Source: Marsupella aquatica (taxonomy: Eukaryota > Plantae > Marchantiophyta). From it: 64,000 nt of DNA. The translations under genes were made by a program, and so were the position numbers. This document shows, in pieces, positions 1 to 64,000 of the stretch (position 1 is the stretch's first letter; each line of letters starts with the position of its first letter). The stretch spans positions 992,860 to 1,056,859 of the forward strand of contig OZ316893.1 in the NCBI GenBank assembly GCA_973895155.1, given 5' to 3'. A model generated the notes under the pieces. The model was not told where the DNA came from and made no database searches. It was given only the letters and a program-made list of their open reading frames with translations.

Positions 1-3000
1 TTTAAGAAGTGGAAGGCCCAAGTGGAGAATCAGACTGGAAACACGGTCAAGTGTTTGGATACAAGGGTGAAGAGTCTGAGGTCAGACAACAGCGGGGAGT
101 ACACTTCAGTGGAATTTGAAGAGTACTATTCAGAACAGGGAATAACTCGCCATCTCACCACAGTTTATACTCCGCAGCAGAATGTGTCGCTGAGAGGCTC
201 AATCGGACACTGTTGGAGCGGTCATAGAGTATGTTGAGCCAATCAGGTTTACCACAAGAATTTTGGGCAGAAGCTATCAATACCGCAACTTATTTGGTAA
301 ATCTTTCTCTTTCTAGTGCTGTCAATTTCAAAACGCCGTTTGAGATGCGCTATAAGCGGCAAGCAGACTATCATGGCTTGGTAGTTTTTGGAAGTGATGC
401 ATATGCTCTCACACCGAAGCAAAATAGGACCAAGTTGGATCCTACCTCCAAGAAATATGTTTTTCTTGGGTACCAGAGTGGTGTGAAAACCTATAGGCTA
501 TGGGATCCTATTGCCTGTAAGCTCGTTGTTAGTAGGGATGTTTCCTTCAATGAATCCAGATTATTAAAGGAGGGGGAGAATACTCAGGTCTCCAATACTG
601 ACAAAGGAAAATCTCCTAGCCCGGATCTCGTTGAGGGGGAGATTGATCATGAGATGCATGACCGGAGAGAAGGAGTTGCTCCAATTATGGAGTTGGTTCC
701 TATGCCAGAGGAACCAGAGGAGTTTGTTGATACTGGTGAGCAACAAGTGGATGCTGCAGAGCTTCAAATTGTACCAGCACACGCAGATCAACCGGAGTCA
801 TCGGCTAGAAGAGCATCTGGTCACACTGTACGCGCTCCACCAAGGTATGGACAGTGGGTTGATTCATCTCAGTTGCAAGAGGAGAATTTTGTTACTGACG
901 ATGAGGGTAATGCGTTGATTTTGGAAGAAGGTGAACCTTCTTATTTCATGAAGCAAGTGCTTCAAAAGAGAAGCAAGAGTGGACTGCAGCTATGCAAACG
1001 AAGATGCAGTCACTGAAGGACAACAAAACTTGGAAGCTTGTCAAGCTGCCTGAGGTACAGCAAGTGATGGACAACAAGTGAATATACAAGCTGAAGGATC
1101 AGTCCACAGGAGGTGGATCGAAGGTCTACAAGGCTAGGTTGGTAGCCAAGGGATTCACACAGGAAAAAGGTATGGATTACAATGAGGTCTTCTCACTAGT
1201 TGCTAAGTACTCAACAATACGGCTACTGTGTGTGCTTGTTGTTATGTTTGGTCTGCTGCTAGATCAGATGGATGTTGTTATAGCTTTCCTCTATGGCACC
1301 TTGGAAGAGGTGATCTTCATGAGACAGCCGCTAGGTTTTGTGAAGAAAGGGCAAGAGGATTTAGTTTACAGATTGCTGAGATCCTTGTACGGGTTGAAGC
1401 AATCACCAAGACAGTGGAATAAGCGGTTTGATGATTGGATTCGTGCACAAGGCTTTCACAGGAGTGTGTTTGACCCATGTGTGTATCTTAAACCGATGAA
1501 GAATGTTGTCTTTGGGTTCATTGTTTTAGTACTTTATGTGGATGACATGCTAATTACAGCCAAGGATAGGTCTGAGATTGTTAAGCTCAAGGCACTGCTT
1601 AGTGCAGAGTTTAAGATGAAGGACTTAGGGCCAGCTAAGAGGATTTTGGGTATGGAGATCACTAGGGACTTGGAGGCTGGCAAACTATGGTTGACGCATA
1701 GCAGTTATGCGAGGAAGGTAATTGCAAGGTTCAACATGGGGAATAGCAAGCCAGTAAGTACCCCGTTGGCTCCACACTTCAAGTTATCATCAGCTTTCTA
1801 TCCTACGGATGACACTGCGAAGGGATTGATGTCAAAGGTTCTGTATGACAAGGCAGTGGGGAGTCTCATGTATTTGATGACTTGCACTAGACCTGATCTT
1901 GCCATGGATATGGGCAAGGTGAGCAGGTACATGTCAAATCCAGGGAAGGTACACTGGGAAGCAGTGAAGTGGATTATTCGGTATTTGAAGGGTACCGTGG
2001 ATCATGGTCTACTGTTTGATGCACATGCTGATAATGCTAGATCATTGATGCTGATTATGCACAGGATCTGGATCGGAGGAGGTCAACAACAGGTTATGTG
2101 TTCACACTGGGAGGTGGATGCATAAGTTGGAGGTCTACTACTTGCAGAAGTGTATTGCTCAGTCTACTACAGAAGCGGAATATGTTGCAGCAGCGGAAGC
2201 AACAAAGGAAGCGATTTGGTTGGACAGACTTATCACTGAGATGGGATTACCACAGGGGAATGTGAAGCTCCATTGTGATAGTCAGAGTGCACTCCACCTT
2301 GCTGTGAACCAGGTGATGGACAGCAGAGTGAAGCACATCGACGTCAGGTACCATTTTATCAGGCAAGCTGTGTCTGAAAATATGTTTGAGCTAGTCAAGA
2401 TTGACGGTAAACTCAACCCGACTGACGCTTTTACCAAAGTGATTCCTTGGGAGAGTTTTTCTAGACACCGTGATGCGTTGCAGGTTTTGCAATTGCCTCA
2501 CAAGTAGGGTTACTTAACATTTGTGTAGATACTGAGATATGCTCTTGCTCATTCCTTGTATAGGCTACGACTTAGTTCTGGTTTACTCTCGTATAAAGAG
2601 GGAAAAATCGGTTTGGTTTTTCTTTCCAGAACTTCCCGCTGAGTAATCATATTGGTAGCGGTCTTTACCCTCCCCTAGACCAGAGTCAAGGGGGAGATTG
2701 TTAGGATTTACTCTTAGGTCTAGAGTTACGACTGTACCGTAGTTAAGGCTAATCTTAGTCGTAGACTTGGTTAGGTTAGTCATGCTGTGCACACTCTATA
2801 ACCAAGCGGTGTTTGCTTGGAGAGGGGGAACTCAGGCTCATTGTTACGGAGCTAGTTGAGAGATAGAGAGAGCTTGCGCTGTGGATGCTTGGTATGGCCG
2901 GTCGGCCTAGAGTGCAGTAAAGCTCATGTGTGTTCCCGTGGACGTAGCCTCATGTGGAGGTGAACCACGTATCTCTCTGTGTCGACTATTGTGCGTTGGA

Positions 3001-3043
3001 TGGTTCATGGGCTTGCCGTTGCGATTGTCGTCTATGCTCAACA
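1..3043 (+). mobile_element. Ty1/copia LTR retrotransposon, 3' part (integrase-RT-RNaseH, frameshifted) with PPT and 3' LTR
   Basis: Integrase motifs (LRSDNSGEY, TPQQN, WAEA, KLDP..FLGY) in ORFs 22-237 and 231-1016. RT motifs (LYGLKQSPRQW, LYVDDML) in 1139-2125. RNaseH motifs (STTEAEY, CDSQSA, KHIDVRYHF) in 2118-2507. INT-RT-RH order is copia-type. The reading frame is broken several times. Confidence 0.95.
2699..3043 (+). repeat. 3' LTR of the copia element (345 bp)
   Basis: Preceded by polypurine tract AAGGGGGAGA (2688-2697). Begins TGTT and ends AACA. Its 3' half matches the solo LTR at 53314-53651. Confidence 0.88.
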
Positions 3044-3542
3044 AAGTGCTTATTGAGTCGGGGATCTACTGCCATTTTGTTTTATTCAAAGTTCAAAGTT
3101 CGGGACCTCAAGGGCCGGAAATTTTCCGGCCCTTGCCCTTGCATATCCTCTAAAGACGCCATCAGGATTGCCGGCTTGTCGCTTCGTTTAGAGATGCCAT
3201 GGGTTCATTTGAGAGCCAAAAATCAAAGGACCTTGCACATGCAAGACTCCCCTTAGGTCCCATAGAGCTGAGCTTATAGCTCCTAAAAGAAGAGACTCAC
3301 ATTCTGCTCCAACCCCATCATTAGTTAGAATTAGTAAGTGTACACAGGAACTGGAAATGGTTAACCTAAGAAAACACCTGAAGAGGTTAATAGGGTAGCC
3401 TTATAGGGGCCACCTTGAAACTTTGCAATGGAAATCTGGGATGGGTCAGCAAGATACATGATACTTAGCTTGATACCCTTAATGAGTCGCTTCACAGGCA
3501 GTTTTCTGTCTTTGTCCCAAGGTGGGCAGTACTTTGCCTACA

Positions 3543-3637
3543 GGTAAGCTGTAACCCAACATATCAGTGAATCACTCTGACCACAATTGTTTTGCCTATG
3601 TAAGCTGTAACCCAACTCATCAGTGAATCACTCTGAC
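3543..3637. repeat. Short direct duplication (gtaagctgtaacccaac..atcagtgaatcactctga x2) within a probable TE remnant
   Basis: Two near-identical ~37-bp copies at ~3544 and ~3600. Confidence 0.6.
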
Positions 3638-4426
3638 AGCCTAACTCACATTTGTTGTCCTCCATTCATGGTAATCTCAACTAAACCACCACTAGCCATG
3701 ACAAAACCTGGATCCACCAGGTTTCACCATTAATATTACAACTTTCCTGGAATTGTGGAGCAAATTGGCACTGTAGAGGAGAGGAATCAGTGGAATATGA
3801 AAAATGGAGATGTTTTGGACCCTTGCCCCCTTTATATATGGCCAGTGGCGATTAAAGCTCAGATGGGATGAGGGATGAGCTTACAAGGCAGAATGGTGTG
3901 AAGCTGATGTTTTGGTGTAAACAAGGCGGTCTAGAAATTATTACTCTGGTTGTGTAGAATGATCAGCAACGATGTCACATCCAGTGATTTTTGCTGAATA
4001 TCTATTTATGACATAATGGACCGTTCTTTTGTGCAAAAGGAGCAAACGAACAGGTTTTACTTTGATAACGTAATCAGCACTTGGATGAATCTCTCTCACA
4101 CACACATCTTCTGCCAAGTCGCCAAACAGAGTGGGTGGTTACTTTGCACTAGAAAAAGCACCAAGTAAGTCGGCTGGCGAATCATAGAACCAGCTTACCA
4201 AAAGTGCTGCATGAGAAATCTTTAATAAACTGGGTAATGCAGTCATGTAGAAGGCATTGAGCAAAAAGGTTGATGGTGCTTCGGAAAATTCAGTGTGGCT
4301 TCAGCACATTCGAGAAATGCTTGTGTTGGGTTTCAAAATTGCCGAGGTTATGCAAGGCTAGCAGATGTCGAGCAACTAGAGTCGAATTGGACATGTCCTG
4401 GGACTGATTTCCGTTTGTTTCATACG

Positions 4427-7291
4427 ATGGCTAGCCAAACTTTACCAATCAACTTAGCTGCATCGGAGTGCTCAATTGTGGGCTCATCGTCAGTCTTTCA
4501 GCGAGGGAAGAGTTTGAGGTGTGAAGGAAAAAATCTGTCTCTCTCCTCTTCGGAATCTATTCGTTGTTCATCGGTGTACCACTTCATCCAGAAGCCCAGA
4601 CGAGCTCAAATACTCACAGTGCTATCTTCCGCTAGGACTTGCCCGCAACTTAGAATTGAACTGGCCTTGAGTTGCCGTTCAACTCAGTCCAGCAGCAGCA
4701 GTGGCAGCCTTTCGGATCATAGTAACAGGTACATCTTTAGGTCTTCGAGGTCTTCTCTGTGGAGAGGATTTGGATGTGAGAATGATGGCACCTCATCAAG
4801 TTGGAGGAATCGGAGGAATCGTTGGAAGGGATGGAATTGCAAGGTCAGTGGTAGAAGTGAAGTGGGGAGTGAGGAGTGGATGTCCAAGGGCACTCCTTGC
4901 GAAGTGCTGGGGGTTTCACCAGGCTCCAGTGAAGAGGAGATCAAACTTGCTTTTCGAGCTAGGGTACGGTATGAATTCGTCCCATCAATCCCGTGCGATC
5001 GTTGCTCTTATTCAATACCTTCCTTTCAAACGCTATGAGCGGTTTCTATGGAATCAATCATGCTTAGTTCAATCACTGATAGGAGCGCCATTGCTTCCTT
5101 CGTGATAAGAAGGAATTTACAGAAACCTATTCTAATTCAATCCAAAACAATGGCAGATAAAAGAATACCACCCAGACGTTTACCAGGGTCTGGGAGATGC
5201 GGATGCTATTACACAACGTCTACTGCGAGCATATGAAGTACTGTCCTTTCCTTCGTCCTTCCAAATTCGGTTCACAACGAAGTAGAGTTTGGTTTGAGCT
5301 CCTTCTTCTTATGTCCCTGATGTGATTCTCTCTTCAAGTTCGAGACAGTATCTGTCTGGCCGCTGAAATGAGATCGTTCCTTTCTATTTTGTACAGATTC
5401 TGACAGGCAATCTTGAGAGAACGGTTCTCAGAACGTAAGCACTCTGCACCGTCATGTCGATGTGGTCATACTCCTCGTCGCCCTCATCTGTAATTACTGT
5501 GTTTTATTTTAAATCAATGTGCTGGTTCAGCTCGATTTATTTGTGTCTTGGACAAGACTGGAACTGATGAACATTTTGTTGTATGCTGGCCTATTTATGC
5601 GATGTGAGCATGTCCTTTTGCTAATATTACAAATGCAGGAGGAAGAGTTTTGATCCTTTTGAAGAGCCGGAGTGTGTAGCTGAAGATGTCTTTGTCAACG
5701 AATTCGCTTGCATAGGACGAGGTTTGTCTCTGTGCTACCCCCAAAAAACAAATGTAATGAAATTCCTACCGGCATCCACTATGATTGCTTGAACTTAGTT
5801 GCAGATGCTGTGAATGTCTTGAGAGTCAGCCTTGGCCGTACTTTACTCCGAAAATGTATTAACTTTTCTAATTTGATGAAGTCACATATTTGTATCTGAT
5901 GTGGGGATGCATACGTTGTGCGAAATCCGGTCTGTCAGATTGCTTTTATCGGCCGTTGATAACCTCTTGTCATCTCTGGTAATAATACTTAACAGGATGT
6001 CCATACTCATGCGTGGAGCGGGCTTCCGACGTATTTCAATTTGCTCCTGAAACTGGCTGCGCCCGTGCTTATAACCAGGAATCTGGAAGTAAAGTCCTCC
6101 TTTCAGTTTACCTCCAACTCTCCAATAGATCAAAGAAAATCTATGGGTGAATTTTCTTGAGATGTCAAATCCTCCCCAAATCATTGGACTCAAGTAGAAT
6201 TCTCCCCAAGGAGCTGTTTACTGAATAGTGCATGACTTGGAAGATAGTTTGTTAGCATAAATGCCAGAAACGAGTTCTGGACCGGCTGGTTTGCCTCCGT
6301 TTATTCGTGATCAAATGCAGGTTGAGCCTTAGGTCATGATTCGATGTAGCATCTCCCCTCGTCTTTGTTCATACCAAATTGTAAACAAGATGTTAGTTCT
6401 CTGTTAGTCTTTTTTACAGTAAACGGAGTCATTAAGTGCCACAATGCATAGAGTTTGGGGATTTACGGATATTGAACCACTCAAAGGGGTTGTCTCACCT
6501 GGATACACGATGACGAAATTTGATAGCTGCGTATTCCTTGTAGGGACAGGAGGATATCATGTGCAACTGGCTGTTGGACAATGTCCACGGAACTGCATCC
6601 ACTATGTGACACCTGAACAGAGGTTTCGACTAGAGGAGATTCTCCAGAGGTTAGTCTCTTTTTCATGATTACAATCAATTGTTACTGTCTTCATGGCTAA
6701 ATGGTACATCTGAATACTGTCTTCCCACCATTCATGATGAAGATTTCTAGTTTTAGGAGTGCTGCGCCTGGTAGCTGCCATAAAGTGTTAACTAATTCAC
6801 CCAGAGGGATCTGCTTGCAGTGCCATGGGAGTTACTATCTAAGTGGGCATTCTGCTGCTCATCATCTGTAAGATTACCAGTATGGCACTCAGTGTCCTGG
6901 TGCAAGGTCTAGACAGTCAGAGTCCTGATTACTAACTCTAGGACCAATCAAGATCCTATTTCTGCTGTTGATCCATCCTGCTGGAGTGGAAAGCAACTTC
7001 TTCAAAAAGTACTACCGCTCTTACGTAAAGTCGAACGTGTTTTGGGGATTATTAGGTCTTTCATACACGTAGCACTCCACATCCTTTCAGGAAGATAGTT
7101 GCCTCTAGAACGAATAACAACACAACACTTGTGCTTTGTTGTGTTTTTGCAGTGTCTTGGAAGGCACCGTATATTCAGAGGAGCTTGCTATCATGGATGG
7201 GTTAATTGCACGAGCTAAGTTTGAGAATGGTAGATACAATCCTCCCAAGCGCAAGGCGAAGCAGAGTGAGGACTGGGTGGACTGGTACTGA
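4427..7291 (+). CDS. Chloroplast J-domain protein with 4Fe-4S ferredoxin-like domain (DnaJ-Fer, DJC82-like), 7 exons
   Basis: GT-AG exons join in phase: 4427-4963, 5157-5237, 5397-5434, 5639-5721, 5996-6088, 6544-6649, 7153-7291. Ser/Arg-rich transit-like N-terminus, J domain with HPD (KEYHPDV), DVFVNEFACIGRGCPYSC..CPRNCIHYV Fe-S motif, and C-terminal AKFENGRY..WVDWY as I recall for Arabidopsis DJC82. Confidence 0.9.
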
Positions 7292-8384
7292 GGACATGCC
7301 ATCAGGCTTGTTCGCAGATCGTAAAAACTATAACACGGGCAGTGCGGTAAATAGTAACTCCGGCATTTCTGTGCGGTAGGCCTGGTTCAATGACCTGGGG
7401 TGCATGTCTATGTAAGATAGAGGTCCTTACAAATTTGTCACCATGATGAAAGCAATCAATTTGTAGTTTACAATTCCTTACAAATTGGCAAAGCAAAGTC
7501 AGAAAAGAATTCCGTGCTTCAGTTATTAATTTCTCGATACTTCGAGAATGTATCTATCCAGAGATCTTTTGAGAATATTACAATTGTTCCCCAAATATTA
7601 GTTTTACCGTAAAATCTCGAGTTGCTCAAAGACAAACTGGTGTCAAGTGTTTAGGGTAGACAGAGTCACAATTGTCAAGGGCGTCAGCCCTTCCATCCAC
7701 GCCGTTTACGAGGCTCAGAGCTTCGACCACATCAAGAAAATTCATCGCAACGCATATCTGACTGAACATATTCCACTGAAGAGTTTAATGAGTAGTCTGG
7801 GCACCTGTGTGAGTTGTTGTAGTCCAGACTTTGAATGAACAATCTTCTGTGGGGACAAACGTCAGGTCCCCAATTCGTGGGGAAAGTCAGCGGGAAGGCA
7901 GATCCGTCCGCATATTCAGGAGATCTTATGTCTGACGTGAGTTTACTTGCGAAAACACGACAAGAAGCTGCGTGGAAGATCTTGTTGTCAACCAAAGGTA
8001 ACGTACTACTGAGAGAAGGGAGAACACCTGAAGCATGTATCGCTCCGGGGATGACGCCAAATCTGTCTAGAATTTTGTGGGGGCGGGCACGAATCTTTGC
8101 TCGGATATCGGTGGGAACGAAGAAGCCTCACGTTGAATTGGAGCAAACGGAGGCGCTGCATGGACTTTTTGGTGGCAATGTCACATTCAAGGGCGGACGA
8201 AATATATATCTGCACGGAGGTGTACGTTCATCTCAATGCCAGTGTACGGTCTGAAGAGTACTTCATCGTTCCTGACTCCCATTGTACCTGAGAATTTGAT
8301 CGCTCGCGGCCTCTGCATCGTGACACACTGCTCTGACTATTCTGCAGCCTTCAGCTTTTCGAGCAGCGAGCGCTTACGTCTGTC

Positions 8385-8780
8385 ATGGCGGTTTCGGGTG
8401 TTGCCCTCTGGGCCTATGGCTCTGCGCTCCTCCTCGTTTTCGTGGGGACTGCCAACTGCACAGTGACTAGCTACTCTACCATCTACGGTACCATCCCCAA
8501 ATTGCTCGATGCCCAACTTGATGACAATTCCCTGATAGGAGTTTGTAAACTTTCGGGAGCGTTTTTTACTGGGACAGGTACCTCAATGCAGCTGGACTGT
8601 GGTATTTCGGGCTATAATGTATTTCTTATATTTGGTGAGCCTGATCAGAACAATTTAGTACAACAAATTGTGAGCGTCGCACATCCAAACTTTCAGGGCA
8701 GTTTCTTAACCACGGAATGCATGAGCAATTGCAACTGCAATGGCCAAAATTGTATTACGTGGACAGGTTCGGCTTGGTAG
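8385..8780 (+). CDS. Putative small secreted cysteine-rich protein (131 aa), intronless
   Basis: ATG start, hydrophobic signal-peptide-like N-terminus (ALWAYGSALLLVFVGTANC), 6 further Cys including C-terminal CMSNCNCNGQNC. No family recognised. Confidence 0.5.
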   Translation: MAVSGVALWAYGSALLLVFVGTANCTVTSYSTIYGTIPKLLDAQLDDNSLIGVCKLSGAFFTGTGTSMQLDCGISGYNVFLIFGEPDQNNLVQQIVSVAHPNFQGSFLTTECMSNCNCNGQNCITWTGSAW

Positions 8781-11029
8781 GTGCTACATCAGAATCGATG
8801 ATAGTCACTATCTCCTGTGTGCAAGAGATGCACATAGAGGCGGATGGTTTCGGTGTGAAACAAGCGGAGAAACAAGTTATCATATACACATGCTCGATCA
8901 GCAGATACGGGGGAGCCAGCTAGTAAAATACGTTAGACGCCAAAGATAATGATACTATTCATTAGTTGGATCTGGCTAGAGGTGTGCTACACTTGATGCG
9001 CCAAAGGTTGGCACGCACTTGAGATATCTCAACGTAGTTTATCTACTCAGATCCCGACTTCAGGTTTTCATTGTTGGACAGTATCCAAAAATGTTATAGA
9101 TTGGAGAATATTTGCTGACATAGATGCGATCGATCAATACTCGCGTATTGATAATAAGCTTGGCAGCCTTGAGTAAAAGCTTTCTTTTCATTGAATAACG
9201 AAACGAAAAATATGATTTTGCTTACACCTTTAGCCAAGACGGTGAGTTCCATTGCAAGTTCCTACCTTTGTGTGTATATAAGTGCATGCGAGTAATTTAA
9301 ATCTACCCACAGCTTGAAGTTGTTGAAGAAATTGCTTTGTTGAAAGGTTGGGGCGCATTCCGTCCAAAGGCTTCGATTACATATATATTGCTGAAGCTCA
9401 CTGAGAGTTGCCGTTCAACTGTGTTGTCTGCCGATGGAATGGCAAGGACCATAGATGTACGATCTACATCTGACGAGGGCACGAAAGGTACATGGTACCA
9501 GGAAATAAAGAATGACCAGATGGACCATATTGCTGGCACGGGATGTGTATTTACTCCTTGTTTACACTTCCTGCCCCCTCGACATCGGTGTTAGCAGTCT
9601 GAGAGAAGTGCGTCACATGGCTTGCAAGAGGAGAAGGTCGTTGGGTCTTGGTGACATGCCATCCGGATCGATTGCTCACATGGCAAAACTTTCATTACTC
9701 TCTTCACACAATACCGTGCATGGCCTTCCGCACATCATTTCACACATGTGGCCGCATCCGAGATTCTTTCCACAGAAACTGCGGCGTACTGAGTTTGACC
9801 TTCGTAGTGGTACCCCGCATGTGGGCTGCAGTTCATGAAACGTTGCTTGCCTCTTACCATCAAAGTTGAGCATGCTGTCTTGCTTGTACCCAAGCTCTAG
9901 TGTTTGAGACTGGGTAAAGTTCCACACTCGACAGGATATAAATATTCAGGGCGATGTTTACGCAATAAATCCACAACTCAAGTACAGAACACAACAGAAT
10001 TGATACTTTGAGGTTTACTTACTTTACTAACATACGAGGATTTAAAGCCGCAGTGACGGTCATAACAATCTTAACAGTTAATGCACGACTGTAATTTTGG
10101 TAATAAAGGAAATTTTTGGTAAGAAGGACAACAGTTCTTCTCATCCTGGATCCTGACCTAGAGGGGAAACTGTAAAACATTGGAGCTGCAGCTAAGAAAG
10201 AGTGGTAGTGCCTGTCTTCGGTCATTGCACTTCATAGTGTAGGAAAGATCTTTGATGTAATATTTCATGGGGGGACAAACAGATGCTAAATGCTGTCCTT
10301 TTGAGTTCAAGTCTCTTTGATGGACTCCTAGTTTCTGTCACTTCCACCCGTGAAGCATGTAATGCTACAAATCATGAGAGCTCCAGAACTTGTAGAAGGA
10401 GAGCAACCATTAAAGAAAAGGCTGGTGTATGCATTTGGCAACACATACTTCTTCCGCAAAGAGCTAGGAATACTGAATGTACTTACTGGGTATGTATAAG
10501 ATGAAGGATTCCAGTCAAAATTGTCTGTATGGCTACTGTGTGGAAAGCTTTTCGTTTATATGTTACACCCTGCTAGAATGCATTTTTTAGGATGTGTCCG
10601 AGTTTGACATTGGGCCGTATTCCATGACAGGTATTTGTTTTTGGTTGGTAAAAAAGGGGAGGATTAGATGGCGGGCAGGTGGTTTGGCAACTACCGAAGA
10701 GCTGCTATCCATGGTTCTTGCATAAAACGCCTTTTAGAAGAGGATTGAAAAACATAGTTTTCAGTCTCTTATTTCCAATGCTCTATTGGAGGAAAATAAA
10801 ACACAAGGACCTATATCGATATAGGTTACCCAGGGCGAGCCCTGTTGATTTCCCCTGCTGTTTCGCTCTTCCTTAGGATATTATTTCCTTGTATAAGCCA
10901 GGAGCATGTTCTGCTGATTTTTGAAGGATATAATTTTCCTTCTGAAAGCTGCTGATGCTGGAAATCGAATTGGGTGATTTGACAAATTGTCAAGTTACTT
11001 GATATGATGTTGTTGATCAAGACAATCGC

Positions 11030-11108
11030 ATTATTTGATAATTTCTGCAGATTTCAGTCAGTCAAATTATTTGATGTTTTCTGCAGAATTCAGTCAGTCA
11101 AATTATTT
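11030..11108. repeat. 37-bp tandem duplication (attatttgat..tttctgcag..ttcagtcagtcaa)
   Basis: Two adjacent copies plus the start of a third. Confidence 0.6.
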
Positions 11109-12099
11109 GGTGCGATGCCAAATAAACTACTATATCCTTTGATTATGTCCTCCCATCCATGGATAAGCAGAAATCCAACAGAAGTAATGGGACAGTAAAA
11201 CACATTTTGAGCAAGTTTGAAAAGTTCACTGATTAGGGTTTAGATAGTGTGGAATGTTCCTTTGTTCTGCAGTCATGTTTTGGGTTTTTGGTTAAACCAG
11301 GAGTAGTTAACAAGCTTTTGAACACGTTTCACGACCTTATCTTGCAAATCTGAGAAGCTCAGAACAGTGGAGTTCCATATGGAACTTCATATCCTTTTTG
11401 CTTGATTTCAAATTGTCAACTCGCTTTAAAGCAGAAGAACATGGCCACCTTACTAAAGCTGAAATGTCTAATCACCAACCTTCATCATCAAGCTCTATAA
11501 GATCTCGATACATCCACAAGCCTGGGAGCAAAACGCTTCCTCTGCAAGCCAATGAACTCTGAAACTGATTGCTTAAGTTTTATGCTGGTGGAGGTTGACA
11601 TGGGCAAATTTTATGTTTATGTTTTTGCCTTGTAACATCCAATTGAAATCCATTCAAAAAGACAGCGTACAACAGGGTGGCCCACAAAGGGGGACAACAC
11701 CCTAGGCAAATTTTGATCTTTATACCCTTGATTTTACCGTCTCAGCAACATGAGTTCCCTTCCAGTACCATGCTCACTGCAATGTAGCTACTGTAGTACT
11801 CGTGCAAACCCTTCTTCTGCACTAAAGACAACATTTGACCAAGATATCAAAAGAACTTTCTACAAGAGCTTGATTTCACGCATCTATGATTTCGACTCTA
11901 AAAACCAACCTCGCATAACATTTCTCTTACATGAAGTGGTCTTTCAGCCAGAAGAGGGCTCGTAACAACTCCACATTGCAGAATTTCAACATCAATGTTA
12001 CAGAATTGCAACGACCAAAACCTCGTTGTACCTGCCCTGCCAGTGAGTACTGATTTAGAGTCACTTTCCGCCCAGCCAAAAACAGCTTTCAACCTGGGT

Positions 12100-14970
12100 T
12101 CACCAGTAATCACCACAAGAACACGCTCCATCTTTAAAATGGTGGAAACGATTTGCATCCCTTGCAATAATTTCGCGTCCGGTCACCTTAGAGATATACT
12201 TGGTTGCTGAGTGGCAATCTGAACACACCCGAAGGTTCTTACTTACACGGATTGGTTCTCCCAAAGGTAGGTGCATAAGTCCGTAAACAATAGCCAACTT
12301 CTCACTATGAGAGCAGAGAGCTAGCTCTTTATCCTCCTCATTGATATCATGCAACACAAGCTGGGTATCTGGAATGTAGCCTTCAGCCTTCAGTTTTTCA
12401 CTCAATTTATTCAGCTCAGTATAGATCGCCTCCGCTTCTGGGTGAGATATATCCCCCACAACAAATTCATGGACCTTGTTATCAACTTCAATCCAGCTAC
12501 GGCCTGGCTCCTTCCGAACACCTCTCTCTTGCATCATAGTGCGCACAGATGACACCTTCTCCCAATTCCCAGCTGCAGCATAGATATTGGAGAGCAGCAC
12601 ATATGTAGAGGCCCTACTGGGTTTCAACTTGAAAAGCTCGTTAGCGGCCAGTTCGCCCAGCTCCATGTCACCGTAAGTTCTACAAGCCCCAAGCAAGGCT
12701 GTCCAAGTTACATCATCTGGTTCGATCGGCATCTCACTGATGAACTGCTTTGCTTCCTGCAAGTGTCCCGCCCGCCCAAGAATATCCACCATCAGGTTAT
12801 AGTGAACAACAGTAGGCTCGATACCATAATCTTGCGTCATAGCTGAAAAGATTCTGCGGCCATCATCAACAAGGCCTCCATGAGAACAGGCTGACAACAC
12901 AGCTATGAATGACGTCTCGATGGGCTTCACATGATCTGCATTCATTTTTCGGAAAAGTTCCAGGGCATCATGCCCATGTCCGTGTTGTGCAAGTCCACCG
13001 ATCATTATGTTCCATGTGATTACATCGCGTTTCACCAGTCTGTCGAAAACTTGTTGGGCGTCATCTATACTGCCACTCTTTGCATACATGTGAACGAGTG
13101 CACTGCCCACACGCAAATCCGACTCTAGTCCGGCTTTGCTAGCGTGTTCATGAACCTCCTTCACCCACTCCAGAGCCCCCGCACTTGCAGGTGCATTCAG
13201 AATACTTGAATAAGTGAATGCATCTGGTTCAAAGCCTTCCCGTCTCATTTGGAGGAAAAATCGATATGCTTCATGCCCATATCCATGTTGTGCAAGTCCT
13301 CCTATCATTAGATTCCACGTGATTACATCGCGTTTGTCCATTCTGTCGAAAACCAGTCGAGCACGATCTATACTGCCACTCTTTGTATAAAAATGAACGA
13401 GTGCACTGCCCACACGCAAATCCGACTCCAGTCCGGCTTTGCTAGCGTGGCCATGAATCTCCTTCACCCACTCCAAAGCCCCCGCACTTGCAGATGCATT
13501 CAGGATGCTTGCGAAAGTGAACGCATCTGGTTCTAAACCTTCACGTCTCATTTGGAGAAACAGTCGATATGGTTCCGCACCAGGACCATGTTCTGCGTAT
13601 GCTCCAATCATAACATTCCATGTGATGAGATTTCGATTGGTCAAATTTTCAAAAACATTCCTTGCCTCGGTGATGCACCCACATTTTGCGTACATCAGTA
13701 CAAGGGCAGTCCCTACACGCACGTCCGACTCAAAGCCGACCTGTCGAATACGCTCATGCATTTCTTTTCCGTATGGTAGAGCTAATGGGCTCGTACATCC
13801 TTTCAGGATGGTTAGATATGTGACCTCATTAGGCTGCACGCCCTCTTGGCGCATTTGATTGAAAAGTTCGAATGCAGACTGAAGATGATCACTCTGAATA
13901 TATCCTGCAATCATGTTGGTCCAAGTAATAACATTCTTCTCCTCAAGTTGATAAAATGCTCGGCGTGCATCCAACAATGCCCCACATTTAATATACACAT
14001 TCAGGAGGGTTACAGCCACATATTGATTCTTATCCATTCCACTCTGGATGATGTGACATTGCACCTGCTTCGCCGCTAAAAGGTCCTTTTGTTTTGAGCA
14101 CATCTGCAGAATTTTAACATATGTGTACGAGTTTATACTAATGCCTCGTTGTAGACGATTCTGCAACACAGCAATTGCTTGACTCGTGGTCTTCGCGCTA
14201 TGCATGTCGATATTGCCATTCCGTTGTGCACTGTTTCGAGACCAATCTCTGCTGCCACAATTGGAAAGAGAAGGCAATCCGCCTTGACCAATCAATTCAA
14301 GCCCTGCCTCCCTCCAATTTACTTTCCCGAGCAGCTCCTCGGTTATCAGGTGTTGCCTTCCTAAATTCTCAGTCACCCTTTCTTCACAGATAGCTGAAGA
14401 TTGTTCCCTTTCCTCCCTGGATAGAGGTTCCGGCTCTCGAATCTCTTGTACGCCGTTCGCTATTCTACATCTGGCTAATTTCGCTTTTGTGTCACCTGTT
14501 CGTTCGAGTTGCACTTTCAAGCTGTCAGTGTTCTGTTGACGGGATTCAATCCCACCAACGAAGTTATGTGAAAGGTTCCGATTCTGCTGGATCATCTTTG
14601 CGGCTTCCCTCCGCTTGGCAGCTTCTGGGCGAGTTTGAGTGGATGGGGCCTCCAGCTGTGCTACATGGTTGTCATGCCCAATTACACTTCGAATACCAGC
14701 GCGGGCCTCAGCTTCCCCTCTGTATTCAGGCTGTGCTGATTCCCTCCCGCATAGCTCGGCATCCTTCTTCTGAAGCCTCCACTGATCACCAAGTGCGTCG
14801 AGCTCCTGCGGCACCCGCTGTAGGCACGGGTTGTTAGTTTTTGCCACACCAAACATCTGCCGGATGTTTGGTGCACGAGATTGCAATCTTCCTTGAGTAA
14901 TCAACTTGAGCCTTGCCTTCACCCATGCTGTAGTAGAGCAGCTATCCACCCAAAGTGCTTTCCTTGTCAT
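12100..14970 (-). CDS. PLS-class PPR protein with E and DYW domains (copy 1), with extended N-terminus
   Basis: Intronless ORF. Start placed at MTRKALW (14970) by homology to copies 2 and 3. PLS repeats, PG box (KEPGRSWIE), HSEKLA, CSDCH and terminal CSCGDYW are present. Confidence 0.93.
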   Translation of the reverse strand: MTRKALWVDSCSTTAWVKARLKLITQGRLQSRAPNIRQMFGVAKTNNPCLQRVPQELDALGDQWRLQKKDAELCGRESAQPEYRGEAEARAGIRSVIGHDNHVAQLEAPSTQTRPEAAKRREAAKMIQQNRNLSHNFVGGIESRQQNTDSLKVQLERTGDTKAKLARCRIANGVQEIREPEPLSREEREQSSAICEERVTENLGRQHLITEELLGKVNWREAGLELIGQGGLPSLSNCGSRDWSRNSAQRNGNIDMHSAKTTSQAIAVLQNRLQRGISINSYTYVKILQMCSKQKDLLAAKQVQCHIIQSGMDKNQYVAVTLLNVYIKCGALLDARRAFYQLEEKNVITWTNMIAGYIQSDHLQSAFELFNQMRQEGVQPNEVTYLTILKGCTSPLALPYGKEMHERIRQVGFESDVRVGTALVLMYAKCGCITEARNVFENLTNRNLITWNVMIGAYAEHGPGAEPYRLFLQMRREGLEPDAFTFASILNASASAGALEWVKEIHGHASKAGLESDLRVGSALVHFYTKSGSIDRARLVFDRMDKRDVITWNLMIGGLAQHGYGHEAYRFFLQMRREGFEPDAFTYSSILNAPASAGALEWVKEVHEHASKAGLESDLRVGSALVHMYAKSGSIDDAQQVFDRLVKRDVITWNIMIGGLAQHGHGHDALELFRKMNADHVKPIETSFIAVLSACSHGGLVDDGRRIFSAMTQDYGIEPTVVHYNLMVDILGRAGHLQEAKQFISEMPIEPDDVTWTALLGACRTYGDMELGELAANELFKLKPSRASTYVLLSNIYAAAGNWEKVSSVRTMMQERGVRKEPGRSWIEVDNKVHEFVVGDISHPEAEAIYTELNKLSEKLKAEGYIPDTQLVLHDINEEDKELALCSHSEKLAIVYGLMHLPLGEPIRVSKNLRVCSDCHSATKYISKVTGREIIARDANRFHHFKDGACSCGDYW

Positions 14971-15436
14971 CTTATGATAAACCTCAGGTGTTCTCGGCTT
15001 CCTCTGTGGGCACCACAACCCACGATCAGATCGACCAGCACAAAATGCAAGCCACTCCACGAGGGTGCAATGAATTGCTTTTGTTTTCATTTCTGAAGTC
15101 TACACCATATTTTTCTGCAATAAAACGCTAACAACAAGATAGCACCCCTGAAAGTCCCTGATTCTAGGGCTAGGACCCTACCTCCGTCCAAAGATGTATT
15201 TTCTTGTCTCCCTTGCTCTGTTGTTATATTTGGTACGGAAAACGTGCAAAAGTAAAATAACTCGATTTCAATTGAGAGTAATGGCGATCTGTCAAGAATA
15301 CAATGGTCTTAGGATAAAATACCCAAAAAATTGTGAAGAGGCATGTCCAGCTAGCTAAACGAATCGATATGCTCATTCACACTCCAGTACACTTTGCAGT
15401 CCTGGGTGCAGGGGAATCATCGCTTCGCAACTCGGG

Positions 15437-15958
15437 TGATCACTGGGTCAACGATGCCAGCCTTGGTCATATCCACATACACCTGAGGGTGTCAAAAGGA
15501 AATACGACAACAAATCCACTGATAGGCATCATAGAAGAGTTGACTCGTCCACATCAAACCAAGGTAGGCAGAACTCCCCAAAAAACACAATCAGTGAGAA
15601 TGTATGTTGAGCTCTTTTCTAAAGGTTTTCCCTTCTGTACGATTCCGCCTGTCTGTATAAGAGTCCTTTTCCCAAGGCTTTTGCATGGTTTGCACAACTC
15701 AAATTACGCCAGAATTTGTGTTACAATCACAAATAATTATGGTGAAAGCCGAATCCTTCTAAATTTACACCAACCACGCCGCTTGAAAGGGGCACAACTA
15801 ATTCATCCACATAAAAAAATCATTTGTAGTGAGAGATAGAAAAGTCAGACACCTCTTGCCGCATGGTATCCAATACCTATGCTCTGCCAGTCCAGAAGCT
15901 TGCCCACCACAACTGCTCCTTCCACTCCAGCATTTTCTGCTACGATGTAGGCAGGCAT
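15437..15958 (-). pseudogene. Fragment of a chaperonin-60 (HSP60/GroEL-type) gene: two exons plus intron
   Basis: 15958-15853 reads MPAYIVAENAGVEGAVVVGKLLDWQSIGIGYHAAR, flanked by AG and GT. After an intron, ~15480-15437 reads YVDMTKAGIVDPV. Both match the cpn60 C-terminal region. The exon junction is frameshifted. Confidence 0.8.
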
Positions 15959-16025
15959 CTGTCTAAATCATTTCACAAGTGTTACTAACACACTATAGCA
16001 AGCCTAAATCAAAGGCTGTCATGCT

Positions 16026-17823
16026 CCGGGTCATTGAAACTTACAACTTTTGGACTTAACATCTCAAATAAAGTAAGGAGATACATAGTCTCGGTCAAGC
16101 TTCATGCTCTCCATAACTTCTATTTCGTTGCAAGATTGTTTCCGTCCTCCAACATCTCATTCATCCATACTTAAAAGGAGAAAGAACAATGGGAAATCCA
16201 GTGAGGTGTAAATAGGAGGACCAGGATCCGTAGGCAACTTTGCGAAGGCCTTTGCCACCGTCACACCATCCCTATTAACTTTACAATAACCAAAACTTTG
16301 CACTGTAACCACACATCGACCTTGGAAAAGAGTTACAGATTCACAAAGCAATGAGTGACTGGTTCAAGGTTGTCACGCACCTACGACACACCTGGACATA
16401 ATTTTATAAGGGGGCGGACAATAATTACGTTAAGCAGCTGTGTCCTCTATACCTTTGGGCCCATGGTAACCTTCTCAGCATCCGGTAATTCCTCAACACC
16501 TTGGACTGTAAGAGCCCTCGCCTCGCCTCGACTCCAAACCTGGTATCCTTCGATGCATAATTCTGCAATGTCAACTCCCAATCAGACCAACACAAGAGCA
16601 TCTGTCTGCTAATTGCGTTGAGGAAAACGCTCGGGGTCAACTGCTACGATCTCAAACATAGTACAAATGGACGGAAATTTACAATTCACCTCCAACGCTG
16701 TAACTCGAGAGTATGAGGTAGTGAACACCAATTCTTCACATGCTTCCTAGTTAGTACAATACGACTATGTGTGCCAGCGACTCTACAATCTGCTCGACGG
16801 ATAAAAGCTACCGGTAATGGACGGAATCTTCGGAACTCGGGAACTGAATAATCGAATCTATCCAGGACCCATTCAGCAGTGAACTATTCGGACAGGAGGG
16901 TCCTTAGTGCACATAGATACTGGAGTAACCTTCCACTTCCAATCGCACTGTTGAACGAATCGAGAATTCATCTATACACACATGTGCTCGCTGTCACCCA
17001 CGGCAAAGCCAGAGGATCTTGCTTGAAACACTACCTCACGATGTTTAAAATCATTCTTCTCTGCCCCGGGTGACTCTTCAGAGCCCTGACAATATTTGAT
17101 AGTCAAGCCTACTACGATTACCGCCTTATTAGTACGCTAGAAGGGAACCTCATACTAACGTGTTGAAGAGCAAATCTTCTGCAAGATGAAGCGGGCCGAG
17201 GAAGCGGTCAGCAACTAAGCTGGAGAATCGGATACCCTAGCTGTAAAACACTTCTTCCGGGGTGATCGCTAAACCAGGGAACGTTCACAAACACGTCCTA
17301 AAGTATCCCCATATTGTCACCAATCCTCACTTCCTTATAGAAGACAGCGATTTCTCCGTGGATTATTTGGTGCACAGTGACACGATGGGAAGAAATACTG
17401 AAGAAGCTAGATATGTTTTCAAGGCCTAACTCTGTAAATCCTTGCTCCAAGTTCGCAAATCAAGTCAAAGCTCCCATTTAGCAAATCCATCTTATTCCAC
17501 TACGTACCATGACCGAAATCTGATGCCCTAAACAGATGACCAGTATCTCCCATGCACTACTGTGTCTCAAAATACAGATCCCGGCACATACACAAACCTC
17601 AGGAAAAGATCAAATCCGGGACCTGATCTCCTCTTCCGCTTACTACGACCGTGTCGCAGCAGGGATTCCAAAGACGAAGACAGAAGAAAATGAACCAAGA
17701 GAATGGGTGAATAATAGATTGACAGCCAAGAATAGAAGCGCAAAAGAAGAAAACCCACCTTGAAGCTGTCGCCGGCTCTGCATTGTCGCTGCCCGCTCAC
17801 TGCTCGTACCATGAATTGAGTAT
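16026..17823 (-). repeat. Left arm of ~1.8-kb inverted duplication (contains a decayed multi-exon gene)
   Basis: Reverse-complement match to 19658-21498. ORFs 16355-16612(+) and 20912-21169(-) give identical translations. Confidence 0.9.
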
Positions 17824-17927
17824 AATTTCCAGCTTTCAGCTCGACTTGTGAGCAGTTTTTTTCCCATTTTGATATGAATTACCAGAATGCATCATTGCTC
17901 GCTCTTGGGTGTGCTCAGCCTGCTTCA

Positions 17928-18140
17928 ACTGACTTTGCACCATGAAAATTTGAGATTCCCCTAGCTACAATTTAAAATTTGAGATTCTGCTAGCTACAAT
18001 TCAACAGCTTGAGAATAGAGAGCGAAGTCAAGAGCTGACTTTGCACAATGAAAAATTGAGATTCTAGTAGCTACAATTCAAAATTTGAGATTCTGCTAGC
18101 TACACTTCAACAGCTTGAGCATAGAGAGCTAAGTCAAGAG
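17928..18140. repeat. Nested tandem repeats (~106-bp unit containing tgagattc..tagctacaattc subunits)
   Basis: ctgactttgcac..atgaaaa..tgagattc..tagctacaatt occurs twice, each with an internal ~26-bp duplication. Confidence 0.65.
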
Positions 18141-19657
18141 GTACTGATTAATTTTAGTTCCTAGAAAGTTCTGGAATGTACTAATGTTTAAGGCAATTAC
18201 TGTTTTGGAGACTATTTTGAATCTGTTTCAATTGTTCAATTACATTGTTGATTGTGCATAATGTACAAGTGTTATGGGGAATTGCATAGTAGAGCCAAGA
18301 ATGGACCAAAAACATCAAGAAAAGATTCCGGACAGCGGGCGAGGGCGGGCAGGGACGGGTTCACCCTAGGCGACCAACTCCTTCAGTTGGGGCAAAAGAG
18401 GTTGGGTAAAGATTTGTTGAGGGAAATATATCCCTACCCATCCCATGCAAACATGTGGCATGATTTTGGCAGTTGGATGATTATGAGTTAGCAATAGGTG
18501 ATTAATTTAACTATTGCTAACATTGGTGGCATTAGAGTAATAATCTAAAAGTATGGCAAGAGAGTACTTTTCCTCAAAAAGGTGACAAAGTAGTAAATCT
18601 CACTTTTGATGATATCTTCTAGTATCTAATCCTACCTTACATGCCACGTATCAAGATAGAAAGTTTGGTTTGGAGTTCTGTATGTACAAGCCCAGTGCGT
18701 TGCACTATTGTCATTGTGGCCATTTCATTGTTGTGATCATTTTATCATTGTGGCCATTGTGTCATTTGGTTAATGTGGTTGTTGCAAAAGAAAATTAGGA
18801 TATAGGGTCAATGTAACCTATAAACTTCTTCGTAGAGAAAGAGTAGAAAAATAAGAATTGTGTTCCTCCTTTAGTTGGACTTTAAATTCCTTTTCATTAT
18901 TTTATTATTGAAATTTTTAAATGCAATGTGGGCCTACTTAGATTTTCATTTCAGCCCCACCTACCCATGATAGCAAAATATCAACTCAACTGTCAATGTC
19001 AAATGACCTTTAGATTGTATTCTTTTTATGGATATTAATGCATGATGGATATTAGTGCATGAGTCTAGGTGTGTATGGAGGCGCTATGCCCCAAGCTAGG
19101 ATTTGCTTTGTAGTGTGCTTTTCACCAGATCTCATGACTGGGAAAATTTAAAGGTTAAATCCAACATATATAATGAGTTCTCTCCAAAGTGCATTTACTA
19201 AGCAGAAGAAGATGGAAAGAAAAGGCTGGAGATAGATAGACGATGAAAATAAAGGCTGGATTGAATATTATAGAGTGCAGATAGATTGTATATTTATTAG
19301 ATAGATAGAAGATCAAAAACAAAGGCTGGATTGTATATTATAGAGTGTAGATAGATAGAAGGGGAAACAAAAGGTTGGATAGAGGAAAAAGAGAGGTCTC
19401 CAAATTTTCACCAGGATCGCTATTGGTAAATTCCCAACCTTCCCCTAAGTGCGTAGATTTGAAGCTTACACCCCGAGCTTCAATCGCTTTGGAAAAGGTT
19501 GAGGATTTTGCGGCGTGGCCTAATAGTTGAATTGTGAGAGGGCGAGACGAAGAGAAGAGCTTCACAAAGTTTGCGTATGCCAAAGCGGAGTAAGTGTCAT
19601 TCAGCCTGTCGGCCGAGATAAGTTTGTTCCTGGTTGTGCAGCTTTGCACTAGTGCTT

Positions 19658-21498
19658 CATACTCAATTGATGGTACGAGCACTCAGCGGGCAGCGACAAT
19701 GCAGAGCCGGCGAAACCTTTGTGAGTACTGCAAGGTGTGTTTTCTTCGGTTGCTCCTCTATTCTTGGCTGTCAGTCTAATCTTCGTCCCATCCCGTACTG
19801 CATTTTTTTTTCTTCGTGTTTGGAATCCCTGCTGCGACAAGTTCTTAGTAAGCGGAAGAGGTGATCAGGTCCCGGGTTTATCTTTTCCTGAGGTTTGTGT
19901 ATGAGCCGGGATCTGTCTTTTGGGACACAGTAGTGTATGGGAGATGCCGGGCAACTATTTGGGTCACGAGATGTCGGTATGGTACGTAGTGGAATAAGAT
20001 GGATTTTTGCTAACTGGGAACTTTGATTTGATTTAATTTGCGAACTGGGAGCTTGGATTTACAGAGTTATGGTTCAGGGTTTAAGCCATTGAAAACATAT
20101 TTAGCTTCTTCATTGTTCTTCCCCGCGTGTCAGTCTGTGCACCAAATAATCCACGGAGAAATCGCTGCCTCCTATAAGGCAGAGAGGATTGGTGGCAATA
20201 ATATGTGGATAGTTTAGTACGTGTTTGTGAACGTTCGCTAGTTTAGCGATCACCCGGGAAGGTCTTTTTATGGCGAGAGTATCCGACTCTCCAACCTAGT
20301 TTGCTAATTCCTACCTCGGCCCGCTTCATCTTGCAGAAGATTTGCTCTTCAACAAGTGAGTGTGGAGTTCACCTTGTAGTATACTAATAAGGCCCTAATC
20401 GTAGTAGCGTGACTATCGAATAATTTCAGGGCTCCGAAGAGTCGCCCGGGGCAGAGAAGAATGATTTAAAACATCGTGAGACAGTGTTTTAAAATCTAAG
20501 CAAGACCCTTTGGCTTCGCCGTGGGTAACAGCGAGCACAGTTGTGTGTAGATGAATTCTCAATTCGTTCAACAGTGCGATAGGAAATGGAAGGTTACTCC
20601 AGTTTATATGCGCACTAAGGACCCACTTGTCCGAATCTTTAACTGCTGAATTGCTCCTGGATAGATTCGATTATTCAGTTCCCTAGTTCCGAAGATTTCG
20701 TCCACTGCCGGTAGATTTTGTCCATCGAGCCCCATTGTAGAGTCGCTGGCAGACATATTCGAATCTGTACTAACTAGGTAGCATGTGAAGAAGTAGTGTT
20801 CACCACCTCCTACTCTGGAATTACAGCGTTTGAGGTGAATTGTAAATTTTCGTCCATTTGTACTATGTTTGAGATCGTAGCAGTTGACCCCGAGCGTTTT
20901 CCTCAACGCAATTAGCAGACAGATGCTCTTGTGTTGGTCTGATTGGGAGTTGACATTGCAGAATTATGCATCGAAGGATACCAGGTTTGGAGTCGAGGCG
21001 AGGCGAGGGCTCTTACAGTCCAAGGTGTTGAGGAATTACCGGATGCTGAGAAGGTTACCATGGGCCCAAAGGTATAGAGGACACAGCTGCTTAACGTAAT
21101 TATTGTCCGCCCCCTTATAAAATTATGTCCAGGTGTGTCGTAGGTGCGTGACAACCTTGAACCAGTCACTCATTGCTTTGTGAATCTGTAACTCTTTTCC
21201 AAGGTCGATGTGGGGTTACAGAGCAAGGTTTTGGTTATCGTAAAGTTCATTGGGATGGTGTGACGGTGGCAAAGGCCTTCGCAAAGTTGCCTACGGATCC
21301 TGGTCCTCCTATTTACACCTCACTGGAATTCCCATAGTTCTTTCATCTTTTAAGTATGGATGAATGCGATGTTGGAGGACGGAAACAATCTTGCCACGAA
21401 CTAGAAGGTGTGGACGGCATGAAGCTTGACCGAGGCAACATATCTCCTTACTTTATTTGAGATGTTAAGTCCAAAAGCTGTAACTTTCAATGACCCGG
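19658..21498 (+). repeat. Right arm of ~1.8-kb inverted duplication (pseudogenic multi-exon gene)
   Basis: AG/GT-flanked exon-like blocks are conserved in both arms, e.g. AIGNGRLLQFICALRTHLSE..RFDYSVP*FRRFRPLP and NYASKDTRFGVEARRGLLQSKVLRNYRMLRRLPWAQR. Confidence 0.85.
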
Positions 21499-21529
21499 TT
21501 TATGCCAGCCTTTGATTTTTCGTGTCGTA

Positions 21530-22936
21530 TGCAGAACAAATTGGTCCGAAAGGGCTCTTTCTTGGAGGGCGATAAACAAGAGCACTTGCGGCAAAGTTTT
21601 TTAGAGGGAAATGTGCAGGTATGGCGGTAGTTGCTGTGGGATTTGAAAGGAAGAATGTCTCACACTTTTTCCTTTCAAGCTTATAGTTTTGATTCTCAAG
21701 TTTGGATGGCAAAGCTGGGATTAATCCTTTAAAATGTACAGCAGTCCTAATTCTTAATGCAGGAGGAAGTGATGCTGGAGAAGATACTTGCAGTTGCTAT
21801 GCTTCTAGGGGTACCTTCACCTGTTACATTGAGTTCAGATTCCTCTGCCCGGGTAAGGTTCCCCAACAGAGCCTTCGCCTGGTGAAATTTCCCTCTTTAG
21901 TAGAAGGGGAATGAAAAGTGAGACTTGAAATTTGAGGGCTCTTCAAGATTGCACTGCTTAGACTGATTTGAACGTTTGTCAAACAGGCAAGATAATATTT
22001 CTCACAGCTGTACTATTAAGCACTCCATTCCCAGCACGGGAACGGAACTGACTCGATGGAAGTTTTGGATATGGACCGTTTTGGGCGACACTCCACAGCC
22101 AGGTATGATTCATTTCGTATGGATGTCGTTTTGTTGGATTATGATGTGACCGAACGACCTTGAATACATTCTCAACAAATACGTTTGATTTGCAGAGTTC
22201 ATCCTTCATCTTCCGGTTTGATTGGTATTGGCACCAGCCATTCTTCTTGTACAAGGCCGTCAGGTAATAAGACTGAAGGGTGATTTCAACGTCGTGAGGA
22301 CTACTTTTAACCAAAAATTCGTGCTCAAGCACCTCAGTGTGACATTTATAGTTGCATGAATTTCCTGCTGTGCTATGAGACTGATGTGATGAAGACTTGA
22401 ATCTCAAGTACTATTCGTTTTCATCTCCAGGGGACACAGAGAAGGTGGGGCTGTCTCAGTTCTTGTCATACGTGTCTACTCTACTCTCAGAGGATTCTAT
22501 AGAGCCAATCTACAATATGCCGGATAGGCTTTATTTCAAGTGTAGTCTCTCATTAAAGACCTGAGATCTTTCAGCTAGGTTATGATTAGATAGTGTAGGC
22601 AACTTACAAATGAACGCCTGTGAACGTGCCCTTAGAAAACGAATGATACCATGTGACTGCTTCATGAAGTTAGTTAGTGCCAATTCGATAACCTCTCGAC
22701 TCTGTCCTTTCTATGGTTACAGTGAAATACCGGAGTACGAACGAGCGTATTAATACTTGAGCTAACTGGATATGCCTCTCACAATTGTTTTAGTATTCTA
22801 TACTCAAAGATCTTTGCACTGTTTACAGATAGCCGTCACTCTCAATTGAAAAGGAGTCATGTAACTTTTGCACGTTATCGGTACCAAATATCACAGCAGA
22901 GCAAGGGAGACAAGAAAATACATCGTTGGATGGAGG
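21530..22936 (+). pseudogene. Series of spliced exon-like blocks upstream of PPR copy 2 (decayed gene or 5' UTR exons)
   Basis: AG/GT-bounded blocks (about 21536-21618, 21763-21852, 21987-22101, 22196-22263, 22829-22935) are conserved in inverted orientation at 34110-35480 upstream of copy 3. They contain in-frame stops. Confidence 0.5.
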
Positions 22937-23164
22937 TAGGCATGCATCCTAGCCGTAGGACTCAAGAGACTAACCGAACTGCTAACTAATCTGAACATTT
23001 CATTGTAGAACATCGTAGTGAAATATTGCTCAAGAAATAAGTACAAATTCATTGCCCCGTTATATCTCCTGGATTTTATCCTGGTATCAGTCAGGCTGTC
23101 CAGATCTGATCGTGGGTTGTGCTGCTGACAGAGGAAGCCCAGGGGACCTGAGTTCAATCATAAG

Positions 23165-26100
23165 ATGACAAGGGAAGCACTTTGGGTGGATGGATGGTCA
23201 ACTCCAGCATGGGTTAAGGCCAGGGCGAATTTGCATAATCATTGCAGATTTCAATCTCATGTTAGTTATTGCACCAGAGATTGGTCTCAAGTCACTGCAC
23301 AGAGGAATGGCAGTAGGCATATGCATGATGCTGTTACCACGAGTGAAACAATTTCTGTTTTGAAAGATCGTCTACAACGGGGCGTTACTATAGACTCGTA
23401 CACATATGTTAAAGCTCTACAAATGTGCTTGCAACAGAAAGACTATTCAGCAGCCAAGCAATTTCATGAAGGTATCATCGAGAGTGGAATTGAAAAGAAT
23501 CCATATGTGGCAACCACGCTCTTGAATGTGTATATCAAATGCGGAGGCTTGTTGGATGCTCGTAAAATTTTTGATCAACTTCAGAAGAAGAGTGTTATTA
23601 CTTGGACCAACATGATTGCAGGATATGCTAAGAGTGATCATGTTGAATCTGCAATCGAACTTTTCAATCAAATGCGCCAAGAAGGCGTGCAGCCTGATGA
23701 GATCACATATCTGAGTATCCTGAAAGGATGTGCCAGCCCATCAGCTCTAGCATGCGGAAAAGAAATTCATGAAAGTATTCGACATGCCGGCTTCGCATCG
23801 GACGTGCGTGTAGGGACTGCCCTCGTACTGATGTATGGAAAATGCGGGTGCATCACCGAGGCAAGGAAAGTTTTTGAAAAGCTGACCAATCGAAATGTTA
23901 TTACATGGAATGTTATGATTGGAGCATATGCAGAACGCGGTGATGGTGTGGAAGCATATCGACTGTTTCTTCAAATGAGTCGTGAAGGCTTCGAACCAAA
24001 TGCCATCACTTATGTCAGCATCCTGAATGCATCTGCAAGTGCGGGGGCTTTGGAGTGGGTAAAGGAGGTTCATGGCCATGCTAGCACAGCGGGACTGGAG
24101 TTGAATTCGCGTGTGGGGAATGCACTCGTTCACATTTATGCGAAGAGTGGCAGTATAGATGACGCCCGACTGGTGTTTGACAGAATGGAACAACGTGATG
24201 TAGTCACATGGACTGTAATGATCGGTGGACTTGCACAGCATGGACGTGGACATGAAGCATATCAACTATTTCTCCAAATGAGACGTGCAGGCTTCGAACC
24301 AAATGCATTCACTTATGCGAGTATTTTCAATGCATCTACAAGTGAGGGGGCTTTGGAATGGGTGAAGGACGTTCATGGCCATGCTAGTAAAGCGGGACTG
24401 GACTCAGATTTGCGTGTGGGCAATGCACTGGTTCACATATATGCCGAGAGTGGCAGTATAGATGACGCCCGACTTGTTTTTGACAGAATGCAGCACCGCG
24501 ATGTAGTCACGTGGAATGTAATGATTGGTGGACTTGCACAACATGGTCATGGTGTGGAAGCATATCGACTGTTTCTCCAAATGAGACGTAAAGGCTTCGA
24601 ACCCAATGCAATCACTTATGTGAGCATCCTGAATGCATCTGCAAGTGCGGGGGCTTTGGAATGGGTAAAGGACGTTCATGACCATGCTAGAAAAGCGGGA
24701 CTGCTGGAGTCAGATTTGCGTGTGGGCAATGCACTGGTTCACATGTATGCGGAGAGTGGCAGCATAGATGACGCCCGACTTGTTTTTGATAGAATGGAGA
24801 AACGCGATGTAGTCACATGGAATGTAATGATCGGTGGACTTGCACGACATGGTCATGGTGCGGAAGCATATCAACGGTTTCTTAAAATGAGACGAGACGG
24901 CTTCGAACCAAATGCAATCACTTATTTGAGCATCCTGAATGCATCTGCAAGTGCGGGGGCTTTGGAATGGGTGAAGGACGTTCATGGTCATGCTGGCAAA
25001 GCGGGACTGGAGTCAGATTTGCGTGTGCGCAACGCACTGGTTCACATGTATGCAGAGAGTGGCAGTATAGATGACGCCCGACTTGTTTTTGACAGAATGG
25101 AGAAACGCGATGTAGTCACATGGAATGTAATGATTGGTGGACTTGCACAACATGGATGTGGACATGAAGCATATCGACTGTTGCTCCAAATGAGACGTGA
25201 AGGCTTCGAACCAAATGCAATCACTTATGTGAGCATCCTGAATTCATCTGCAAGTGCGGGGGCTTTGGAATGGGTGAAGGAAGTTCAGGGCCATGTTAGC
25301 AAAGCGGGACTGGAGTCAGATTTGCGTGTGGGCAATGCTTTGGTTCACATGTATGCAGAGAGTGGCAGTATCGATGATGCCCGGCTTGTTTTTGACAGAA
25401 TGGAGAAACGCGATGTAGTCACATGGAATGTAATGATTGGTGGACTTGCACAACATGGATGTGGGCATGAAGCCCTGACACTCTTCAGAAAAATGAACGC
25501 TGACGGTGTGAAGCCCAACGTGTATTCATTCGTGGCAGTGTTGTCAGCATGTTCTCACGGAGGACTTGTTGATGACGGTCGTAGACTCTTTTCAGCTATG
25601 ACGCAAGACTATGGCATCGAGCCTGACATTGGGCATTATAACTGCATGGTGGATCTTCTTGGGCGGGCTGGACACTTGGAGGAAGCAAAGCTCTTCATTA
25701 GGAACATGCCACTTGAACCAATTGCAGGAACTTGGAAAGTCTTGCTTGGGGCTTGTCGAACTTACTGTAATGTGGAGATGGGCGAACTTGCGGCTAAAGA
25801 GCTTTTGAAGTCTGAACCCAATGATGCCTCTACATATGTGCTCCTCTCCAACATCTATGCTGCAGCTGGTAAGTGGGAGAAGAAGTCATTAGTGCGCACC
25901 ATGATGCGAAAGAGAGGTGTTCGGAAGGAGCCAGGACGTAGCTGGATTGAAGTTGATAAGAAGATCAATAAATTTGTTGTAGGGGATAGATCTCACGCAG
26001 AAGCGAAGGCGATATATACTGAGCTGAATAAATTGACTGAAAGACTGAAGGCCGAAGGCTATGTTCCGGATACCCGACTTGTGTTGCATGATATCAACGA

Positions 26101-26338
26101 GGAGGAGAAAGAACTAGCTCTTTGTGGTCATAGTGAGAAGTTGGCTATTACTTACGGACTTATGCACATTCCTCGGGGAAAACCAATTCGAATATGGAAG
26201 AATCTTCGGGTGTGTTCAGATTGCCATACCGCAACGAAGTTTATCTCGAAGGTGACTGGACGCGAGATTGTAGCCAGGGATGCCAATCGCTTTCATCATT
26301 TTAAAGATGGCATATGTTCTTGCGGCGATTACTGGTAA
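23165..26338 (+). CDS. PLS-class PPR-DYW protein (copy 2, 1057 aa)
   Basis: Intact intronless ORF. Five ALEWVK-containing ~101-aa PLS units, PG box, HSEKLA/CSDCH and terminal DYW. Confidence 0.95.
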   Translation: MTREALWVDGWSTPAWVKARANLHNHCRFQSHVSYCTRDWSQVTAQRNGSRHMHDAVTTSETISVLKDRLQRGVTIDSYTYVKALQMCLQQKDYSAAKQFHEGIIESGIEKNPYVATTLLNVYIKCGGLLDARKIFDQLQKKSVITWTNMIAGYAKSDHVESAIELFNQMRQEGVQPDEITYLSILKGCASPSALACGKEIHESIRHAGFASDVRVGTALVLMYGKCGCITEARKVFEKLTNRNVITWNVMIGAYAERGDGVEAYRLFLQMSREGFEPNAITYVSILNASASAGALEWVKEVHGHASTAGLELNSRVGNALVHIYAKSGSIDDARLVFDRMEQRDVVTWTVMIGGLAQHGRGHEAYQLFLQMRRAGFEPNAFTYASIFNASTSEGALEWVKDVHGHASKAGLDSDLRVGNALVHIYAESGSIDDARLVFDRMQHRDVVTWNVMIGGLAQHGHGVEAYRLFLQMRRKGFEPNAITYVSILNASASAGALEWVKDVHDHARKAGLLESDLRVGNALVHMYAESGSIDDARLVFDRMEKRDVVTWNVMIGGLARHGHGAEAYQRFLKMRRDGFEPNAITYLSILNASASAGALEWVKDVHGHAGKAGLESDLRVRNALVHMYAESGSIDDARLVFDRMEKRDVVTWNVMIGGLAQHGCGHEAYRLLLQMRREGFEPNAITYVSILNSSASAGALEWVKEVQGHVSKAGLESDLRVGNALVHMYAESGSIDDARLVFDRMEKRDVVTWNVMIGGLAQHGCGHEALTLFRKMNADGVKPNVYSFVAVLSACSHGGLVDDGRRLFSAMTQDYGIEPDIGHYNCMVDLLGRAGHLEEAKLFIRNMPLEPIAGTWKVLLGACRTYCNVEMGELAAKELLKSEPNDASTYVLLSNIYAAAGKWEKKSLVRTMMRKRGVRKEPGRSWIEVDKKINKFVVGDRSHAEAKAIYTELNKLTERLKAEGYVPDTRLVLHDINEEEKELALCGHSEKLAITYGLMHIPRGKPIRIWKNLRVCSDCHTATKFISKVTGREIVARDANRFHHFKDGICSCGDYW

Positions 26339-26992
26339 CGAGATTGAAAGTCGTGTAAGGAGAACCTGAAATGCAGATTCGAGTAGGGATACATGAGAAG
26401 AGAGCTGGCCCCTTTTGGCTAGTGCCTAGTCCTACCCTGCCAGCAATTTCCTTAGAATGTTGAGAGTGGCAGCAGCCTGCATTTGTGATGAGCTTCCCGT
26501 GTGTTATTGTTCCGGTTAGAGAGGTCCCGGAACTGAATTTCTTCCTAGAACTATGCTAATTTGGTAACTTCGAGATTATAACTTAAATCAAGTTCATGAG
26601 ACTATTTGAGGTCGATTATTTATATTTCTTACCAATTTATATTCAGCTCCCAGAATAGTCGTGGCTATTGAAAGTAGAGCCACAATGGACTGGCATGTGT
26701 TGTCCATGGCAATTAGTATGGACTGTGACTGAAAGCTTTACATGCACTTAAGTATGGATGAAACAAAATTAGTTACTGTATTCAATTAGTGTTAACAATT
26801 TAGTGGTCAGTGACAGCAAGTACTTAGACTGGATGTCGATTGGATTTTGCTGAATGCCGTGAGTAATGTATGGGCCCTGTGACTACTTCTGTCGGATGCT
26901 ACGGGTACTTCAGTTGGACGCTGTGAGTAGTGCCGGTTGTGTCTCCCAGTGAGTATCCCTGAAAAAGCAATCTGATTGGGGACATTCTGGTG

Positions 26993-27042
26993 GCTGAATC
27001 CAAACTCAAGCTGAATCCAAACTCAAGCTGAATCCAAACTCA
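26993..27042. repeat. 17-bp tandem repeat x3 (gctgaatccaaactcaa)
   Basis: Directly visible. Confidence 0.8.
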
Positions 27043-27279
27043 CTCGAGTAAGTAAAAGAGAGATCCAGTACTTCAGCTAACTTAGCACCATAATAGTTCA
27101 TAAACTTGAACCAAGAACCTTCGTGTTAAACGTAGTTTAAAGAACAATTCCCTGCCACTTTGCCCATAATTTTTGCTACTAACAATCTGATTCCATTGGA
27201 ATAGGCTTGGTGGTGGTAGTTTCCTTGAGAAGGAGCCGTGGAATTGCATCACACACGTCATCAATGTACATATAGTCTC

Positions 27280-29100
27280 CAGTTATGGCCTAGGCAATAT
27301 TGAGGTATAAAGGTGGGGCACTTAGATGGGCACACCTAGACCAGAATCGTGTCACAGGCATAACTGTTAGCTTGGATGTTTGTTGGAGAAACCAAGACTG
27401 TCCGTGCATATATTTGGGCTACTTGAGCGCTTTTCCCAACCCATTGGTTTGTGAATCGGGTGCAAGATTGGAGGCCAAAACATAAAGGACCAAATCTAGT
27501 CCGGGGGTGTCAGGTCTTAAGAGGCACATATGAGGGGACTGGTGTCTCCCCATGGGCTAGGGGCAAGCCCAAGGCATGGGGTCAAGTCTTAAGAAGCACA
27601 TATGAGGGGATGTGGTGTCTCCCCATGGGCTAGGGGCAAGCCCAAGGCATGGGGCACAACGGTGTGCCACCAAAGGAAGAGAACACATGGAAATGACAAT
27701 ATGTTTGCAACAAGTAGTCCGTTGAGAGATGTTTTGAGTTCATTGGAAAGCTCTTGAGGTGTACTGCCTCCTCATGATCTCAATTGGCCCTAGGGTAACT
27801 CTGGTCTTCAAGGTTTTTCAAGGAAATCAAATCCTCTTGCCGATCTTGTCAAAATAGTAGCCAAGCCGTGTTTGAGGCCACGTTGTGTTCCCTAGGGGGC
27901 TCCATGTAGGGGAAGCCAGGCAAGTAGACTTAGGTGTTAAGTGCCAAGTTTGTCATGACCCAATGATCCAAGTTGAGTTGGACCGATTAGGAGGGATGCT
28001 GGCCCGGATGCTGGGAGACTAGTCCCGATGCATTGGGACAAGCCCGGGGACAACCTAGTTCCTTGATCCATGGTTCGATGTCTTTTGTACTAGGGTTCCA
28101 ATTTGGAAATCTTCCAATAACCCTTGTGAAGTGAATAGGTTATACTAGAGGCTTAACCTAAGAGTTGTCGGTTGGTTGATTGTTGGAAATTTCTTGGGAT
28201 GGCCAAATGCGACGGGAGTAGGAGGGCAAAGCTTGGAACCTGGGCTGGCAGTCCTACTATCACTCCTGCGATTCCAATTGTGGAGCCATGGCAAGAGCAA
28301 TCCAACCCTGAACCCATTGCCTTGACGTTGGAAACAAAAAGTAAGAGGGAACCCAAAGGTGAAGGGAAGGATCCAACTACCAAAGCACTGGATGCCTTGG
28401 GTGACAACAGGGACAAATCCCAAGATGATGAGGATGTCATCCCTGCCGTCCGGGAACTAGAGCTCTCAGAGAAAGACGATGACAAGGATGTCATCATGGA
28501 TAACCTGGAACCTTAGGATGGGGAAGACGAGGGTGATGTTGAGCCCCCACCAGTCAGGGTACCCTCGCTATGAGAGTGACAAGGGACTCAAGAAAGGAGA
28601 CCCAAAAAAGAAAGGTGAGTTAAGGAACGCCCAATACTTTTGGAGACTTATCATCCCCAGACCAACTTTGGTCCTGGCCTCAAACCTTGTGTATTATGAG
28701 GGATCCATATTTGAGGTTTCTTTCCTTGGTTCTTATTGTTAAACTGACAGGCTTAGATAAGCATCATAGTAGCTCAGACACCCATAGTCTTAATTTGTCC
28801 AAATGGATGTCTGAGCTAAGAGTTATGCCCTCAACACCATGATCTGGTCCAGGCGTCTTGATCTAGACATCCCCATCTCCGCGACTCAATCTTGCCCAGG
28901 CCATAACCAGATATCTACATGCCCGTTGAGATTGTGCCTTACATGGTTGTGACCAGGCTCATGTAGTGCATGAAGCACTGCTATGTGGTCTGCATTCTCA
29001 ATACTTTCATTTACAAATGTTTACACATGGTATGATGACACTAAATTATGAACACATGCTTCCTCGAACAAACATATGCTTTTGAACTGTCTCAATAGTC
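27280..29100. mobile_element. Probable degenerate LTR-retroelement remnant between the converging PPR genes
   Basis: ~73-bp tandem duplication (27514-27654), purine-rich low-complexity ORF 28172-28516, and segments reminiscent of plant LTR non-coding sequence. No catalytic motifs; boundaries are uncertain. Confidence 0.35.
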
Positions 29101-29231
29101 TGAATGTAACCTTGCACTCACAATCATACATTGAGCTCTCTAGGTTTAGTGCATCCCCTGCTTTAGTTTTGAGGCCTGGTTGTGTCAGGAGTATGTGCCT
29201 ATGCCAAATCTAATGGGCCCTACTTGTCACG

Positions 29232-29385
29232 TTTATGCTCATAATAGTCTCCCATCCTTAGCCTGACTCAGAATGGTCATCCGGTAGTGAACCTTAGGGG
29301 GACCCGTTTATTATGCTCATAATAGTCTCCCCATCCTTAGCCGGACTCAGAATGGTCAATCCGATAGTGAACCTTAGGGGGACCC
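29232..29385. repeat. ~78-bp tandem duplication
   Basis: ttatgctcataatagtctccc..gactcagaatggtca..tagtgaaccttagggggaccc occurs twice. Confidence 0.75.
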
Positions 29386-30108
29386 ATCGCTAGAGTTAGG
29401 CAACGTCCATCAGAGCGAATCTGAGTAAGTGTATTCACGTCCATGACTATAATTACATATTGCATTGCATGGAGCCAATTCAGGAAGAAGTGAGTGGGTG
29501 AAGGTAGGATAAGTGGGTGCAGAGGTACAGTCCAACAGATTTGGCATACAGGCGACCCTGCTACTTCGGGCCGAGCCAGATGTGTGTCAATAGGGCAATT
29601 CCTTTTCACAAGTCAGGACCCTGAATGCCCAATTTTTGCATGTGAATAGACATGATGACAAAAATCATACATGCTCATATTTTTGAGATACATAATGTCA
29701 GATCCTTCTTCCATGGACATAAATTTGGTGGGCCCAGGGAAAGAGCTTGACCAGCTGCCAATAGCGAATTTCATCTTTATGCCCTTGATTTTACCGTCTC
29801 CTGTCAGCTAAGTGAGTTCCCTTCCAGTACTATAATCACGGCAAGGCAGCTGTATGCATATCTCGCGAAGATATTAAGCGAACTTTCTACATATCAAGCC
29901 AAGAGCTTCATTTCACGCATCTATGATTTCGACTCTCAAAGCTTAACTCGCGTAACAATTCTCTTAGGGCTAGTTACAACCCCAAATCGCCGGCTCAAAA
30001 TTAATGTTACAATATTACAGAAAAGACATCCTCATTGTATCTGCGCTGCCTGTGAGTACTGCTTTAGCGTCAATTTCCAGCCAGCCCAACACAGCTTTCA
30101 ATCTGGGT

Positions 30109-33100
30109 TCACCAGTAATCACCACAAGAACACACTCCATCTTTAAAATGGTGGAACCGATTTGCATCCCTCGCAATAATCTCGCGTCCGGTCACCTTAG
30201 AGATATACTTGGTTGCTGAGTGGCAATCTGAACACACCCGAAGGTTCTTACTTATACAAATTGGTCGTCCCCAAGGTAGGTGCATAAGTCCGTAAACAAT
30301 AGCCAACTTCTCACTATGAGAGCAAAGAGCTAGCTCTTTATCCTCCTCACTGATATCATGCAACACAAGCTGGGTATCCGGAATGTAGCCTTCAGCCTTC
30401 AGTTTTTCACTCAATTTATTCAGCTCAGTATATATCGCCTCTGCTTCTGGGTGAGATGTATCCCCCACAACAAATTGATGGACCGTGTTATCAACTTCAA
30501 TCCAGCTAATCCCTGGCTCCTTCCGAACACCTCTCTCTTGCATCATAGTGCGCACAGATGACACCTTCTCCCAATTCCCAGCTGCAGCATAGATATTGGA
30601 GAGCAGCACGTATGTAGAGGCCTTACCGGGTTCCAACTTGAACAGCTCGTTAGCGGCCAGTTCCCCCAGCTCCACGTTACCGTAAGTTCTACAAGCCCCA
30701 AGCAAGGCTGTCCAAGTTACATCATTTGGTTCGATCGGCATCTTACTGATGAACTGCTTTGCTTCCTCCAAGTGTCCCGCCCGCCCAAGAATATCCACCA
30801 TGAGGTTATAGTGCACAACAGTACGCTCGATACCATAGTCTTGCGTCATAGCTGAAAAGATTCTACGGCCATCATCAACAAGGCCTCCATGAGAACAGGC
30901 TGACAACACAGCTATGAATGACGTCTCGATGGGCTTCACATGGTTTACATTCATTTGTCTGAAAAGTTCCAGGGCTTCACGCCCATATCCGTGTTGTGCA
31001 AGTCCACCGATCATTGTGTTCCATGTGATTACATCGCGCTTCCCGAGTCTGTCAAAAACTTGTTGGGCGTCATCTATACTGCCACTTTTTGCATACATGT
31101 GAACGAGTGCATTGCCTACATGCAAATCCGACTCCAGTCCGGCTCTGCTAGCGTGGCCATGAACCTCCTTCACCCACTCCAAAGCCCCCGCACTTCCAGG
31201 TGCATTCAGAATACTCGCATAAGTGACTGCATTTGGTTCAAAGCCTTCCCGTCTCATTTGGAGAAACAATCGATATGCTTCATGCCCCAATCCATGTTGT
31301 GCAAGTCCTCCTATCATTACATTCCAAGTGACTACATCACGTTTCTCCATTCTGTCAAAAACCAGTCGGGCATCGTCTATACTGCCACTCTTTGCATACA
31401 TGTGAACGAGTGCAATGCCCACACGCAAATCCGACTCCAGTCCGGCTTCGCTAGCATGGCCATGAACCTCCTTCACCCACTCCAAAGCCCCCTCACTTGC
31501 AGATGCATTCAGAATACTCGCATAAGTGTATGCATCCGGTTCGAAGCCTTCCCGTCTCATTTCAAGAAACGTTCGATATGCTTCATGCCCACATCCATGT
31601 TGTGCAAGTCCCCCAATCATGGTATTCCATGTGACAACATCACGTTTCTCCAGTCTGTCGAAAACCAGTCGGGCATCATCTATACTGCCACTCTTTGTAT
31701 ACATGTGAACGAGTGAACTGCCCACCCGCAAATCCGACTCCAGTCCAGCTTTGCTAGCGTGGCCATGAACCTCCTTCACCCACTCCAAAGCCCCCATACT
31801 TGCAGATGCATTCAGGATGCTCACATAAGTGATTTCATTTGGTTCGAGGCCTTGGCGTCTCATTTCAACAAACATTCGATATGCTTCATGCCCACGTCCA
31901 TGTTGTGCAAGTCCTCCTATCATTACATTCCATGTGATTACATCGCGTTTCTCCATTCTGTCGAAAACCAGTCGGGCATCATCTATACTGCCACTCTTTG
32001 CATACATGTGAACGAGTGCAATGCCCACACGCAAATCCGAATCCCATCCGGCTTTGCTAGCATGGCCATGAACCTCCTTCACCCATTCCAAAGCCCCCGC
32101 ACTTGCAGATGCATTCAGAATACTCACATAAGTGAATGCATCTGGTTCGAAGCCTTCCCGTCTCATTTGGAGAAACACTCGATATGCTTCATGCCCACAT
32201 CCATGTTGTGCAAGTCCCCCAATCATGGTATTCCAAATGACAACATCACGTTTCTCCAGTCTGTCGAAAACCAGTCGGGCATCATCTATACTGCCACTCT
32301 TTGCATACATGTGAACGAGTGCAATGCCCACATGCAAATCCGACTCCAGTCCGGCTTTGCTAGCATGGCCATGAACCTCCTTCACCCATTCCAAAGCCCC
32401 CGCACTTGCAGATGCATTCAGAATACTCGCATAAGTGAATGTGTCTGGTTTGAAGCCTTCCCGTCTCATTTGAAGAAACACTCGATATGCTTCATGCCCA
32501 CATCCATGTTGGGCAAGTCCCCCAATCATGGTATTCCAGGTGACAACATCACGTTTCTCCAGTTGGTTGAAAACCAGTCGGGCATCATCTATACTGCCAC
32601 TCTTTGTATACATGTGAACGAGTGCACTGCCCACACGCAAATCCGACTCCAGTCCGGCTTTGCTAGCGTGGCCATGAACCTCCTTTACCCACTCCAAAGC
32701 CCCCGTACTTGCAGATGCATTCAGGATGCTCACATAAGTGATTTCATTTGGTTCGAAGCCTTGGCGTCTCATTTCAAGAAACATTCGATATGCTTCATGC
32801 CCAGATCCATGTTGTGCAAGTCCTCCTATCATTACATTCCATGTGACTCTATCGCGTTTCTCCATTCTGTCGAAAACCAGACGGGCATCATCTAGACTGC
32901 CACTCTTTGCATACATGTGAACGAGTGCATTGCCCACACGCAAATTCGACTCGAGTCCGGCTTTGCTAGCGTGGCCATGAACCTTCTTCACCCACTCCAA
33001 AGCCCCCGCACTTGCAGATGCATTTAGGATGCTCAGATAAGTGATTGCATCTGGTTTGAAGCCTTCCCTTCTCATTTGGACGAATAGTCCATATGCTTCC

Positions 33101-33885
33101 ACACCATCACCACGTTCTGCACATGCTCCAATCACAACATTCCATGTAATGACATTTCGATTGGTCAACTTTTCAAAAACTTTCCTTGCCTCGGTGATGC
33201 ACCCACATTTAGAGTACATCAGTACGAGAGCAGTCCCTACACGCACGTCCGATTCAAATCCGACCTGTCGAATATGCTCATGAATTTCTTTTCCGCATGC
33301 TAGAGCTAATGGGCTGGCACATCCTTTTAGGATGCTCAGATACGTGATCTCATTCGGCTGCACACCTTCTTGGCGCATTAGATTGAAAAGTTCGAGTGCA
33401 CATTCAGCATGATCACTGCTAGCGTATCCTGCAATCATGCTGGTCCAAGTAATAACACTCTTCTTCTCAATTTGATCAAAAACTCTACGTGCATCCGATA
33501 ATCCTCCGCATTTGATATACACATTCAACAGCGTGCTTACCACATATGGATTATTATCAATTCCACTCTCGATGATGCAACCATGAATTTGCTTGGCTGC
33601 TGAAAGATCTTTCTGATGCAAGAGCATTTGCAGAACTTTAACATAGGTGTACGAGTCTATAGCAATGCCTCGTTGTAGACGATCTTTCAAATCAGCAAGT
33701 ATTTCACTCGTGGTACCAGGAGCATGCATATGCCTACTGCCGTTCCGTTCTGCGGTGACTTGAGACCAATCTCTCGTGCAATGATCAACATCAGGTTGAA
33801 CTCTGCATTGAGTAAGCAAATTCGCCCTTGCCTTAACCCGTGCTGCAGTTGACCATCCATCCACCCAAAGTGCTATACTTGTCAT
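30109..33885 (-). CDS. PLS-class PPR-DYW protein (copy 3, 1258 aa)
   Basis: Intact intronless ORF. Seven ALEWVK-containing 101-aa units, KEPGISWIE, HSEKLA/CSDCH and terminal DYW. Confidence 0.95.
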   Translation of the reverse strand: MTSIALWVDGWSTAARVKARANLLTQCRVQPDVDHCTRDWSQVTAERNGSRHMHAPGTTSEILADLKDRLQRGIAIDSYTYVKVLQMLLHQKDLSAAKQIHGCIIESGIDNNPYVVSTLLNVYIKCGGLSDARRVFDQIEKKSVITWTSMIAGYASSDHAECALELFNLMRQEGVQPNEITYLSILKGCASPLALACGKEIHEHIRQVGFESDVRVGTALVLMYSKCGCITEARKVFEKLTNRNVITWNVVIGACAERGDGVEAYGLFVQMRREGFKPDAITYLSILNASASAGALEWVKKVHGHASKAGLESNLRVGNALVHMYAKSGSLDDARLVFDRMEKRDRVTWNVMIGGLAQHGSGHEAYRMFLEMRRQGFEPNEITYVSILNASASTGALEWVKEVHGHASKAGLESDLRVGSALVHMYTKSGSIDDARLVFNQLEKRDVVTWNTMIGGLAQHGCGHEAYRVFLQMRREGFKPDTFTYASILNASASAGALEWVKEVHGHASKAGLESDLHVGIALVHMYAKSGSIDDARLVFDRLEKRDVVIWNTMIGGLAQHGCGHEAYRVFLQMRREGFEPDAFTYVSILNASASAGALEWVKEVHGHASKAGWDSDLRVGIALVHMYAKSGSIDDARLVFDRMEKRDVITWNVMIGGLAQHGRGHEAYRMFVEMRRQGLEPNEITYVSILNASASMGALEWVKEVHGHASKAGLESDLRVGSSLVHMYTKSGSIDDARLVFDRLEKRDVVTWNTMIGGLAQHGCGHEAYRTFLEMRREGFEPDAYTYASILNASASEGALEWVKEVHGHASEAGLESDLRVGIALVHMYAKSGSIDDARLVFDRMEKRDVVTWNVMIGGLAQHGLGHEAYRLFLQMRREGFEPNAVTYASILNAPGSAGALEWVKEVHGHASRAGLESDLHVGNALVHMYAKSGSIDDAQQVFDRLGKRDVITWNTMIGGLAQHGYGREALELFRQMNVNHVKPIETSFIAVLSACSHGGLVDDGRRIFSAMTQDYGIERTVVHYNLMVDILGRAGHLEEAKQFISKMPIEPNDVTWTALLGACRTYGNVELGELAANELFKLEPGKASTYVLLSNIYAAAGNWEKVSSVRTMMQERGVRKEPGISWIEVDNTVHQFVVGDTSHPEAEAIYTELNKLSEKLKAEGYIPDTQLVLHDISEEDKELALCSHSEKLAIVYGLMHLPWGRPICISKNLRVCSDCHSATKYISKVTGREIIARDANRFHHFKDGVCSCGDYW

Positions 33886-35480
33886 CTTATACTCAGGTGC
33901 TCTGCGCTTCCTCTGTCAACCACACTGCCCAGGGTCAGACAGGGAAAGCCTGACTGATAAAAGAAAAAAGTCCAGGAGATTCCACGAGGTGCAATGAATT
34001 TGTACTTATTTCTCTAGGACTATATTTCACAATGATCTTTTTACAACGAATTGTTCTAAATTGATGACAGACCGGTTACTCTCTCGAGTCCTACGGCTAG
34101 CTTGCATGCTTACCTCCGTCCAAAGATGTGTTTTCTTGTCTCCCTGGCTCCGCTGTGATCTTTGGTACAGAAAACTTGCAAAAGTTATATGACGCCTTTT
34201 CAATTGAGAGTAACGGCTGTCTGTCAAGAATGCGATGATCTGAGAATAGACTTACTGAAATAATTGTCAAAGGCATATCCAGGTAGCTCAAGTATCAATA
34301 AGCTCGTTGATACTCCGGTATTTCAATGTAATTATAGGAAGGACAGAGTCAAGAGCCTATCGAATTGGCACTAAAAACCTTCATCAAGCAGTCACTGTTA
34401 TCCTTTGGTTCTGTATAGGATAGACTCTTAGGGCACCGTGACAGACGTTTATTTGTAAGTTGCCTACACTGTCCTTTCTATGCTATACACAAACCAACTC
34501 TCAGGTGTTTGACAAGAGACTACACCTCACAAATAAAGCCTAGTCAGCATTTGTAGATTGTCTCTATAGCATCCATTGTGATTAGGACATGAATGTGAAC
34601 GCGCCGCCCCCCGCACCCTGCCCCCCCCCCCCCCCCTCCCCCTCCCCCTCCCCGTGGTTCCTTGGAGATGAGAAAAGAATCAAACTTGAAGTTCAAGTCA
34701 AGCTTCATCACATAAGCCTCATAGCTGGAACAAGGGTTTTTGTTTACAAATAGGTAATCACAAGGTTGAATTGCTCTTCAGTCTCAATTACCTGAAAGCC
34801 TTGTACAATGGCTGATGCCAATACCAACCAAACCGGAAGATGAAGGATGAACTCTGCAAATCAAACGTCATTGTTGAGAATGTCTTCAAGCTCGTTTGGT
34901 CACATCATAATCCAACAAAATGGCATGCATACAAAATTAATCATACCTGGGTGTGGAGTTTTGCCTAAAGCGGTCCATATCCAAAATTTCCATCCAGTAA
35001 GCTTCGGTCCCGTTCGAGAGCTTAATAGTACAGTTGTGAGAAATACGATCTTACCTGTTTGACAAACGTTCAAATCAGTCTTAGTAGTGCAATCCTTGGA
35101 GAGTCCTCAAATCTCAAGTCTCATATTTCATCCCCCTTGGACTAAGGAAACAATATTCACTAGGCGAAGGCTCTGTTGGGAAAGCCTTACCCGGGCGAGG
35201 AATCTCAGCTCAACGCAACATTTGGAGGTACCCCTAGAAGCATAGCGGTAGCAGTATCGTCTCCAGGATCAAGTCCTCCGTCATTACGAATTAAGAATTG
35301 CTGTACTCTTCTAAGAATTATCACAGCTTTGGCATCCTGAGAGGAAAAAGTATGAGAATTTCAAATCCCAAAGCAACCACCACCATACCTGCACATTGTC
35401 ATTTGAAAAAGTTTGGCGCAAGTGCTCTTGTTTATCGCCCTCCACGAAAGAACCCTTTCCAACCGACTTGTCCTATATGC
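33886..35480 (-). repeat. Upstream region of copy 3, inverted paralog of 21530-23164
   Basis: For example, 35361-35465 is the diverged reverse complement of 21541-21648, and 34110-34225 matches 22826-22945 and 15180-15295. Confidence 0.85.
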
Positions 35481-37644
35481 CCAACGAACAATCGACGACA
35501 ATTCCTCGAAGAAGAATTTGTGTACAAGTGATATGCAGACCGTGTAAATAGCAAATTGGGCAGGCTTGACAATTCATTCAGAACAACAAGCTGAAGCATG
35601 TGGGCACAAAATTGATCTAGATTGTGATGGGCAATAAAAGAAGCTCCTGAACGGACACATCCTGTAAAGCTTGACATGTCAGGAGAAACAAGGCAAACGC
35701 ACAAATTGCAGGCAGCAGGAGAGTCACCCACGGATTGAGCCAGACGAAAAGGTATCCCGGGCTGAAAAAGAGATTTTGTCCCGCTTCCTTGGGCACTAAG
35801 AGTTGAGAAGTATTGTAGGCCAGCAATTTGCGGGTGAAACGCAGAAGAACGTCGAGTATAGCGAGGGCCTTACTGGGAATTCTCTGCCCAAAGGACATCG
35901 CGAGAGGCCGTGTGTAAGTGGTAGCGCAAACCTAACACGGATCACTGGATCCGTCAGCTTGCAGCTACACACGGCTCGGTACCAGGTCCCCGAAAAGCTC
36001 CTGCAGCAACATTAATAATGGGCTACTTCGAGTAATTCTTAGCAGATGGAGAATGCTACAAGCATTGTTCGCTTGGGACGCCCGGAATTCGGGGTAGCCA
36101 CCGCGGAGCTCCTTGGATTCATGTACAGAACTTGGCGGCGAGGAGGAGGAACCCTGAGAAGGCGGCCCTGCTAAACCCTGTTCCATCACTCGAATTCCAT
36201 CACTCGAATTTTGTCGCACAAACCTCGATCTGTCACTTGGAATTTAACTGCAATGAGCCCAGTCATTGAGTGAGCAGAGCTCAGCTATTCCAAAGCCCAA
36301 CTGCGATTCGACTCGGGGATACGGTTTTCCTGCTGATCCGATTGAGGTGAGGTAAACAAGAGATGTGACTGCACGATGATGTCCTGAGGATTCTCCATAG
36401 CCACAATTATCTGCATCGCTCGGAGAAGAGTGAACTCAAAATCAAAATCAAACTAAGATTCTGTGGTCCTTCGAGACAGTCACGACTCGTTAATTGTCTT
36501 AAAACTAGATTAAACTGGATGACTTCACATTCCAGACTACACGGAATGACTTCACATTTACTTGACCAAAACAGGGCAGATTCACTCATTTCTACAACCC
36601 TAGGTCCTATCCTTCATCTATCCCTAGAAGGACTTCCATTTATCAACATTTAATATTTCGTAATAGTATGCAATCGTAATTTCTCCACGAAATGCAACTC
36701 CAATTCCTAAGGCTCTAGCCAAATTAATATTGACATTCAACTTTCATTAGCAAAAGTCACCAATTCCAACCATCTTTTCTTATAATTATTCTCTTCTCTT
36801 TATTTCCAATCAAATTCAAACGATACAAACTTTGTATACAAATGCTTCCTGTTGTCTTGAAAGCTAACCATGGGTCTGACACAACATCAATTATTCAGTT
36901 TTAGTCAATTTCCTCACATGGATTTCTTCCACAGGACTTCAAACTCTATCTCCAGGCTTGGTGCAATCCACCTATCCTGGGCTGCCTCCTTTGCACTCCA
37001 ATCCTGGTAGGACCAAAGAATAAGACTGTGACACGAACTGGGCATCCCTTAATTATACAGCGGGTTATACAGTAAATCGGGTTTACCCCTATGCCATATT
37101 AAGCAGTAAGTAGCCATAGCGATTTGGATTTCCAATCAACCATGGATTGTTTGGATTTCAGTTGTTTGGGTGAGGGGAGGGAGGGTATCCTCCTTAACCA
37201 TGCAAGTAGAAGGACAAACCCCCTTAATTAATCAATTAAACAAGTATGAGTGTCCAAGTCAATATATCCTTTAATTCTGGTAGATCACATTGCCTAAGTG
37301 CAATCAAAGGGGCGTTGGATATGGGCTACATTATATTGCCAAAGGGAATTCAAAGGTGTTGTATAATTATTAGTTTGTTACTTTCAGTTTATATGGACAG
37401 GATTTGTATGAATGATGTCAAAAACTCATCTACAACAATTATAAGTGGATGTAAAAACAAAAACAATGGCTTGGATTGAGACACCACTTGTAAATAATTG
37501 TGAGATTATTGGGACTCTTATATTGAGTTCAGATTGTCAATGCATGCCAGTAGTTCAGGACTCAGTCCAGACACAGTTTTTTTTAATTGTTTTTAAAGGG
37601 GAAATCTGTGAAGCCCCACAGAAAGGGAAGAGTCATTCACAATA

Positions 37645-37840
37645 ATTTTTAATTTTTTTTAAAAAAGGGCAGCAGTGCGCCTGTTTATTCCAGAGGCCAC
37701 CGCAGCAAAAATCAGCAGGGACAAAAACAAAAACAAACCCAGAGAGCCAAAGCACACAAGAACCGCACTAAAAGGGGCAAATCCACCCAAAGAAAACCAC
37801 TAACACCCCAAACAAAGGAATACAAGCAAGAACCTAGATT
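37645..37840 (-). mobile_element. Possible short 5'-truncated non-LTR insertion
   Basis: T-rich tract at the left end. Flanked by the imperfect direct repeat cattcacaata (37634-37644) / cagtcacaata (37841-37851). Confidence 0.35.
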
Positions 37841-40462
37841 CAGTCACAATAGTTAAACCTAACACCTATCAATCTCTACTCACTTGAACTATCACAAAGT
37901 CATGCCTCTCTGGGCCAGACACAAGTTTAATTAGTGATTCCTCTAGCTTTCCCCAACTCTTTAAAAAAAACCTCACCTATTTGGTTCAGTTGGGAGAAAA
38001 TGAAAAACTTTTTGTACACGGATAAGGTTGATTTGGGCTTCAACTTAGTCCCCCCATATATAATTATTAAAGGCAGAATTAATGGAGATTAATTAATTGC
38101 TACAAGGAATTTTCTTCATTTTACAAATTTGCAAGTCTCTAGTGGGACCTGTAAATATTCAAATAACATATTGAAAAATAAAATGAGGATTAAATCCATG
38201 TATTAGAAAATCAGGGTTCATTGGAAGAAATTGATAAACTTAAAATCTTACCAGTAATAAATAACCGACAGAAGGTAGAGTCGAGGTCTAGGATTCTAAA
38301 GTAAAGGTCCTAGACTCGGACTCTAGGGGCTTGCCACAACTTATGTGGATTCAACCAAAGACTGGAATGATGTTATGTATATATGATAAAATCATATCAT
38401 GCATGATTTGTCATCTGTATTAACATTCAAAGAATTGGCATCCAGGCTTGTAATTAAAAAACTTTATTATATACACAGTACTACCTAGAGCAGATTTATT
38501 AACACAACAATCTATAGCAAGTAATTCAATGACTTAGAGTGCCCATTGGTTATGTAAGTTTGATGTTATTTAACAAGTTAGAGCAAAATTGCATATTGAA
38601 ATAAGTTTGACTAATATGAAGAGGAGAGGAAAGAAAGAGTAGATTATTGATATATGATAGTAGCTACGTACTGTAGTCCAACACAACATTCAGACCCTTG
38701 GTACTCCTATGTACATACAGTTCATGTAACATTTTGCCTTGTCTCAAACACAAATAGTCATGTTTGGTTCTTTGTAGATCTAACAAACTGTTCTTGTTTG
38801 TGACCAGTAGCGGGACCAGTAGTGCTGATGTGACAACACGTGCTTCCATAGATTTTGAAAGGTCTGGAACTTTCCATCGGGTCCGTAAATAAGACAATAT
38901 AGCAAGAAGGGGTCCAGTCCTGCCACATGATCAATCTGGAAAATCCTTCAATAAGCAAAAAAATTCCAAAAATGCACAAACAAAATTCTGACAGTTGATC
39001 GAGGTTGTTTTCTAAAGTGGAGCCAGTTACTCTAAGGTGGGAGTAGTATGAGAGCAGGAGAGAAGTTGCTAAAAGACTTTTCTTACTATAAGCCTGTCTA
39101 AAAGACACAGCCCAGTGCCCTACTACACTTGCATTGCACTGAAGATATCAAATTGAGGCAAGGAAATACGAGTGCGATATATAGATTTTGAAATGCAGGT
39201 AGGAAAAGGAAATGTAAGTCAACAAAACCCTAAACAAAAGTTCTCCTTCCATGTTGTAGCACAATTTTTCTTTTATCTTCTTGTTCCCCTCCCTGCGCCC
39301 TCCCTTTCTCTCCTTTTGCTCTAGCTGGCTCCCTCCCACCTCCACTTTCTCCACTTTCTAGCCCTCCCCCCCCCAACCTGGCCTTTTCTTCCCTCCAACA
39401 TGATTTGAAGAATTAGTTCGTGGACCCCTTGGCTAATAAAATCAGGGGGAAGAGTTGATCTGAGCCGTCTCCATTTCTTATCTCCGGAAATCTCGTCCGT
39501 CCATCATAATGGCCAATCTATGGCTCAAAAGAAAGATCTCAAATAGATCTATGGATGGTTCTGTCAATTTTGCAAATGGGTTAATATTTTTCAAATGAAA
39601 AATTAAACAAATCCAAGCCTTCCTAGCCGTCAATTTTGTTGATTTTACGATCTTTGCCGTCCATTTTGTAATGCCTCTAGGAATCTTATTCATCCATGTT
39701 AGAAGGCAATCTAGGGTGCAATTAAAAGAAAGATCTCAATGAGATCTACGACTGGGTATTTTTTGTTTTGAGAATGAGTGAATAGTTTTGAGTATAAAAT
39801 TCGATGAACTTTCAAGATTCCAACCATTCCTCCTCCCCGATCCTGGGTTTCTATGTGCTCTTCCCAGCATTAATGGCCGTACAATACGAGAGGTCCTCAC
39901 ATAACGGGAGTTTCGGTTTAACAAGGAAGTTATAAAGTTAGTTATTAGTCATTATTTATTATATGAAAAATACTTTTTATAAATCTTTGAATTTAAGTTT
40001 TAAAATTATCACAGTATTCATTAAAACTGGAAATTTAAAAGTCCAGATTGTGATCCTCAAATTTACATTCTTGTCTCTAAAAAGTCCATTAATTTTTCTC
40101 CAAATAAACAATTTTTCAAGACTAAATATACACTCTTTTTGGTTTAAAATTACACTTTTGCACTCCAAATTTGATTTTAATCAATTAATCATAATACAGA
40201 AATTATTAATATTAATTGTATTTGAAATTAAATAGATAACTGACAAACATGTATCATTTGGTCAAAAACTCATGATTAAATTCAAAGTGAGATTAATCAT
40301 CTCATTTATCATAACATATATTCAAGGTTGGCTAGCCATAATGTCGATCCTACTCCAATGGTCAAGCTAGTGTAAAGTCCAAAGTAGTTCTATGACCTGT
40401 GAAATAGAAAAATGATTGCATGACTCCAATCTTGTGTCCTACAATGTACAGAAACATAATGA

Positions 40463-43400
40463 TTAATCATCTAAAATTTCAAATTCTATGCCTCCATGAA
40501 TATGTCTACATGACTGATTTGAACAAGTGAGTCGCTCTCCATTTGGGTCATATAGTCTGTCACGAGTGCAAGTGTCTTTGGGATAACGGTTTTTAAACTT
40601 AGAGGTGAGATCCCTAGTCTTTAGAACTTCCCAGACAAATCGGCGAGGATTTTCTCTGAAGGGACCTGCATAAGACTCGCCCAAACAGTTGTTGACCACA
40701 TCTTTCATATCATCTTCGGTCAGGTTCTCAAATGTAGGGTAGGATTGTACCATATCCCTCACTTCCCAACATATCTCATCTCCAGTGACATCCAAGATGG
40801 TATACTCAATCTTGGAACGCCAAATCTTACTTCCCCACTTATGGGAAAGTAAATCATAGATTGCAGCATTACTTTCACGGTCATCATTTATATTAACAAA
40901 TGACCAAAGTGGATTGTTGACAGATATATATTGTCGGATGTCATAAGCCTTCCACAATTTTCTAAGGAATGGCCAAAGTATCTCTGGTAGAAAAGTGTCA
41001 CTCTCGGCAATGTGTGAGAAGGGAGTTGGGAACAAACCACTATACTGTGGATTTGCAAAAGCCTTCACTGGAGAGTCATCAATAAGTAGAGTGTTTGTAT
41101 CATCATACTTGTCTCCAAAACGACTCCACACCACACGCAAATCCTTCAACATAATATTTGCTTTCCCATCTGCTACGTCCGGTCTTTTTATGCCAGTATC
41201 AAAAGCATCTTCTTGTGTGAAAACAAATTTAAATTGCCTCCGCTCCTCTTCTTTGAAAATCAAATTCATCATTTCATTAGTTCTTGGCCTCCCCGCACAA
41301 GTCCACAATGCGACATCAAAACCTTTGAAAGCCACCTCCAAAAATTGGTGCAACCTTGGCCTTTCCACGTACATGAAATTGAATCCACCCCGTCTCCCCC
41401 AATGCACACCCCGCACAGTTGTTGTAGATCTTAACGGTCCCGAGCTTTTTGTTTTGACGCAATCCCAACAAATTTTGTTCAGGTCCAAAATCAAGAGTTT
41501 TCTTCTTATATCAGAGTGCAATTTAGGAGTGAAATCTGCAAAGATCCAAATGAATCAAAATTATATCTAAAAGATATAAAAGAAGAACTTAGGGTCGAAC
41601 CTGGATCGACCCGACCTAATGGGGAAAACAAACATATCATTTTTGAATGTCAAAGCATTTTGATATATCAATGTAGAAGTACCTTGCTCAAATGCTTTGT
41701 CTTGGACCAGGGTACCGCTTGCTGAAGGTAGACCAATAATATCCTTCGATGGAAGAGATGCTATGACAAAACTCTGGTCTGTCCATATATGATTTCCAAA
41801 CATAATATTTTAGATTATTGTGAAAAATAGAAGAACGAAACCATAATATTAACCTCCACTACTAAATGACCCATATTCATCTATCATGTTATCACCTAGA
41901 TCACTTTGGATATCAGAATTGACGCCAACAGGAAGCTGCTCCACCAACGTTGGCGGCGCAAACACTGGACTCAATCTCAATTTGTCTATTATGTAATCAG
42001 GTTTGACCATTAACTTAGGCGCATCCTCCAACGTTTCTTTCAATCCAACTTTAGGTCCATTTCTCCAAATGAAATGAGTTGCATGACGGACTGTCTTCAT
42101 ATATCCTGTTCTACCTATCTCAGATCCAGACTTTTGAGACAAGCGTAATATTATGGGGCTTCCGCTTGACATCCTTGTGAAGACCAATTTATTCCCTGAC
42201 GAACAAAATTGAGGAGACTCGGAACAAGTTGAAGCACCTGCCTCTTCAGCTTCAACATTTGTTGTCTCTCCAAGTGGAAGGTTGTCTTCAATCGCTTCTG
42301 CAATACCAACTTGTAGGTCCGTGGTGGGTGTAGTGGCCCCAATATTCTGCCAACCTGCATCCAATGTGCACGATACCTGCGGTCTCTCGGGATGCAATTT
42401 TGATACTTCAGGGTTGAGAGGATTTGATGGAGGGTCGCTCTCAGGGCGACCCGACATCACTATGTCGAGTTGAGGTAGCCCTTCAACACCGTAGGTAGTA
42501 ATGCCAACCATTTCTGTTGCTCGAGCATCCCAATTTCCGCCAAAATCCTCCTCTACCATAGGACTTGAACCTCCATCATCATGCTGCAACTCACCATCCT
42601 CAAGGTCAACTCGCTGAGGGCCCGGTTGGGGGTTGTCCATAGGCCCGCAAAGAACACTTAGATGAGCTCTCCTAGGACCATGTACTCCCATCCGCTCTTT
42701 CATAAGGGAGGGAATCCTGTTGCACAAAACCCTTGCATATGCTTGGGTGAAATGGTGTTCTTGCAAAGTGTCTGAATAGACAAAACAATCTCGGTATGCC
42801 AACAAGGCCACCTTCAAAACCTGCCCTCCTGAAAAAAAATCGAGGACAGTCTCCCCCTCACCGGAAAAACATTCAATAATATTTTTGAGCATGTGTCGGG
42901 GCTTGGCATGCGGATTGACAAATCTTCCTCGACTTCCGACCATCTCAAACATTGGAGCTTGCCGCAATAAATCTGCCATATCAAATGCGGGAGACTGCTC
43001 CTCTGTCTCATTCTCTTTTCCCTTGCTTTTCTCTTGCTTGTCAGCCTTCACTTCAATATTGAAATCACAGTCAACATCGGGGTGAAAACTAAATTTTGAA
43101 TTGAACTCTGGCTTAAACAATTGATTCCAATCAAAATTGTCTTCACCTGTAATTCCAGCAAAAATGACCTGCTCAATCGCTCCTGTAAAAATTAAGCCCT
43201 GCGGATTTGGGCGATCTTCCCGATCATAACTCCCGTATTCAACATGGATGGCCAAATGCTTTTCATGTCCTAATTTCCTTAGGGCACTTAAGATGTTGGC
43301 TGGAAGTGGCCCTGGATGAGTAGTCATGACAACACAATGGTTGTATTCCTTGGCAACTCCACAATATATTGGAGCAATACAAAAATTTCCGAATCTGTCC

Positions 43401-46400
43401 ATTCATGTTGTCGTGCCCTACTAAAATCAACAATTGCAAGTGGACACATTGGCGTCGCCTCTTCCAATAACTCTGGCGTGGTTGTCTTCATTAGATTCTC
43501 ACTGAAGAACGTCAAGAAAGGCTCTGTTCATGTGCGCCCAACTCCACCAAATTGTTTGTAGTACAACCCGTCTAATCTCACCATTAGACTTTGAGGGAAA
43601 GCCTCTTTCACAATGTTCTTCCTTAATAAACTGCTAAGGTAGACCTCCCCAGCTGCTCTTCGCAATTTTGTCAGCTCAAGTTGAGATCCCAAGGCCGGCA
43701 TGATGTTGACCACCGAAGCCCACGATGTCCCCCCGGGAAAATTCTCCTTGTGCTTCTCAACAAAGTACTCAACAATGACTTGCTTCAATTTAGTCATTAC
43801 CTTGATGGTATGAGCCATATCTGGCATTGACACTAGATCCATCTTGTTGGAGGCATCTTTCTTGAGAAGTGCTTTCTTCTCATAAACCGCGGTCAATATA
43901 TCAATGATATCCTTAGAACTGATCTCCCCTTCAAAACATCTAAAAAGAGTTGGCGTGACCAGCTTTAGTGGCCGCGGCCCACCATACTCTCCTGCCCCGC
44001 CAGGGAGCTTCCCTGCCAACCAATCCCAACAAACAGTTTGCCATAAATGGAAAAGCTTATCCTCAGCAAAGAGCAACCAAAAAATGGCTTTCAAGCTCGA
44101 CTTTCCCATTGTTATCTTTGCGAGGGCAAACCAATCCTGCATTTACATTCATCCACCAAAAAACATGTTAGATGTTTAAACTTAGAAACTTCAACTTCTC
44201 TGCCTCGCCCCTAGAGCGAGGCGAAGAAAATGACAAAGCCATATGAAAATGGTTGGGGCAATCATTGTATTCATCATTCAATTTCATTTGGGTCACTCTA
44301 AGAGCGAGGCAAAATTAAACTACAGTTCCAACTAATGAAAATGTTTACCTGGTATTTCTGGTTGTCTGTACTTTGGTTTGTTCCAATTTCTGGACGCGGT
44401 GGTTTCCCACATTCATCAAATTGCCTTCTCGCATGAACAACTGTCTCTAGAAAACAAGACTTAAACTGCATGGTCTGATTTACTGCATTTGAAAGGCTCG
44501 AGTGCTCGACCAAAATTGCCCTTGGAGTGAGGTCTGATAAGATCCTCGCTTTCCGATATTGGAGTTTGCTAGCAAGATCAGTTAGCTTGGCATCCTTGTC
44601 TGCCCACCCTTGAATCCATTGTGCAGCCTTTGCGGAATGTTGCCCACTGATTGCAAGAAATTGTATCTCTTGCTTCTTAACACCAAACAAAAATTGCTTC
44701 CGATCGCGTGCGGTATTGTCAAAATGTAACAACTGCTTAGTGCGCTCTAGAAATGGAATCAAATCTGCAACATGTGGTTCCTGGCCAGGGTTTTTCATCA
44801 TTGATTTTGCTATCTCTAAGGCATGAGCCTGGTTGAACATCCGATACACAAAAACTGCAGTAGGCGGAATAATACTTTTAACCGGGATTTCAAAAACCTC
44901 CCTGATTCCAAAAGTGTAGTATTGCTCGATGTTCCGCAAAGCTTTCTGCCCCTCCAATACATCTCGTTCCTCTGGTGCATCTGTTGGGCATGTATCATCC
45001 TCCGGATCCAAGACCAACCTTGCTTTTGACGCTGACACGGGCTTTGATTTCCCAATCTTGGCCTTCTTCTTGGGCTTCTTGTCGGAGTCCTTATCTTTCT
45101 TCTTCAACGCCGCCTTTTTTCCTCTAGTACTTCCTTCACTCCTTGGCTCTCTTTGTTTTCTCTTCTTCTGTGTTTCAGCCGACGTCATTTCTTTGGCCTT
45201 CATCTTCATCTTCCCCTTACCTCGATGCTTTTCTTCCTTCTTCTTTTGAGTTGAAATCCACTTCATGCAAGCATCTTCGTCAAACTCATCAGAGAAAATA
45301 AAACTCTTATCAATTGCTTGCTCATATGAAAAGCGTGCTGTTTCAATCATCCTCTGGACAACCCATGTGTTAGGAAGATCTATAAGGTCCGGATGATCAT
45401 GCATGTACCGCTTCACAGAGAGGAATCCAAAGACAACATCAACCCCACTCAATTTGAATCTTCCATGCCTCTCAAGAACATCCTCTGCAGTGAACCCATC
45501 TGGAAGAAATCCCATTGAACAAATACTAGCCTCCGAGCGTGCTATCCACTCCACGTTGATAATTGACGAGTACATCTTGATTGGCAAGTAAAGTCTCATC
45601 CACTGAGATCTTTCTCTGGATTCAATAATGATTGTAACATTGCGGTTATCACTGCAATTTACAAGGACCACAGGGCCCAACGCAACTATCTTCTTGTCGT
45701 TCATTGTCTTAGCAGTGATTGCCTTGATACAAATCATCGACAAGTCATTCTCCATGATCCCTACTTCAAGTGCCCACGAAAATCCTGCCTTATCTTGTCC
45801 AGGGAAAATAAAGTCCTTGACATCCTCGGCCATAATATTTAACTCTGGGGATCCAAGTTGTTCTCCTGGAAAAACAAATTGAAACGACAAACATTAAAGC
45901 AAGAGATCTTTTGTGTTGCCTTGCCCCTAGAGCGAGCTGGAGACAAGGTCTGCATCAACAAACATGTGGGTTGGGTCGCTCCTGGAGCGACCCTAGGAAA
46001 TCTTAAATCAAGGTCCAACCAACAACAAATTTGGGTCGCTCCTGGAGCGACCCTAGGAAAACTTAAATCAAGGTCCAACCGACAAATAAGTTGGGTCGCT
46101 CCAAGAGCGACCCTAGGAAAACTTAAATCAAGGTCCAACCAACAACAAAGTTGGGTCGCTCCTGGAGCGACCCTAGGAAAACTTAAATCAACGTCCAACC
46201 AACAACAAAGTTGGGTCGCTCCTGGAGCGACCCTAGGAAAACTTAAATCAACGTCCAACCAACAACAAAGTTGGGTCGCTCCTGGAGCGACCCTAGGAAA
46301 ACTTAAATCAACATCCAACCAATAACAACGACAAATCTTAGGCAAGATAGGGTCGCTCTAAGAGCGACCCTTCAAAGACTAACTTGCATCAATTGTTGAA

Positions 46401-46579
46401 TCATACTTACGTGGAACTGTGATATGAAATCCTCTTGAGGCGGCCAAAGCGGATTCCACCGACATCTTTAGTAAAGTGTCTTGAGAATCATACTCAAAGA
46501 TTTTACTAGAATCAAAGTTCAGGGACTGCCCAGAACTAGAAGTGCTAGTAGAATCATCAGAACTAGAGGAAGTAGCCAT
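40463..46579 (-). pseudogene. 5-exon ~1,720-codon fusion gene: ParB-like domain, amino-methyltransferase-like domain, FCP1/SCP(NIF) HAD phosphatase-like domain, Cys/His tail
   Basis: Exons 46579-46384, 45865-44349, 44136-41854, 41778-41683, 41535-40463 join by GT-AG introns in matching phases (1,0,1,1). Motifs: IPVKSI..RMFNQAHALEIAKSM..FLAISGQHSAKA (ParB-like); NPHAKPRHMLKNIIECFSGEGETVLDFFSGG (MTase motif X/I); KLLILDLN..RPRLHQFL..VALWT..NTLLIDDSPVKA (NIF). One TGA at 43528-43530 and one frameshift near 43350. Confidence 0.78.
45971..46371. repeat. 6 x 60-bp tandem array, each unit with palindrome GGGTCGCTCC-T-GGAGCGACCC, plus a 7th palindrome at 46349-46371
   Basis: Units start at 45971, 46031, 46091, 46151, 46211 and 46271. 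The third has the variant CGCTCCAAGAGCG. The array lies entirely within predicted intron 45866-46383. Confidence 0.95.
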
Positions 46580-47626
46580 TGAAAAATGCCTCACAAACGT
46601 TTAGATGACACGTGGCAGCCTAGTATACAAGAACGCCTATATAGCTAGACCACACCACGGAGCGAGGCTACAGAGCAAGGAAAAAAATCTACTATGAGCA
46701 AGGCAAAATCAACAGAGCGAGGCAAGAAAATCTACTATGAGCGAGGCAAGAGGGAGGAGGGAAACCAGGGCAGCCGGGCAAGAAGACAATGAAGGAGGAG
46801 ATGGATGCAAGAAGACAATGAGGCAAATGAGGTAATGTCTTTGCCTTTTGCCTTCCTATACCCTCACTGCCACGGCCGATCCTACGCCACGGCCGATCGT
46901 ACGCGACCTTACGCAACCCAGCCACTTGCTCCCTTCCACGCGCCTGTGAACTCGCAACCCTCATAATGACCTAGCTGTACGGGTATCCATAGATTTTGAA
47001 AAATGATGCACGGTCGTACGGGTGTCCACAGAATGCCGATCAGAGTAATCAGACTTTCGGCCTCTCGATGTTGTGAACCCCTTCAGGACAAACTTGGCTA
47101 AAGCTTGCTCACAAATGGTATAAAGCTCTATAGTTCCAATCATTTCTCTCTTTTGTATGGCGCGTGCGTTTCTGGTCATTGCTCACTCTCGGTCTCGCCC
47201 TTCGGCCCTTGTCTATCTTGCTTCTGTTCGGTGACTGATTCGACTGACTTGGACATTTATGGTTACAAGAGTTCGTGCAAGGAAAGTCCTGTTTCAAGTA
47301 CATATTGCATTAGTTTTGGTGTCCTTGGTTGGCGACACGTCTTCTATAGTCCTTAAGAGAGGTATTACTTCATCTACCATTCTCTTAATTTCTTCTCTAT
47401 GATATCCACCAAATATTTGGCCCTAGCTTTATCTTAATATATGGACCTAACTAAGCCCTAGATAATGTAGGGTTCCTAACGACACACTCGTCTACCCACA
47501 CGTCTACACACTTCAATGGTCTAATTCAGCTTAATCATTCCCCTGATTTATTCATTTCCATATTTTCTCTTTTCCTTCACAATTCTTGCTTCTCCAGGAT
47601 TGTGCTCGTCTTTTCTTGCTCTCCCG

Positions 47627-48056
47627 TTGCCTCGCTCCAAGAGCGTCATGCCCTTGCCTCGCTCCAAGAGCGTCACACACTTACCTTTCATCAGGAGCAT
47701 CCTGCCCTTTCTTTTCTCCAAGGGCATCCGCTCTCCATTTCCTCGCCATCAGAGCGTCCCACAACCGCCTCGCCCCTAGAGCGACCCTCCATCGCCTAGC
47801 CCCTAGAGTGGCCCTCATTCACCTTGCCCCTAGAGTGTCTCTCCATCGCCTCGCCCCTAGAGCGACCCTCATTCACCTTGCCCCTAGAGCGTCCCTCCAT
47901 CGCCTCGCCTCTAGAGCGACCCTCCATCTCCTCGCCCCTAGAGCGACCCTCCATCGCCTGCCCCTAGAGCGACCCTCCATCGCCTCGCCCCTAGAGCGTC
48001 CCTCAATCGCCTCGCCCCTAGAGCGTCGCAACCTTGCCTCGCTCCAAGAGCGTCCT
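47627..48056. repeat. ~27-bp tandem array (cgcctcgcccctagagcgaccctccat and variants)
   Basis: About 11 consecutive units at 47766-48030, plus CGCTCCAAGAGCG copies at ~47632, ~47660 and ~48040. Located upstream of the transposase ATG. Confidence 0.92.
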
Positions 48057-48234
48057 TGACCTTAGAATCCTGTTGTGTAAAGCCAATACACATAAACTCC
48101 CAAATATTTTTTTCCTTTAAATAGAATTCAAATGTTTAGATCTAATATTGTAATATCTAGAGTAGTGCTTATCAGTATGCACATCAGCTGAACAATTTTT
48201 AAATGTTTTTGGATGCAGAGATTCTTTCGCTACC

Positions 48235-51200
48235 ATGAGTAAATTTATGCGAGGGGATGAAGTTTCATTGATAATTGATGGTTTTGAAGTGGCAATTGGG
48301 ACCATCCAAAAGGTTGATCCCAAAGACACTATACACAATATTTGTCTTGGGAAAAATTGAATTGGGGTCCTTATCGAGAGGTGTCTTGAAACATCTTGTC
48401 CACTACCATTTCCATCCAAAACATCATCGAGCCTAGGTGATGCAGTTGACTCGTGTGTGATCTGGGATTCTTCCTTGGCATATTTGAGGTCTTCAACATT
48501 GCCGAAAAGAACCGCTGTGGATGGTGTTCCTACTCCAGTGGACGGGGATGAAGGATGTTTCGAAATGGATGTTGGTGGTAAAGGAGGCAACCTTGCTGAA
48601 GGAGAGGAGGTTGAGATGTTCATTTTAGATGAACTTGTATCAAAAGGAGTTGTCTTCAATACCAATCCAATGGACACTTGTCATAGTGAACGACTCGGTG
48701 TTGGTCGTGTCAGTATACAAATATCAGAGGTTGTTCAGGGAAATAGAAAACTACCATATCCGCATCTTGGAGCTGACACAGTGCAAGAGGCAATGCAGAC
48801 TTGGGTAATGTGGGATGTTGCTGATGTTTCAAGAAAAGGCTCTATTCGAGGTTCTGGCATGTTTGTTGGTGCAAACCCGGGTGCAAACCTGTTTAAGGAT
48901 CTTCCATTGAAAGATTTTACAATGCGTTCCAACTGGATGGCAGAGGAAGTTGACTTGTATGATGTTTCTCGTTGTCGTAAGGTTGCGACAGGAGTTATCA
49001 CAGTTCCTTTTGAAGCAGGTGCTGTTGATGATGAACTTCTTGGTCCAGAGCATGTGGGTGTAGCTGTTGTGAATATCAACGATCCCGCATTATTTCCAAA
49101 TATCCGTGCTGGTACTCCAGGTTTGGTGAGGTGGGAAATCAAATCTTTGTTGTTGATTTCATCTCAAATATTTCTCGGGGATATCCTTGAGAAAGGTTCA
49201 CATGTGTGGATAGAATCGGGTCGAAATGAGAGCGACCCGGATTTGGATGGTGATGGGAAACCTCCAAAAAGACCTTATAATTTCATTAGAAGGACCAAAG
49301 TGGATCTGGAGGAGAAAAAAAATAAAATTTGCAATCAAGGGCGCTTTTGAAAATCACCGAGGAGTCCATTGATTCCATCCAAAGAGAAGGTTGTTGCAGG
49401 TTAAAGTGTTGCTTGAACATGCCAAGAGAGGACTTGGAGGCAATGAGGAGGGAATTTCATGGAATGTCAAGTGACAACAAAACAAGTCATATCTTCAATC
49501 TTTTTGGGTGTAGAGAAGACCAAGTCAAGAGAAAAGGATTTTTTGTTCTAAAGGGACGTGTGGTTTGTAAGGATGCGTTCATAAAAATGCATGGGTTTAG
49601 TACGGCAAAGTATTATGATTACAAAAATCAGTACGAAGCTGGGTGCACAATTGGTTTCCATGGAAATCAAGGGCAACATAAGACACGATCAAGCACCTTG
49701 CATGCTCGTGCATTGTTGGAGTCCATTTTAATCCAAAATGGAGAACCAATGCCACATCTTCCCTATGGTGGGTCCAACGGCACCGATACTGTCAAATATC
49801 GACTCCCATCATGTTTCACTAAGAAGGAGATTTTTCAAGAGGTATTTGCAAAGATGGAATTGGACGGCTATGCTAAGGTTACTGAAGTTACCATGTACAA
49901 CATCTGGAAAAATTCTTTTGATAATTTTGACTTTCACAAGGGCAGTGCATTTGCCAAGTGCACATTTTGCACTGAGTTCAAAGATCAATTGATGCGGGAG
50001 AAGAGAAAAAAAGAGCGTGCAGAGATTGAAGAGAAAAGAGCACGACATCTTCGTGAACAAATGTCAAGGAGATATGTTTACTATGCTCATAGGGTTCTTG
50101 CAAAGAAGGATCCTCAAAACTATCTTTGCATTATTCATGATAAGATGGACCAAGCCAAGACTTGGATCCCCAGATTGGTCCCCACTCCAAAATCTCTCTC
50201 TGGTAGTGGTCAACCTCTGCCCATTGCCCTTACTGGGATGTTAACCCATGGAAGGGATCCAGGAGTGTATGCACACTTTAGTTTGACTGGCCTTTGGCCT
50301 GGAGATGCAGACTTCACTGTGACATCTTTGGCCAAATGCCTTCAAGATTTGGAGGATTACACTGGAGACAAAACGGGAGACATGCTTGAAGCTTTCAATT
50401 GGAACGCAACTAGGCCAATATTTCAGTCTCTTTTGGACTTTGAAGCATTTCAAGCGGGTTACTTGGAACCCAAAAATGTTTCAATTCTCAAGTTTCAAGG
50501 CCTTGATGACGGTCAGGAGAGCCAAAAAACCAGCACAACAGATGCTGGTTCTAGAGTTGATCCTGAGACTACGAGCTCTTTCAAGCCCTTACCAAGGCAC
50601 CTAACACTGCAGATGGACAATTCAGGAAAAGATAATAAAAATCAATATGTGATGGCATTTTGCAGCGAGCTTGTTAGCAGGGGGTGTTTGAAACTGTGCA
50701 AATGTCATTCCTCATAGTTGGCCACACCCATGAGGATGTGGATGCACTATTTCTCAAGTATCCAAACAGGTCAGGTACAAAGAGGTTGCTACCCTCCTTG
50801 CGTTGATGGCTGAGGTTTGGGAGTGTGAAAGCATCCATCCTGTACGTACCACGATTGATTCAGGAGGTTGCATCTTACAAGCACTATTTGAAGGCTTTCC
50901 AAGTGAAAGAGATTGAAGGTCACTCAAAACCAATGGCATTTCTATTCTCCATGAGGGATAATGTGCCAGTGTATCAATATAAAGCACATGTCAAACAACC
51001 TTGGCTTCCAGCAACAGGGAGGTCAATTTGGAGAACTGATCTCATCACAAACACGCTCATTTTACCGGAGGGCCAACCATTTGCAAAACCTATATCGGGG
51101 GAGGTACAAAAGAAAGTCGAGGAAATCATCCCATTCCTTAATCGTTACATTGATTTCTTGAGGAAAAGTTGCAAGGATGAGACCTCTACAGCATACCGCG

Positions 51201-52018
51201 AGAGATTTCCTTTGGTGAAATATTGGGAGAGGCTTGTTATGGCACTCTCTGAGGCACTTACAATAGAAGGGGAGGGAGAAAGACAATTGTCATTGACAAC
51301 TGATTTCTGGCCAAAGACTAACCATGGCACAGGTTACAAGGTGATTTTGGGGACCTCTCAACCTTCAAGTGAACCTACTCAAAATTCAGAGATGATGGAC
51401 CTTCAAAATGAGTACATGGAAGAGATGGAAGGTCAAGCTGCACCCTTCGTTGGTGCACAAGAAGAGCGAGAACTTGCACGTTGGATTTCCCTACAAGATA
51501 TTCAAGAGGGTCACTTTGTGTTTTTACGTCCAGAGGATGAATGGGAGCAAAAAAATGGCAAAGGGCGTTTCTGGTTAGTTCGAGCTTTGGGTGGTGTGGA
51601 TCCAAACCATGAGGTTTCTTCACTAGATTTGCAATTTAGTGAAGGGTCTTCTTCAAGGTTTTCTAAGAGCATTCACCTAAGTAGCATTCCTAAGTGGTAT
51701 GCTCCTATGTTCCAAGTGCAATGGTGGAGGCCTAAACATGGTAAGCATGATGCAAAGGATGATGTTCGATACGAACGTTGCTTTCAGACCACTAAGACTT
51801 GGGAGCTAGATCCTGGGTTTAACACTATCACTCAAAGTTGGCAATTTGCAAATTCTGCAATGTATGGATTTAAGTCAGGTGCCAAAGAACAAAATATTAT
51901 GGATAGAGGTTTGACAATTCCCAAGAATGTTTTGAAAACTCTCAAAACTTACATGGAAGGTATTGATGAGAGTGATAGAGTGGTCACAAGTGTCCACTAT
52001 GTAATGACTTGTAGGTAG
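48235..52018 (+). pseudogene. DDE transposase (Sola/DUF7869-like) with three N-terminal Tnp1/En-Spm-like domains; disrupted
   Basis: ATG 48235 is in frame with ORF 48457-49350, with a TGA at 48358. Cys clusters CCRLKCC, VCKDAF and KCTFC. Catalytic-type motifs IIHDKMDQ, LQMDNSGKDNKN and (frameshifted, ~50700-50750) SFLIVGHTHEDVDALF. Frameshifts at ~49330, ~50680, ~50752 and ~50845. Confidence 0.8.
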
Positions 52019-52697
52019 GAGGGTCAAGTTAATTTCCATGCATTTGTCTAAAGTAAGTGAGAGAACAAGGCTTGCAATCAAATACTCTATGATCTTTCTT
52101 AGTTATTGAATGGACTTTTTCATAAAAATTGTTATTTTTGTCTTAGTACATATATTTCTAGAAAATGATGGCAGTTCTAAGTTACTTGGATGTCATCCTA
52201 GTTTGAATATAAGATATTTAACTTGTCTAGCATTTCATTGTTGCTTAGATAATGATCCTATCCAAGCTAGATGCTTTGAGTATAGATGCTATCCAAGCTT
52301 ATGTGTTATTACACACGTTCTATCTATTTTCAACCAAATGAACACTTTTTATCACCCAAATGTTTTTTAATATTATCCAAATTAATATTTTCTTTGCCCA
52401 AATGTCTATTTTTTTGCCCCAAATTTATAATTCATGATGCTTAAATTTTCATTTTTCATCCTTCAAATTTACAATTCTTATGCCTAAAAGTGTGTTTTTA
52501 AATGCCCAAATTTCCAAATCTTCTTTATAATTCCACTTTTAATGAATATAGTGATAATTGGAAATGTAACTAAAACGGTTACATATAGTGATAGTTTTAA
52601 CCGTCTTGCTCTTTGCATTTCCAATGTTTTTACTTTTATTTTTATGGCACAGCGTCCCAAAGTTTACACCCAAATTGACACAAACACGAATATCAAT

Positions 52698-53028
52698 CTA
52701 TTCATTAAAAGTGAATTATTATTCAATTTGTGAACATTTGGGCAATAGAAAGTGTACATTTGGCTTTCAAAAAGTAAACATTTGGGCAAGAAATAAAGGT
52801 GATGGCCATCAGACATACCACCATGTTCATCTTTTATAAATGAACTAGGATGAGACTCCTTCTAGTAAAGATCATTTTTTCTCTCTCAAGTTTACAATTG
52901 ACTATTTAGGTGTAGAGTATTGTACTATAATATACCTTTTGGGGTTAAAAAGTGTACATTTAGAGACCAAAAAGTGTACATTTCAAGGCCTAAAAGTGAA
53001 CAAAATAAAATACACTTTTAATGAATAG
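52698..53028. mobile_element. MITE with 16-bp TIR CTATTCATTAAAAGTG (copy 1)
   Basis: Perfect inverted ends. A second homologous copy lies at 62932-63240. Confidence 0.8.
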
Positions 53029-53313
53029 GGTGATGAATGGAAACTATAAGTTTGATTCACAAAACCGCCGAGTCTTGTTTGTTGCGGTTGTTGTTGACGT
53101 GGCACGTTGTGGTGCCAGGAATTTTGGAAGGGACCTCTAGTGGGGTCCGTAAAAAAAATTGGAGGAAAAAGCAGAATTAATAACCCAAAGGAACAAGAGA
53201 ATTCCACTTTAGAAAATAAATAGCAAACTTAGGCCAAATAGTGCCCCCCCAACAAAAAAAAAGTCTCTAACTTACACGATGTACTTCTTATGTAGGGGCT
53301 CCAAGTATTGGTC

Positions 53314-53651
53314 TGTTAGATATTGCTCTAGTCTTGTGACTCATCATGAGCTAACCACAGTTATTCTAACTCGGGTTAGGACTTAGCTAATATTAGTGGT
53401 AGTGTTGTTGTGCATATAGCCAGGGCTGATGCTAGACCCTAGGTGGAACTTAGGCTCATTGTTACAGAGCTAGTTGAGAGCTTGTGTTGTGGATACTTGG
53501 TATGGCCGGTCGGCCTAGAGTGCAGTAAAGCTCTTGTGTGTTCCCGTGGACGTAGCCTCATGTGGAGGTGAATCACGTATCTCTCTGTGTCGACTCTTGT
53601 GCGTTGGATGGTTCATGGGCTTGCAGTTACGAATGTCGTCTATGCTCAACA
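53314..53651 (+). mobile_element. Copia solo LTR with 5-bp TSD TGGTC
   Basis: TGTT...AACA ends, TGGTC at 53309-53313 and 53652-53656, and a 3' half highly similar to LTR 2699-3043. Confidence 0.92.
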
Positions 53652-54257
53652 TGGTCATGGTAAAATGAAACTCAGCCCAATCCTAGATTACAACGAGGAT
53701 TACAATCTTGAAAAGCCAGCAAGTCATTTAGTGCATAATTATTGTCTTCAAAAGACAAATATATGAACCAAAAAGTCAGTGCCTGAATTTCAATTAAAGT
53801 TGAAGTGAATCGGTTGCACATGACTTTTTTGTATGAGCCAGTTGCATGTGACTTTTTGCATTTTACACTGTTAATTGTAATTAGTGTTATATAAGAATTA
53901 GCGTTAGTACCAAATTAGTGTTGCTAAAACTAATTTTGTTATATATAATTAAGTGATCTTGAGCCCAGAGTAACCTTAATTCTTCTTGGTTTTCAAAACA
54001 GGTTTTTTTTTCACTTTTGTTTGTGGGGGGGGAGGGTTGGGGGAGAGGCAGCCCAAGAGAAAGGGGGAGAGGAGGTCGCATTGTGTGAATGATTGCGCTT
54101 ACCTCGGTTGCCATCACCTATTAATCTTGCGTTCTCCATCTGTCATCATTTTTGCAACAAAATCTTTTTGACACGTATATCTTTTATGCAACATCTTATG
54201 TGCAAGGCATGAGTATATATTGAACACAACCACAACATGGTTGAGATCACACATAAC

Positions 54258-54922
54258 CCCTGGGCCCCCAACATTATTAATAATGGGCTGGACGTGCGAA
54301 CGGATGAAGGGTGCAAAAAATCTGATTTGAGATTAATTTTTATAATTGGCTTAGAAATATCAAGGGATGGTTTTATTCAAAGAACCTTTTCTAACTAATA
54401 TAGGCTTATATAAATGTCACCCAAGTTAATATGCTTCAAGAGGTGATGTAATATGGATGTGACACGCGTCACAATAGGATTGGTCCTTGTGGTCACTCTT
54501 TATTGGAACATGTGTATATGACATATAATTATGCTTGCAACATCTATGATTCAGAGTAGTTTAGGACTTTGGAGCTTTTGAACCCTGACTACCCTGCCAT
54601 GTGGTTCAAAAATGCCCCAAAGTTGAAGTTTGGGGTTAAAGGGTCACGAACACAAAAATGTATGTACCCAAAACCCTTCTAAAACACTCCCATCAGTTTT
54701 AGAACCGTTTGCACATGATAAATTTATAACTTTTCAAGGCTTTCATAAATGGTGTAAAATGTGAAATTATAATATCTCAAAGGGGCAGATTTATTCTCCA
54801 AAATTAAGTTTTTAAGAATAACAAGAGAAATTTTTATAGGCTTCCAAAAATAATAAGGGGTACTAGGGAGGGGGGTGTACGCACGTATACCTCTTTAGTT
54901 TACAAAGGCTGGGGGCCCAGGG
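54258..54922. mobile_element. Non-autonomous DNA transposon with 13-bp TIR (CCCTGGGCCCCCA) and 8-bp TSD CACATAAC
   Basis: TSD at 54250-54257 and 54923-54930; perfect TIRs. An 8-bp TSD suggests hAT (or MULE). Confidence 0.88.
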
Positions 54923-54959
54923 CACATAACATGTCTCAACAACTACATTGCAAAGCCTA

Positions 54960-55300
54960 TATTTTCTTGCCTTGTCTTGACATATTTTTCTCTCCTAAAC
55001 ACCTTTTCCTGGCCTTGACATAGTTTTCTCATCTCGCCATCTTTATCTCACCACAAGATCTTTTGTCACCCTTGACATCTAACATCTATTCCTCACCCCA
55101 ACATCTCTTTCTCATCTTGACATCCTTTTTTTCACCTTTAGTATACATCTTTTATCTCCTCGACATATTTTATTCACCTCAAGGTCTTTTTCTCATCTTG
55201 ACATTTTTTTTTCACCTTGACATATATTTTCTCATCTTGATATTTTTTCTCATCTTGCCATCTGTTTCTCACCTTTACTCATCTCAACTTGACATCTTTT
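54960..55300. repeat. Degenerate pyrimidine-rich ~20-bp tandem repeats (cttgacat..tttctcat)
   Basis: More than 10 diverged units. Confidence 0.6.
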
Positions 55301-56156
55301 GTGCTGCATGCATCAGGCTAGTGCTATATGAAAGAGTAACTTACAACAAACAAACAAAAAGTCACCAAGGTAGCCTTACGGTGGAAAACAAAATGAAGGA
55401 CAAAATAAACTTGTATGCCCATCAAGACAAAATTGTTTCTCCTCTTCTTTGTATTATTTTGGGACGCTCACTTTCTCTTTCAGGGATCCAAGAGTTTATG
55501 TCGTTGTAACGCACTAAATCATGAACGTAAGAGTTATACGTAATCATGAGCGTAAGAGTCTCGAGTCGAGACCTGGATTCATATTGACGAATATTCTTGG
55601 ACGTGAAGAAAAGTGTACAGGCGTACATGCACACATAATTGAAATTAATCGTAGAATCCATGCATGGCTTTACAAGCATTAATTTCCCTGACCTACTGTA
55701 GAGACTTAGTTTGGAGTTTGGAACGTGCTCGGTTCTATCAAACGACCTACCGTTGAGCGGCAGAAATTGCAGTCAGATTGATTCTTCCTCGTGTCATGAA
55801 AATAGATCGAGATGATTTCCACATTATACCATCCTATCAAGGGACTAGCGTAAGATTATTAAGATAACTAAGATTACCACGCAGAGACTTCACCGAGATG
55901 CGACTAGGTTCTGTTATGTACCATGGCAATGTCACCGCCCTGTCTAATTCTCGTTAGAGTTTCACGAAGAGCTTTGTGCACCCACGTACAGAAGCCAACT
56001 TCTGTTTAGATTTAAAAAAGTGCCCGTTTCAGACGAAACTTTGACAAGCCCTTTAAATCATAATTTTTTACAAAAGTTACTTGTACGTAGATACACTCAG
56101 TTAACATCACTGGCCATAATTGTGATTGTGCCAGGAGCTTCACGCTTATTGAGTGG

Positions 56157-57461
56157 CTACCTGGCAATGCTTTTCAACACCAATACTTCGACTGTCACAC
56201 CAGGCCCGAATGCCACACAAATTCCCCACTCAGCTCCTTGCCCAGATGTCGTCGAGTTGTTCTGAACAGACAGGTTCCGCACTTGGTCAAGCACAAACAG
56301 AACAGTGGCACCAGACATGTTACCATAGTTATAAAGCACATCCCTGGTGGCCTTCAGCTTCTCGGGCTTCAAACTTAGTGACTTCTCCATTTCATCGAGG
56401 ATGGCCCGACCTCCGGGGTGTACTGCCCAGAAGATGTCGTTCCAGCCAGGAGACCCGGTCATTTGAGATTGAGCAGCATTGAAGATGGGCAGCGTATTCT
56501 TTGAAATGATGCCGGGAACTTCCTTCACTAAATGATACATGAGGCCAGCTTCTGTGAGGCGCCCTTTGATTGCACCATCACTTTCGGGAAGGATAGTTTC
56601 TCCTGACCAGTGGATTTCGTAGAGTGGCCTCTCGACCTCGAGCGGGTCCGAGCCGATGACTAGTGCTGAGGATCCGTCGCCAAACGTTGCAGACCCAACC
56701 AAGTTGTCCACATGCTGCTCAGTAGGGGCCCTAAAGGTGAGACACGTCGTGAGTTCACTCACCACCGTCAGAACTCGTGCGCCCTTGTTATTCTCAGCCA
56801 AATCTTTAGCTACTCGCAGAACTGTGGCTCCTCCGAAGCACCCTTGCTGATACAGCATAGTTCGCTTGACATTGGGATTCAACCCAAGGAGTCTGGTGAG
56901 AGTGAGATCTGCTCCAGGCATGTTGACACCACTGGTAGCTGCCAATACAACGTGAGTAATCTGCTCTCTGGGTTGGCCCCATTCTTCGAGAGCCTCCTCC
57001 GCTGCCTTTGCTGCAAGCCTGGGTACCTCTTTAATGGCAATGTCCTGGCGAACGTCGAGGGTATCACAATTTAGAATCATTTCTCTCACCTCAATAGATA
57101 GAAGACTCAAAAACGTTGTTCGAGTGATTTCACACATTTGAAATCTAGGAGATAACAAAGATTGAAAATTAAGAGCCATGAAGTACACCTGGCGAACATC
57201 GAGAGAAGCATCCTTGTACGTACACATCGCTGGATTGGCCTTCAGCACCTCCTCGGTGCAATGAAAGTACCTCTGGTTGATCCCTGCGTTTTTGCAGATA
57301 CGGGCGAACTTCGCCTTGAGCGCAGTCTTCTCATTGCAATTCGTGATGTTGAAGAAGAAATCCGCGTACTCGCTCTGAGGATGAGCGGTGGGAGGAACAG
57401 CTTTGCCAATGGCGAACACGGTGGCCGGCCCTTCCGCTCTCTGATGCCGATACGCAGCCAT
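56157..57461 (-). CDS. Type III polyketide synthase, chalcone synthase family; 2 exons (57461-57189, 57044-56157)
   Basis: RAEGPATV, catalytic triad contexts MLYQQGCFGG / WAVHPGG / YGNMS, FGDG and AFGPG. A 144-bp GT-AG intron spans 57188-57045. Confidence 0.93.
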   Translation of the reverse strand: MAAYRHQRAEGPATVFAIGKAVPPTAHPQSEYADFFFNITNCNEKTALKAKFARICKNAGINQRYFHCTEEVLKANPAMCTYKDASLDVRQVYFMALNFQSLLSPRFQMCEITRTTFLSLLSIEVREMILNCDTLDVRQDIAIKEVPRLAAKAAEEALEEWGQPREQITHVVLAATSGVNMPGADLTLTRLLGLNPNVKRTMLYQQGCFGGATVLRVAKDLAENNKGARVLTVVSELTTCLTFRAPTEQHVDNLVGSATFGDGSSALVIGSDPLEVERPLYEIHWSGETILPESDGAIKGRLTEAGLMYHLVKEVPGIISKNTLPIFNAAQSQMTGSPGWNDIFWAVHPGGRAILDEMEKSLSLKPEKLKATRDVLYNYGNMSGATVLFVLDQVRNLSVQNNSTTSGQGAEWGICVAFGPGVTVEVLVLKSIAR

Positions 57462-58141
57462 TTCTCGATGAACAGACTGAAGTGTCAGCAATCGCTTCTG
57501 AGAATCTCAATGCAGTCCAGAGATTTGGCACTTCTAAGCTCTCTAGAAACGAAAATCGCGGATTCTACAATGGAGGTGATGGATCAGATACTTTGTGGAC
57601 GAGGAGGCTAATGATGGACTTGAAATTTGCCAAAAACCTTCAGCTGAGTAGAATGAAGCCCGGAGATAACTTTGGGTATACCCAAAGTAAACTTGAGTTG
57701 TGAACTATGGTCTAATCAAACTCTAGGTGAAAAAACTTTATAAGCATGGGTTAGCAGGTGAGTTTAGGCAAACTTTAAGTAAGTGCTGTAAGTTGAATAT
57801 TATTGACTGATTAAACAAACATCAGGCAAAATTGCCTTTCTATAATGCATACTCTGACTAACTGCACGAAGTGCATCCACTTCTTCCATTTTCGTGGAGT
57901 TTGCACTTTTCGTCTGTGCAAAAGGCCAAAAACTAAACAAGAACTATATAAGTGCAACCCTCCATAAGTTGCCACCACTTATTGGTAAGCGCACCATTCC
58001 ATCAACTATTTACACTTATTATTACTAACTAAGTGGCATTAAAAATTGCACATGGGGTAGGAGATCATGTTTACGGCGAATATATACAGTTTAGGGTGGG
58101 TTCCACTAGAATGTTCACTGTTAGCCGGGGCATTACACATG

Positions 58142-58210
58142 GAGACACTGTAGTTCTTATTAATAAATGCACAATTAGACACTGTAGTTCTTATTAATAA
58201 ATGCACAATT
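58142..58210. repeat. 35-bp tandem duplication
   Basis: gacactgtagttcttattaataaatgcacaatt x2. Confidence 0.75.
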
Positions 58211-59242
58211 CTACATTTTTGTACGTATAACACAAAGTAACCTTTTCTTTTTTTCATGTGGCCATCACTCAAAATTAATGTGTTTCAGAACTGGGCAGAC
58301 TTCACTTTCACATGAACTTGGGAGCTTTTGAGGGCACAAGCAAAACGTTTACATATATGCTGCTGTTGAGGGCACAAGCAAAACGTTTACATATATCCTA
58401 GCATCTAACTAGTGGGCGCCTTGTGGGTCCCTTTTTTCTTATGTTGCCTTGCTTTTTATCAAAAGCATGCTCATCTCTTGAGGTGATCTATCCAAGGTCC
58501 AGACCTAGCAGATTTTTACTTGGGAGCTCACATTTACAATGACTAAACAGTGACAATCTGTGCTCCCAAGCTATGTAAAGTCCATTCGAATGTGCTTTTG
58601 CACTACATAAGCTTACTTAGGCTCAAGCATTCACTATCCTTAGGGGTGAAGTTTGGATTTAGGGTCTCTACTGGGTAACTTGCTAAGGGGTCTTGTCTCC
58701 CTGTTTATTTTCTCTTACATGCAATTGACAATCATGTCAACTAAGTTTAATTTATTCTACTTAGTAAGTCTCAATCATACCTCTCAACTCAATGAATCCA
58801 AGTATATGAATTGAAAGAAAAATAAAATTCATGTGTAAAACCTTTAATTATCAAGACCATATCATTCATATGTTTTCTACTAAATGGGTCCACCCAAGAT
58901 TCTTGCCTAGACAAACAATCAGACTACTAGATCAAAAACCCCACCTCTCTGTGACCAAGGTATGCCAAGTTTGGGGTTACATGCCTAAGAAACTGGCCAC
59001 CAGTATTTTGGCTCTCACGTACAATCTCCTAGCCTCCAGTTTGGTTCTCGCGAGATGTACAAGCCCCAAAGATACGTTGAACGTGTTGATCAATATAGTG
59101 ACCTTTCTATCATCAATGTAAAGTCGGGTGTTAGTATAGCTTTGATGACCTTTGGTGGAACTTGGTTGGCGGTAGCAACCTGCTCAAAATTTCTCAAAAG
59201 CTACACAGCTCATTCTTCAAAGATAAGTGAGTAAGAATTTCT

Positions 59243-59593
59243 TGTTAGGGTTAAAGTACGTTAACTCTAGTCTTGGGTTAATTTCTTGTTATTTAGAATG
59301 AACCGCCATTAGGGCTTGGTGATTAGCCATGACTCTTGCATCTAGGATATAGAGGGGCTGGCTAGGGAGAGCTCTTCTTGGAGACTCATATATGATCATT
59401 GTTGAGGAGCTAGCTAGGTGCTAAGAGGAGGCTTTGTGTGGCCATGGTAGCCAAAGCTTAGTAAAGCTCTTGTGTGTTCCGGCCCATGGACGTTGCCTTC
59501 ACGAAGGTGAACCACATATCTTGGTGTGTGTGTGTGTGTGTGTGTGTGCTTGCTGGTTGTGCCCATGGTTGTATCGTGCCGGTTTTCTCAACA
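59243..59593 (+). mobile_element. Diverged LTR related to the copia LTRs; contains a (GT)n microsatellite
   Basis: gtaaagctcttgtgtgttcc..ggacgttgcc..ggtgaaccac matches the R/U5 of LTR 2699-3043. Ends TGTTAG...CTCAACA. No clean TSD. Confidence 0.55.
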
Positions 59594-60387
59594 TTGGATT
59601 GGGTACGCAAGTGTTGAGTAATTGGTGGTGATCTAAATATTTTATATGACCAAGAAAAGGTTGGGTATATAATAAACAAATTTTTTTGACAAGGATCAGT
59701 GTCTCCCTTTCCCCCAAAACTAAATTAAGAAATGAATTTTAAAAATGACCATACATTAAAAAAACAACAAAATTTTGAAATTTCTCTTTAGTCATCCAAA
59801 GTTTGGTTTTCCTCTCTTTCCATGTAGGATAGAAAACATTGTTTGATTCTTTAGATGGATCTTGTTCCTTTGGGTTCATTTTGCTTTTTCTCAGTTTTTA
59901 TCCCAGGTTCTTCACTTCTTTTCTTCCAAACCATCGTGCGCAAAGAAACTTGTCAGAGGTTTTTTAATTCTATATGGCAAAAAACTTTAAAAATTTTGCT
60001 CAAGAAAAATTGGGGTATTTTAATAATCCAATTTTGAGAATTATAAGAACTATAGGGGTTTTTCATGCCAAATTTGAGAATATTCCTAGCATATTCCATA
60101 GAGTGAGGGGTTAAAAAATTGGAAAAAGTCTTCTTTATTTTCTGAAGTTTTAGGATGTCTATTACTTGAAAACTTTGCGCGTGATATGGGACCTGGGATG
60201 GGACCCCCAAAAAAATAGAAACAAAGAAATAGACTTACGCATGGGGGTGGGGGGAGATTGATCACGGTATGGAGGGCCATGCAATGCTTTATCATTTGAC
60301 CGCCCCCCCCCCCCCCCGGTGCCCCCACACCACCTTATAAGCATTTTTTGCCTCACCCTTAGTATATTTCTTTAAATTAATCCAGCC

Positions 60388-60965
60388 ATTTTTTTGTTTT
60401 TATAACAAGAAATATACACACTTGTTATATACAAAGGGACCAAACAGAGTACAAATTAATGAACAAACAAAAGAGGGTCCAAGTGGACAAAACCAAACTT
60501 AAAAGAAGTGAGCAAAAGTGAACCACTAAACACCAAGAAAGAGGAACTAAAAGTAAGAAATGAGCAATAGGGAACCCCTAAAAAGCAAGAAGGAGAGACT
60601 AAAACTAACCCAAACGGATTCCAAGGAAAAGAAAAATTCCAAGGAAAACTAACCAAACGGACCGAGGTCCTCATCATTCCTAGCGAATGTAGCAAAAAGC
60701 TAATGGTCCACATCAAGGGTCAAAACTAGATCGGCAAGTGGGATTGGAACATCCTCTAGGGGAGCTAGCCGCTGCGGAGGCACACTAGCACCCACTGTAA
60801 GAGATCAACGATAGATGGCCCGAGCTTGAGCACGCTGTAAGGTGACTGAAATGCGTTGGCAAAAGTGCGTGGTCAAAACAGAAAGCGGGGGCCCGGTGGG
60901 ACCCATTCGGCCATGAACATCCCGGGCAGCTTGCCGAAGAAGCCCATCAAACTGAGGATGAAGAC
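60388..60965 (-). mobile_element. 3' fragment of an RLE-type (CRE-like) non-LTR retrotransposon
   Basis: Minus-strand translation HPQFDGLLRQAARDVHGRMG..HFCQRISVTLQRAQARAIYR* resembles the C-terminus of restriction-like endonuclease LINEs. It is followed by a pyrimidine-rich UTR and an A-rich tail (T tract at ~60388). Confidence 0.6.
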
Positions 60966-61559
60966 CCTTTCATTAAAATCTTTAAAACAAGTTTTCCTAC
61001 AACTAAAGATTCTTTCTACTTCTCTCTTAGTACAGTATGTTCACATGATAAGGTCAAATGATAAGGTCACATGACTTCTGAAGTGCATTGTTCTCTAAAG
61101 CCAACCATTGAATAAAACATGCACGAGGGAGCCATTGAAATCATGGGAATGGTTGAGTTGGGAGCCAGAGAGTGGATACTAGCAGGTGAATGGTGCCCAA
61201 GTTTGATGTCATTGGGGTTAGCAAGTGAGGCCTCTGCAGTATCCGGGCTCTTGATGGGTAGTGACGGGGATGACCTTCCTTCCTTTGTATTTGCATGGTT
61301 GGGGTAGGGAGCCACATCTAACCAGGGAAGGGTTGAGTTGGGAGCTAGAGAACGGATACTAGCAAGATGAATGATGCCTAGGTTTGATGCCATATATTAG
61401 GGTGCAATTGAGGCCGCTGCACCATTTGGGCTCAATCTAGATGATTTGACGTTTGGAGGGTGGCAGGGAGGACTTCTGTCCTTTGTATTCTCATTCTTTT
61501 GAATTTTGCATGACTGGGGGAGGGAACTAGCCACAGCAAATTCAGGTGAGAAAATAATT

Positions 61560-62730
61560 GACCATACTAAAACATCATGTTTGCTCGTCCGATAGTCATT
61601 GTCATTATGTTGGGATGTCCATAATTTATTTGTTTTGCCATGAAACTGAAAGTTGACCCATCCAACAGACAATAGAAGATCAACTCCAGAGCATGCACCT
61701 CTGTAGGGTGGCCCATGACCAGGAGGGAGAGAGGGTTGGACCAGAGCCCAAAGTGGACCAGCCAGGGCTGAGGCAATACCAATGCTCCCACCACTACACC
61801 CCACCCACACACACACTCACCCTCCACAACCCTTGCATGTGGAGGGGGGATTGAACTTGAGACCTCTAGGTTCTAGGCTTATATCCTGGCCAACTGACCC
61901 CATCCGGCCAGTTGGTTGGATATCCAAAATTTAAGATTTTGGCGTTGACTAGCATCCCTCACTAATACCCATCATTTTTGTGTAGACAATGTGTAGTTAC
62001 TAGAAATAGAAATATGTTGCAGACTTCAATATGTTCAACTTCAAATTTGGCTTTGTTGTCTCAAAGTCCTGTTATACATGGTGGGCCCCACTAAGATGTC
62101 TCGTTGATATCTTTGACTACTATTTAAGGCTTGGAGTGGATTGTTTTGGGGATGAGAAAATCGGGTATTGCAGACGAGACAGGAGACAATAACCAGGTTT
62201 GCTGTTACTAGTTTGATGTTAGCTGCTAACAAAAAACTGTGACATGTAATAACAAGGAAACTTTTGGGTTCAAGGGAATAAAGTACTTTTCACCCGTTCA
62301 GCAGTAGAGCCCTTTATCCTTAGAAACACCATTTGTTATTGGTTGTGCACACCAAATTAAATATGCATGTTTAACTAATCAATGGCTTTGTCCCACCCAG
62401 AAAAATACTGCTTGCAAAAACTCAAATCAATGCAAATTTATGTTCCTTATATATCCACTCCAAGAACACTAGTCAAGGATATCAAGGAGACATCTTAGGG
62501 GGACTTCAAAACAACAAACGCAAATGTGAAGTTGGACCATCGGACACCTACTTTGTCCCTTCGGTTGAGCAGCGTTAACATATTTCAGACCTTTTCTGGT
62601 AACTATGCATTGTCTACAAAACAATGATGGGAACGTAATAGCGCTTGACACCAATTATCTGAAATTATGGACATCCCAAAACAATGCCTACTACTGTCAG
62701 ATGAGCAAACGTGATGCTTCAGTATGGTCA
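61560..62730. repeat. Degenerate long inverted repeat (foldback/MULE-like); left arm interrupted by an insertion
   Basis: 61560-61627 and 61915-62010 are diverged reverse complements of 62660-62730 and 62590-62680. Confidence 0.55.
61690..61912 (-). mobile_element. tRNA-derived SINE-like element
   Basis: The minus strand shows an A-box-like TGGGGTCAGTTGG and a B-box-like GTTCAATCC at tRNA-like spacing (61846-61905). The 3' end is uncertain. Confidence 0.5.
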
Positions 62731-62931
62731 AGTGAACTTATTTTCATGCGGATGAGATTCCACCTCAACTCGTCATTTAGAGTAAATCCAGCCCGAATTT
62801 TCCCATTAGATGCTTACGATCTGCCAGATGAAGCAACGGAGGGTAGTCGGCCATGATGCGATAGAAGGATTGGCGTTTGTCCTTCAAGTCCAGCCTACTT
62901 TCTCTTGGTCAAATTAGGTCTTGCGGTCAAC

Positions 62932-63240
62932 CTATTCATTAAAAGTGAATTATTATTCTATTTATGAACATTTGGGCAATATAAAGTGTACTTTTGGCTT
63001 TCAAAAAGTGTATATTTTGGCAAGAAACAAACTTCATGGCCATTACACATACCACCATGTTCATCCTTTGTAAATGAATTAGGACAAGACCACTTCTAGT
63101 AAAGATACGTTTTGCACCCTGAAGATTACAATTGACCATTTGGGTGTAGAGTATTGCACTATAATGCACAATTTGGTGTTAAAAAGTGTACATTTAGAGA
63201 TCAAAAAGTGAACAAAATCAAATACACTTTTAATGAATAG
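62932..63240. mobile_element. MITE with TIR CTATTCATTAAAAGTG (copy 2)
   Basis: Same TIRs and internal sequence as 52698-53028. Confidence 0.8.
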
Positions 63241-64000
63241 AGTGGCCACGCGGAACTCACACTTCTGTTGCAGATTTCTCCTTGGATTCTACTATGTTAC
63301 GGATCTTCTGGACGTTGCTGCCACTTGCCCGTCTAGTACAAACATACACGTTTGAGCCATAGTTGTTTCAACATCCCTGGACTAAGTCAAACTCATACTT
63401 CTGTTGCAGATTTCTTTCCAGATTCTACTCTATAATGGATTTCTTTCACCCGGGATTTACTAGATTGCCACTTGTTTTTTGGCATAATACACACTTTGCC
63501 ACTGAATTTTTTCCTATTTATCACTATGCCACTCTTTTTGTTTGTGGGTTAAGAAAACTAACCCAGGTTAGCTCCTTCACATCCAATGGCTGTCATCACA
63601 CACAATGTTTTGATCAGATGGCCTGAGTCTCCCTCAAAGTGACTTTGACTATCTTGAGGACTAGGGCAAAGGCTCCGCACAGGTATAGGCTAGCATTAGA
63701 CAGAGACCATGTGTAGGATGGGGGGACAGGACCACTCAACCCACTCCTTCACCTTCCTTGCTCCTTCCGAGTCTATTGAGGCAAACTCTTCCTTCTTGTT
63801 TTTAGGTTATTCTCCCCATGACCCGTTCCTTGAATGTAAATAAATATGAAGAAAATTCTTGCACAATAAAATTTATATCCTATTTTGGTTAGTCTTTGCT
63901 CCATCCTTGTTTTTTGTCCATCCTCATTTCAGTTATGTCTTTTTAGGGTTAATGTCACTTTTGTCCATCCTCATTGACCTTATTGAACCTCAAGTTTTGT

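Follow-up and report, generated by a model that had tools for sequence, protein, structure and literature searches.

The window analysed here, a stretch of 64,000 nucleotides from contig OZ316893.1 of the liverwort Marsupella aquatica, contains a large Sola-like DNA transposon (positions 40008-52555, 12,548 bp) that encodes, besides its transposase, an accessory cargo protein which may bind an array of palindromes within the element itself. That this feature is a decayed copy of a transposon is almost certain. The reading of the element as a whole, in which a catalytically disarmed cargo binds its own palindromes and keeps a young Sola-like element expressed against host silencing, is plausible, and we hold it with slightly less than even confidence. 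An earlier note on this DNA had described two divergent genes, and both are present: a plus-strand transposase with a GHTHEDVD motif and a minus-strand fusion of ParB, methyltransferase and NIF domains. The decay that it reported is likewise confirmed, the cargo carrying one stop and one frameshift and the transposase one stop and several frameshifts.

The ends of the element were defined from its copies and from an empty insertion site. Imperfect terminal inverted repeats (TIRs; 40008-40035 on the plus strand and 52528-52555 on the minus strand) match at 23 of 28 bases and are flanked by a 4-bp AATT target site duplication (TSD; 40004-40007 and 52556-52559). The empty site, which joins position 40003 to 52556 with four letters that fit either side, is present in public contigs of all four runs (X1, X2, X3 and X5); contigs with different insertion flanks adjoin the element before position 40008, and high-depth contigs of X1 and X2 stop at 52555. 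The extent given in the earlier note, 39900 to 52610, enclosed a real element, while its surplus of about 108 and 55 bases belongs to a repeat that the insertion interrupted. Outside the main element lies a MITE of 343 bp (52692-53034, joint 52687 to 53035), whose TIRs are related and whose duplication reads GAAT.

The evidence on copies comes from public contigs, in which depth is a rough proxy for copy number. Contig depth in X1 is 286-349 over the cargo, the 5′ part of the transposase and the right end, against 14-22 in the flanks, and amounts to 13-25 times the flanks over both genes. The X1 contigs, which cover cargo and transposase separately with none spanning both, differ from the window by 35 substitutions in 7,756 bases (about 0.45%), X1 possibly being the window's own source. 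The high depth and the low divergence indicate a young, multi-copy family. Neither cargo lesion, stop or frameshift, appears in the majority contigs from X1 and X4, which nevertheless read DFSR and DLNK, and the cargo frame is open over 40030-44420 in majority contigs. It is highly improbable that the fusion is an ordinary host gene, present once and neighbouring a transposase only by accident, or that it is a Pack-type fragment captured recently: it sits between the TIRs, is missing from the empty site and shares the raised depth, in line with the earlier identification of a DNA transposon. Liverworts, moreover, carry its homologs in several dispersed copies (11 loci in Riccia sorocarpa and six proteins in Calypogeia fissa). 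The observation that could be set against this comes from Riccia, where none of the 11 cargo locus tags adjoins any of the 37 DUF7869 tags in an incomplete sample, the nearest being 19 apart.

The transposase gene extends on the plus strand from an ATG at 48235 to a stop at 52018 and matches Pfam DUF7869 (E 1.3e-15), which we take to be the Sola transposase. Its frame is interrupted by a stop at 48358 and by frameshifts near 49330, 50680, 50750 and 50841, and it encodes CxxC, HDKMD, QMDN..KDNKN and GHTHEDVD motifs, the last of these at 50720-50743 in a frame entered after a frameshift. HDKMD, QMDN and GHTHED(V/I)D are conserved in the transposase alignment (A5), giving the DDD/DDE core expected of Sola elements, and the TIRs and the 4-bp TSD, read as AATT from one insertion with its empty site, agree with this assignment. 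For Sola1, a 4-bp TSD with a preference for AWWT has been described (PMC3845634). Pfam and profile searches returned no MULE match in the element, which thus lacks the combination of a MULE transposase and a VANC protein that characterizes VANDAL elements. DUF7869 is not mentioned in the literature searched, which covered a minority of subscription journals.

The cargo is predicted as a five-exon minus-strand gene of 1,712 aa, in the order PH-like domain, ParB fold, beta-class N4/N6-methyltransferase fold and FCP1-like domain. Exon 1 (46411-46579) would begin with the ATG at 46579; exon 2 (44349-45865; AF2 pLDDT 83.7) comprises the PH-like domain, a basic linker and a ParB/Srx fold with an SGQHS box; exon 3 (41854-44136) comprises a helical region, the beta-class amino-methyltransferase fold (motif IV DFSR, motif I DFFSGG), an acidic linker and a conserved C-terminal segment; exon 4 (41683-41778) is a 96-nt linker between in-phase GT-AG introns; and exon 5 (40463-41535) encodes an FCP1/NIF-like HAD fold (Pfam NIF, E 9.8e-16) whose motif I reads DLNK and not DxDxT. 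Both lesions of the window copy fall in exon 3: position 43530 holds the stop, and the frameshift lies near 43333. From the sequence we infer splicing of all five exons, the FCP1-like exon included; exon 5 needs upstream splicing because a methionine is missing before its motif I. Three homologs (P0108, P0109 and P0152) stop at the end of exon 3, so these homologs do not bear out the predicted FCP1-like fusion. When metagenomes were scanned using alignment A3, two loci emerged from 82 candidate stretches, too short (1.6 and 1.2 kb) to assess linkage; viral contigs yielded none of 16.

The ParB part has no Pfam match, and its assignment comes from modelled structures. The predicted fold is closest to PadC (Z 8.2, rmsd 3.3, 98 aligned) and KorB (Z 8.1), the best eight rows of the structure comparison are all ParB/Srx-fold proteins, and the top Foldseek rows for the exon 2 model are Noc/ParB; the PH-like part resembles PH/PTB folds, with Z up to 4.8. 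A conserved helical region follows the ParB fold; its likeness to a helix-turn-helix is by eye only, profile searches having given none, and a PDB profile search with alignment A6 returned nothing meaningful. Matches in the ESM Atlas, to DUF3723 for the ParB exon (0.91, low recognition score) and to N6_N4_Mtase clusters for the methyltransferase part (0.91), serve as leads only. The ParB/Srx fold and palindromic candidate sites are common to the cargo and to ParB/Noc/KorB clamps, whereas the arginine of the GxxR box, which those clamps need for CTP binding, is missing from the cargo family: the cargo reads GQHS, and none of the 61 boxes found among 94 matches ends in Arg, the last residue being Ser, Thr or Leu in every case.

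The methyltransferase part matches Pfam N6_N4_Mtase with an E of 2.1e-5, just below the curated cut-off, and the model of its homolog P0110 adopts a permuted beta-class Rossmann fold (CcrM Z 16.0, rmsd 4.3, 230 aligned; M.RsrI E 4.4e-7). Fold and permuted motif order are the same as in the beta-class amino-methyltransferases M.RsrI, CcrM, M.PvuII, bdelloid N4CMT and Marchantia DN4MT1, but those enzymes retain (D/S)PPY (TSPPY in DN4MT1) and FxGxG, whereas the cargo family carries a DF(S/G/T/A)R-type motif IV and FSGG. The canonical (D/S/N)PP(Y/F/W) is missing from all eight sequences that reach motif IV (DFSR, DFGR, DFTR, DLAR, DFSR, DFAR, DLIA and DFGK), and the majority contigs of the family also read DFSR. 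Fold order and a matching LAIVD strand, at which a phage methyltransferase reads LAIVDPPY, served to locate motif IV; profile-profile comparison with two phage methyltransferases aligned the C-terminal half only, and a phage tblastn search with P0152 gave three weak methyltransferase matches (E 0.7-0.9). The SAM-binding motif I reads FSG-G in place of FxGxG, with a one-residue gap relative to M.RsrI. The cargo is thus very probably without canonical methylase activity, although conservation across bryophytes of the Asp in motif IV, and of the KP and DFFSGG segments, allows for a degree of activity or for SAM binding.

An active, non-canonical amino-methyltransferase that would mark the CG-containing palindromes of its own element with 4mC or 6mA, as proposed for algal proteins, would fit the complete beta-class fold and the retention across homologs of both the Asp in motif IV and the KP/DFFSGG segment. 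4mC is known in a liverwort (10.1101/2021.02.12.428880), and the Ectocarpus paper predicts 4mC/6mA for a similar gene (PMC12477816). The loss of PPY in eight of eight sequences, the gap in the SAM loop and the DFSR of the family majority nevertheless make such self-marking quite improbable.

The C-terminal part contains the NIF HAD domain of FCP1/SCP phosphatases, including a match to UBLCP1 (E 3.4e-8). The catalytic motif of FCP1/SCP CTD phosphatases is DxDx(T/V); the cargo reads DLNKI, as do the majority contigs, so dephosphorylation of the Pol II CTD is doubtful. Because all three enzyme folds are non-canonical (GQHS, DFSR, DLN), an active chromatin modifier is doubtful as well, and with the canonical motif IV missing in all eight sequences and DxDxT absent, the label "chromatin-modifying" in the earlier note is not supported in its enzymatic sense. 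Most likely, to judge by these motifs, the cargo would have no catalytic activity and would regulate its own element by site-specific DNA binding.

The putative target is a palindromic candidate site of 21 bp, present in the element in 17 strict copies and in 22 with at most one mismatch, in keeping with the earlier estimate of about 20 or more; the remaining 51,452 bases of the window hold none, and 100 Markov simulations gave a mean of 0.03. A spacer of 3 gives 22 copies, compared with 0-4 at other spacers. Non-coding positions account for 21 of them: 11 lie between the genes, ahead of the transposase, in a 27-bp tandem array (47629-48056), eight lie in intron 1 (45866-46410), at 45918-46370 and with six in a 60-bp tandem array, and two lie in intron 2 (44137-44348), at 44202-44310; one is coding. 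Tandem duplication inflates the count, which reduces to about seven independent contexts. The outer arms mix freely, being paired in 10 of 22 copies at two positions, which suggests protein half-sites. An RNA hairpin was considered and found the weaker reading, since mixing outer arms fit protein half-sites better than a conserved hairpin. A scan of prokaryote genomes gave 65 loci with a single palindrome and no arrays. As a separate observation, CpG observed/expected is 0.58 in the cargo, 0.80 in the intergenic part, 0.40 in the transposase and 0.39 in a copia element, values that the tandem arrays bias.

Palindromes with a fixed spacer are well suited to dimeric ParB-type binders, and this, with some seven separate contexts, the constant spacer and the absence from 51 kb of flank, speaks against the sites being bound by extra domains of the transposase or a host factor, or being neutral tandem repeats, with the cargo in an unrelated role. 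Such an account would draw on the origin of most copies by tandem duplication and on a 46%-identical relative (L001) that has the same intron with no palindrome of this kind in it. Transposases can, moreover, be sequence-specific activators, according to one report (10.64898/2026.08.24.746577). We regard this account as decidedly unlikely, and binding of the palindromes by the cargo as somewhat more probable than not on the sequence features above.

If it does bind, the cargo might instead serve in autorepression or as a cofactor of transposition, on the model of KorB, MURB or the transpososome-assembling TnpA. The arrays adjoin both transcription starts, the repressor KorB is among the top fold matches (Z 8.1), and MURB binds MURA (PMC12973397). 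TnpA sites are subterminal, however, and the palindrome is missing from the termini; its non-coding tandem spread resembles that of VANC targets (PMC5735166). This role is rather unlikely; given binding, promotion of expression is moderately favoured over repression.

In the preferred mechanism of self-recognition, the transposase would act at the TIRs, as established for DDE elements, a cargo dimer would bind the palindromes in the introns and promoters of its own element, and the bound cargo would keep the element switched on against host silencing. Self-recognition, already put forward in the earlier note, stays the best reading, with both genes within one TIR/TSD unit and arrays specific to the element. 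A wider and unlikely extension is that bryophyte Sola elements represent a second, independently evolved plant anti-silencing system, in which a prokaryote-derived ParB would load at parS-like palindromes and spread, cytosines would be shielded or read by the methyltransferase fold and RNA polymerase II tethered by the FCP1 fold, both of them dead, and protein and motif would co-evolve per family in mosses, liverworts and lycophytes. The element gives the algal idea of ParB self-recognition a land-plant test case: its ends are exactly defined, its family is young, with the cargo frame open in majority contigs, and it offers a 21-bp candidate site; bryophyte models are, besides, transformable. 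The three lost catalytic motifs shift the published expectation, in that accessory proteins may be binders or scaffolds and not DNA writers.

Several known elements share parts of this design. VANC motifs pile up as non-coding tandem repeats (PMC5735166), and VANC/VANDAL elements likewise combine a transposon-borne accessory protein with short non-coding tandem-repeat motifs (21 of 22 here); they differ in their MULE transposase, unrelated protein, non-palindromic motifs and experimentally proven activity, the window element being known from sequence. Sola clusters known from plants, 10-11 kb in size, occur in the mosses Ceratodon (two) and Rhytidiadelphus and the fern Cibotium (PMC12973397, Table S2); they too are large and recently active, and have TIRs of 26-32 bp and TSDs of 4 bp. 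Their TIRs start with GGGTG or AACAC, compared with ATCAC here, and the Table S2 rows examined do not describe cargo. No land-plant description of such a cargo was found in the literature searched, with its minority of subscription journals, and the supplements of PMC12973397, PMC12477816 and 10.1101/2025.02.11.637652 may hold such elements. The architecture is not, as the earlier note had supposed, undescribed. The Plavaka accessory genes PAG2/PAG3 of Bostrychia and other red algae encode ParB-like proteins and lie by tandem inverted-repeat arrays, with a self-recognition hypothesis attached (10.1101/2025.02.11.637652), but the transposase there is EnSpm/Plavaka, the fusion partner of ParB is a 2OG oxygenase and the methylase stands apart, as a SET fusion. 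The Ectocarpus element Sola1-1_Ec32, a giant Sola-type element of 21.5 kb with a 1,104-aa accessory protein predicted to methylate (PMC12477816), also has its accessory gene opposite the transposase, with ParB-like and N4C/N6A methyltransferase domains and proposed self-binding, the arrangement found here inside the giant element. It belongs to a brown alga, whereas the window element is a land-plant element of 12.5 kb with a predicted cargo of 1,712 aa, added PH-like and FCP1-like domains and non-canonical motifs. The self-recognition design itself is already published for algae; what the window element adds is a host among the land plants, further domains and the loss of catalytic motifs.

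The element spans 40008-52555 (12,548 bp) and is seated within another repeat, because the terminal inverted repeats (TIRs) that begin at 40008 and end at 52555 match at 23 of 28 bases when the inverted arms are compared, AATT flanks both sides, contigs in all four runs compared join 40003 to 52556 as an empty site (four letters fitting either side), and the sequence preceding 40008 is not the same in further contigs. At the empty-site joint, the interrupted repeat (about 39917-40007 and 52560 onward) reaches a depth of 2,228 in the public sequencing run X1, versus 14-22 for unique flanks, and its own flanks before 39917 vary among contigs. The large DNA transposon proposed in the earlier note is borne out, and the element is real, well bounded and young. 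The transposase gene (48235-52018, plus strand) matches DUF7869, and its homologs (13 longer and 39 of similar length, many from Riccia sorocarpa, with full-length relatives of about 1,000-1,330 aa) share CxxC, HDKMD, QxDN..KDNKN and GHTHED(V/I)D. Given the target-site duplication, TIRs and motifs, together with background knowledge, the transposase may be described as Sola-like. The element is probably a member of Sola1, for which AWWT targets are described as a hallmark (PMC3845634).

In X1, the contigs that cover the right end, the 5′ part of the transposase and the cargo reach a depth of 286-349, or 13-25 times that of the unique flanks (14-22), depth not being equal to copy number and each contig covering at most one of the two genes. 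These contigs differ from the window, of which X1 is possibly the source, at 35 of 7,756 bases, and excess depth of the same kind occurs in runs X2 and X3. The decay noted for this copy is confirmed by a cargo stop at 43530 and a frameshift near 43333, neither of which occurs in the X1 and X4 majority contigs, so that the decay over 40030-44420 belongs to this copy. At the transposase breaks near 50680, 50750 and 50841, other contigs among those listed differ, and we infer from such sequences that an intact transposase exists elsewhere. Over the transposase core (49840-51690), summed depth is several times that of the cargo at 85% likeness, indicating further related transposase families in these runs.

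Two MITEs of 320-340 bp, 81% alike over 340 bases, have TIRs resembling those of the main element: one at 52692-53034, flanked by a GAAT duplication and with its empty site seen as a contig joint, the other at about 62926-63246 without clean ends or target-site duplication. The window also contains very high-depth repeats (about 53340-53651, where 53651 resembles the end of an LTR in that many different flanks succeed it, and about 39440-39900), a broken copia-type reverse-transcriptase region (RVT_2, 228-2507), a chalcone/stilbene-synthase-like gene (56157-57506, minus strand), and a local cluster of three long PPR-E-DYW RNA-editing-factor genes (12100-15099, 23129-26338 and 30109-33915) with 303-bp internal repeats. 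The PPR-DYW genes, the chalcone-synthase-like gene and homologs in bryophytes indicate a land plant of bryophyte type as the host, and the style of the PPR genes may suggest a moss.

The palindrome consists of two 9-bp arms and a 3-bp spacer around TCGCYC-NNN-GAGCGW, and is unrelated to the AT-rich TIRs. Allowing at most one mismatch, 22 copies lie in the element (21 non-coding) and none in the 51,452 bases outside, with 0.03 expected, which upholds the 20 or more non-coding copies first reported. That these are targets of another binder, or neutral repeats, is distinctly unlikely: spacer length is fixed and about seven contexts are independent of tandem duplication. Spacer sequence varies (five types), and the outer arms mix. 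In the other direction, the palindrome is missing from the same intron of a distant relative.

The cargo gene on the minus strand is predicted to comprise five exons with in-phase GT-AG introns, encoding 1,712 aa once a one-base lesion is discounted. In the AF2 model of exon 2 (pLDDT 83.7), a ParB/Srx fold (PadC, Z 8.2; KorB, Z 8.1) is accompanied by a PH-like domain whose matches are weak (Z no higher than 4.8); Noc and ParB lead its Foldseek list without reaching E 0.001, and a phage ParB matches the ParB part at E 1.8e-4. Profile searches did not confirm an HTH, which counts against the cargo as a binder of the palindromes. For exon 3, the model of the homologous protein P0110 (pLDDT 60.7) adopts a beta-class amino-methyltransferase fold, matching CcrM (Z 16.0), followed by M.RsrI, M.PvuII and bdelloid N4CMT. 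Exon 5 is NIF/FCP1-like. Since no Met precedes its motif I, it is more likely to be spliced to the exons upstream, although three homologs end at the end of exon 3.

All three enzyme folds look disarmed from their motifs, though the motif IV Asp is retained, because motif IV departs from DPPY in 8/8 sequences reaching it (LAIVDFSR where a phage methyltransferase has LAIVDPPY), motif I has a one-residue gap relative to M.RsrI, SGQHS is the ParB box in 44 of 61 examples recovered from 94 matches, none of the 61 ending in Arg, the FCP1-like motif reads DLNK, and majority contigs keep DFSR and DLNK. By these signatures, the cargo does not qualify as a canonical methylase, CTPase or phosphatase, and the chromatin-modifying role first suggested finds no support in its enzymatic sense; an active 4mC/6mA self-marking enzyme, for which the CcrM-like fold and retained Asp would speak, is accordingly very unlikely.

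Cutting at TIRs is established for DDE elements, and the transposase would act in this manner here. The cargo would bind the palindromes as a dimer, a reading that we favour by a little, and the bound cargo would likely sustain transcription of the element, in the manner of VANC on VANDALs (PMC5735166). An autorepressor or transposition cofactor bound to the palindromes is an unlikely alternative role.

Bryophyte homologs exist for both genes. The cargo search returned 94 matches among 1.84 billion representatives; 20 proteins were looked up (18 cargo, 2 transposase), and the cargo proteins include 11 from loci scattered across Riccia chromosomes, six from Calypogeia in two clusters, and one, P0096 of Diphasiastrum complanatum, that extends the ParB-like family to a lycophyte. 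None of the 11 Riccia cargo tags adjoins any of the 37 transposase tags in an incomplete sample, a result that weighs against the favoured reading and would suit a host gene; with the loci so scattered, that the cargo is a host gene is scarcely credible. The family resembles fungal DUF3723 by language-model features (Atlas match 0.91), as a lead only.

The literature searched gave no land-plant description of this cargo element, though supplements may contain one; four Sola clusters of 10-11 kb are reported from mosses and a fern (PMC12973397). The architecture, taken at first as undescribed, has a counterpart in the 21.5-kb Ectocarpus Sola1-1_Ec32, whose opposite-strand gene encodes a 1,104-aa ParB and N4C/N6A methylase protein and for which self-modification is proposed (PMC12477816). 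In Bostrychia, ParB accessory genes adjoin tandem inverted repeats (10.1101/2025.02.11.637652). The element would work like these algal ParB-methylase accessory transposons.

Follow-up and report, generated by a model that had tools for sequence, protein, structure and literature searches.

A candidate accessory gene with predicted ParB/Srx and amino-methylase folds, followed by a NIF phosphatase-like reading frame, in a young TIR transposon of a liverwort

Results

The window, by which we mean the whole 64,000-nucleotide stretch of Marsupella aquatica contig OZ316893.1 that was analysed, contains a 12,548-bp DNA transposon with terminal inverted repeats (TIRs) at positions 40008-52555, and two divergent genes lie within it. 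The left TIR (ATCACAGTATTCATTAAAACTGG, 40008-40030, plus strand) and the right TIR (ATCACTATATTCATTAAAAGTGG read inward, 52533-52555, minus strand) were read from the sequence, and when the right end is reverse-complemented, 20 of its 23 positions agree with the left TIR. The element is flanked by two copies of a 4-bp target site duplication, AATT (40004-40007 and 52556-52559). Contigs of all four public runs (X1 to X4) contain the empty site, in which 40003 is joined straight to 52556; the 12,552 positions skipped there correspond to the element plus one copy of the duplication, the four letters of which fit on either side. One contig of the family in run X4 terminates precisely at 52555. In the case of run X1, contig depth was about 290-314 within the element versus about 10-22 in the single-copy flanks, and the majority contigs showed 5 to 12 letter differences from the window over stretches of 1.4-2.1 kb. 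A MITE-like non-autonomous relative of 343 bp (52692-53034) has the same termini as the large element and its own 4-bp duplication, GAAT; its empty-site joint (52687 to 53035) was also present in all four runs.

The element is therefore a young, multi-copy TIR DNA transposon of the cut-and-paste type, with TIRs, a duplication, empty sites, several copies and a transposase-like gene. The preliminary description of this DNA had placed the gene studied here inside a transposon, and the TIRs, the 4-bp duplication and the empty-site contigs bear this out. An endogenous giant-virus or phage fragment was also considered and was rejected, since the TIRs, the duplication and the empty sites favour a transposon. 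The 4-bp duplication would presumably fit the Sola superfamily. The superfamily of the transposase is not settled by the accessible parts of PMC4455052 and PMC9587614, and we found no mention of DUF7869, the domain of the transposase-like gene, in the literature.

The transposase-like gene (48361-52018, plus strand) was seen as three ORF pieces (48361-49350, 49326-50717 and 50807-52018). The middle piece, 49326-50717, matched DUF7869 in Pfam (E 1.3e-15), and the nearest Atlas clusters of the gene bear DUF7869 (score 0.94). Twelve 27-bp repeats with palindrome half-sites (TAGAGCGACC) lie between the two divergent genes at 47733-48055. Within the first proposed intron of the other gene there are six 60-bp repeats (45970-46328), and every one of them contains a 21-bp palindrome, GGGTCGCTCnnnGAGCGACCC; this palindrome occurs for a seventh time at 46351-46369. 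The window contains 8 matches to the palindrome versus 0.01 expected, all of them within 42433-46369.

The other gene is on the minus strand, where it appears as ORF pieces at 46379-46600, 44298-45893, 43528-44142, 43324-43527, 41849-43402 and 40463-41554. The preliminary description had joined these pieces by four introns (46383-45866, 44348-44137, 41853-41779 and 41682-41536) with the split codons A|GA, CAG|GAT, G|AC and G|AT. Each of these introns starts with GT and ends with AG, the codons are split as described, and the exon sum is 5,165 nt as it had been counted. The estimate of about 1,720 codons was also reproduced: with N at the frameshift and X at the stop, the frame is open over 1,721 residues and is interrupted by a single stop. 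The serine-rich start, the lysine-rich tract, the AISGQHS motif and the C...C...C...H tail are all legible in the translation.

Proposed exon 1 (46384-46579), which is serine-rich and starts at ATG 46579, was placed from its GT donor and phase. Similarity to relatives begins near the second ATG, 45833, and one weak alignment, that of the relative P0086, bridges proposed intron 1 (45866-46383; GT-AG and phase). ATG 45833, like ATG 41803 described below, allows an alternative start. Exon 2 (44349-45865) encodes a conserved N-terminal domain (about 45833-45263), the lysine-rich tract and a ParB/Srx-fold domain. Intron 2 (44137-44348) is the only one of the four for which more than GT-AG and phase can be cited. 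Across its junction, the sequence NQKYQ|DWFALAKITM aligned without a gap to a gene model of Calypogeia fissa, P0016 (NSKFQDWQVLAKITM), and the junction was bridged in 6 of the 105 proteins compared; P0006 terminates at the same KYQ as exon 2. The claimed continuity from the ParB-like part to the methylase-like part, including intron 2, is therefore supported by liverwort gene models. Exon 3 (41854-44136) encodes a helical region, the methylase-like fold (DFSR at 43428-43417, LDFFSGGQ at 42844-42821), an acidic, disordered linker and a beta-rich conserved end, IDEYGSF. These results show that the N-terminal domain, the lysine-rich tract, the ParB/Srx fold, the helical region and the methylase fold belong to one frame.

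The proposed structure downstream of this point consists of intron 3 (41779-41853, 75 nt; GT-AG and phase), which includes both the TAA (41851-41849) that closes the methylase-like ORF and ATG 41803-41801, a mini-exon of 96 nt (41683-41778) that is in frame on both sides, intron 4 (41536-41682, 147 nt; GT-AG) and the last exon (40463-41535), which encodes the NIF/HAD phosphatase-like domain, a C-terminal region and the Cys/His tail (40570-40496). The ORF of the mini-exon extends to 41809 and takes in ATG 41803. The AG at 41536 is the sole one ahead of the start of the NIF domain, the scanned stretch containing three AGs. No alignment among the 105 proteins compared bridged introns 3 or 4. The contigs of runs X1 to X4 cover introns and exons alike without splice joints and are uninformative on splicing. 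One joint in X4, 41546 to 41899, was set aside as unreliable (depth 9.9, a 22-letter side, not GT-AG).

The copy in the window carries two lesions that other copies of the element do not have. The preliminary description had postulated one lost base, and contigs of all four runs have one base more behind 43333 (at all of the depth in X1 and X4, and at most of it in X2 and X3). It had also corrected one TGA (43528-43530); three runs read G for A at 43530, which changes the codon to CGA, X4 having no cover at this place. Alignments to relatives bridge both the TGA and the frameshift. The stop and the lost base are thus private to the window copy and knock that copy out. As the element is young, intact copies should exist. 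Apart from the frameshift of the window itself, indels among the copies were seen at five places, each of which lies either within one of the proposed introns or ahead of the ATG. They include 1-base and 11-base indels in proposed intron 1; in proposed intron 4, some copies lack one base at 41621 and have four extra bases at 41647.

For exon 2, at least 94 relatives were found at E<=1e-3, on account of which chance ORFs were rejected, and these relatives retain the invariant residues down to about 25% identity. Twenty of them were looked up, and the eight named to species comprised seven from Riccia sorocarpa and one from Calypogeia fissa; P0001 also comes from C. fissa. All of the species-named relatives are from liverworts and are annotated as 'hypothetical' or 'unnamed', and no Pfam domain was found above threshold in the relatives scanned. 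Two of the Riccia models, P0068 and P0079, have the ParB-like region and the methylase motif (LDFFSGG or DLFSGG) in one protein. A pattern scan with the methylase-region alignment gave one metagenome contig, L001 (1,802 nt), which stops before the C-terminus, and nothing in viral contigs or prokaryotic genomes. A profile of the N-terminal domain had no match among PDB sequences. The gene thus represents a real, undescribed family of transposon accessory genes of bryophytes.

The ParB/Srx-fold domain lies within exon 2 at about 45023-44349 on the minus strand, with SGQHS at 44648-44634. The ParB-like assignment of the preliminary description held for the predicted structure but found no counterpart in Pfam, in which exon 2 matched no family even at E<=10 and ParB_N (PF02195) matched none of 36 relatives. 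The structure predicted for 45023-44349 (pLDDT 91.4) was aligned by VIA-align to Myxococcus xanthus ParB (7bnk_B, residues 37-132) over 94 residues with Z 10.2 and an rmsd of 2.3; 20 chains were obtained at Z>=8, all of them ParB, Noc, KorB or PadC rows. Foldseek placed ParB, Noc and Srx in the top rows (best E 9.5e-4), and the model also matched phage ParB-like proteins in BFVD. We take the ParB/Srx fold to be present on the strength of this model. Searches of PDB sequences with exon 2 (phmmer) and with a 49-row profile of the ParB region gave chance matches to lysine-rich sequences only, and in ESM Atlas the ParB region scored 0.90 with recognition below the reliability mark, a result that serves as a lead only.

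GERR is the arginine-patch box of CTP-binding ParB, and GxHR is typical of Srx and ParB-like nucleases. The consensus sequences used for comparison here and below (GERR, DPPY and DxDxT) were aligned to the residues of the window by position and not by residue-level structural alignment. The motif of the family is (S)GxHS; among 49 sequences, H129 never varies, and the conservation of G127 and of S130 is 90% or higher. In the window, GQHS stands where the GERR box is expected. As judged from the sequence, (S)GxHS appears nearer to the GxHR of Srx and ParB-like nucleases, but the last arginine is replaced by serine.

In the case of the methylase-like region, the amino-methylase assignment stood as a beta-class fold but stayed below threshold in Pfam. 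N6_N4_Mtase (PF01555) scored 25.0 bits in the window, under the gathering cut-off of 26.7, and 15.1-24.7 bits, also under the cut-off, in seven of seven relatives; the matches span only about 93-165 to 193-215 of the 221 profile positions. The fold was modelled for a relative, P0002, that shares 41-52% identity with the two pieces of the window (mean pLDDT 53.6, roughly 60-89 in the core, from a 10-row alignment). With this model, Foldseek gave 50 matches at E<=1e-3, led by CcrM (6pbd, E 1.9e-7) and then TTHA0409, M.MboIIA, M.RsrI and M.PvuII. A family profile matched residues 219-269 of M.RsrI (E 1.9e-7), where the motif X/I region FVNPfAKP...tvLDFFSGGqv is aligned with HPTQKP...TVLDFFAGSGVT and the last glycine of FxGxG is replaced by glutamine. 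The motif order is that of the beta class, and motif X and motif I (the SAM-binding region) are present. We take a beta-class amino-methylase fold to be present on the strength of the model and of the profile match. PHROGs and NCBIfam gave weak methylase and HAD matches only.

The catalytic motif IV of N6/N4 amino-methylases is (D/N/S)PP(Y/F/W). PP[YFW] did not follow the aspartate of the first strand in any of seven sequences. The end of this strand (residues E26-30 of P0002, LAIVD) reads DFGR, DFTR, DLAR, DLIA, DFAR, DFSR (window) and DFAR (L001), the DPPY position having been assigned by position in the model and not by residue-level superposition.

The NIF assignment was recovered in full. 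NIF (PF03031) matched with 58.3 bits versus a cut-off of 21.8 (E 9.8e-16) over profile positions 1-160 of 160; the best solved relative of the domain is UBLCP1 (3shq, E 3.3e-8), and the best NCBIfam model is HAD_IIID1 (E 3.1e-10). DxDx(T/V) is the nucleophile and acid/base motif of NIF phosphatases. The first NIF motif of the window is LILDLNKI (DLNKI at 41485-41471), in which the first aspartate is kept, the second is asparagine and the Thr/Val position is isoleucine; this placement follows from the Pfam match, which starts at residue 19 of the ORF. The X1 contig of depth 314 differs from the window at three places, none of them in the DLNKI codons. The NIF/HAD-like ORF follows after 46 nt on the same strand and inside the element, and has no ATG ahead of the domain.

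NIF was absent from all 41 distinct relatives scanned by Pfam. Four relatives attain the conserved end IDEYGS without NIF, two of them being annotated liverwort gene models; P0001, P0002 and P0005 end 8-15 residues after it, and P0090 continues without NIF. A word-index search with the product of exon 2 or of the NIF ORF, which is weak evidence, did not turn up any longer, fused relatives, and a pattern scan with the NIF product gave none in metagenome or viral contigs. Of 39 GT-AG pairs that could make the connection to the phosphatase ORF, 12 keep the frame, which is the chance level. The odds that the NIF domain is a C-terminal extension joined via the two small introns, as the sequence would permit, are about even. 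The preliminary description had called the product a three-fold 'polyprotein'. This reading is supported in part only. The three folds were recovered, but nothing indicates cleavage; the product would be a multidomain protein.

Discussion

We propose that this young TIR transposon carries the gene as a second gene with an accessory role and that the gene product acts by binding, likely to the DNA of the element itself, and not by catalysis; we give this reading a probability of roughly 0.5. The product is predicted to bind and not to catalyse because none of the three folds appears to retain its usual catalytic signature. GxHS would have replaced the arginine patch of ParB, DF(S/G/T)R the DPPY motif and DLNKI the DxDxT motif. 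For the same reason, 'methylase' and 'phosphatase' denote folds only in this article, and these two parts may serve as binding modules. The NIF ORF would be expressed from the same transcription unit, as a C-terminal extension or as a product from ATG 41803. The candidate DNA targets are the 21-bp palindromes of intron 1 and the related half-sites in the divergent-promoter region; that the product might bind the palindromes is purely what we infer.

A somewhat less probable arrangement consists of two products, in which the ParB/methylase-like protein would end at the TAA (41849-41851) and a NIF-like protein would start at ATG 41803 and be spliced once (41682-41536), its transcription starting at an internal promoter or its message being an alternative transcript. 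It is consistent with this ATG being in frame with the mini-exon, with the absence of NIF from all 41 scanned relatives, with relatives stopping soon past IDEYGSF and with the in-frame join being at chance level. However, the stop and ATG 41803 are separated by only 46 nt, which leaves no space for a separate terminator and promoter, the NIF ORF lacks its own ATG ahead of the domain, and splicing from donor 41853 preserves the frame both with the mini-exon and without it.

The other readings concern the activity of the protein. It is unlikely that the product marks the DNA of the element or the host as an active amino-methylase (6mA or 4mC), with the ParB part targeting it and an unusual catalytic loop replacing DPPY. 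In favour of this, the beta-class fold is retained as a whole, as is the motif X/I region, a phage 'putative modification methylase' was among the viral matches to the ParB fold, and ParB-linked methylase loci are described in PMC4738411; against this, PP[YFW] is at the expected place in none of the seven family sequences, the last glycine of FxGxG is glutamine, and Pfam and PHROGs match just the C-terminal third of the methylase profiles. It is very improbable that the region is functionless passenger DNA, captured or decayed, whether it stems from fragments of host genes or from horizontal transfer long ago. The stop and the frameshift of the window copy and the three apparently altered catalytic signatures might suggest decay, but other copies are intact at both lesions, ORFs of 363-531 codons remain open, the invariant residues are kept in 94 relatives down to about 25% identity, and indels among the copies avoid the exons. 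A more elaborate form of the binding reading, which we offer as a long shot, is that the transposon has adopted a phage-type ParB-methylase module and fused it to a CTD-phosphatase-like domain. The product would form a self-recognising DNA clamp on the parS-like 21-bp palindromes of the element; its dead methylase and phosphatase pockets would grip DNA as well as chromatin factors or the phosphorylated tail of Pol II, and the element would in this way stay transcribed or be protected from silencing. If true, this would be partition-system logic in a eukaryotic transposon, of which we know no other case.

Mobile elements with DNA-modification or chromatin-directed domains illustrate how transposons counter host silencing or turn it to their use. 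The present family is a ready test case: the termini of the element and its small non-autonomous relatives have been delimited, and the accessory protein would offer three separately testable pockets (NTP, SAM and phosphate) and a candidate DNA site. Models annotated as 'hypothetical protein' in liverwort genomes would also gain annotation as transposon genes.

Comparison with known systems

Proteins that combine ParB with an N6/N4 amino-methylase are known from bacteria and phages, as methylases of ParB-Tls loci (PMC4738411) and as modules of polyvalent proteins (PMC5512222). The transposon gene resembles them in having a ParB/Srx N-domain followed by a beta-class fold with permuted motifs (X/I late). 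Unlike them, it has a ParB part without sequence-level similarity, a helical region of about 270 residues between the two folds, no DPPY, spliceosomal introns, a eukaryotic TIR transposon as its setting and a NIF ORF behind it. Our pattern scans gave no close prokaryotic or viral relative.

Prokaryotic-type methylases on, or acquired through, eukaryotic mobile elements provide a second comparison. The methylase-like domain of DIRS1 is said to be inactive (PMC4738411), DNMTs are reported in retrotransposons (PMC5890265), and N4CMT of bdelloids is reported as a methylase linked to eukaryotic mobile elements (PMC8885841). The structure of N4CMT (8s9o) was among the Foldseek matches of the P0002 model. 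Like the DIRS1 domain, the methylase-like fold of the transposon gene appears to lack catalytic residues. The present case differs in being in a cut-and-paste DNA transposon, in joining a beta-class fold to ParB and in having a bryophyte host, and our literature search found no description of any of these combinations.

The NIF-like ORF shares with UBLCP1, SCP/Dullard and FCP1 a full-length NIF match and the LLIDDSP motif; it differs from them in having DLNKI for DxDx(T/V), in a 150-residue C-terminal region with a Cys/His tail and in being situated in a transposon. Two-gene DNA transposons carry second, accessory genes, such as ORF1 of PIF/Harbinger and TnpA of CACTA elements. The gene described here is likewise a large gene next to a transposase, inside the TIRs and in all full-length copies, whereas its domain content is unrelated to theirs.

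Exon structure and lesions of the accessory gene

The accessory gene at 40463-46579 on the minus strand of the window is real. Between 40463 and 46600, this strand holds open frames of 73, 531, 204, 67, 517, and 363 codons. The preliminary description had joined them through four introns (45866-46383, 44137-44348, 41779-41853, and 41536-41682); all four are bordered by GT...AG, split the codons as claimed, and leave an exon sum of 5,165 nt. Apart from one internal stop, the spliced frame, with N placed at a frameshift and X at a stop codon, remains open over 1,721 residues.

We compared the window with contigs from four public sequencing runs (X1-X4; two studies, two organisms), which covered the introns as well as the exons. 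An extra base behind 43333 was present in all the depth of X1 and X4 and in most of that of X2 and X3, and position 43530 was G, not A (CGA for TGA), in all three runs covering it. The frameshift and the TGA are both private to the window's copy; therefore, the lost base and the TGA that had been proposed as lesions are confirmed, as other copies have neither. Copy-to-copy indels were found at 41621 and 41647 in intron 4, at 45870 and 46281 in intron 1, and at 46638, ahead of the ATG. Because all five places lie outside the exons (the window's own frameshift excluded), they fit the exon map.

Relatives and continuity of the reading frame

HMMER, run in full with exon 2 (the N-terminal domain and the ParB-like region) as query, gave 94 proteins at E ≤ 1e-3, 61 at ≤ 1e-10, and 16 at ≤ 1e-30. 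Twenty relatives were checked: eight carry species names (seven Riccia sorocarpa and one Calypogeia fissa, all 'hypothetical' or 'unnamed'), and the other 12 are from metagenome or run assemblies. The methylase-like ORF has five relatives, the best of which is a further C. fissa protein. Pfam, run on the 36 longer ones of the 94 exon 2 relatives, detected neither ParB_N nor NIF; N6_N4_Mtase matched weakly in one of them, P0068. This Riccia protein (820 aa) and P0079 (648 aa, also Riccia) each unite the ParB-like and helical regions with a ...LDFFSGG or ...DLFSGG motif in a single protein.

The spliced reading of the window was also compared by script with 105 stored proteins, six of which bridge the exon 2/3 junction. 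The C. fissa protein P0016 aligns over 303 residues with 50% identity, ungapped where ...NQKYQ is joined to DWFALAKITM..., and P0006 stops at the identical KYQ, followed by V (= GT). The TGA is bridged by two of the stored proteins and the frameshift by three. The Riccia and C. fissa models together with these bridges bear out the joined reading, from the ParB-like to the methylase-like part, as one gene. A relative on a 1,802-nt metagenome contig (L001) contains the helical region and the methylase-like region in a single frame, with one in-frame stop between ...SKND and RSTFSK....

At the exon 1 junction there is a single weak bridge (P0086, 28% identity), with almost no match before the junction, and the relatives begin to match around the ATG at 45833. 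It is possible that exon 1 encodes protein, that it belongs to the 5' UTR, or that it lies outside the gene.

Two R. sorocarpa relatives, P0072 and P0090, start with MARWKQTAR(R/K).... The N-terminal tail of histone H3 is ARTKQTARK, and this close resemblance suggests possible mimicry of a histone tail by these transposon proteins. No start of this type is present in the window's copy.

Predicted folds

The ParB region gave no match in Pfam at E ≤ 10, nor in PDB searches with phmmer and with a 49-row profile. Positions 45023-44349 of the window were modelled with AlphaFold from the 49-row alignment; the model (pLDDT 91.4) matched ParB, Noc, KorB, PadC, SbnI, and sulfiredoxin (Foldseek best E 9.5e-4). 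VIA-align superposed it on ParB from M. xanthus (CTP-binding N-domain; Z 10.2, rmsd 2.3 Å over 94 residues) and found 20 chains at Z ≥ 8; in a viral structure library, phage ParB-like proteins came out on top (best E 7.8e-5). Thus, the expected ParB/Srx fold was recovered by predicted structure, including the proposed Foldseek check, and not by sequence profiles. The family signature in this region, GxHS (H invariant, G and S at least 90% in the 49-row alignment), differs from the arginine patch of ParB, GERR.

Pfam N6_N4_Mtase scored 25.0 bits in the window, against a cut-off of 26.7, over profile positions 160-205 of 221 only, and all seven relatives behaved likewise. The family profile matched M.RsrI (E 1.9e-7) across the motif X/I region. 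The intact relative P0002 was modelled from a 10-row alignment (mean pLDDT 53.6, core about 60-89), and the model matched CcrM, TTHA0409, M.MboIIA, M.RsrI, M.PvuII, and rotifer N4CMT, with a best E of 1.9e-7 and 50 matches at E ≤ 1e-3. The N6_N4_Mtase assignment therefore stands as a fold, by this model and the M.RsrI profile match, and falls short of the Pfam cut-off for PF01555. Beta-class amino-methylases have (D/N/S)PP(Y/F/W) after the first strand; none of seven family sequences has it there, and they read DF(S/G/T)R, DLAR, DLIA, or DFAR instead. L001, one of the seven, has DFAR where DPPY is expected.

The NIF domain and its possible fusion

The proposed last exon contains a clear member of the NIF family, as had been proposed (Pfam 58.3 bits, full profile), nearest to UBLCP1 and to HAD_IIID1. 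The first motif of NIF/HAD phosphatases is DxDx(T/V), where this domain reads DLNKI. As an X1 contig of depth 314 is identical to the window at these codons, DLNKI is a family trait, not decay of the window's copy.

That the NIF domain is spliced onto the methylase-like ORF as a fusion has about even odds. The NIF ORF lies within the element, 46 nt past the stop codon of the ORF upstream and on its strand; it is open for 356 codons and has the depth of the remaining element. It has no ATG ahead of the domain, the only AG before the domain start in the scanned stretch is that at 41536, and the donor at 41853 is in frame with or without a 96-nt mini-exon. However, 12 of 39 GT-AG pairs give in-frame joins of the two ORFs, and the frame of the mini-exon contains an ATG at 41803. 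Moreover, NIF was found in none of 41 distinct relatives scanned with Pfam, and four relatives extend to a conserved ...IDEYGS end without it. Fused or not, the NIF domain would share a transcription unit with the upstream ORF in this element family, and may have been gained in this lineage only.

The transposon and its surroundings

In all four runs, empty-site contigs join 40003 directly to 52556, skipping 12,552 bases, with four letters that fit both sides; AATT at 40004-40007 is repeated at 52556-52559. Therefore, the element (40008-52555) is 12,548 bp long with a 4-bp target duplication, a length that would fit Sola as a possible superfamily. It starts with ATCACAGTATTCATTAAAACTGG and ends with the near-complement. 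The element is inserted in a far more abundant repeat (39104-40003 and 52556-54076), whose uninterrupted copies are the source of the empty site; the summed X1 contig depth of this repeat reaches about 63,000, against about 10-22 for single-copy DNA. Contigs of the element family have X1 depths of about 286-314, against 10-22 in flanking single-copy contigs, and show 5-12 differences from the window per 1.4-2.1 kb. These values suggest a few tens of young copies, although depth does not give a copy number as such.

Two further elements are small and non-autonomous: one of 343 bp (52692-53034), which has the same termini and its own duplication, GAAT, and whose empty site is seen in contigs of all four runs, and a third near 62927-63240 with degraded ends of the same type.

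The second, divergent gene (48361-52018, plus strand) contains DUF7869 (E 1.3e-15), and the Atlas clusters closest to it (score 0.94) consist of DUF7869 proteins from Streptophyta and Arthropoda. A literature search found no description of DUF7869. At 90% likeness, the transposase-like part (49372-52123) is covered more deeply than the remainder of the element, by a factor of 3-5 in X1 and of more than 10 in X2 and X3; related transposase genes are apparently common to more, or other, families. Most transposase-like copies have an extra base behind 50749.

The window is land-plant DNA. It contains a copia-type RT fragment (228-2125), a chalcone-synthase gene (56157-57506), and, inside 22 kb, three large PPR genes that lack introns and encode E, E+, and DYW deaminase domains (12100-15099, minus; 23129-26338, plus; 30109-33915, minus). 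Such a set of PPR-DYW genes is characteristic of plants whose organellar RNA is heavily edited.

Possible mode of action and comparison with known systems

The accessory protein would be a transposon protein built from a phage- or plasmid-type module, ParB followed by a beta-class methylase, whose catalytic signatures are apparently lost. For a protein of this kind, binding is a more likely role than catalysis. The earlier interpretation is partly supported: it holds for the folds and for the single ParB-to-methylase gene, and enzyme activities of the methylase-like and phosphatase-like parts are doubtful in view of the altered motifs.

The ParB-like and helical part is the evident candidate for DNA binding, and the element offers a putative binding site. 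A 21-bp palindrome, GGGTCGCTCnnnGAGCGACCC, occurs eight times, against 0.01 expected, a number reached in none of 100 shuffles. Seven of the eight lie in intron 1, within its 60-bp repeats or adjacent to them; the number of these repeats varies between copies of the element, as seen at contig joints. One palindrome lies within coding sequence. Half-sites are found in twelve 27-bp repeats separating the two divergent genes. Within the window, palindromes and half-sites (45970-46369, 47733-48055, 42433-42451, and 49216-49238) are confined to the element, with arrays in intron 1 and between the genes.

The consulted sections of Iyer et al. (PMC4738411) contain nothing resembling the bryophyte accessory family, nor did a full-text literature search yield a description of it. 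The same sections describe methylases linked to ParB in phages, fusions of ParB with HTH in chlorophytes and chytrids, and a DIRS1 methylase domain regarded as inactive. The accessory family, for which we found no earlier description, belongs with the mobile elements that bear prokaryotic-type methylases.

Follow-up and report, generated by a model that had tools for sequence, protein, structure and literature searches.

The β-class N6-adenine and N4-cytosine methyltransferases (MTases) of bacteria and phages (PF01555), which include M.RsrI, CcrM, M.PvuII and M.MboIIA, possess a Pro-Pro-aromatic loop at motif IV that grips the flipped base together with its amino group. Bacterial-type amino-methyltransferases are thought to be few in land plants, according to the available part of one source (PMC4738411). 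One well-studied land-plant case is DN4MT1, from the liverwort Marchantia; this protein and N4CMT of bdelloid rotifers are both described, in the accessible part of the report, as having a working SPPY motif and as methylating DNA (PMC8885841). In a further group, comprising METTL14, ciliate MTA9, DNMT3L and the inactive MTase domain of DIRS1, the fold is kept and catalytic or cofactor motifs are lost. The portion of the source consulted presents METTL14 as an inactive partner and the DIRS1 retrotransposon as a precedent for a dead MTase domain on a mobile element (PMC4738411).

A domain resembling the β-class enzymes was identified in the liverwort Marsupella aquatica, on the minus strand at 42700..43515 of the 64,000-nucleotide stretch of DNA analysed here (the window), by Pfam, profile search, an AlphaFold2 (AF2) model, Foldseek and VIA-align. 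From the available parts of the published descriptions, it can be likened to DN4MT1 and N4CMT in being a bacterial-type β-class domain in a eukaryote, and to DN4MT1 in coming from a liverwort. Unlike those two proteins, however, it belongs to a family in which the SPPY-type motif is missing from all relatives and, unlike the bacterial enzymes, it is embedded in an intron-containing eukaryotic protein of ~1,270 residues, encoded on a transposon. Its predicted condition, a fold kept and motifs lost, is that of METTL14, MTA9, DNMT3L and DIRS1, from which it differs in its lineage (β-class PF01555, not MT-A70 or PCIF1-like), in its location on a cut-and-paste DNA transposon and in that no active partner is known.

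The transposon carrying the gene

A reading of the sequence alone had proposed that the domain is transposon-borne, and this is borne out by inverted repeats, a target duplication and element-spanning joints in four sequencing runs. From contig joints and termini, the whole element measures 12,548 bp (40008..52555) and is flanked by a 4 bp target-site duplication, AATT (40004..40007 on the left, 52556-52559 on the right). The left terminal inverted repeat, ATCACAGTATTCATTAAAACTGGAA (40008..40032, plus strand), agrees in 22 of its first 25 bases with the reverse complement of the right one (52531..52555, minus strand). In contigs of all four public runs (X1-X4), position 40003 is followed directly by 52556, so that 12,552 bases are skipped and 4 bases overlap at the joint; the shorter sides of these joint-spanning contigs are only 20-30 bases. 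Contigs of X1 and X4 terminate exactly at 52555. The depth of element contigs is ~10-50 times that of unique flanking contigs in each of the four runs, a ratio that does not equal copy number. It is apparent that the element is a multi-copy cut-and-paste DNA transposon, whose terminal repeats and target-site duplication bound a discrete insertion. A non-autonomous miniature element (MITE) of 343 bp, with the same termini and a 4 bp duplication, GAAT, is situated at 52692..53034 and is delimited by a joint from 52687 to 53035 in X1-X4.

Two divergent genes are found within the element. The plus-strand gene (48244..51889) is a divergent, DUF7869 transposase-like gene, identified by PF25273 (E 1.3e-15), a tblastn map and Atlas neighbours; it is split across three reading frames in the window, and its homologues are present in many copies in the same liverworts, Riccia and Calypogeia. 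Between the two genes lies an array of palindromes (45972..46370) with a 19-21 bp unit, GGTCGCTCnnnGAGCGACC, at 60 bp spacing, and a related 27 bp array is present at 47602-48080. Eight matches to the palindrome were found in the window, all of them within the element, with 0.01 expected.

Membership of the Zator superfamily (ISAzo13-like) was considered and rejected: both duplications observed here (AATT and GAAT) are of 4 bp, in contrast to the 3 bp given for Zator elements in the part of the literature available (PMC10045372). The only link to Zator is PF07592, in 11% of one DUF7869 Atlas cluster.

Structure of the accessory gene

The MTase-like domain is part of a two-exon gene of ~1,270 codons on the minus strand. 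Exon 1 (44349..45890), recognized as an ORF whose product is homologous to the N-terminal parts of P0133, P0055, P0109 and other proteins, and to P0165-P0176, encodes a conserved β-rich N-terminal region, a linker rich in lysine and a further conserved domain in which SGQHS (44651-44634) is invariant. A GT..AG intron of 212 nt (44137..44348) is predicted from the sequence and the homologue alignment; the resulting junction, KYQ|DWFALAKIT, aligns without gaps to P0133 and to two gene models from Calypogeia, P0167 and P0175. Exon 2 (41849..44136), mapped by tblastn of P0133, P0006, P0002 and P0009 and by multiple alignment, encodes a helical domain, the MTase-like domain, a disordered stretch and, at the C-terminus, a small β domain that is conserved. 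For a ParB/sulfiredoxin-like N-terminal domain, there was no Pfam match at E values up to 10 and no PDB profile match; the AF2 model was unusable for this question (pLDDT 39.6), and the sole signal was an Atlas row (rank 28, score 0.91) in which 35% of members have PF02195.

Exon 2 is broken in the window copy by an in-frame TGA (43528..43530, minus strand), where the homologues have Arg and the runs CGA, and by a 1-base deletion (43333..43334, minus strand), which lies between motif IV and motif I and leaves them in separate reading frames. By depth, G replaces A at position 43530 in 309.4/309.4 of X1, 469/469 of X2 and 1391/1391 of X3. The runs insert one base behind 43333, namely T in 309.4/324.2 of X1, 449.1/685 of X2 and 5.6/5.6 of X5; one X2 contig has A inserted there instead. 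The majority sequence in the public runs is free of both lesions and reads open. When the differences found in X1 (19 substitutions and 1 insertion) were applied, both exons were open over 1,276 codons, with IVDFSR kept and exon 2 forming an open frame of 762 codons. No action is therefore expected from the window locus, its copy being broken; the majority copy of the element appears to be intact, and its activity is testable.

Directly downstream of this gene in the window is a minus-strand ORF (40463..41535) resembling phosphatases of the NIF/FCP1/SCP family (PF03031, E 9e-16), a family that includes non-catalytic members, e.g. TIM50. The ORF passes the Pfam threshold (58.4 versus 21.8 bits) but lacks the DxDx(T/V) signature, at whose site it has DLNK (within 41494-41474); the Riccia relatives that cover the signature (P0074, P0112 and P0092) have DVEG or DTEE. 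There is no ATG near its start, and it may be a third exon of the accessory gene, preceded by a candidate in-frame intron at 41853-41536. The MTase-like and NIF-like domains are fused in three Riccia homologues (P0045, P0065 and P0074).

CACTA TnpA/TNP1 and the PIF/Harbinger Myb-like protein are second-ORF accessory proteins of plant DNA transposons. The present gene is comparable to theirs in being a second gene, divergent from the transposase (here a transposase-like gene), found on putatively autonomous copies and situated beside internal repeat arrays. There is no sequence relationship between those proteins and this one and, to our knowledge, the combination of an MTase-like with a NIF-like domain has not been reported from CACTA or PIF/Harbinger elements.

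Motif order and predicted fold

Within the domain, DFSR (43417..43428, minus strand) is found at motif IV in place of the expected DPPY or SPPY, in the stretch LAIVDFSRA (43440-43414). It is followed, on the same strand, by HAKP (42910-42899) and the motif I-like VLDFFSGGQVL (42815..42847), which replaces DPFxGSG. Motif IV thus precedes motif I, as in the β-class, and the SAM-binding region lies C-terminal of motif IV, as the sequence-only reading had stated. The C-terminal half of the window ORF matches PF01555 (profile positions 160-205 of 221, E 2.1e-5) with 25.0 bits, just short of the gathering score of 26.7. The first five homologues are likewise all sub-threshold (19.6-24.7 bits); among the 18 long family members, 12 match PF01555 in the motif-I half and only P0007 (29.2 bits) and P0029 (26.7 bits) reach the gathering score. 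M.RsrI was retrieved from the PDB by the family profile (E 2.9e-5), and the stretch 'xxKP...S..GdtVLDFF.G' of the bacterial and phage enzymes is recognisably homologous to the window domain.

The AF2 model is that of a homologue, P0002, which is 43% identical, and not of the broken window copy. Its pLDDT exceeds 85 across most of residues 20-270, and the top Foldseek matches were CcrM, TTHA0409, RsrI, PvuII, MboIIA, N4CMT and M1.HpyAVI (E 5e-8 to 1e-6). VIA-align Z scores for residues 1-270 were 17.3 for CcrM, ~15.6 for RsrI, 15.2 for PvuII and 14.3-14.5 for rotifer N4CMT, as against ~11 for the MT-A70 family; METTL14 and MTA9-type chains were also among the fold matches. The predicted fold and circular order are those of the bacterial and phage enzymes (Z 15-17). 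These results uphold the MTase fold proposed from the sequence, its refuting condition, a structure prediction lacking a Rossmann MTase fold, not having arisen, and the domain is predicted to adopt the fold of the β-class amino-methyltransferases. A particular tie to DN4MT1 or N4CMT, by contrast, was not supported: the N4CMT structure is no nearer to the model than are the bacterial enzymes, and canonical MTases enter the family profile search only from E 3.9e-6, in the motif-I region only.

In the P0002 model, the Asp of DFSR is the last residue of the first core strand (E26-30), the site at which motif IV would be expected. The equivalence of DFxR and DPPY derives from this predicted structure of a homologue, since the hhalign alignment was confined to the C-terminal motif-I region.

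Conservation of the non-canonical motifs

At E values up to 1e-10, the family numbers 69 or more clusters (50% identity representatives), and all members with an organism name are from liverworts. An alignment of homologues, proposed in the sequence-only reading as a check for DPPY- or SPPY-like motifs, revealed (D/N/S)PP(Y/F/W) in none of the 33 members that cover the motif IV site. Among 130 proteins (127 from the profile search, with P0001, P0002 and P0005 added), [DNS]PP[YFWH] occurs only in P0097 and P0129, both canonical outliers. The family pattern at motif IV is D-[F/L]-x-[R/H/K], with Asp in 30 of 33 members, Phe or Leu in 31 and Arg in 25 (His in 4, Lys in 2). The odd motif is thus a trait of the family and not the product of decay. 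The same analysis lends no support to the suggestion that the element could be a route by which working enzymes spread.

Other positions are also strongly conserved: Trp39 (26/32), Gly94 (39/39), Trp129 (34/35), the AKP Lys (67/68) and, in the DFFSGG loop, the Asp (62/69) and two glycines (61/68 and 62/68). The glycine loop reads F-S-G-G-(Q/V/S/I) family-wide, not F-x-G-x-G(-T-T) as in the bacterial enzymes, and in the alignment to FAGSGVT of RsrI a Gln falls on the second glycine. At the position corresponding to the ribose-binding acid that follows strand 2, most members have Ser or Thr. That residues are kept to this degree in members sharing only 17-30% identity points to a function under selection.

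Possible roles of the protein

The DPPY motif is absent from every relative examined, and the protein is therefore likely to be a non-catalytic transposon helper. The specific reading favoured here agrees with one of the two alternatives of the sequence-only reading, a catalytically dead domain repurposed for binding: the MTase-like domain of this accessory protein would bind DNA or chromatin without catalysis, and would not be a DNA N6/N4 methyltransferase. To this we give an even chance, on the basis of the sequences and the model. With the Pro-Pro-aromatic loop gone, methyl groups would not be transferred to DNA bases; according to the accessible part of the N4CMT report, motif IV is needed, and changing SPPY to APPA abolished activity (PMC8885841). 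The conserved Asp, Arg, Trp, AKP Lys and DFFSGG loop would maintain a pocket or surface for binding. With this domain and the adjoining, sometimes fused, NIF-like domain, whose second catalytic Asp is lost, the protein would serve the element by binding or scaffolding; it might bind the internal palindrome arrays or element ends, or contact host chromatin or the transcription machinery.

The strongest conservation falls on the region that binds SAM in true enzymes (AKP, DFFSGG), and cofactor binding and some catalysis could have been retained. An enzyme of altered chemistry or specificity might thus use the retained cofactor pocket, and Asp-Phe-x-Arg would then act either on something that is not an exocyclic amino group or on a differently held base. 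The overall predicted fold is intact, and the AKP Lys, the LDFF Asp, both glycines and the motif IV Asp persist, at the frequencies given above, in very divergent members. Such an enzyme is nevertheless considered unlikely: we know of no active amino-MTase that dispenses with the Pro-Pro-aromatic loop, N4CMT was inactivated by its alteration, and the second FxGxG glycine is replaced throughout the family, the ribose-binding acid in most members. A functionless passenger, i.e. a captured and decaying piece of a methyltransferase gene obtained by horizontal transfer, with odd motifs that reflect nothing but decay, would account for the nonsense codon and frameshift of the window copy and for the sub-threshold Pfam scores. 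This is very improbable, however, given that the same substitutions recur at such low identity, that many columns are invariant, that domain order, intron position and NIF linkage are all conserved, and that, in four runs, the majority sequence reads open over 1,276 codons.

By analogy with other pseudo-enzymes, the protein might instead be a counter-silencing or decoy factor, in which the dead MTase would bind DNA or partners of the host DNA-methylation enzymes and so shield the element, while the NIF-like pseudo-phosphatase would bind the phosphorylated tails of RNA polymerase. Each of the two domains retains its fold and lacks catalytic residues, and the gene moves with the element; pseudo-MTases often partner active ones, according to the available part of one source (PMC4738411), METTL14 and MTA9-type chains being among the fold matches noted above, and a β-class 4mC enzyme is present in liverworts, as stated in the accessible part of another (10.1101/2021.02.12.428880). 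The CpG observed/expected ratio of the element (0.54) equals that of the window (0.57), however, and the element therefore gives no hint of being shielded from decay driven by methylation; the probability of this role is considered low.

A more elaborate proposal, and likewise an improbable one, extends to the liverworts in general. Their DNA transposons would carry a dedicated two-pseudo-enzyme protein, combining a dead bacterial-type MTase shell with a dead polymerase-tail phosphatase shell, that recognizes the element's own palindrome arrays and either links the element with host transcription or protects it against the host methylation machinery, e.g. by poisoning a β-class enzyme such as DN4MT1. 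If true, this would constitute an anti-silencing or targeting device of a type undescribed for plant transposons.

The results define a previously uncharacterised element, with its ends, target duplication, MITE relative and internal palindrome arrays, and add to DN4MT1 a second, unrelated-looking liverwort lineage of the same fold, carried on a young multi-copy DNA transposon and uniformly lacking the catalytic motif. Genes of this family should accordingly not be annotated as DNA methylases or cited as sources of 4mC or 6mA. As far as the sequences and the structural model indicate, they would be a clear-cut case in nature of an enzyme fold that a mobile element has retained for a non-enzymatic task.

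Motifs of the methyltransferase-like domain and structure of the accessory gene

The methyltransferase-like domain lies in a series of minus-strand ORFs spanning 45890-40463. A 517-codon ORF (43402-41849, minus strand) contains HAKP at 42910-42899 and VLDFFSGGQVL at 42847-42815; it matched Pfam PF01555 (N6_N4_Mtase) over profile positions 160-205 of 221, with an E value of 2.1e-5 and 25.0 bits, the gathering score being 26.7. In a different frame, a 63-codon ORF (43515-43324, minus strand) reads CPLAIVDFSRA, with DFSR at 43428-43417. It is apparent from these ORFs that the motifs described in the sequence-only reading, HAKP/VLDFFSGGQVL and LAIVDFSRA, are both present on the minus strand of the window, in the order characteristic of the beta class. 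Five homologues were obtained in an initial search, including one from the liverwort Calypogeia fissa. The sub-threshold PF01555 match was repeated in all five, and in these proteins the 63-codon ORF, the 517-codon ORF and an upstream 204-codon ORF form a single continuous protein.

Tblastn with long homologues placed the accessory gene, which encodes this domain, in three frames: 44984-44328, 44136-43312 and 43345-41861. A predicted GT..AG intron (44348-44137, minus strand) accounts for the first change of frame; its junction, ...KYQ/DWFALAKIT..., is gap-free in comparison with the homologous protein P0133 and two Calypogeia gene models. The second change is due to a 1-base deletion near 43333. 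The window copy also contains an in-frame TGA (43530-43528, minus strand) at a position occupied by Arg in homologues. Three parts can be distinguished in exon 1: a beta-rich conserved region, a lysine-rich linker and a domain in which SGQHS is invariant. At its C-terminal end, the protein carries a small, conserved beta domain (GKTGY...HY.Y.WG.KKG; 41861-42220, minus strand), which was modelled with pLDDT >90 at residues ~455-510 of the homologue P0002.

The window copy was compared with the majority sequence in contigs of public sequencing runs from two organisms, A and B. At 43530 the runs have G and the window A, so that the coding strand of the runs reads CGA (Arg); the depth for G was 309.4 of 309.4 in run X1, 469 of 469 in X2 and 1391 of 1391 in X3. 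One additional base was found behind 43333 in the run contigs. When the 19 substitutions and the insertion from X1 were applied in silico, the reading frames stayed open for 514 and 762 codons, a total of 1,276, with IVDFSR, HAKP and LDFFSGGQ all retained. The window has T/A, and the runs C/G, at 11 of the 19 substitution sites. Flanking single-copy contigs of organism A showed 0 differences from the window in 694, 462, 508 and 350 bases. The lesions of the window copy may be an assembly error; given the intact majority reading of the runs and the identity of the flanking contigs to the window, this copy is most simply regarded as belonging to a young family and as having decayed slightly.

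Replacement of motif IV throughout the family

A six-sequence profile was searched against 1.84 billion representatives, and matched 127 proteins at E <=1e-3 and 69 at E <=1e-10. Canonical methylases (DPPF/DPPY plus DPFxGSGTT) reached an E value of 3.9e-6 at best, in the motif-I region only. Organism names were obtained for 12 of the 30 representatives looked up, and all 12 are liverworts (11 Riccia sorocarpa, 1 Calypogeia fissa); more Calypogeia entries were found in other homology searches.

The non-canonical motif IV noticed in the window proved to be a trait of the whole family, since [DNS]PP[YFWH] was found in only 2 of 130 proteins, the canonical methylase outliers P0097 and P0129. In the profile alignment, the motif IV column has Asp in 30 of 33 sequences, and the next column has Phe or Leu in 31; two places after the latter, Arg occurs in 25 of 33, His in four and Lys in two. 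Elsewhere in the domain, Trp39 (26/32), Gly94 (39/39), Trp129 (34/35) and the Lys of AKP (67/68) are conserved, as are the Asp (62/69) and the two glycines (61/68 and 62/68) of the D-F-F-S-G-G loop. M.RsrI was matched by the family profile with an E value of 2.9e-5, and its FFAGSGV was aligned with FFSGGQV, which indicates that the second glycine of FxGxG has been replaced. An hhalign comparison of the family with the canonical methyltransferase P0129 aligned the motif-I region alone, and gave no sequence-level alignment of DFxR with DPPY.

Predicted fold

P0002, which is 43% identical to the window ORF, was modelled with AlphaFold2 from a 96-row alignment, with pLDDT >85 across most of residues 20-270. 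A bacterial-type methyltransferase fold had been proposed from sequence, and the model upholds this: its top Foldseek matches in the PDB were beta-class amino-methyltransferases, with E values from 5e-8 to 1e-6 (CcrM, TTHA0409, M.RsrI, M.PvuII, M.MboIIA, rotifer N4CMT, M1.HpyAVI and M.BceJIV). METTL14 chains ranked behind these enzymes. VIA-align of the model with CcrM gave a Z of 17.3 and an rmsd of 3.7 over 209 aligned residues; Z was ~15.6 for RsrI, 15.2 for PvuII, 14.3-14.5 for N4CMT and ~11 for the MT-A70 family. In the model, the Asp of DFxR terminates the first core strand (E26-30), the site of motif IV in the beta-class fold; this placement depends on the model. No special relationship was found to N4CMT, the 4mC enzyme of bdelloid rotifers, or to DN4MT1, that of Marchantia (10.1101/2021.02.12.428880), the structure comparison having covered the former of the two.

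The transposon and its setting

The window DNA is plant nuclear. It contains three intact, intronless PPR-DYW editing-factor genes within 22 kb (12100-15090, minus strand; 23165-26338, plus strand; 30109-33885, minus strand), a chalcone/stilbene synthase gene (56157-57491, minus strand) and copia-type retrotransposon fragments with RVT_2 and an integrase SH3-like domain (231-2125, plus strand). The PPR-DYW gene type is not known from complex thalloid liverworts, e.g. Marchantia; if it is indeed missing there, the host would belong to a different lineage, even though the named relatives of the element are from liverworts.

The transposon-borne context suggested for the domain was borne out by contigs of runs X1-X4, which join 40003 to 52556 with a 4-base overlap and skip 12,552 bases. 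Such contigs numbered three in X1, two in X2, four in X3 and one in X4, and the joints are weak, their shorter sides being 20-30 bases. The element so delimited (40008-52555, 12,548 bp) is flanked on both sides by AATT and ends in inverted repeats, ATCAC...TATTCATTAAAA, with 22 of the first 25 bases matching; contigs of X1 and X4 end precisely at 52555. Contigs of each of the four runs also pass over a 343 bp MITE (52692-53034) that has the same termini and a 4-bp GAAT duplication. The DNA around the element (39034-40003 and 52556-53985) is a separate very-high-copy repeat, with summed contig depths that exceed those of adjacent unique sequence by factors of tens to hundreds, so the joining contigs are probably uninterrupted copies of this repeat elsewhere, rather than alleles of the window locus. 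Contigs of the element itself had ~10-50 times the depth of unique flank contigs (~282-349 versus 15-21 in X1, 1118-2216 versus 88-118 in X4, 383-670 versus 7-16 in X2), depth not being copy number.

Divergent from the accessory gene is a DUF7869 transposase-like gene (48244-51889, plus strand) in three frames (48244-49335, 49329-50714 and 50642-51889). In the runs, position 50749 is followed by an additional T, and there is a gap of 4 bases near 50841. Riccia and Calypogeia contain many DUF7869 homologues. In Atlas, a protein-cluster neighbour resource, the ISAzo13 DDE family was found in 11% of the members of one DUF7869 cluster. Zator elements, to which this family is related in eukaryotes, are reported to make 3-bp target duplications (PMC10045372); the 4-bp duplication here speaks against a Zator assignment, and the superfamily was therefore left unassigned. 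A metagenome scan for linked loci returned just one 1.8-kb locus.

Between the two divergent genes lie arrays of a 19-21 bp palindrome, GGTCGCTCnnnGAGCGACC, with 60-bp spacing (45972-46370), and of a related 27-bp repeat (47602-48080); single copies occur in intron and coding sequence (42433-42451, 44201-44230, 44289-44318 and 49217-49238). All eight matches to GGTCGCTCnnnGAGCGACC in the window are inside the element, where 0.01 matches would be expected in the window. These arrays are possible protein-binding sites.

Directly downstream of the methyltransferase-like gene is a NIF/FCP1-like phosphatase ORF (41535-40463, minus strand; PF03031, E value 9e-16), with no ATG near its start. Domains homologous to both are fused in three Riccia proteins (P0045, P0065 and P0074). 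A GT..AG pair at 41853-41536 could splice the NIF-like ORF in frame just ahead of the exon 2 stop codon, which would give such a fusion. In place of the DxDx(T/V) catalytic signature, the window ORF has DLNK, and its Riccia relatives have DVEG or DTEE.

The exon-1 domain

The domain with an invariant F.A(I/V)SGQHS occupies residues ~300-520 of exon 1 (44349-45890, minus strand). A ParB-like identity, as in bacterial ParB-methylase fusions, was suspected from 'IPV..I..P...YR' and 'SGQHS', and found no support in Pfam or PDB searches: there was no Pfam match at E values up to 10, and no ParB among PDB matches with a single sequence and two profiles. Its AF2 model (pLDDT 39.6) was too poor for a fold search, and a final homology search returned family members only. 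In Atlas, the domain lay closest to fungal DUF3723 clusters (0.94, 168-169 shared features), with a ParB_N cluster at rank 28 (0.91), both links being unconfirmed by Pfam/PDB profiles. DUF3723 is reported to be conserved as cargo in the giant Starship transposons (10.1101/2021.12.13.472469). Among the 30 matches listed in a search for phage ParB-methylase fusions, only plain methylases were seen.

Interpretation

Amino-methyltransferases require the catalytic loop: the activity of N4CMT is reported to be lost when SPPY is changed to APPA (PMC8885841). In the present family this loop is uniformly replaced, while the fold and many invariant residues are kept; the domain is thus best read as that of a pseudo-enzyme kept for binding. 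The sequence-only reading had left the choice between an altered enzyme and a dead domain retained for binding. The latter is now favoured, with roughly even confidence, and an enzyme with altered chemistry appears improbable.

Dead methyltransferase folds have precedents in METTL14 and in DIRS1 retrotransposons, mobile elements whose methyltransferase domain is inactive (PMC4738411). Together with the pseudo-enzyme reading, these precedents favour, at about an even chance, a non-catalytic accessory protein that helps the element by binding DNA or chromatin. That the protein is instead an anti-silencing or decoy factor seems unlikely, and that the gene is a functionless passenger more unlikely still.

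In the openly accessible papers searched, no mention of DUF7869 was found, nor any description of this family or element under PF01555 in liverworts, bryophytes or transposable elements, ParB-methylase-transposon links or eukaryotic ParB-adenine methylation. Read as a pseudo-enzyme, the family adds a variation to a pattern already on record, that of mobile elements bearing a dead methyltransferase fold.

Follow-up and report, generated by a model that had tools for sequence, protein, structure and literature searches.

Related systems

The parS sites of bacteria are 16 bp in length and one of them sits within a parB gene, while the operators of KorB occur as multiple sites on plasmid RK2. KorB itself is described as a CTP clamp (PMC13229309). 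In plants, the subterminal repeats of the En/Spm (CACTA) transposon are reported to be bound by TNPA, an element-encoded protein that is not the transposase and that acts as both a positive and a negative regulator (PMC2613891). Phages have been described as enriched in proteins where a ParB fold is fused to an N6_N4 methyltransferase, and the accessible part of that study describes no cis site for these fusions (PMC12704722). A 2025 survey of the ParB-CTPase fold gives sulfiredoxin as the usual eukaryotic member. At the RNA level, miR820 of the rice CACTA elements is a reported precedent for a microRNA borne by a transposon (PMC3459959).

The locus described here resembles each of these systems in part. 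As in En/Spm, a plant DNA transposon carries many repeats of a short motif in both orientations, distinct from its terminal repeats, but here the arrays are central, are found at divergent gene starts and in 5' introns and are built on a 9-3-9 palindrome, the transposase is of the DUF7869 type and not tnp2, and the protein reading the motif is only putative. With parS and the KorB operators of RK2 it shares multiple palindromes, several of them near promoters, on a mobile element with a gene for a ParB-fold protein; it differs in the eukaryotic host, in sites of 21 bp (not 13-16 bp) that form tandem arrays, and in a conserved GQHS box in place of GxxR, with no HTH reader or ParA found. The phage fusions have the same order of a ParB fold followed by a methyltransferase (MTase)-like module on a mobile element, whereas the Pfam ParB model does not detect the plant family and its MTase match is sub-threshold with no catalytic motif seen. 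The Pfam-based search of the 2025 survey would miss this plant family. Like the miR820 precursors, the palindromes are hairpin-forming sequences inside a plant DNA transposon, but the Rfam score of 23.9 bits is far below the threshold of 196 and no captured host-gene fragment is evident.

Self-control and the evasion of silencing in mobile elements are best modelled by transposons with their own site arrays and an accessory protein, classically En/Spm with TNPA. In the present element the arrays are central and palindromic and the accessory gene encodes a bacterial or phage ParB/Srx fold with an MTase-like module. No published account of palindrome arrays combined with a ParB-fold/MTase-like gene in a eukaryotic transposon was found; a literature search on ParB, methyltransferase and transposon gave nothing relevant among the matches listed. 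If the element's own protein reads the palindromes, they would represent a compact and testable self-recognition system of a eukaryotic transposon, but if the array is merely a minisatellite the finding would be ordinary.

The host transposon

The window, by which we mean the whole 64-kb stretch of DNA analysed, contains a DNA transposon whose boundaries are approximate and for which no TSD was identified (Table 1). Inverted repeats pair positions 39999-40039 with 52524-52564 and 40124-40169 with 52938-52983. The end repeats (ATCACnnTATTCATTAAAA; AAATGTACACTTTTT) are A/T-rich and unrelated to the GC-rich palindrome, and the main arrays at 45.9-48.1 kb are located 5-7 kb from either end, which is not a subterminal location. 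The transposase gene, aligned to P0098, has relatives that are 39-51% identical, and it is disrupted by an in-frame TGA at 48358 and by frame changes near 49330 and 50717-50807. Among the eight large ORFs scanned (40463-50717), Pfam recognised only DUF7869, NIF and a weak N6_N4_Mtase, and no family was matched by the ORF at 50807-52018. No literature was found on DUF7869. The transposon copy in the window is dead, and selection on this copy can therefore not account for the palindromes that it keeps intact.

Table 1. Positions of the transposon, its genes and the motif copies in the window
Feature	Position	Strand	Basis or detail
Host DNA transposon, ~13 kb	39974..53064	.	Approximate extent; A/T-rich inverted and subterminal repeats at ends
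Degenerate motif copy GGGTCGAACCTGGATCGACCC, between ORFs	41592..41612	.	Pattern match
Single motif copy GGGTCGCTCTCAGGGCGACCC in MTase-like ORF, in-frame SGRPESDP	42432..42452	.	Pattern match
Intron 2, 212 nt	44137..44348	-	Junction ...KYQ/DW... matched by spliced relative P0011
Intron-2 motif copy GCCTCGCCCCTAGAGCGAGGC	44202-44222		Sequence
Intron-2 motif copy GGGTCACTCTAAGAGCGAGGC	44290-44310		Sequence
Exon 2: PH-like N-terminal domain, Lys-rich linker, ParB/Srx-fold domain	44349..45865	-	AF2 models, fold matches
Predicted intron 1, 545 nt, GT..AG, phase 1	45866..46410	-	Donor CAC/GTAAGT, acceptor TTCCAG/GAGAAC, continuous frame
Decayed B-type motif copy GCCTTGCCCCTAGAGCGAGCT, in intron 1	45918..45938	.	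3 mismatches
60-bp x 6 array	45970..46328	.	Unit of 21-bp palindrome and 39-bp A-rich linker
Six exact palindromes GGGTCGCTC-N3-GAGCGACCC	45973..46293	.	Starts 45973, 46033, 46093 (CAA centre), 46153, 46213, 46273
Seventh palindrome, 23 bp, AGGGTCGCTCT-A-AGAGCGACCCT	46349..46371	.	Extends 46350 copy; DNA fold -11.5 kcal/mol
Predicted exon 1, ATG at 46580, Ser-rich 57 aa	46411..46580	-	ORF 46379-46600
23-24-bp array, five lone half-sites GAGC(G/A)AGGC, one orientation	46650..46751	+	TRF; sequence
27-bp array, ~16 units GCCTCGCCC-CTA-GAGCG(A/T)CCC-TCCATC	47602..48062	.	TRF, repeat search, units in register
DUF7869 transposase gene, decayed	48236..52018	+	Pfam DUF7869, 57.9 bits
Degenerate motif copy GGGTCGAAATGAGAGCGACCC in transposase ORF, in-frame SGRNESDP, poorly conserved linker	49218..49238	.	

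The palindrome array of intron 1

The intron that holds the first array is predicted from a start codon (ATG at 46580), a donor (GTAAGT at 46410) and an acceptor (CAG, ending at 45866) that leave the reading frame continuous across the junction. TRF reports the array as 6.0 units of 60 bp with 94% matches, and seven exact copies of GGGTCGCTC-N3-GAGCGACCC are present in the intron (the seventh at 46350) where 0.00 are expected from 100 shuffles. The palindromes take a 9-3-9 or a 10-1-10 form with a length of 21-23 bp, and each of the six in the array folds, as single-stranded DNA, into a 9-bp stem of -10.8 kcal/mol. For the core CGCTC-N3-GAGCG, 10 occurrences were counted in the 64-kb window where 0.01 are expected. 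Between units the A-rich linkers are almost identical, and units 4 and 5 are identical. With the units in register, the arms show mismatches in 0 of 108 cells and the linkers in 11 of 234 (Fisher p 0.02), although the statistical support within the window for this difference in constancy is modest (p 0.02-0.05).

All 14 CpGs of the intron-1 palindromes are kept, whereas the 27-bp array of this copy keeps 22 of its 32 (p 0.02). As units 4 and 5 are identical, the retention could also stem from a recent amplification of the tandem units. A preliminary description of this DNA had reported both the 60-bp array of 21-bp palindromes with near-identical A-rich linkers, which TRF and exact pattern matching recover, and the retained CpGs, for which amplification is an alternative cause. 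The same description had placed the sites entirely inside intron 1; seven palindromes are indeed found there, but the motif also occurs in two intergenic arrays, in intron 2 and elsewhere in the element.

Half-sites and further arrays

The half-sites GAGCGACCC and GAGCGAGGC (types A and B), in every pairing and alone, make up two more arrays with periods of 27 bp and 23-24 bp. Both are located between two divergent genes, the 23-24-bp array 70-170 bp upstream of the ATG of the ParB-fold gene and the 27-bp array 175-635 bp upstream of the transposase ATG. Given these two intergenic arrays, promoter-proximal operator or enhancer sites fit better than partition sites. The half-sites are combined in a modular way, as A-A in intron 1, B-B at 44202, A'-B at 44290 and B-A in the 27-bp array, and five B half-sites stand alone in direct orientation at 46650-46747. 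The hybrid half-sites of the 27-bp array were observed to self-pair poorly (-2.5 kcal/mol, z -1.3). Since these hybrid units barely self-pair, the common feature of the motif copies is the half-site sequence and not hairpin potential. The exchange of GGG...CCC for GCC...GGC was also considered as a hairpin-preserving covariation, which the hybrid pairings and the lone half-sites rule out.

The motif was observed to be confined to the element within the window. All A-type (13) and B-type (16) matches with up to three mismatches fall at 41592-49238, and the remaining ~51 kb of the window has no match of either type at this threshold. As a further example, the element contains 13 copies of GAGCGACC and five of GAGCGAGG, and neither is found outside it in the 64-kb window.

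The motif in other copies of the element

A 1703-nt contig from one sequencing run (run-X6), with exons that are 6.6-6.9% diverged from the window and an exon 1 that is ~93% identical, carries the exact 24-mer of positions 46090-46113 at five regularly spaced places. The copies at record positions 921, 974 and 1024 match it without any difference, and the stretch 801-896 contains two further palindromes, with all 8 listed differences falling in the 39-nt linker. The rest of this contig has another sequence, of 26 nt, as linker and a spacing of 47-60 bp, so the palindrome is exact in a diverged copy with differing linkers. The probability that a neutral 24-mer stays exact is 0.18-0.19 at 6.6-6.9% divergence and 0.005 at 20%. 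A contig of a second run (run-X5) has two exact copies 62 nt apart, and 6 differences are listed in the piece spanning one copy and the 30 nt beside it. At position 44295 in intron 2, the window has an A where all aligned contigs, from four runs, have the G of the canonical arm.

Not all copies are intact, since the arms carry mutations in one contig of low depth (46097 C>T, 46046 A>G and 46106 A>G), and mutated palindromes in other copies are under-counted because contigs were aligned only where they are still window-like. The size of the arrays is also variable. Contigs of other copies lack 97, 156, 192, 216 or 405 bp of the array, and one diverged copy has 42 letters for 314 bp of the 27-bp array and 89 other letters for the half-site region. 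The diverged copies come from three coded organisms, and the motif occupies the same intron in them. L001, the one locus returned by a search for related loci with an 11-row alignment, was rejected as a relative (a contig of 68% GC with a match of only 33 residues, given as 21 by the search).

The ParB-fold gene

Exon 2 has 97 relatives in a representative protein library, and relatives of the ParB-fold and DUF7869 genes (P0065, P0085, P0104-P0110 and P0011) occur in liverwort genomes. The AF2 model of its ParB/Srx-fold domain has a pLDDT of 91, and the best match in VIA is Myxococcus xanthus ParB (Z 10.1, rmsd 2.3 over 95 residues). Matches at Z 8.0-10.1 were obtained to 12 chains with the N-domain fold of ParB, Noc and KorB, and the top Foldseek matches all belong to the ParB/Srx family. 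The structural match covers the ParB N-domain only (chain residues 37-132) and ends before the HTH that reads parS. The ParB fold is visible only in the predicted structure, since PDB sequence searches (phmmer and profile) gave no match, and no ParB, DndB or HTH model was matched in Pfam, NCBIfam or PADLOC. Longer proteins resembling the ParB ORF were likewise not found in a word-index search.

In the alignment of 50 relatives, a near-invariant box G128-Q129-H130-S131 follows the strand at 122-125 and is not GxxR; its equivalence to Box II was judged from the strand-helix position and not from a residue-level superposition. No ParA-like ORF was observed among the eight large ORFs scanned (40463-50717). 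The suggestion that the host gene is ParB-like is supported for the fold of the N-domain; no HTH model was matched, the box is not GxxR, and no ParA partner was seen among the ORFs scanned.

Interpretation of the arrays

We favour, tentatively and with somewhat less than even confidence, the explanation that the arrays are clusters of putative sites at which a sequence-specific protein, probably a dimer, would bind and control the element. The three arrays (60, 27 and 23-24 bp), based on GAGCGACCC/GAGCGAGGC around the central divergent gene starts, would be read at their half-sites by this protein, which would thereby control the transcription or the chromatin state of the element. Such a protein may be encoded by the element, and its effect might be activation, autoregulation or anti-silencing. 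A candidate reader is the ParB-fold protein, but its modelled parts showed no DNA-reading domain, and a recognisable domain for sequence-specific DNA binding was not seen in any of the proteins analysed. What counts against the binding-site explanation is that array size varies widely between copies, which is ordinary minisatellite behaviour, and the identity of units within a copy may come from recent amplification or homogenisation.

A functionless minisatellite, where the palindrome unit was spread by replication slippage and kept uniform by amplification or gene conversion, accounts for several of these features. The units are head-to-tail, of 10-100 bp and variable in copy number between copies (the skips of 97-405 bp, the 314 bp replaced by 42 letters), the array is 94% uniform with units 4 and 5 identical, and in the decayed window copy the constancy of the arms reaches a p of only 0.02-0.05. 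We nevertheless consider this explanation unlikely, as the same half-site is found in three arrays with different periods and linkers, in diverged copies an unchanged 24-mer stands in arrays rebuilt with different spacings and linkers, and the motif also stands singly in intron 2 and is canonical there in all other copies. That the units are an unrelated satellite, MITE or Helitron-end-like repeat which landed in the element seems hardly credible. The units are short and self-complementary, and a GC-rich hairpin followed by CTAG recalls Helitron 3' ends, but no copy was found outside the element in the window, the units have no flanking TSDs or terminal repeats, and the same intron is occupied in diverged copies from the three coded organisms. 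Furthermore, a search of metagenome contigs for two palindromes 20-50 bp apart and a search of viral contigs for a single palindrome each gave 0 matches. Two findings could have spoken against an element-specific site, namely an occurrence independent of the element, of which there is none in the 64-kb window, and absence from related elements, where instead close relatives keep the motif and have changed their linkers.

The palindromes might instead act at the RNA level, with neighbouring intronic units forming pre-miRNA-like hairpins with 21-bp stems that are diced into small RNAs, and these might set off silencing by the host or be used by the element as a regulator. The RNA of the intron folds at -224 kcal/mol while shuffles give -156 +/- 6.5 (z -10.4), segments of two units (96 nt) on both strands give a 21-bp stem extended by 5 bp (-45 to -51 kcal/mol, z -6.6 to -7.7), the palindrome has a length of exactly 21 nt, and miR820 provides the precedent cited above. 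This explanation is also doubtful, because the lone direct half-sites and the hybrid intergenic units carry the motif yet cannot form 21-bp stems, it is not obvious what distinct target a palindromic small RNA would have, and Rfam gave only sub-threshold look-alikes at 21-24 bits against gathering scores of 55-196.

It is rather improbable that the palindromes are loading or operator sites, similar to those of KorB or to parS, for the element's own ParB-fold protein, which would load there and act on the element DNA, possibly through its fused MTase-like module. The fold of the N-domain, the multi-copy palindromic sites near gene starts of a mobile element and the enrichment of similar fusions in phages favour such loading, and phage DNA-modifying enzymes are reported to be activated by ParB-like proteins (PMC13229309). 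However, the structural match does not reach beyond ParB residue ~132 and so leaves out the HTH, no ParB, DndB or HTH model or ParA-like ORF was matched in the scans described above, and the MTase-like match is sub-threshold with no visible catalytic motif. The GQHS box also has no Box II arginine, the loss of which is reported to have abolished NTP binding in a survey of the ParB fold (PMC12704722). We read the palindromes as likely sites of protein binding and not as parS sites of the bacterial style. Of the original suggestion that they are binding or loading sites for an element-encoded protein, the element-specific occurrence within the window and the retention in diverged copies are supported, whereas the comparison with bacterial-style parS is not supported and no HTH was found.

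A more far-reaching form of the loading explanation is that a land-plant transposon family captured a phage-type ParB-fold/MTase-like module and arrayed its own 21-bp site at gene starts, where the protein would load and mark or shield the chromatin of the element. We regard this as a long shot; if true, it would be a eukaryotic transposon-borne counterpart of ParB-parS or KorB-operator self-recognition.

Accessory domains

The N-terminal domain of exon 2 is PH/FERM-F3-like at best (Z <= 5.1), which may be a mere common arrangement. Foldseek gave no match for it at E <= 0.001, where a fold missed by Foldseek is possible, and the ESM Atlas gave no usable match. For exon 3, PDB phmmer found nothing and the ESM Atlas returned a DUF4007 look-alike (0.94) with a recognition value of 1654, below the guide value of 2300, which is a lead only. 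The MTase-like match reaches 25 bits, below the Pfam cut-off of 26.7, and covers the AdoMet-motif half only; no (D/S/N)PP(Y/F) motif was seen in the window ORFs or in P0065, a relative from Riccia. The order of domains, with the ParB/Srx fold followed by the MTase-like module, was observed to be the same in the window and in P0065.

A palindromic array within a putative intron 1

A single array was identified by Tandem Repeats Finder at 45970-46328 (period 60, 6.0 copies, 94% matches), and a pattern search returned seven exact occurrences of GGGTCGCTC-N3-GAGCGACCC, starting at 45973, 46033, 46093, 46153, 46213, 46273 and 46350, with zero matches in dinucleotide-preserving shuffles. The array which the preliminary description had placed at 45866-46383 was confirmed in the sequence, by the repeat finder and by the exact pattern matches, and the observation was also extended. 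Of the six array units, five are perfect 10-1-10 palindromes with a CTG centre and one has a CAA centre; the seventh palindrome copy (46349-46371) is perfect over 23 bp. The window contains 10 occurrences of the core CGCTC-N3-GAGCG, where 0.01 would be expected. When the six units were aligned in register, none of the 108 cells in the 18 arm columns was observed to deviate, compared with 11 of 234 in the 39 linker columns (Fisher p 0.02); counted by column, deviations occur in 0/18 arm and 9/39 linker columns (p 0.045).

All 14 CpGs in the seven intron-1 palindromes were intact whereas 22 of 32 were kept in the 27-bp array of the same copy (p 0.02), which bears out the earlier remark that the palindromes retain their CpGs. 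Among the five lone half-sites, two show CpG-to-CpA or CpG-to-TpG changes, as does the arm at 44290. Hypomethylation, selection or a younger array could each suffice to explain the retention. The palindrome measures exactly 21 nt. Any pair of neighbouring palindromes in 46085-46300 can form, on either strand, an RNA hairpin with a 21-bp stem which the linkers lengthen by 5 bp (AACUU/AAGUU), at -45 to -51 kcal/mol.

Two genes form a block here, and the array belongs to its minus-strand side. A minus-strand ORF with its ATG at 46580 stops at a CAC/GTAAGT donor (46411/46410), and the acceptor, a CAG after a polypyrimidine tract, ends at 45866, from where the frame runs on into a 531-codon ORF. 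Intron 1 would thus be 545 nt long (45866-46410) and enclose the whole array. If translation starts instead at a Met within exon 2, the array would be in the 5' leader or promoter. For intron 2 (44348-44137) there is confirmation from the annotated spliced relative P0011, which is continuous across the same junction.

Distribution of the half-sites

Two recurrent half-sites, A (GAGCGACCC) and B (GAGCGAGGC), were observed to combine in every pairing. All 13 matches to the A-type palindrome and all 16 to the B-type GCCTCGCYC-N3-GAGCGAGGC, at up to three mismatches, are located within 41592-49238, and matches of either type were absent from the remaining ~51 kb of the window. In the 64-kb window, GAGCGACC occurs 13 times and GAGCGAGG five times inside the element, and neither occurs outside it. 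One half-site family is thus common to three tandem arrays of unlike period and linker, which are clustered at the two divergent gene starts. The MTase-like ORF (42432-42452) and the transposase ORF (49218-49238), on opposite strands, each contain a further motif copy; in either frame it encodes S-G-R-x-E-S-D-P, within a linker of poor conservation.

Features of the element and of the surrounding window
Feature	Position	Strand	Remarks
A-A pairing	intron 1		
B-B pairing	44202, intron 2		
A'-B pairing	44290, intron 2		
B-A pairing, 27-bp array, ~16 units	47602-48062		175-635 bp upstream of transposase ATG
Five lone B half-sites, 23-24-bp array	46650-46751		one orientation; 70-170 bp upstream of ParB-gene ATG
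17-bp tandem duplication GCCACGGCCGATCCTAC x2.1	46869-46904		intergenic, unrelated to palindrome motif
Element ends	39999-40170 and 52334-53034		A/T-rich inverted and subterminal repeats
Host DNA transposon	roughly 39974-53064		about 13.1 kb, bounded by these A/T-rich repeats
PPR-E-DYW gene	12100-15099	-	large, intronless; one of three within 22 kb
PPR-E-DYW gene	23129-26338	+	large, intronless; one of three within 22 kb
PPR-E-DYW gene	30109-33915	-	large, intronless; one of three within 22 kb
Chalcone/stilbene synthase ORF	56157-57506	-	
Copia-type reverse-transcriptase fragments	228-2125	+	

Other copies of the element

Six public sequencing runs contain part of the stretch and four of these, from three organisms, were compared as Logan contigs. 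A 1703-nt contig of run X6 covers upstream sequence, exon 1, the intron and part of exon 2, and its exon parts differ from the window at 36/520 and 19/290 positions. The 24-mer at 46090-46113 was found unchanged in its intron at contig positions 921-944, 974-997 and 1024-1047, with one copy inverted relative to its neighbours so that the asymmetric centre CAA is exchanged for TTG. Between other copies in this contig, a different 26-nt linker replaces the 39-nt linker of the window and the spacing is 47-60 bp. A 96-nt piece of the same contig carries two more palindromes, and all 8 listed differences fall in the linker (46114-46152). In a contig of run X5, two exact copies stand at a distance of 62 nt from each other. 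At position 44295 the window has an A that spoils the left arm of an intron-2 palindrome; all contigs placed there from the four runs have G.

A low-depth contig of run X2 has mutated palindrome arms, and array lengths are variable: contigs of other copies skip 97-405 bp of the 60-bp array, and in one copy the 27-bp array has 42 letters where the window has 314 bp, while the lone-half-site region is replaced by 89 other letters. These observations count against a conservation reading. For a neutral 24-mer, the probability of staying exact would be about 0.18-0.19 if it diverged like the exons and 0.005 if it diverged like the linkers. The palindrome thus appears to be the conserved part of the intron, on evidence that is real but not overwhelming, and contig placement recovers only window-like sequence, so that decayed palindromes are under-counted.

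The ParB-fold gene

An exhaustive HMMER search gave 97 representative relatives of this gene, 61 of them at E <= 1e-10, and no sequence match to ParB was found in Pfam, PDB, NCBIfam or PADLOC. An AlphaFold2 model of ORF residues 290-514, based on 50 aligned rows, was confident (pLDDT 91.2, pTM 0.85). Its best Foldseek matches are all ParB, Noc, PadC, sulfiredoxin or KorB, but with E values of at least 1e-3. A second-look structural aligner superposed M. xanthus ParB on the model with Z 10.1 and an rmsd of 2.3 Å over 95 residues, and gave Z of at least 8.0 for twelve ParB, Noc, PadC and KorB chains. On the model, the ParB-type fold of the host gene holds. The matched span pairs model residues 43-185 with ParB 37-132, which is the N-terminal CTPase-type domain only, without the HTH, the part of ParB that reads parS. 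The near-invariant box of the family is G-Q-H-S; ParB-fold NTP binders have GxxR as their P-motif, and in a 2025 survey mutation of its Arg abolished binding (PMC12704722). The claim of parS-like sites inside a ParB-like gene stands as to the fold and is not directly supported as to the reading of palindromes by this protein. The N-terminal 226 residues (pLDDT 89.2) match only PH/FERM-F3-like folds, with Z of at most 5.1, and a DUF4007 look-alike of low recognition is the sole lead for the exon-3 domain.

Possible role of the arrays

We tentatively regard the arrays as a DNA motif for a protein, involved in transcriptional or chromatin control rather than end synapsis, a proposal that is plausible but just short of probable. 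A protein, in all probability dimeric, would read the palindromes, and they would not act as a structure-only signal; this view is favoured by the six-base cores three bases apart, the free pairing of half-sites, the lone direct copies and the hybrid B-A units that hardly self-pair (-2.5 kcal/mol, z -1.3). Control would be preferred to synapsis since the arrays flank both start codons, fill the first introns and lie far from ends that have repeats of their own; the A/T-rich repeats at the ends bear no relation to the GC-rich palindrome. Which protein reads the motif, whether the element encodes it and in which direction it acts are matters of inference. TNPA with the reiterated motifs of En/Spm (PMC2613891) is the nearest known system in function, from which the present arrays differ in location and motif form.

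That the intron array acts as RNA hairpins would fit an intron RNA far more stable than shuffles (z -10.4) and the 21-bp-stem hairpins given by adjoining units, but Rfam matches are sub-threshold and such stems are impossible for the intergenic arrays, and we consider this unlikely. A neutral minisatellite is likewise improbable: variable copy number and units that recently became identical are as expected of one, but the half-site is common to three arrays and the arrays are rebuilt in diverged copies. An independent MITE or satellite is highly improbable, with no copy outside the element in the window and 0 matches in metagenome contigs (tandem motif) and viral contigs (single motif).

We also consider it quite unlikely that the ParB-fold protein itself reads the palindromes. 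The idea is attractive, since ParB-fold proteins of mobile elements act at palindromic sites and those of phages partner or fuse with DNA-modifying enzymes (PMC12704722, PMC13229309), but it is weakened by an HTH absent from the match, the Arg missing from the box and the sub-threshold MTase match. The proposal that the sites bind or load an element-encoded protein is supported in part, as likely protein-binding arrays, while the ParB-fold protein as reader lacks direct support. These transposon-internal arrays of likely protein-binding sites belong to an element family that also has an accessory gene of the ParB fold; among the papers listed, nothing in print on this family or on DUF7869 was found.

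The host transposon and its surroundings

The plus-strand gene (ATG 48236) encodes a DUF7869 protein (57.9 bits). Thirteen proteins of 815-1334 aa share 39-51% identity with it, and seven of these come from the liverwort Riccia sorocarpa. Against its uninterrupted relative P0098, the transposase reading is broken by an in-frame TGA (48358-48360, Arg in P0098) and by two frame changes (about 49330 and 50717-50807). The TGA fits CGA-to-TGA decay and, judged from its reading frames, the copy in the window is dead. Further on, the minus-strand side has a NIF/CTD-phosphatase-like ORF (58 bits) and a weak N6_N4-MTase-like ORF (25 bits, cut-off 26.7), with a frame change at 43402-43528 in the MTase-like region. 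This module (43324-43527, 41849-43402) matches the AdoMet-binding half only (HAKP...VLDFFSGG). A (D/S/N)PP(Y/F) catalytic motif was not seen in the MTase-like window frames or in the Riccia relative P0065, and the module may be a methyltransferase that is inactive or has diverged strongly. The element is unusual in bringing together a DUF7869 transposase, a gene that combines a ParB/Srx fold with a weakly N6_N4-MTase-like part, and a NIF/CTD-phosphatase-like ORF.

The liverwort genomes of Riccia sorocarpa and Calypogeia fissa contain protein relatives. The window itself is of land-plant origin and contains three PPR-DYW genes, a chalcone synthase gene and copia fragments; three large intronless PPR-E-DYW genes so close together are typical of plants whose organellar RNA is heavily edited.
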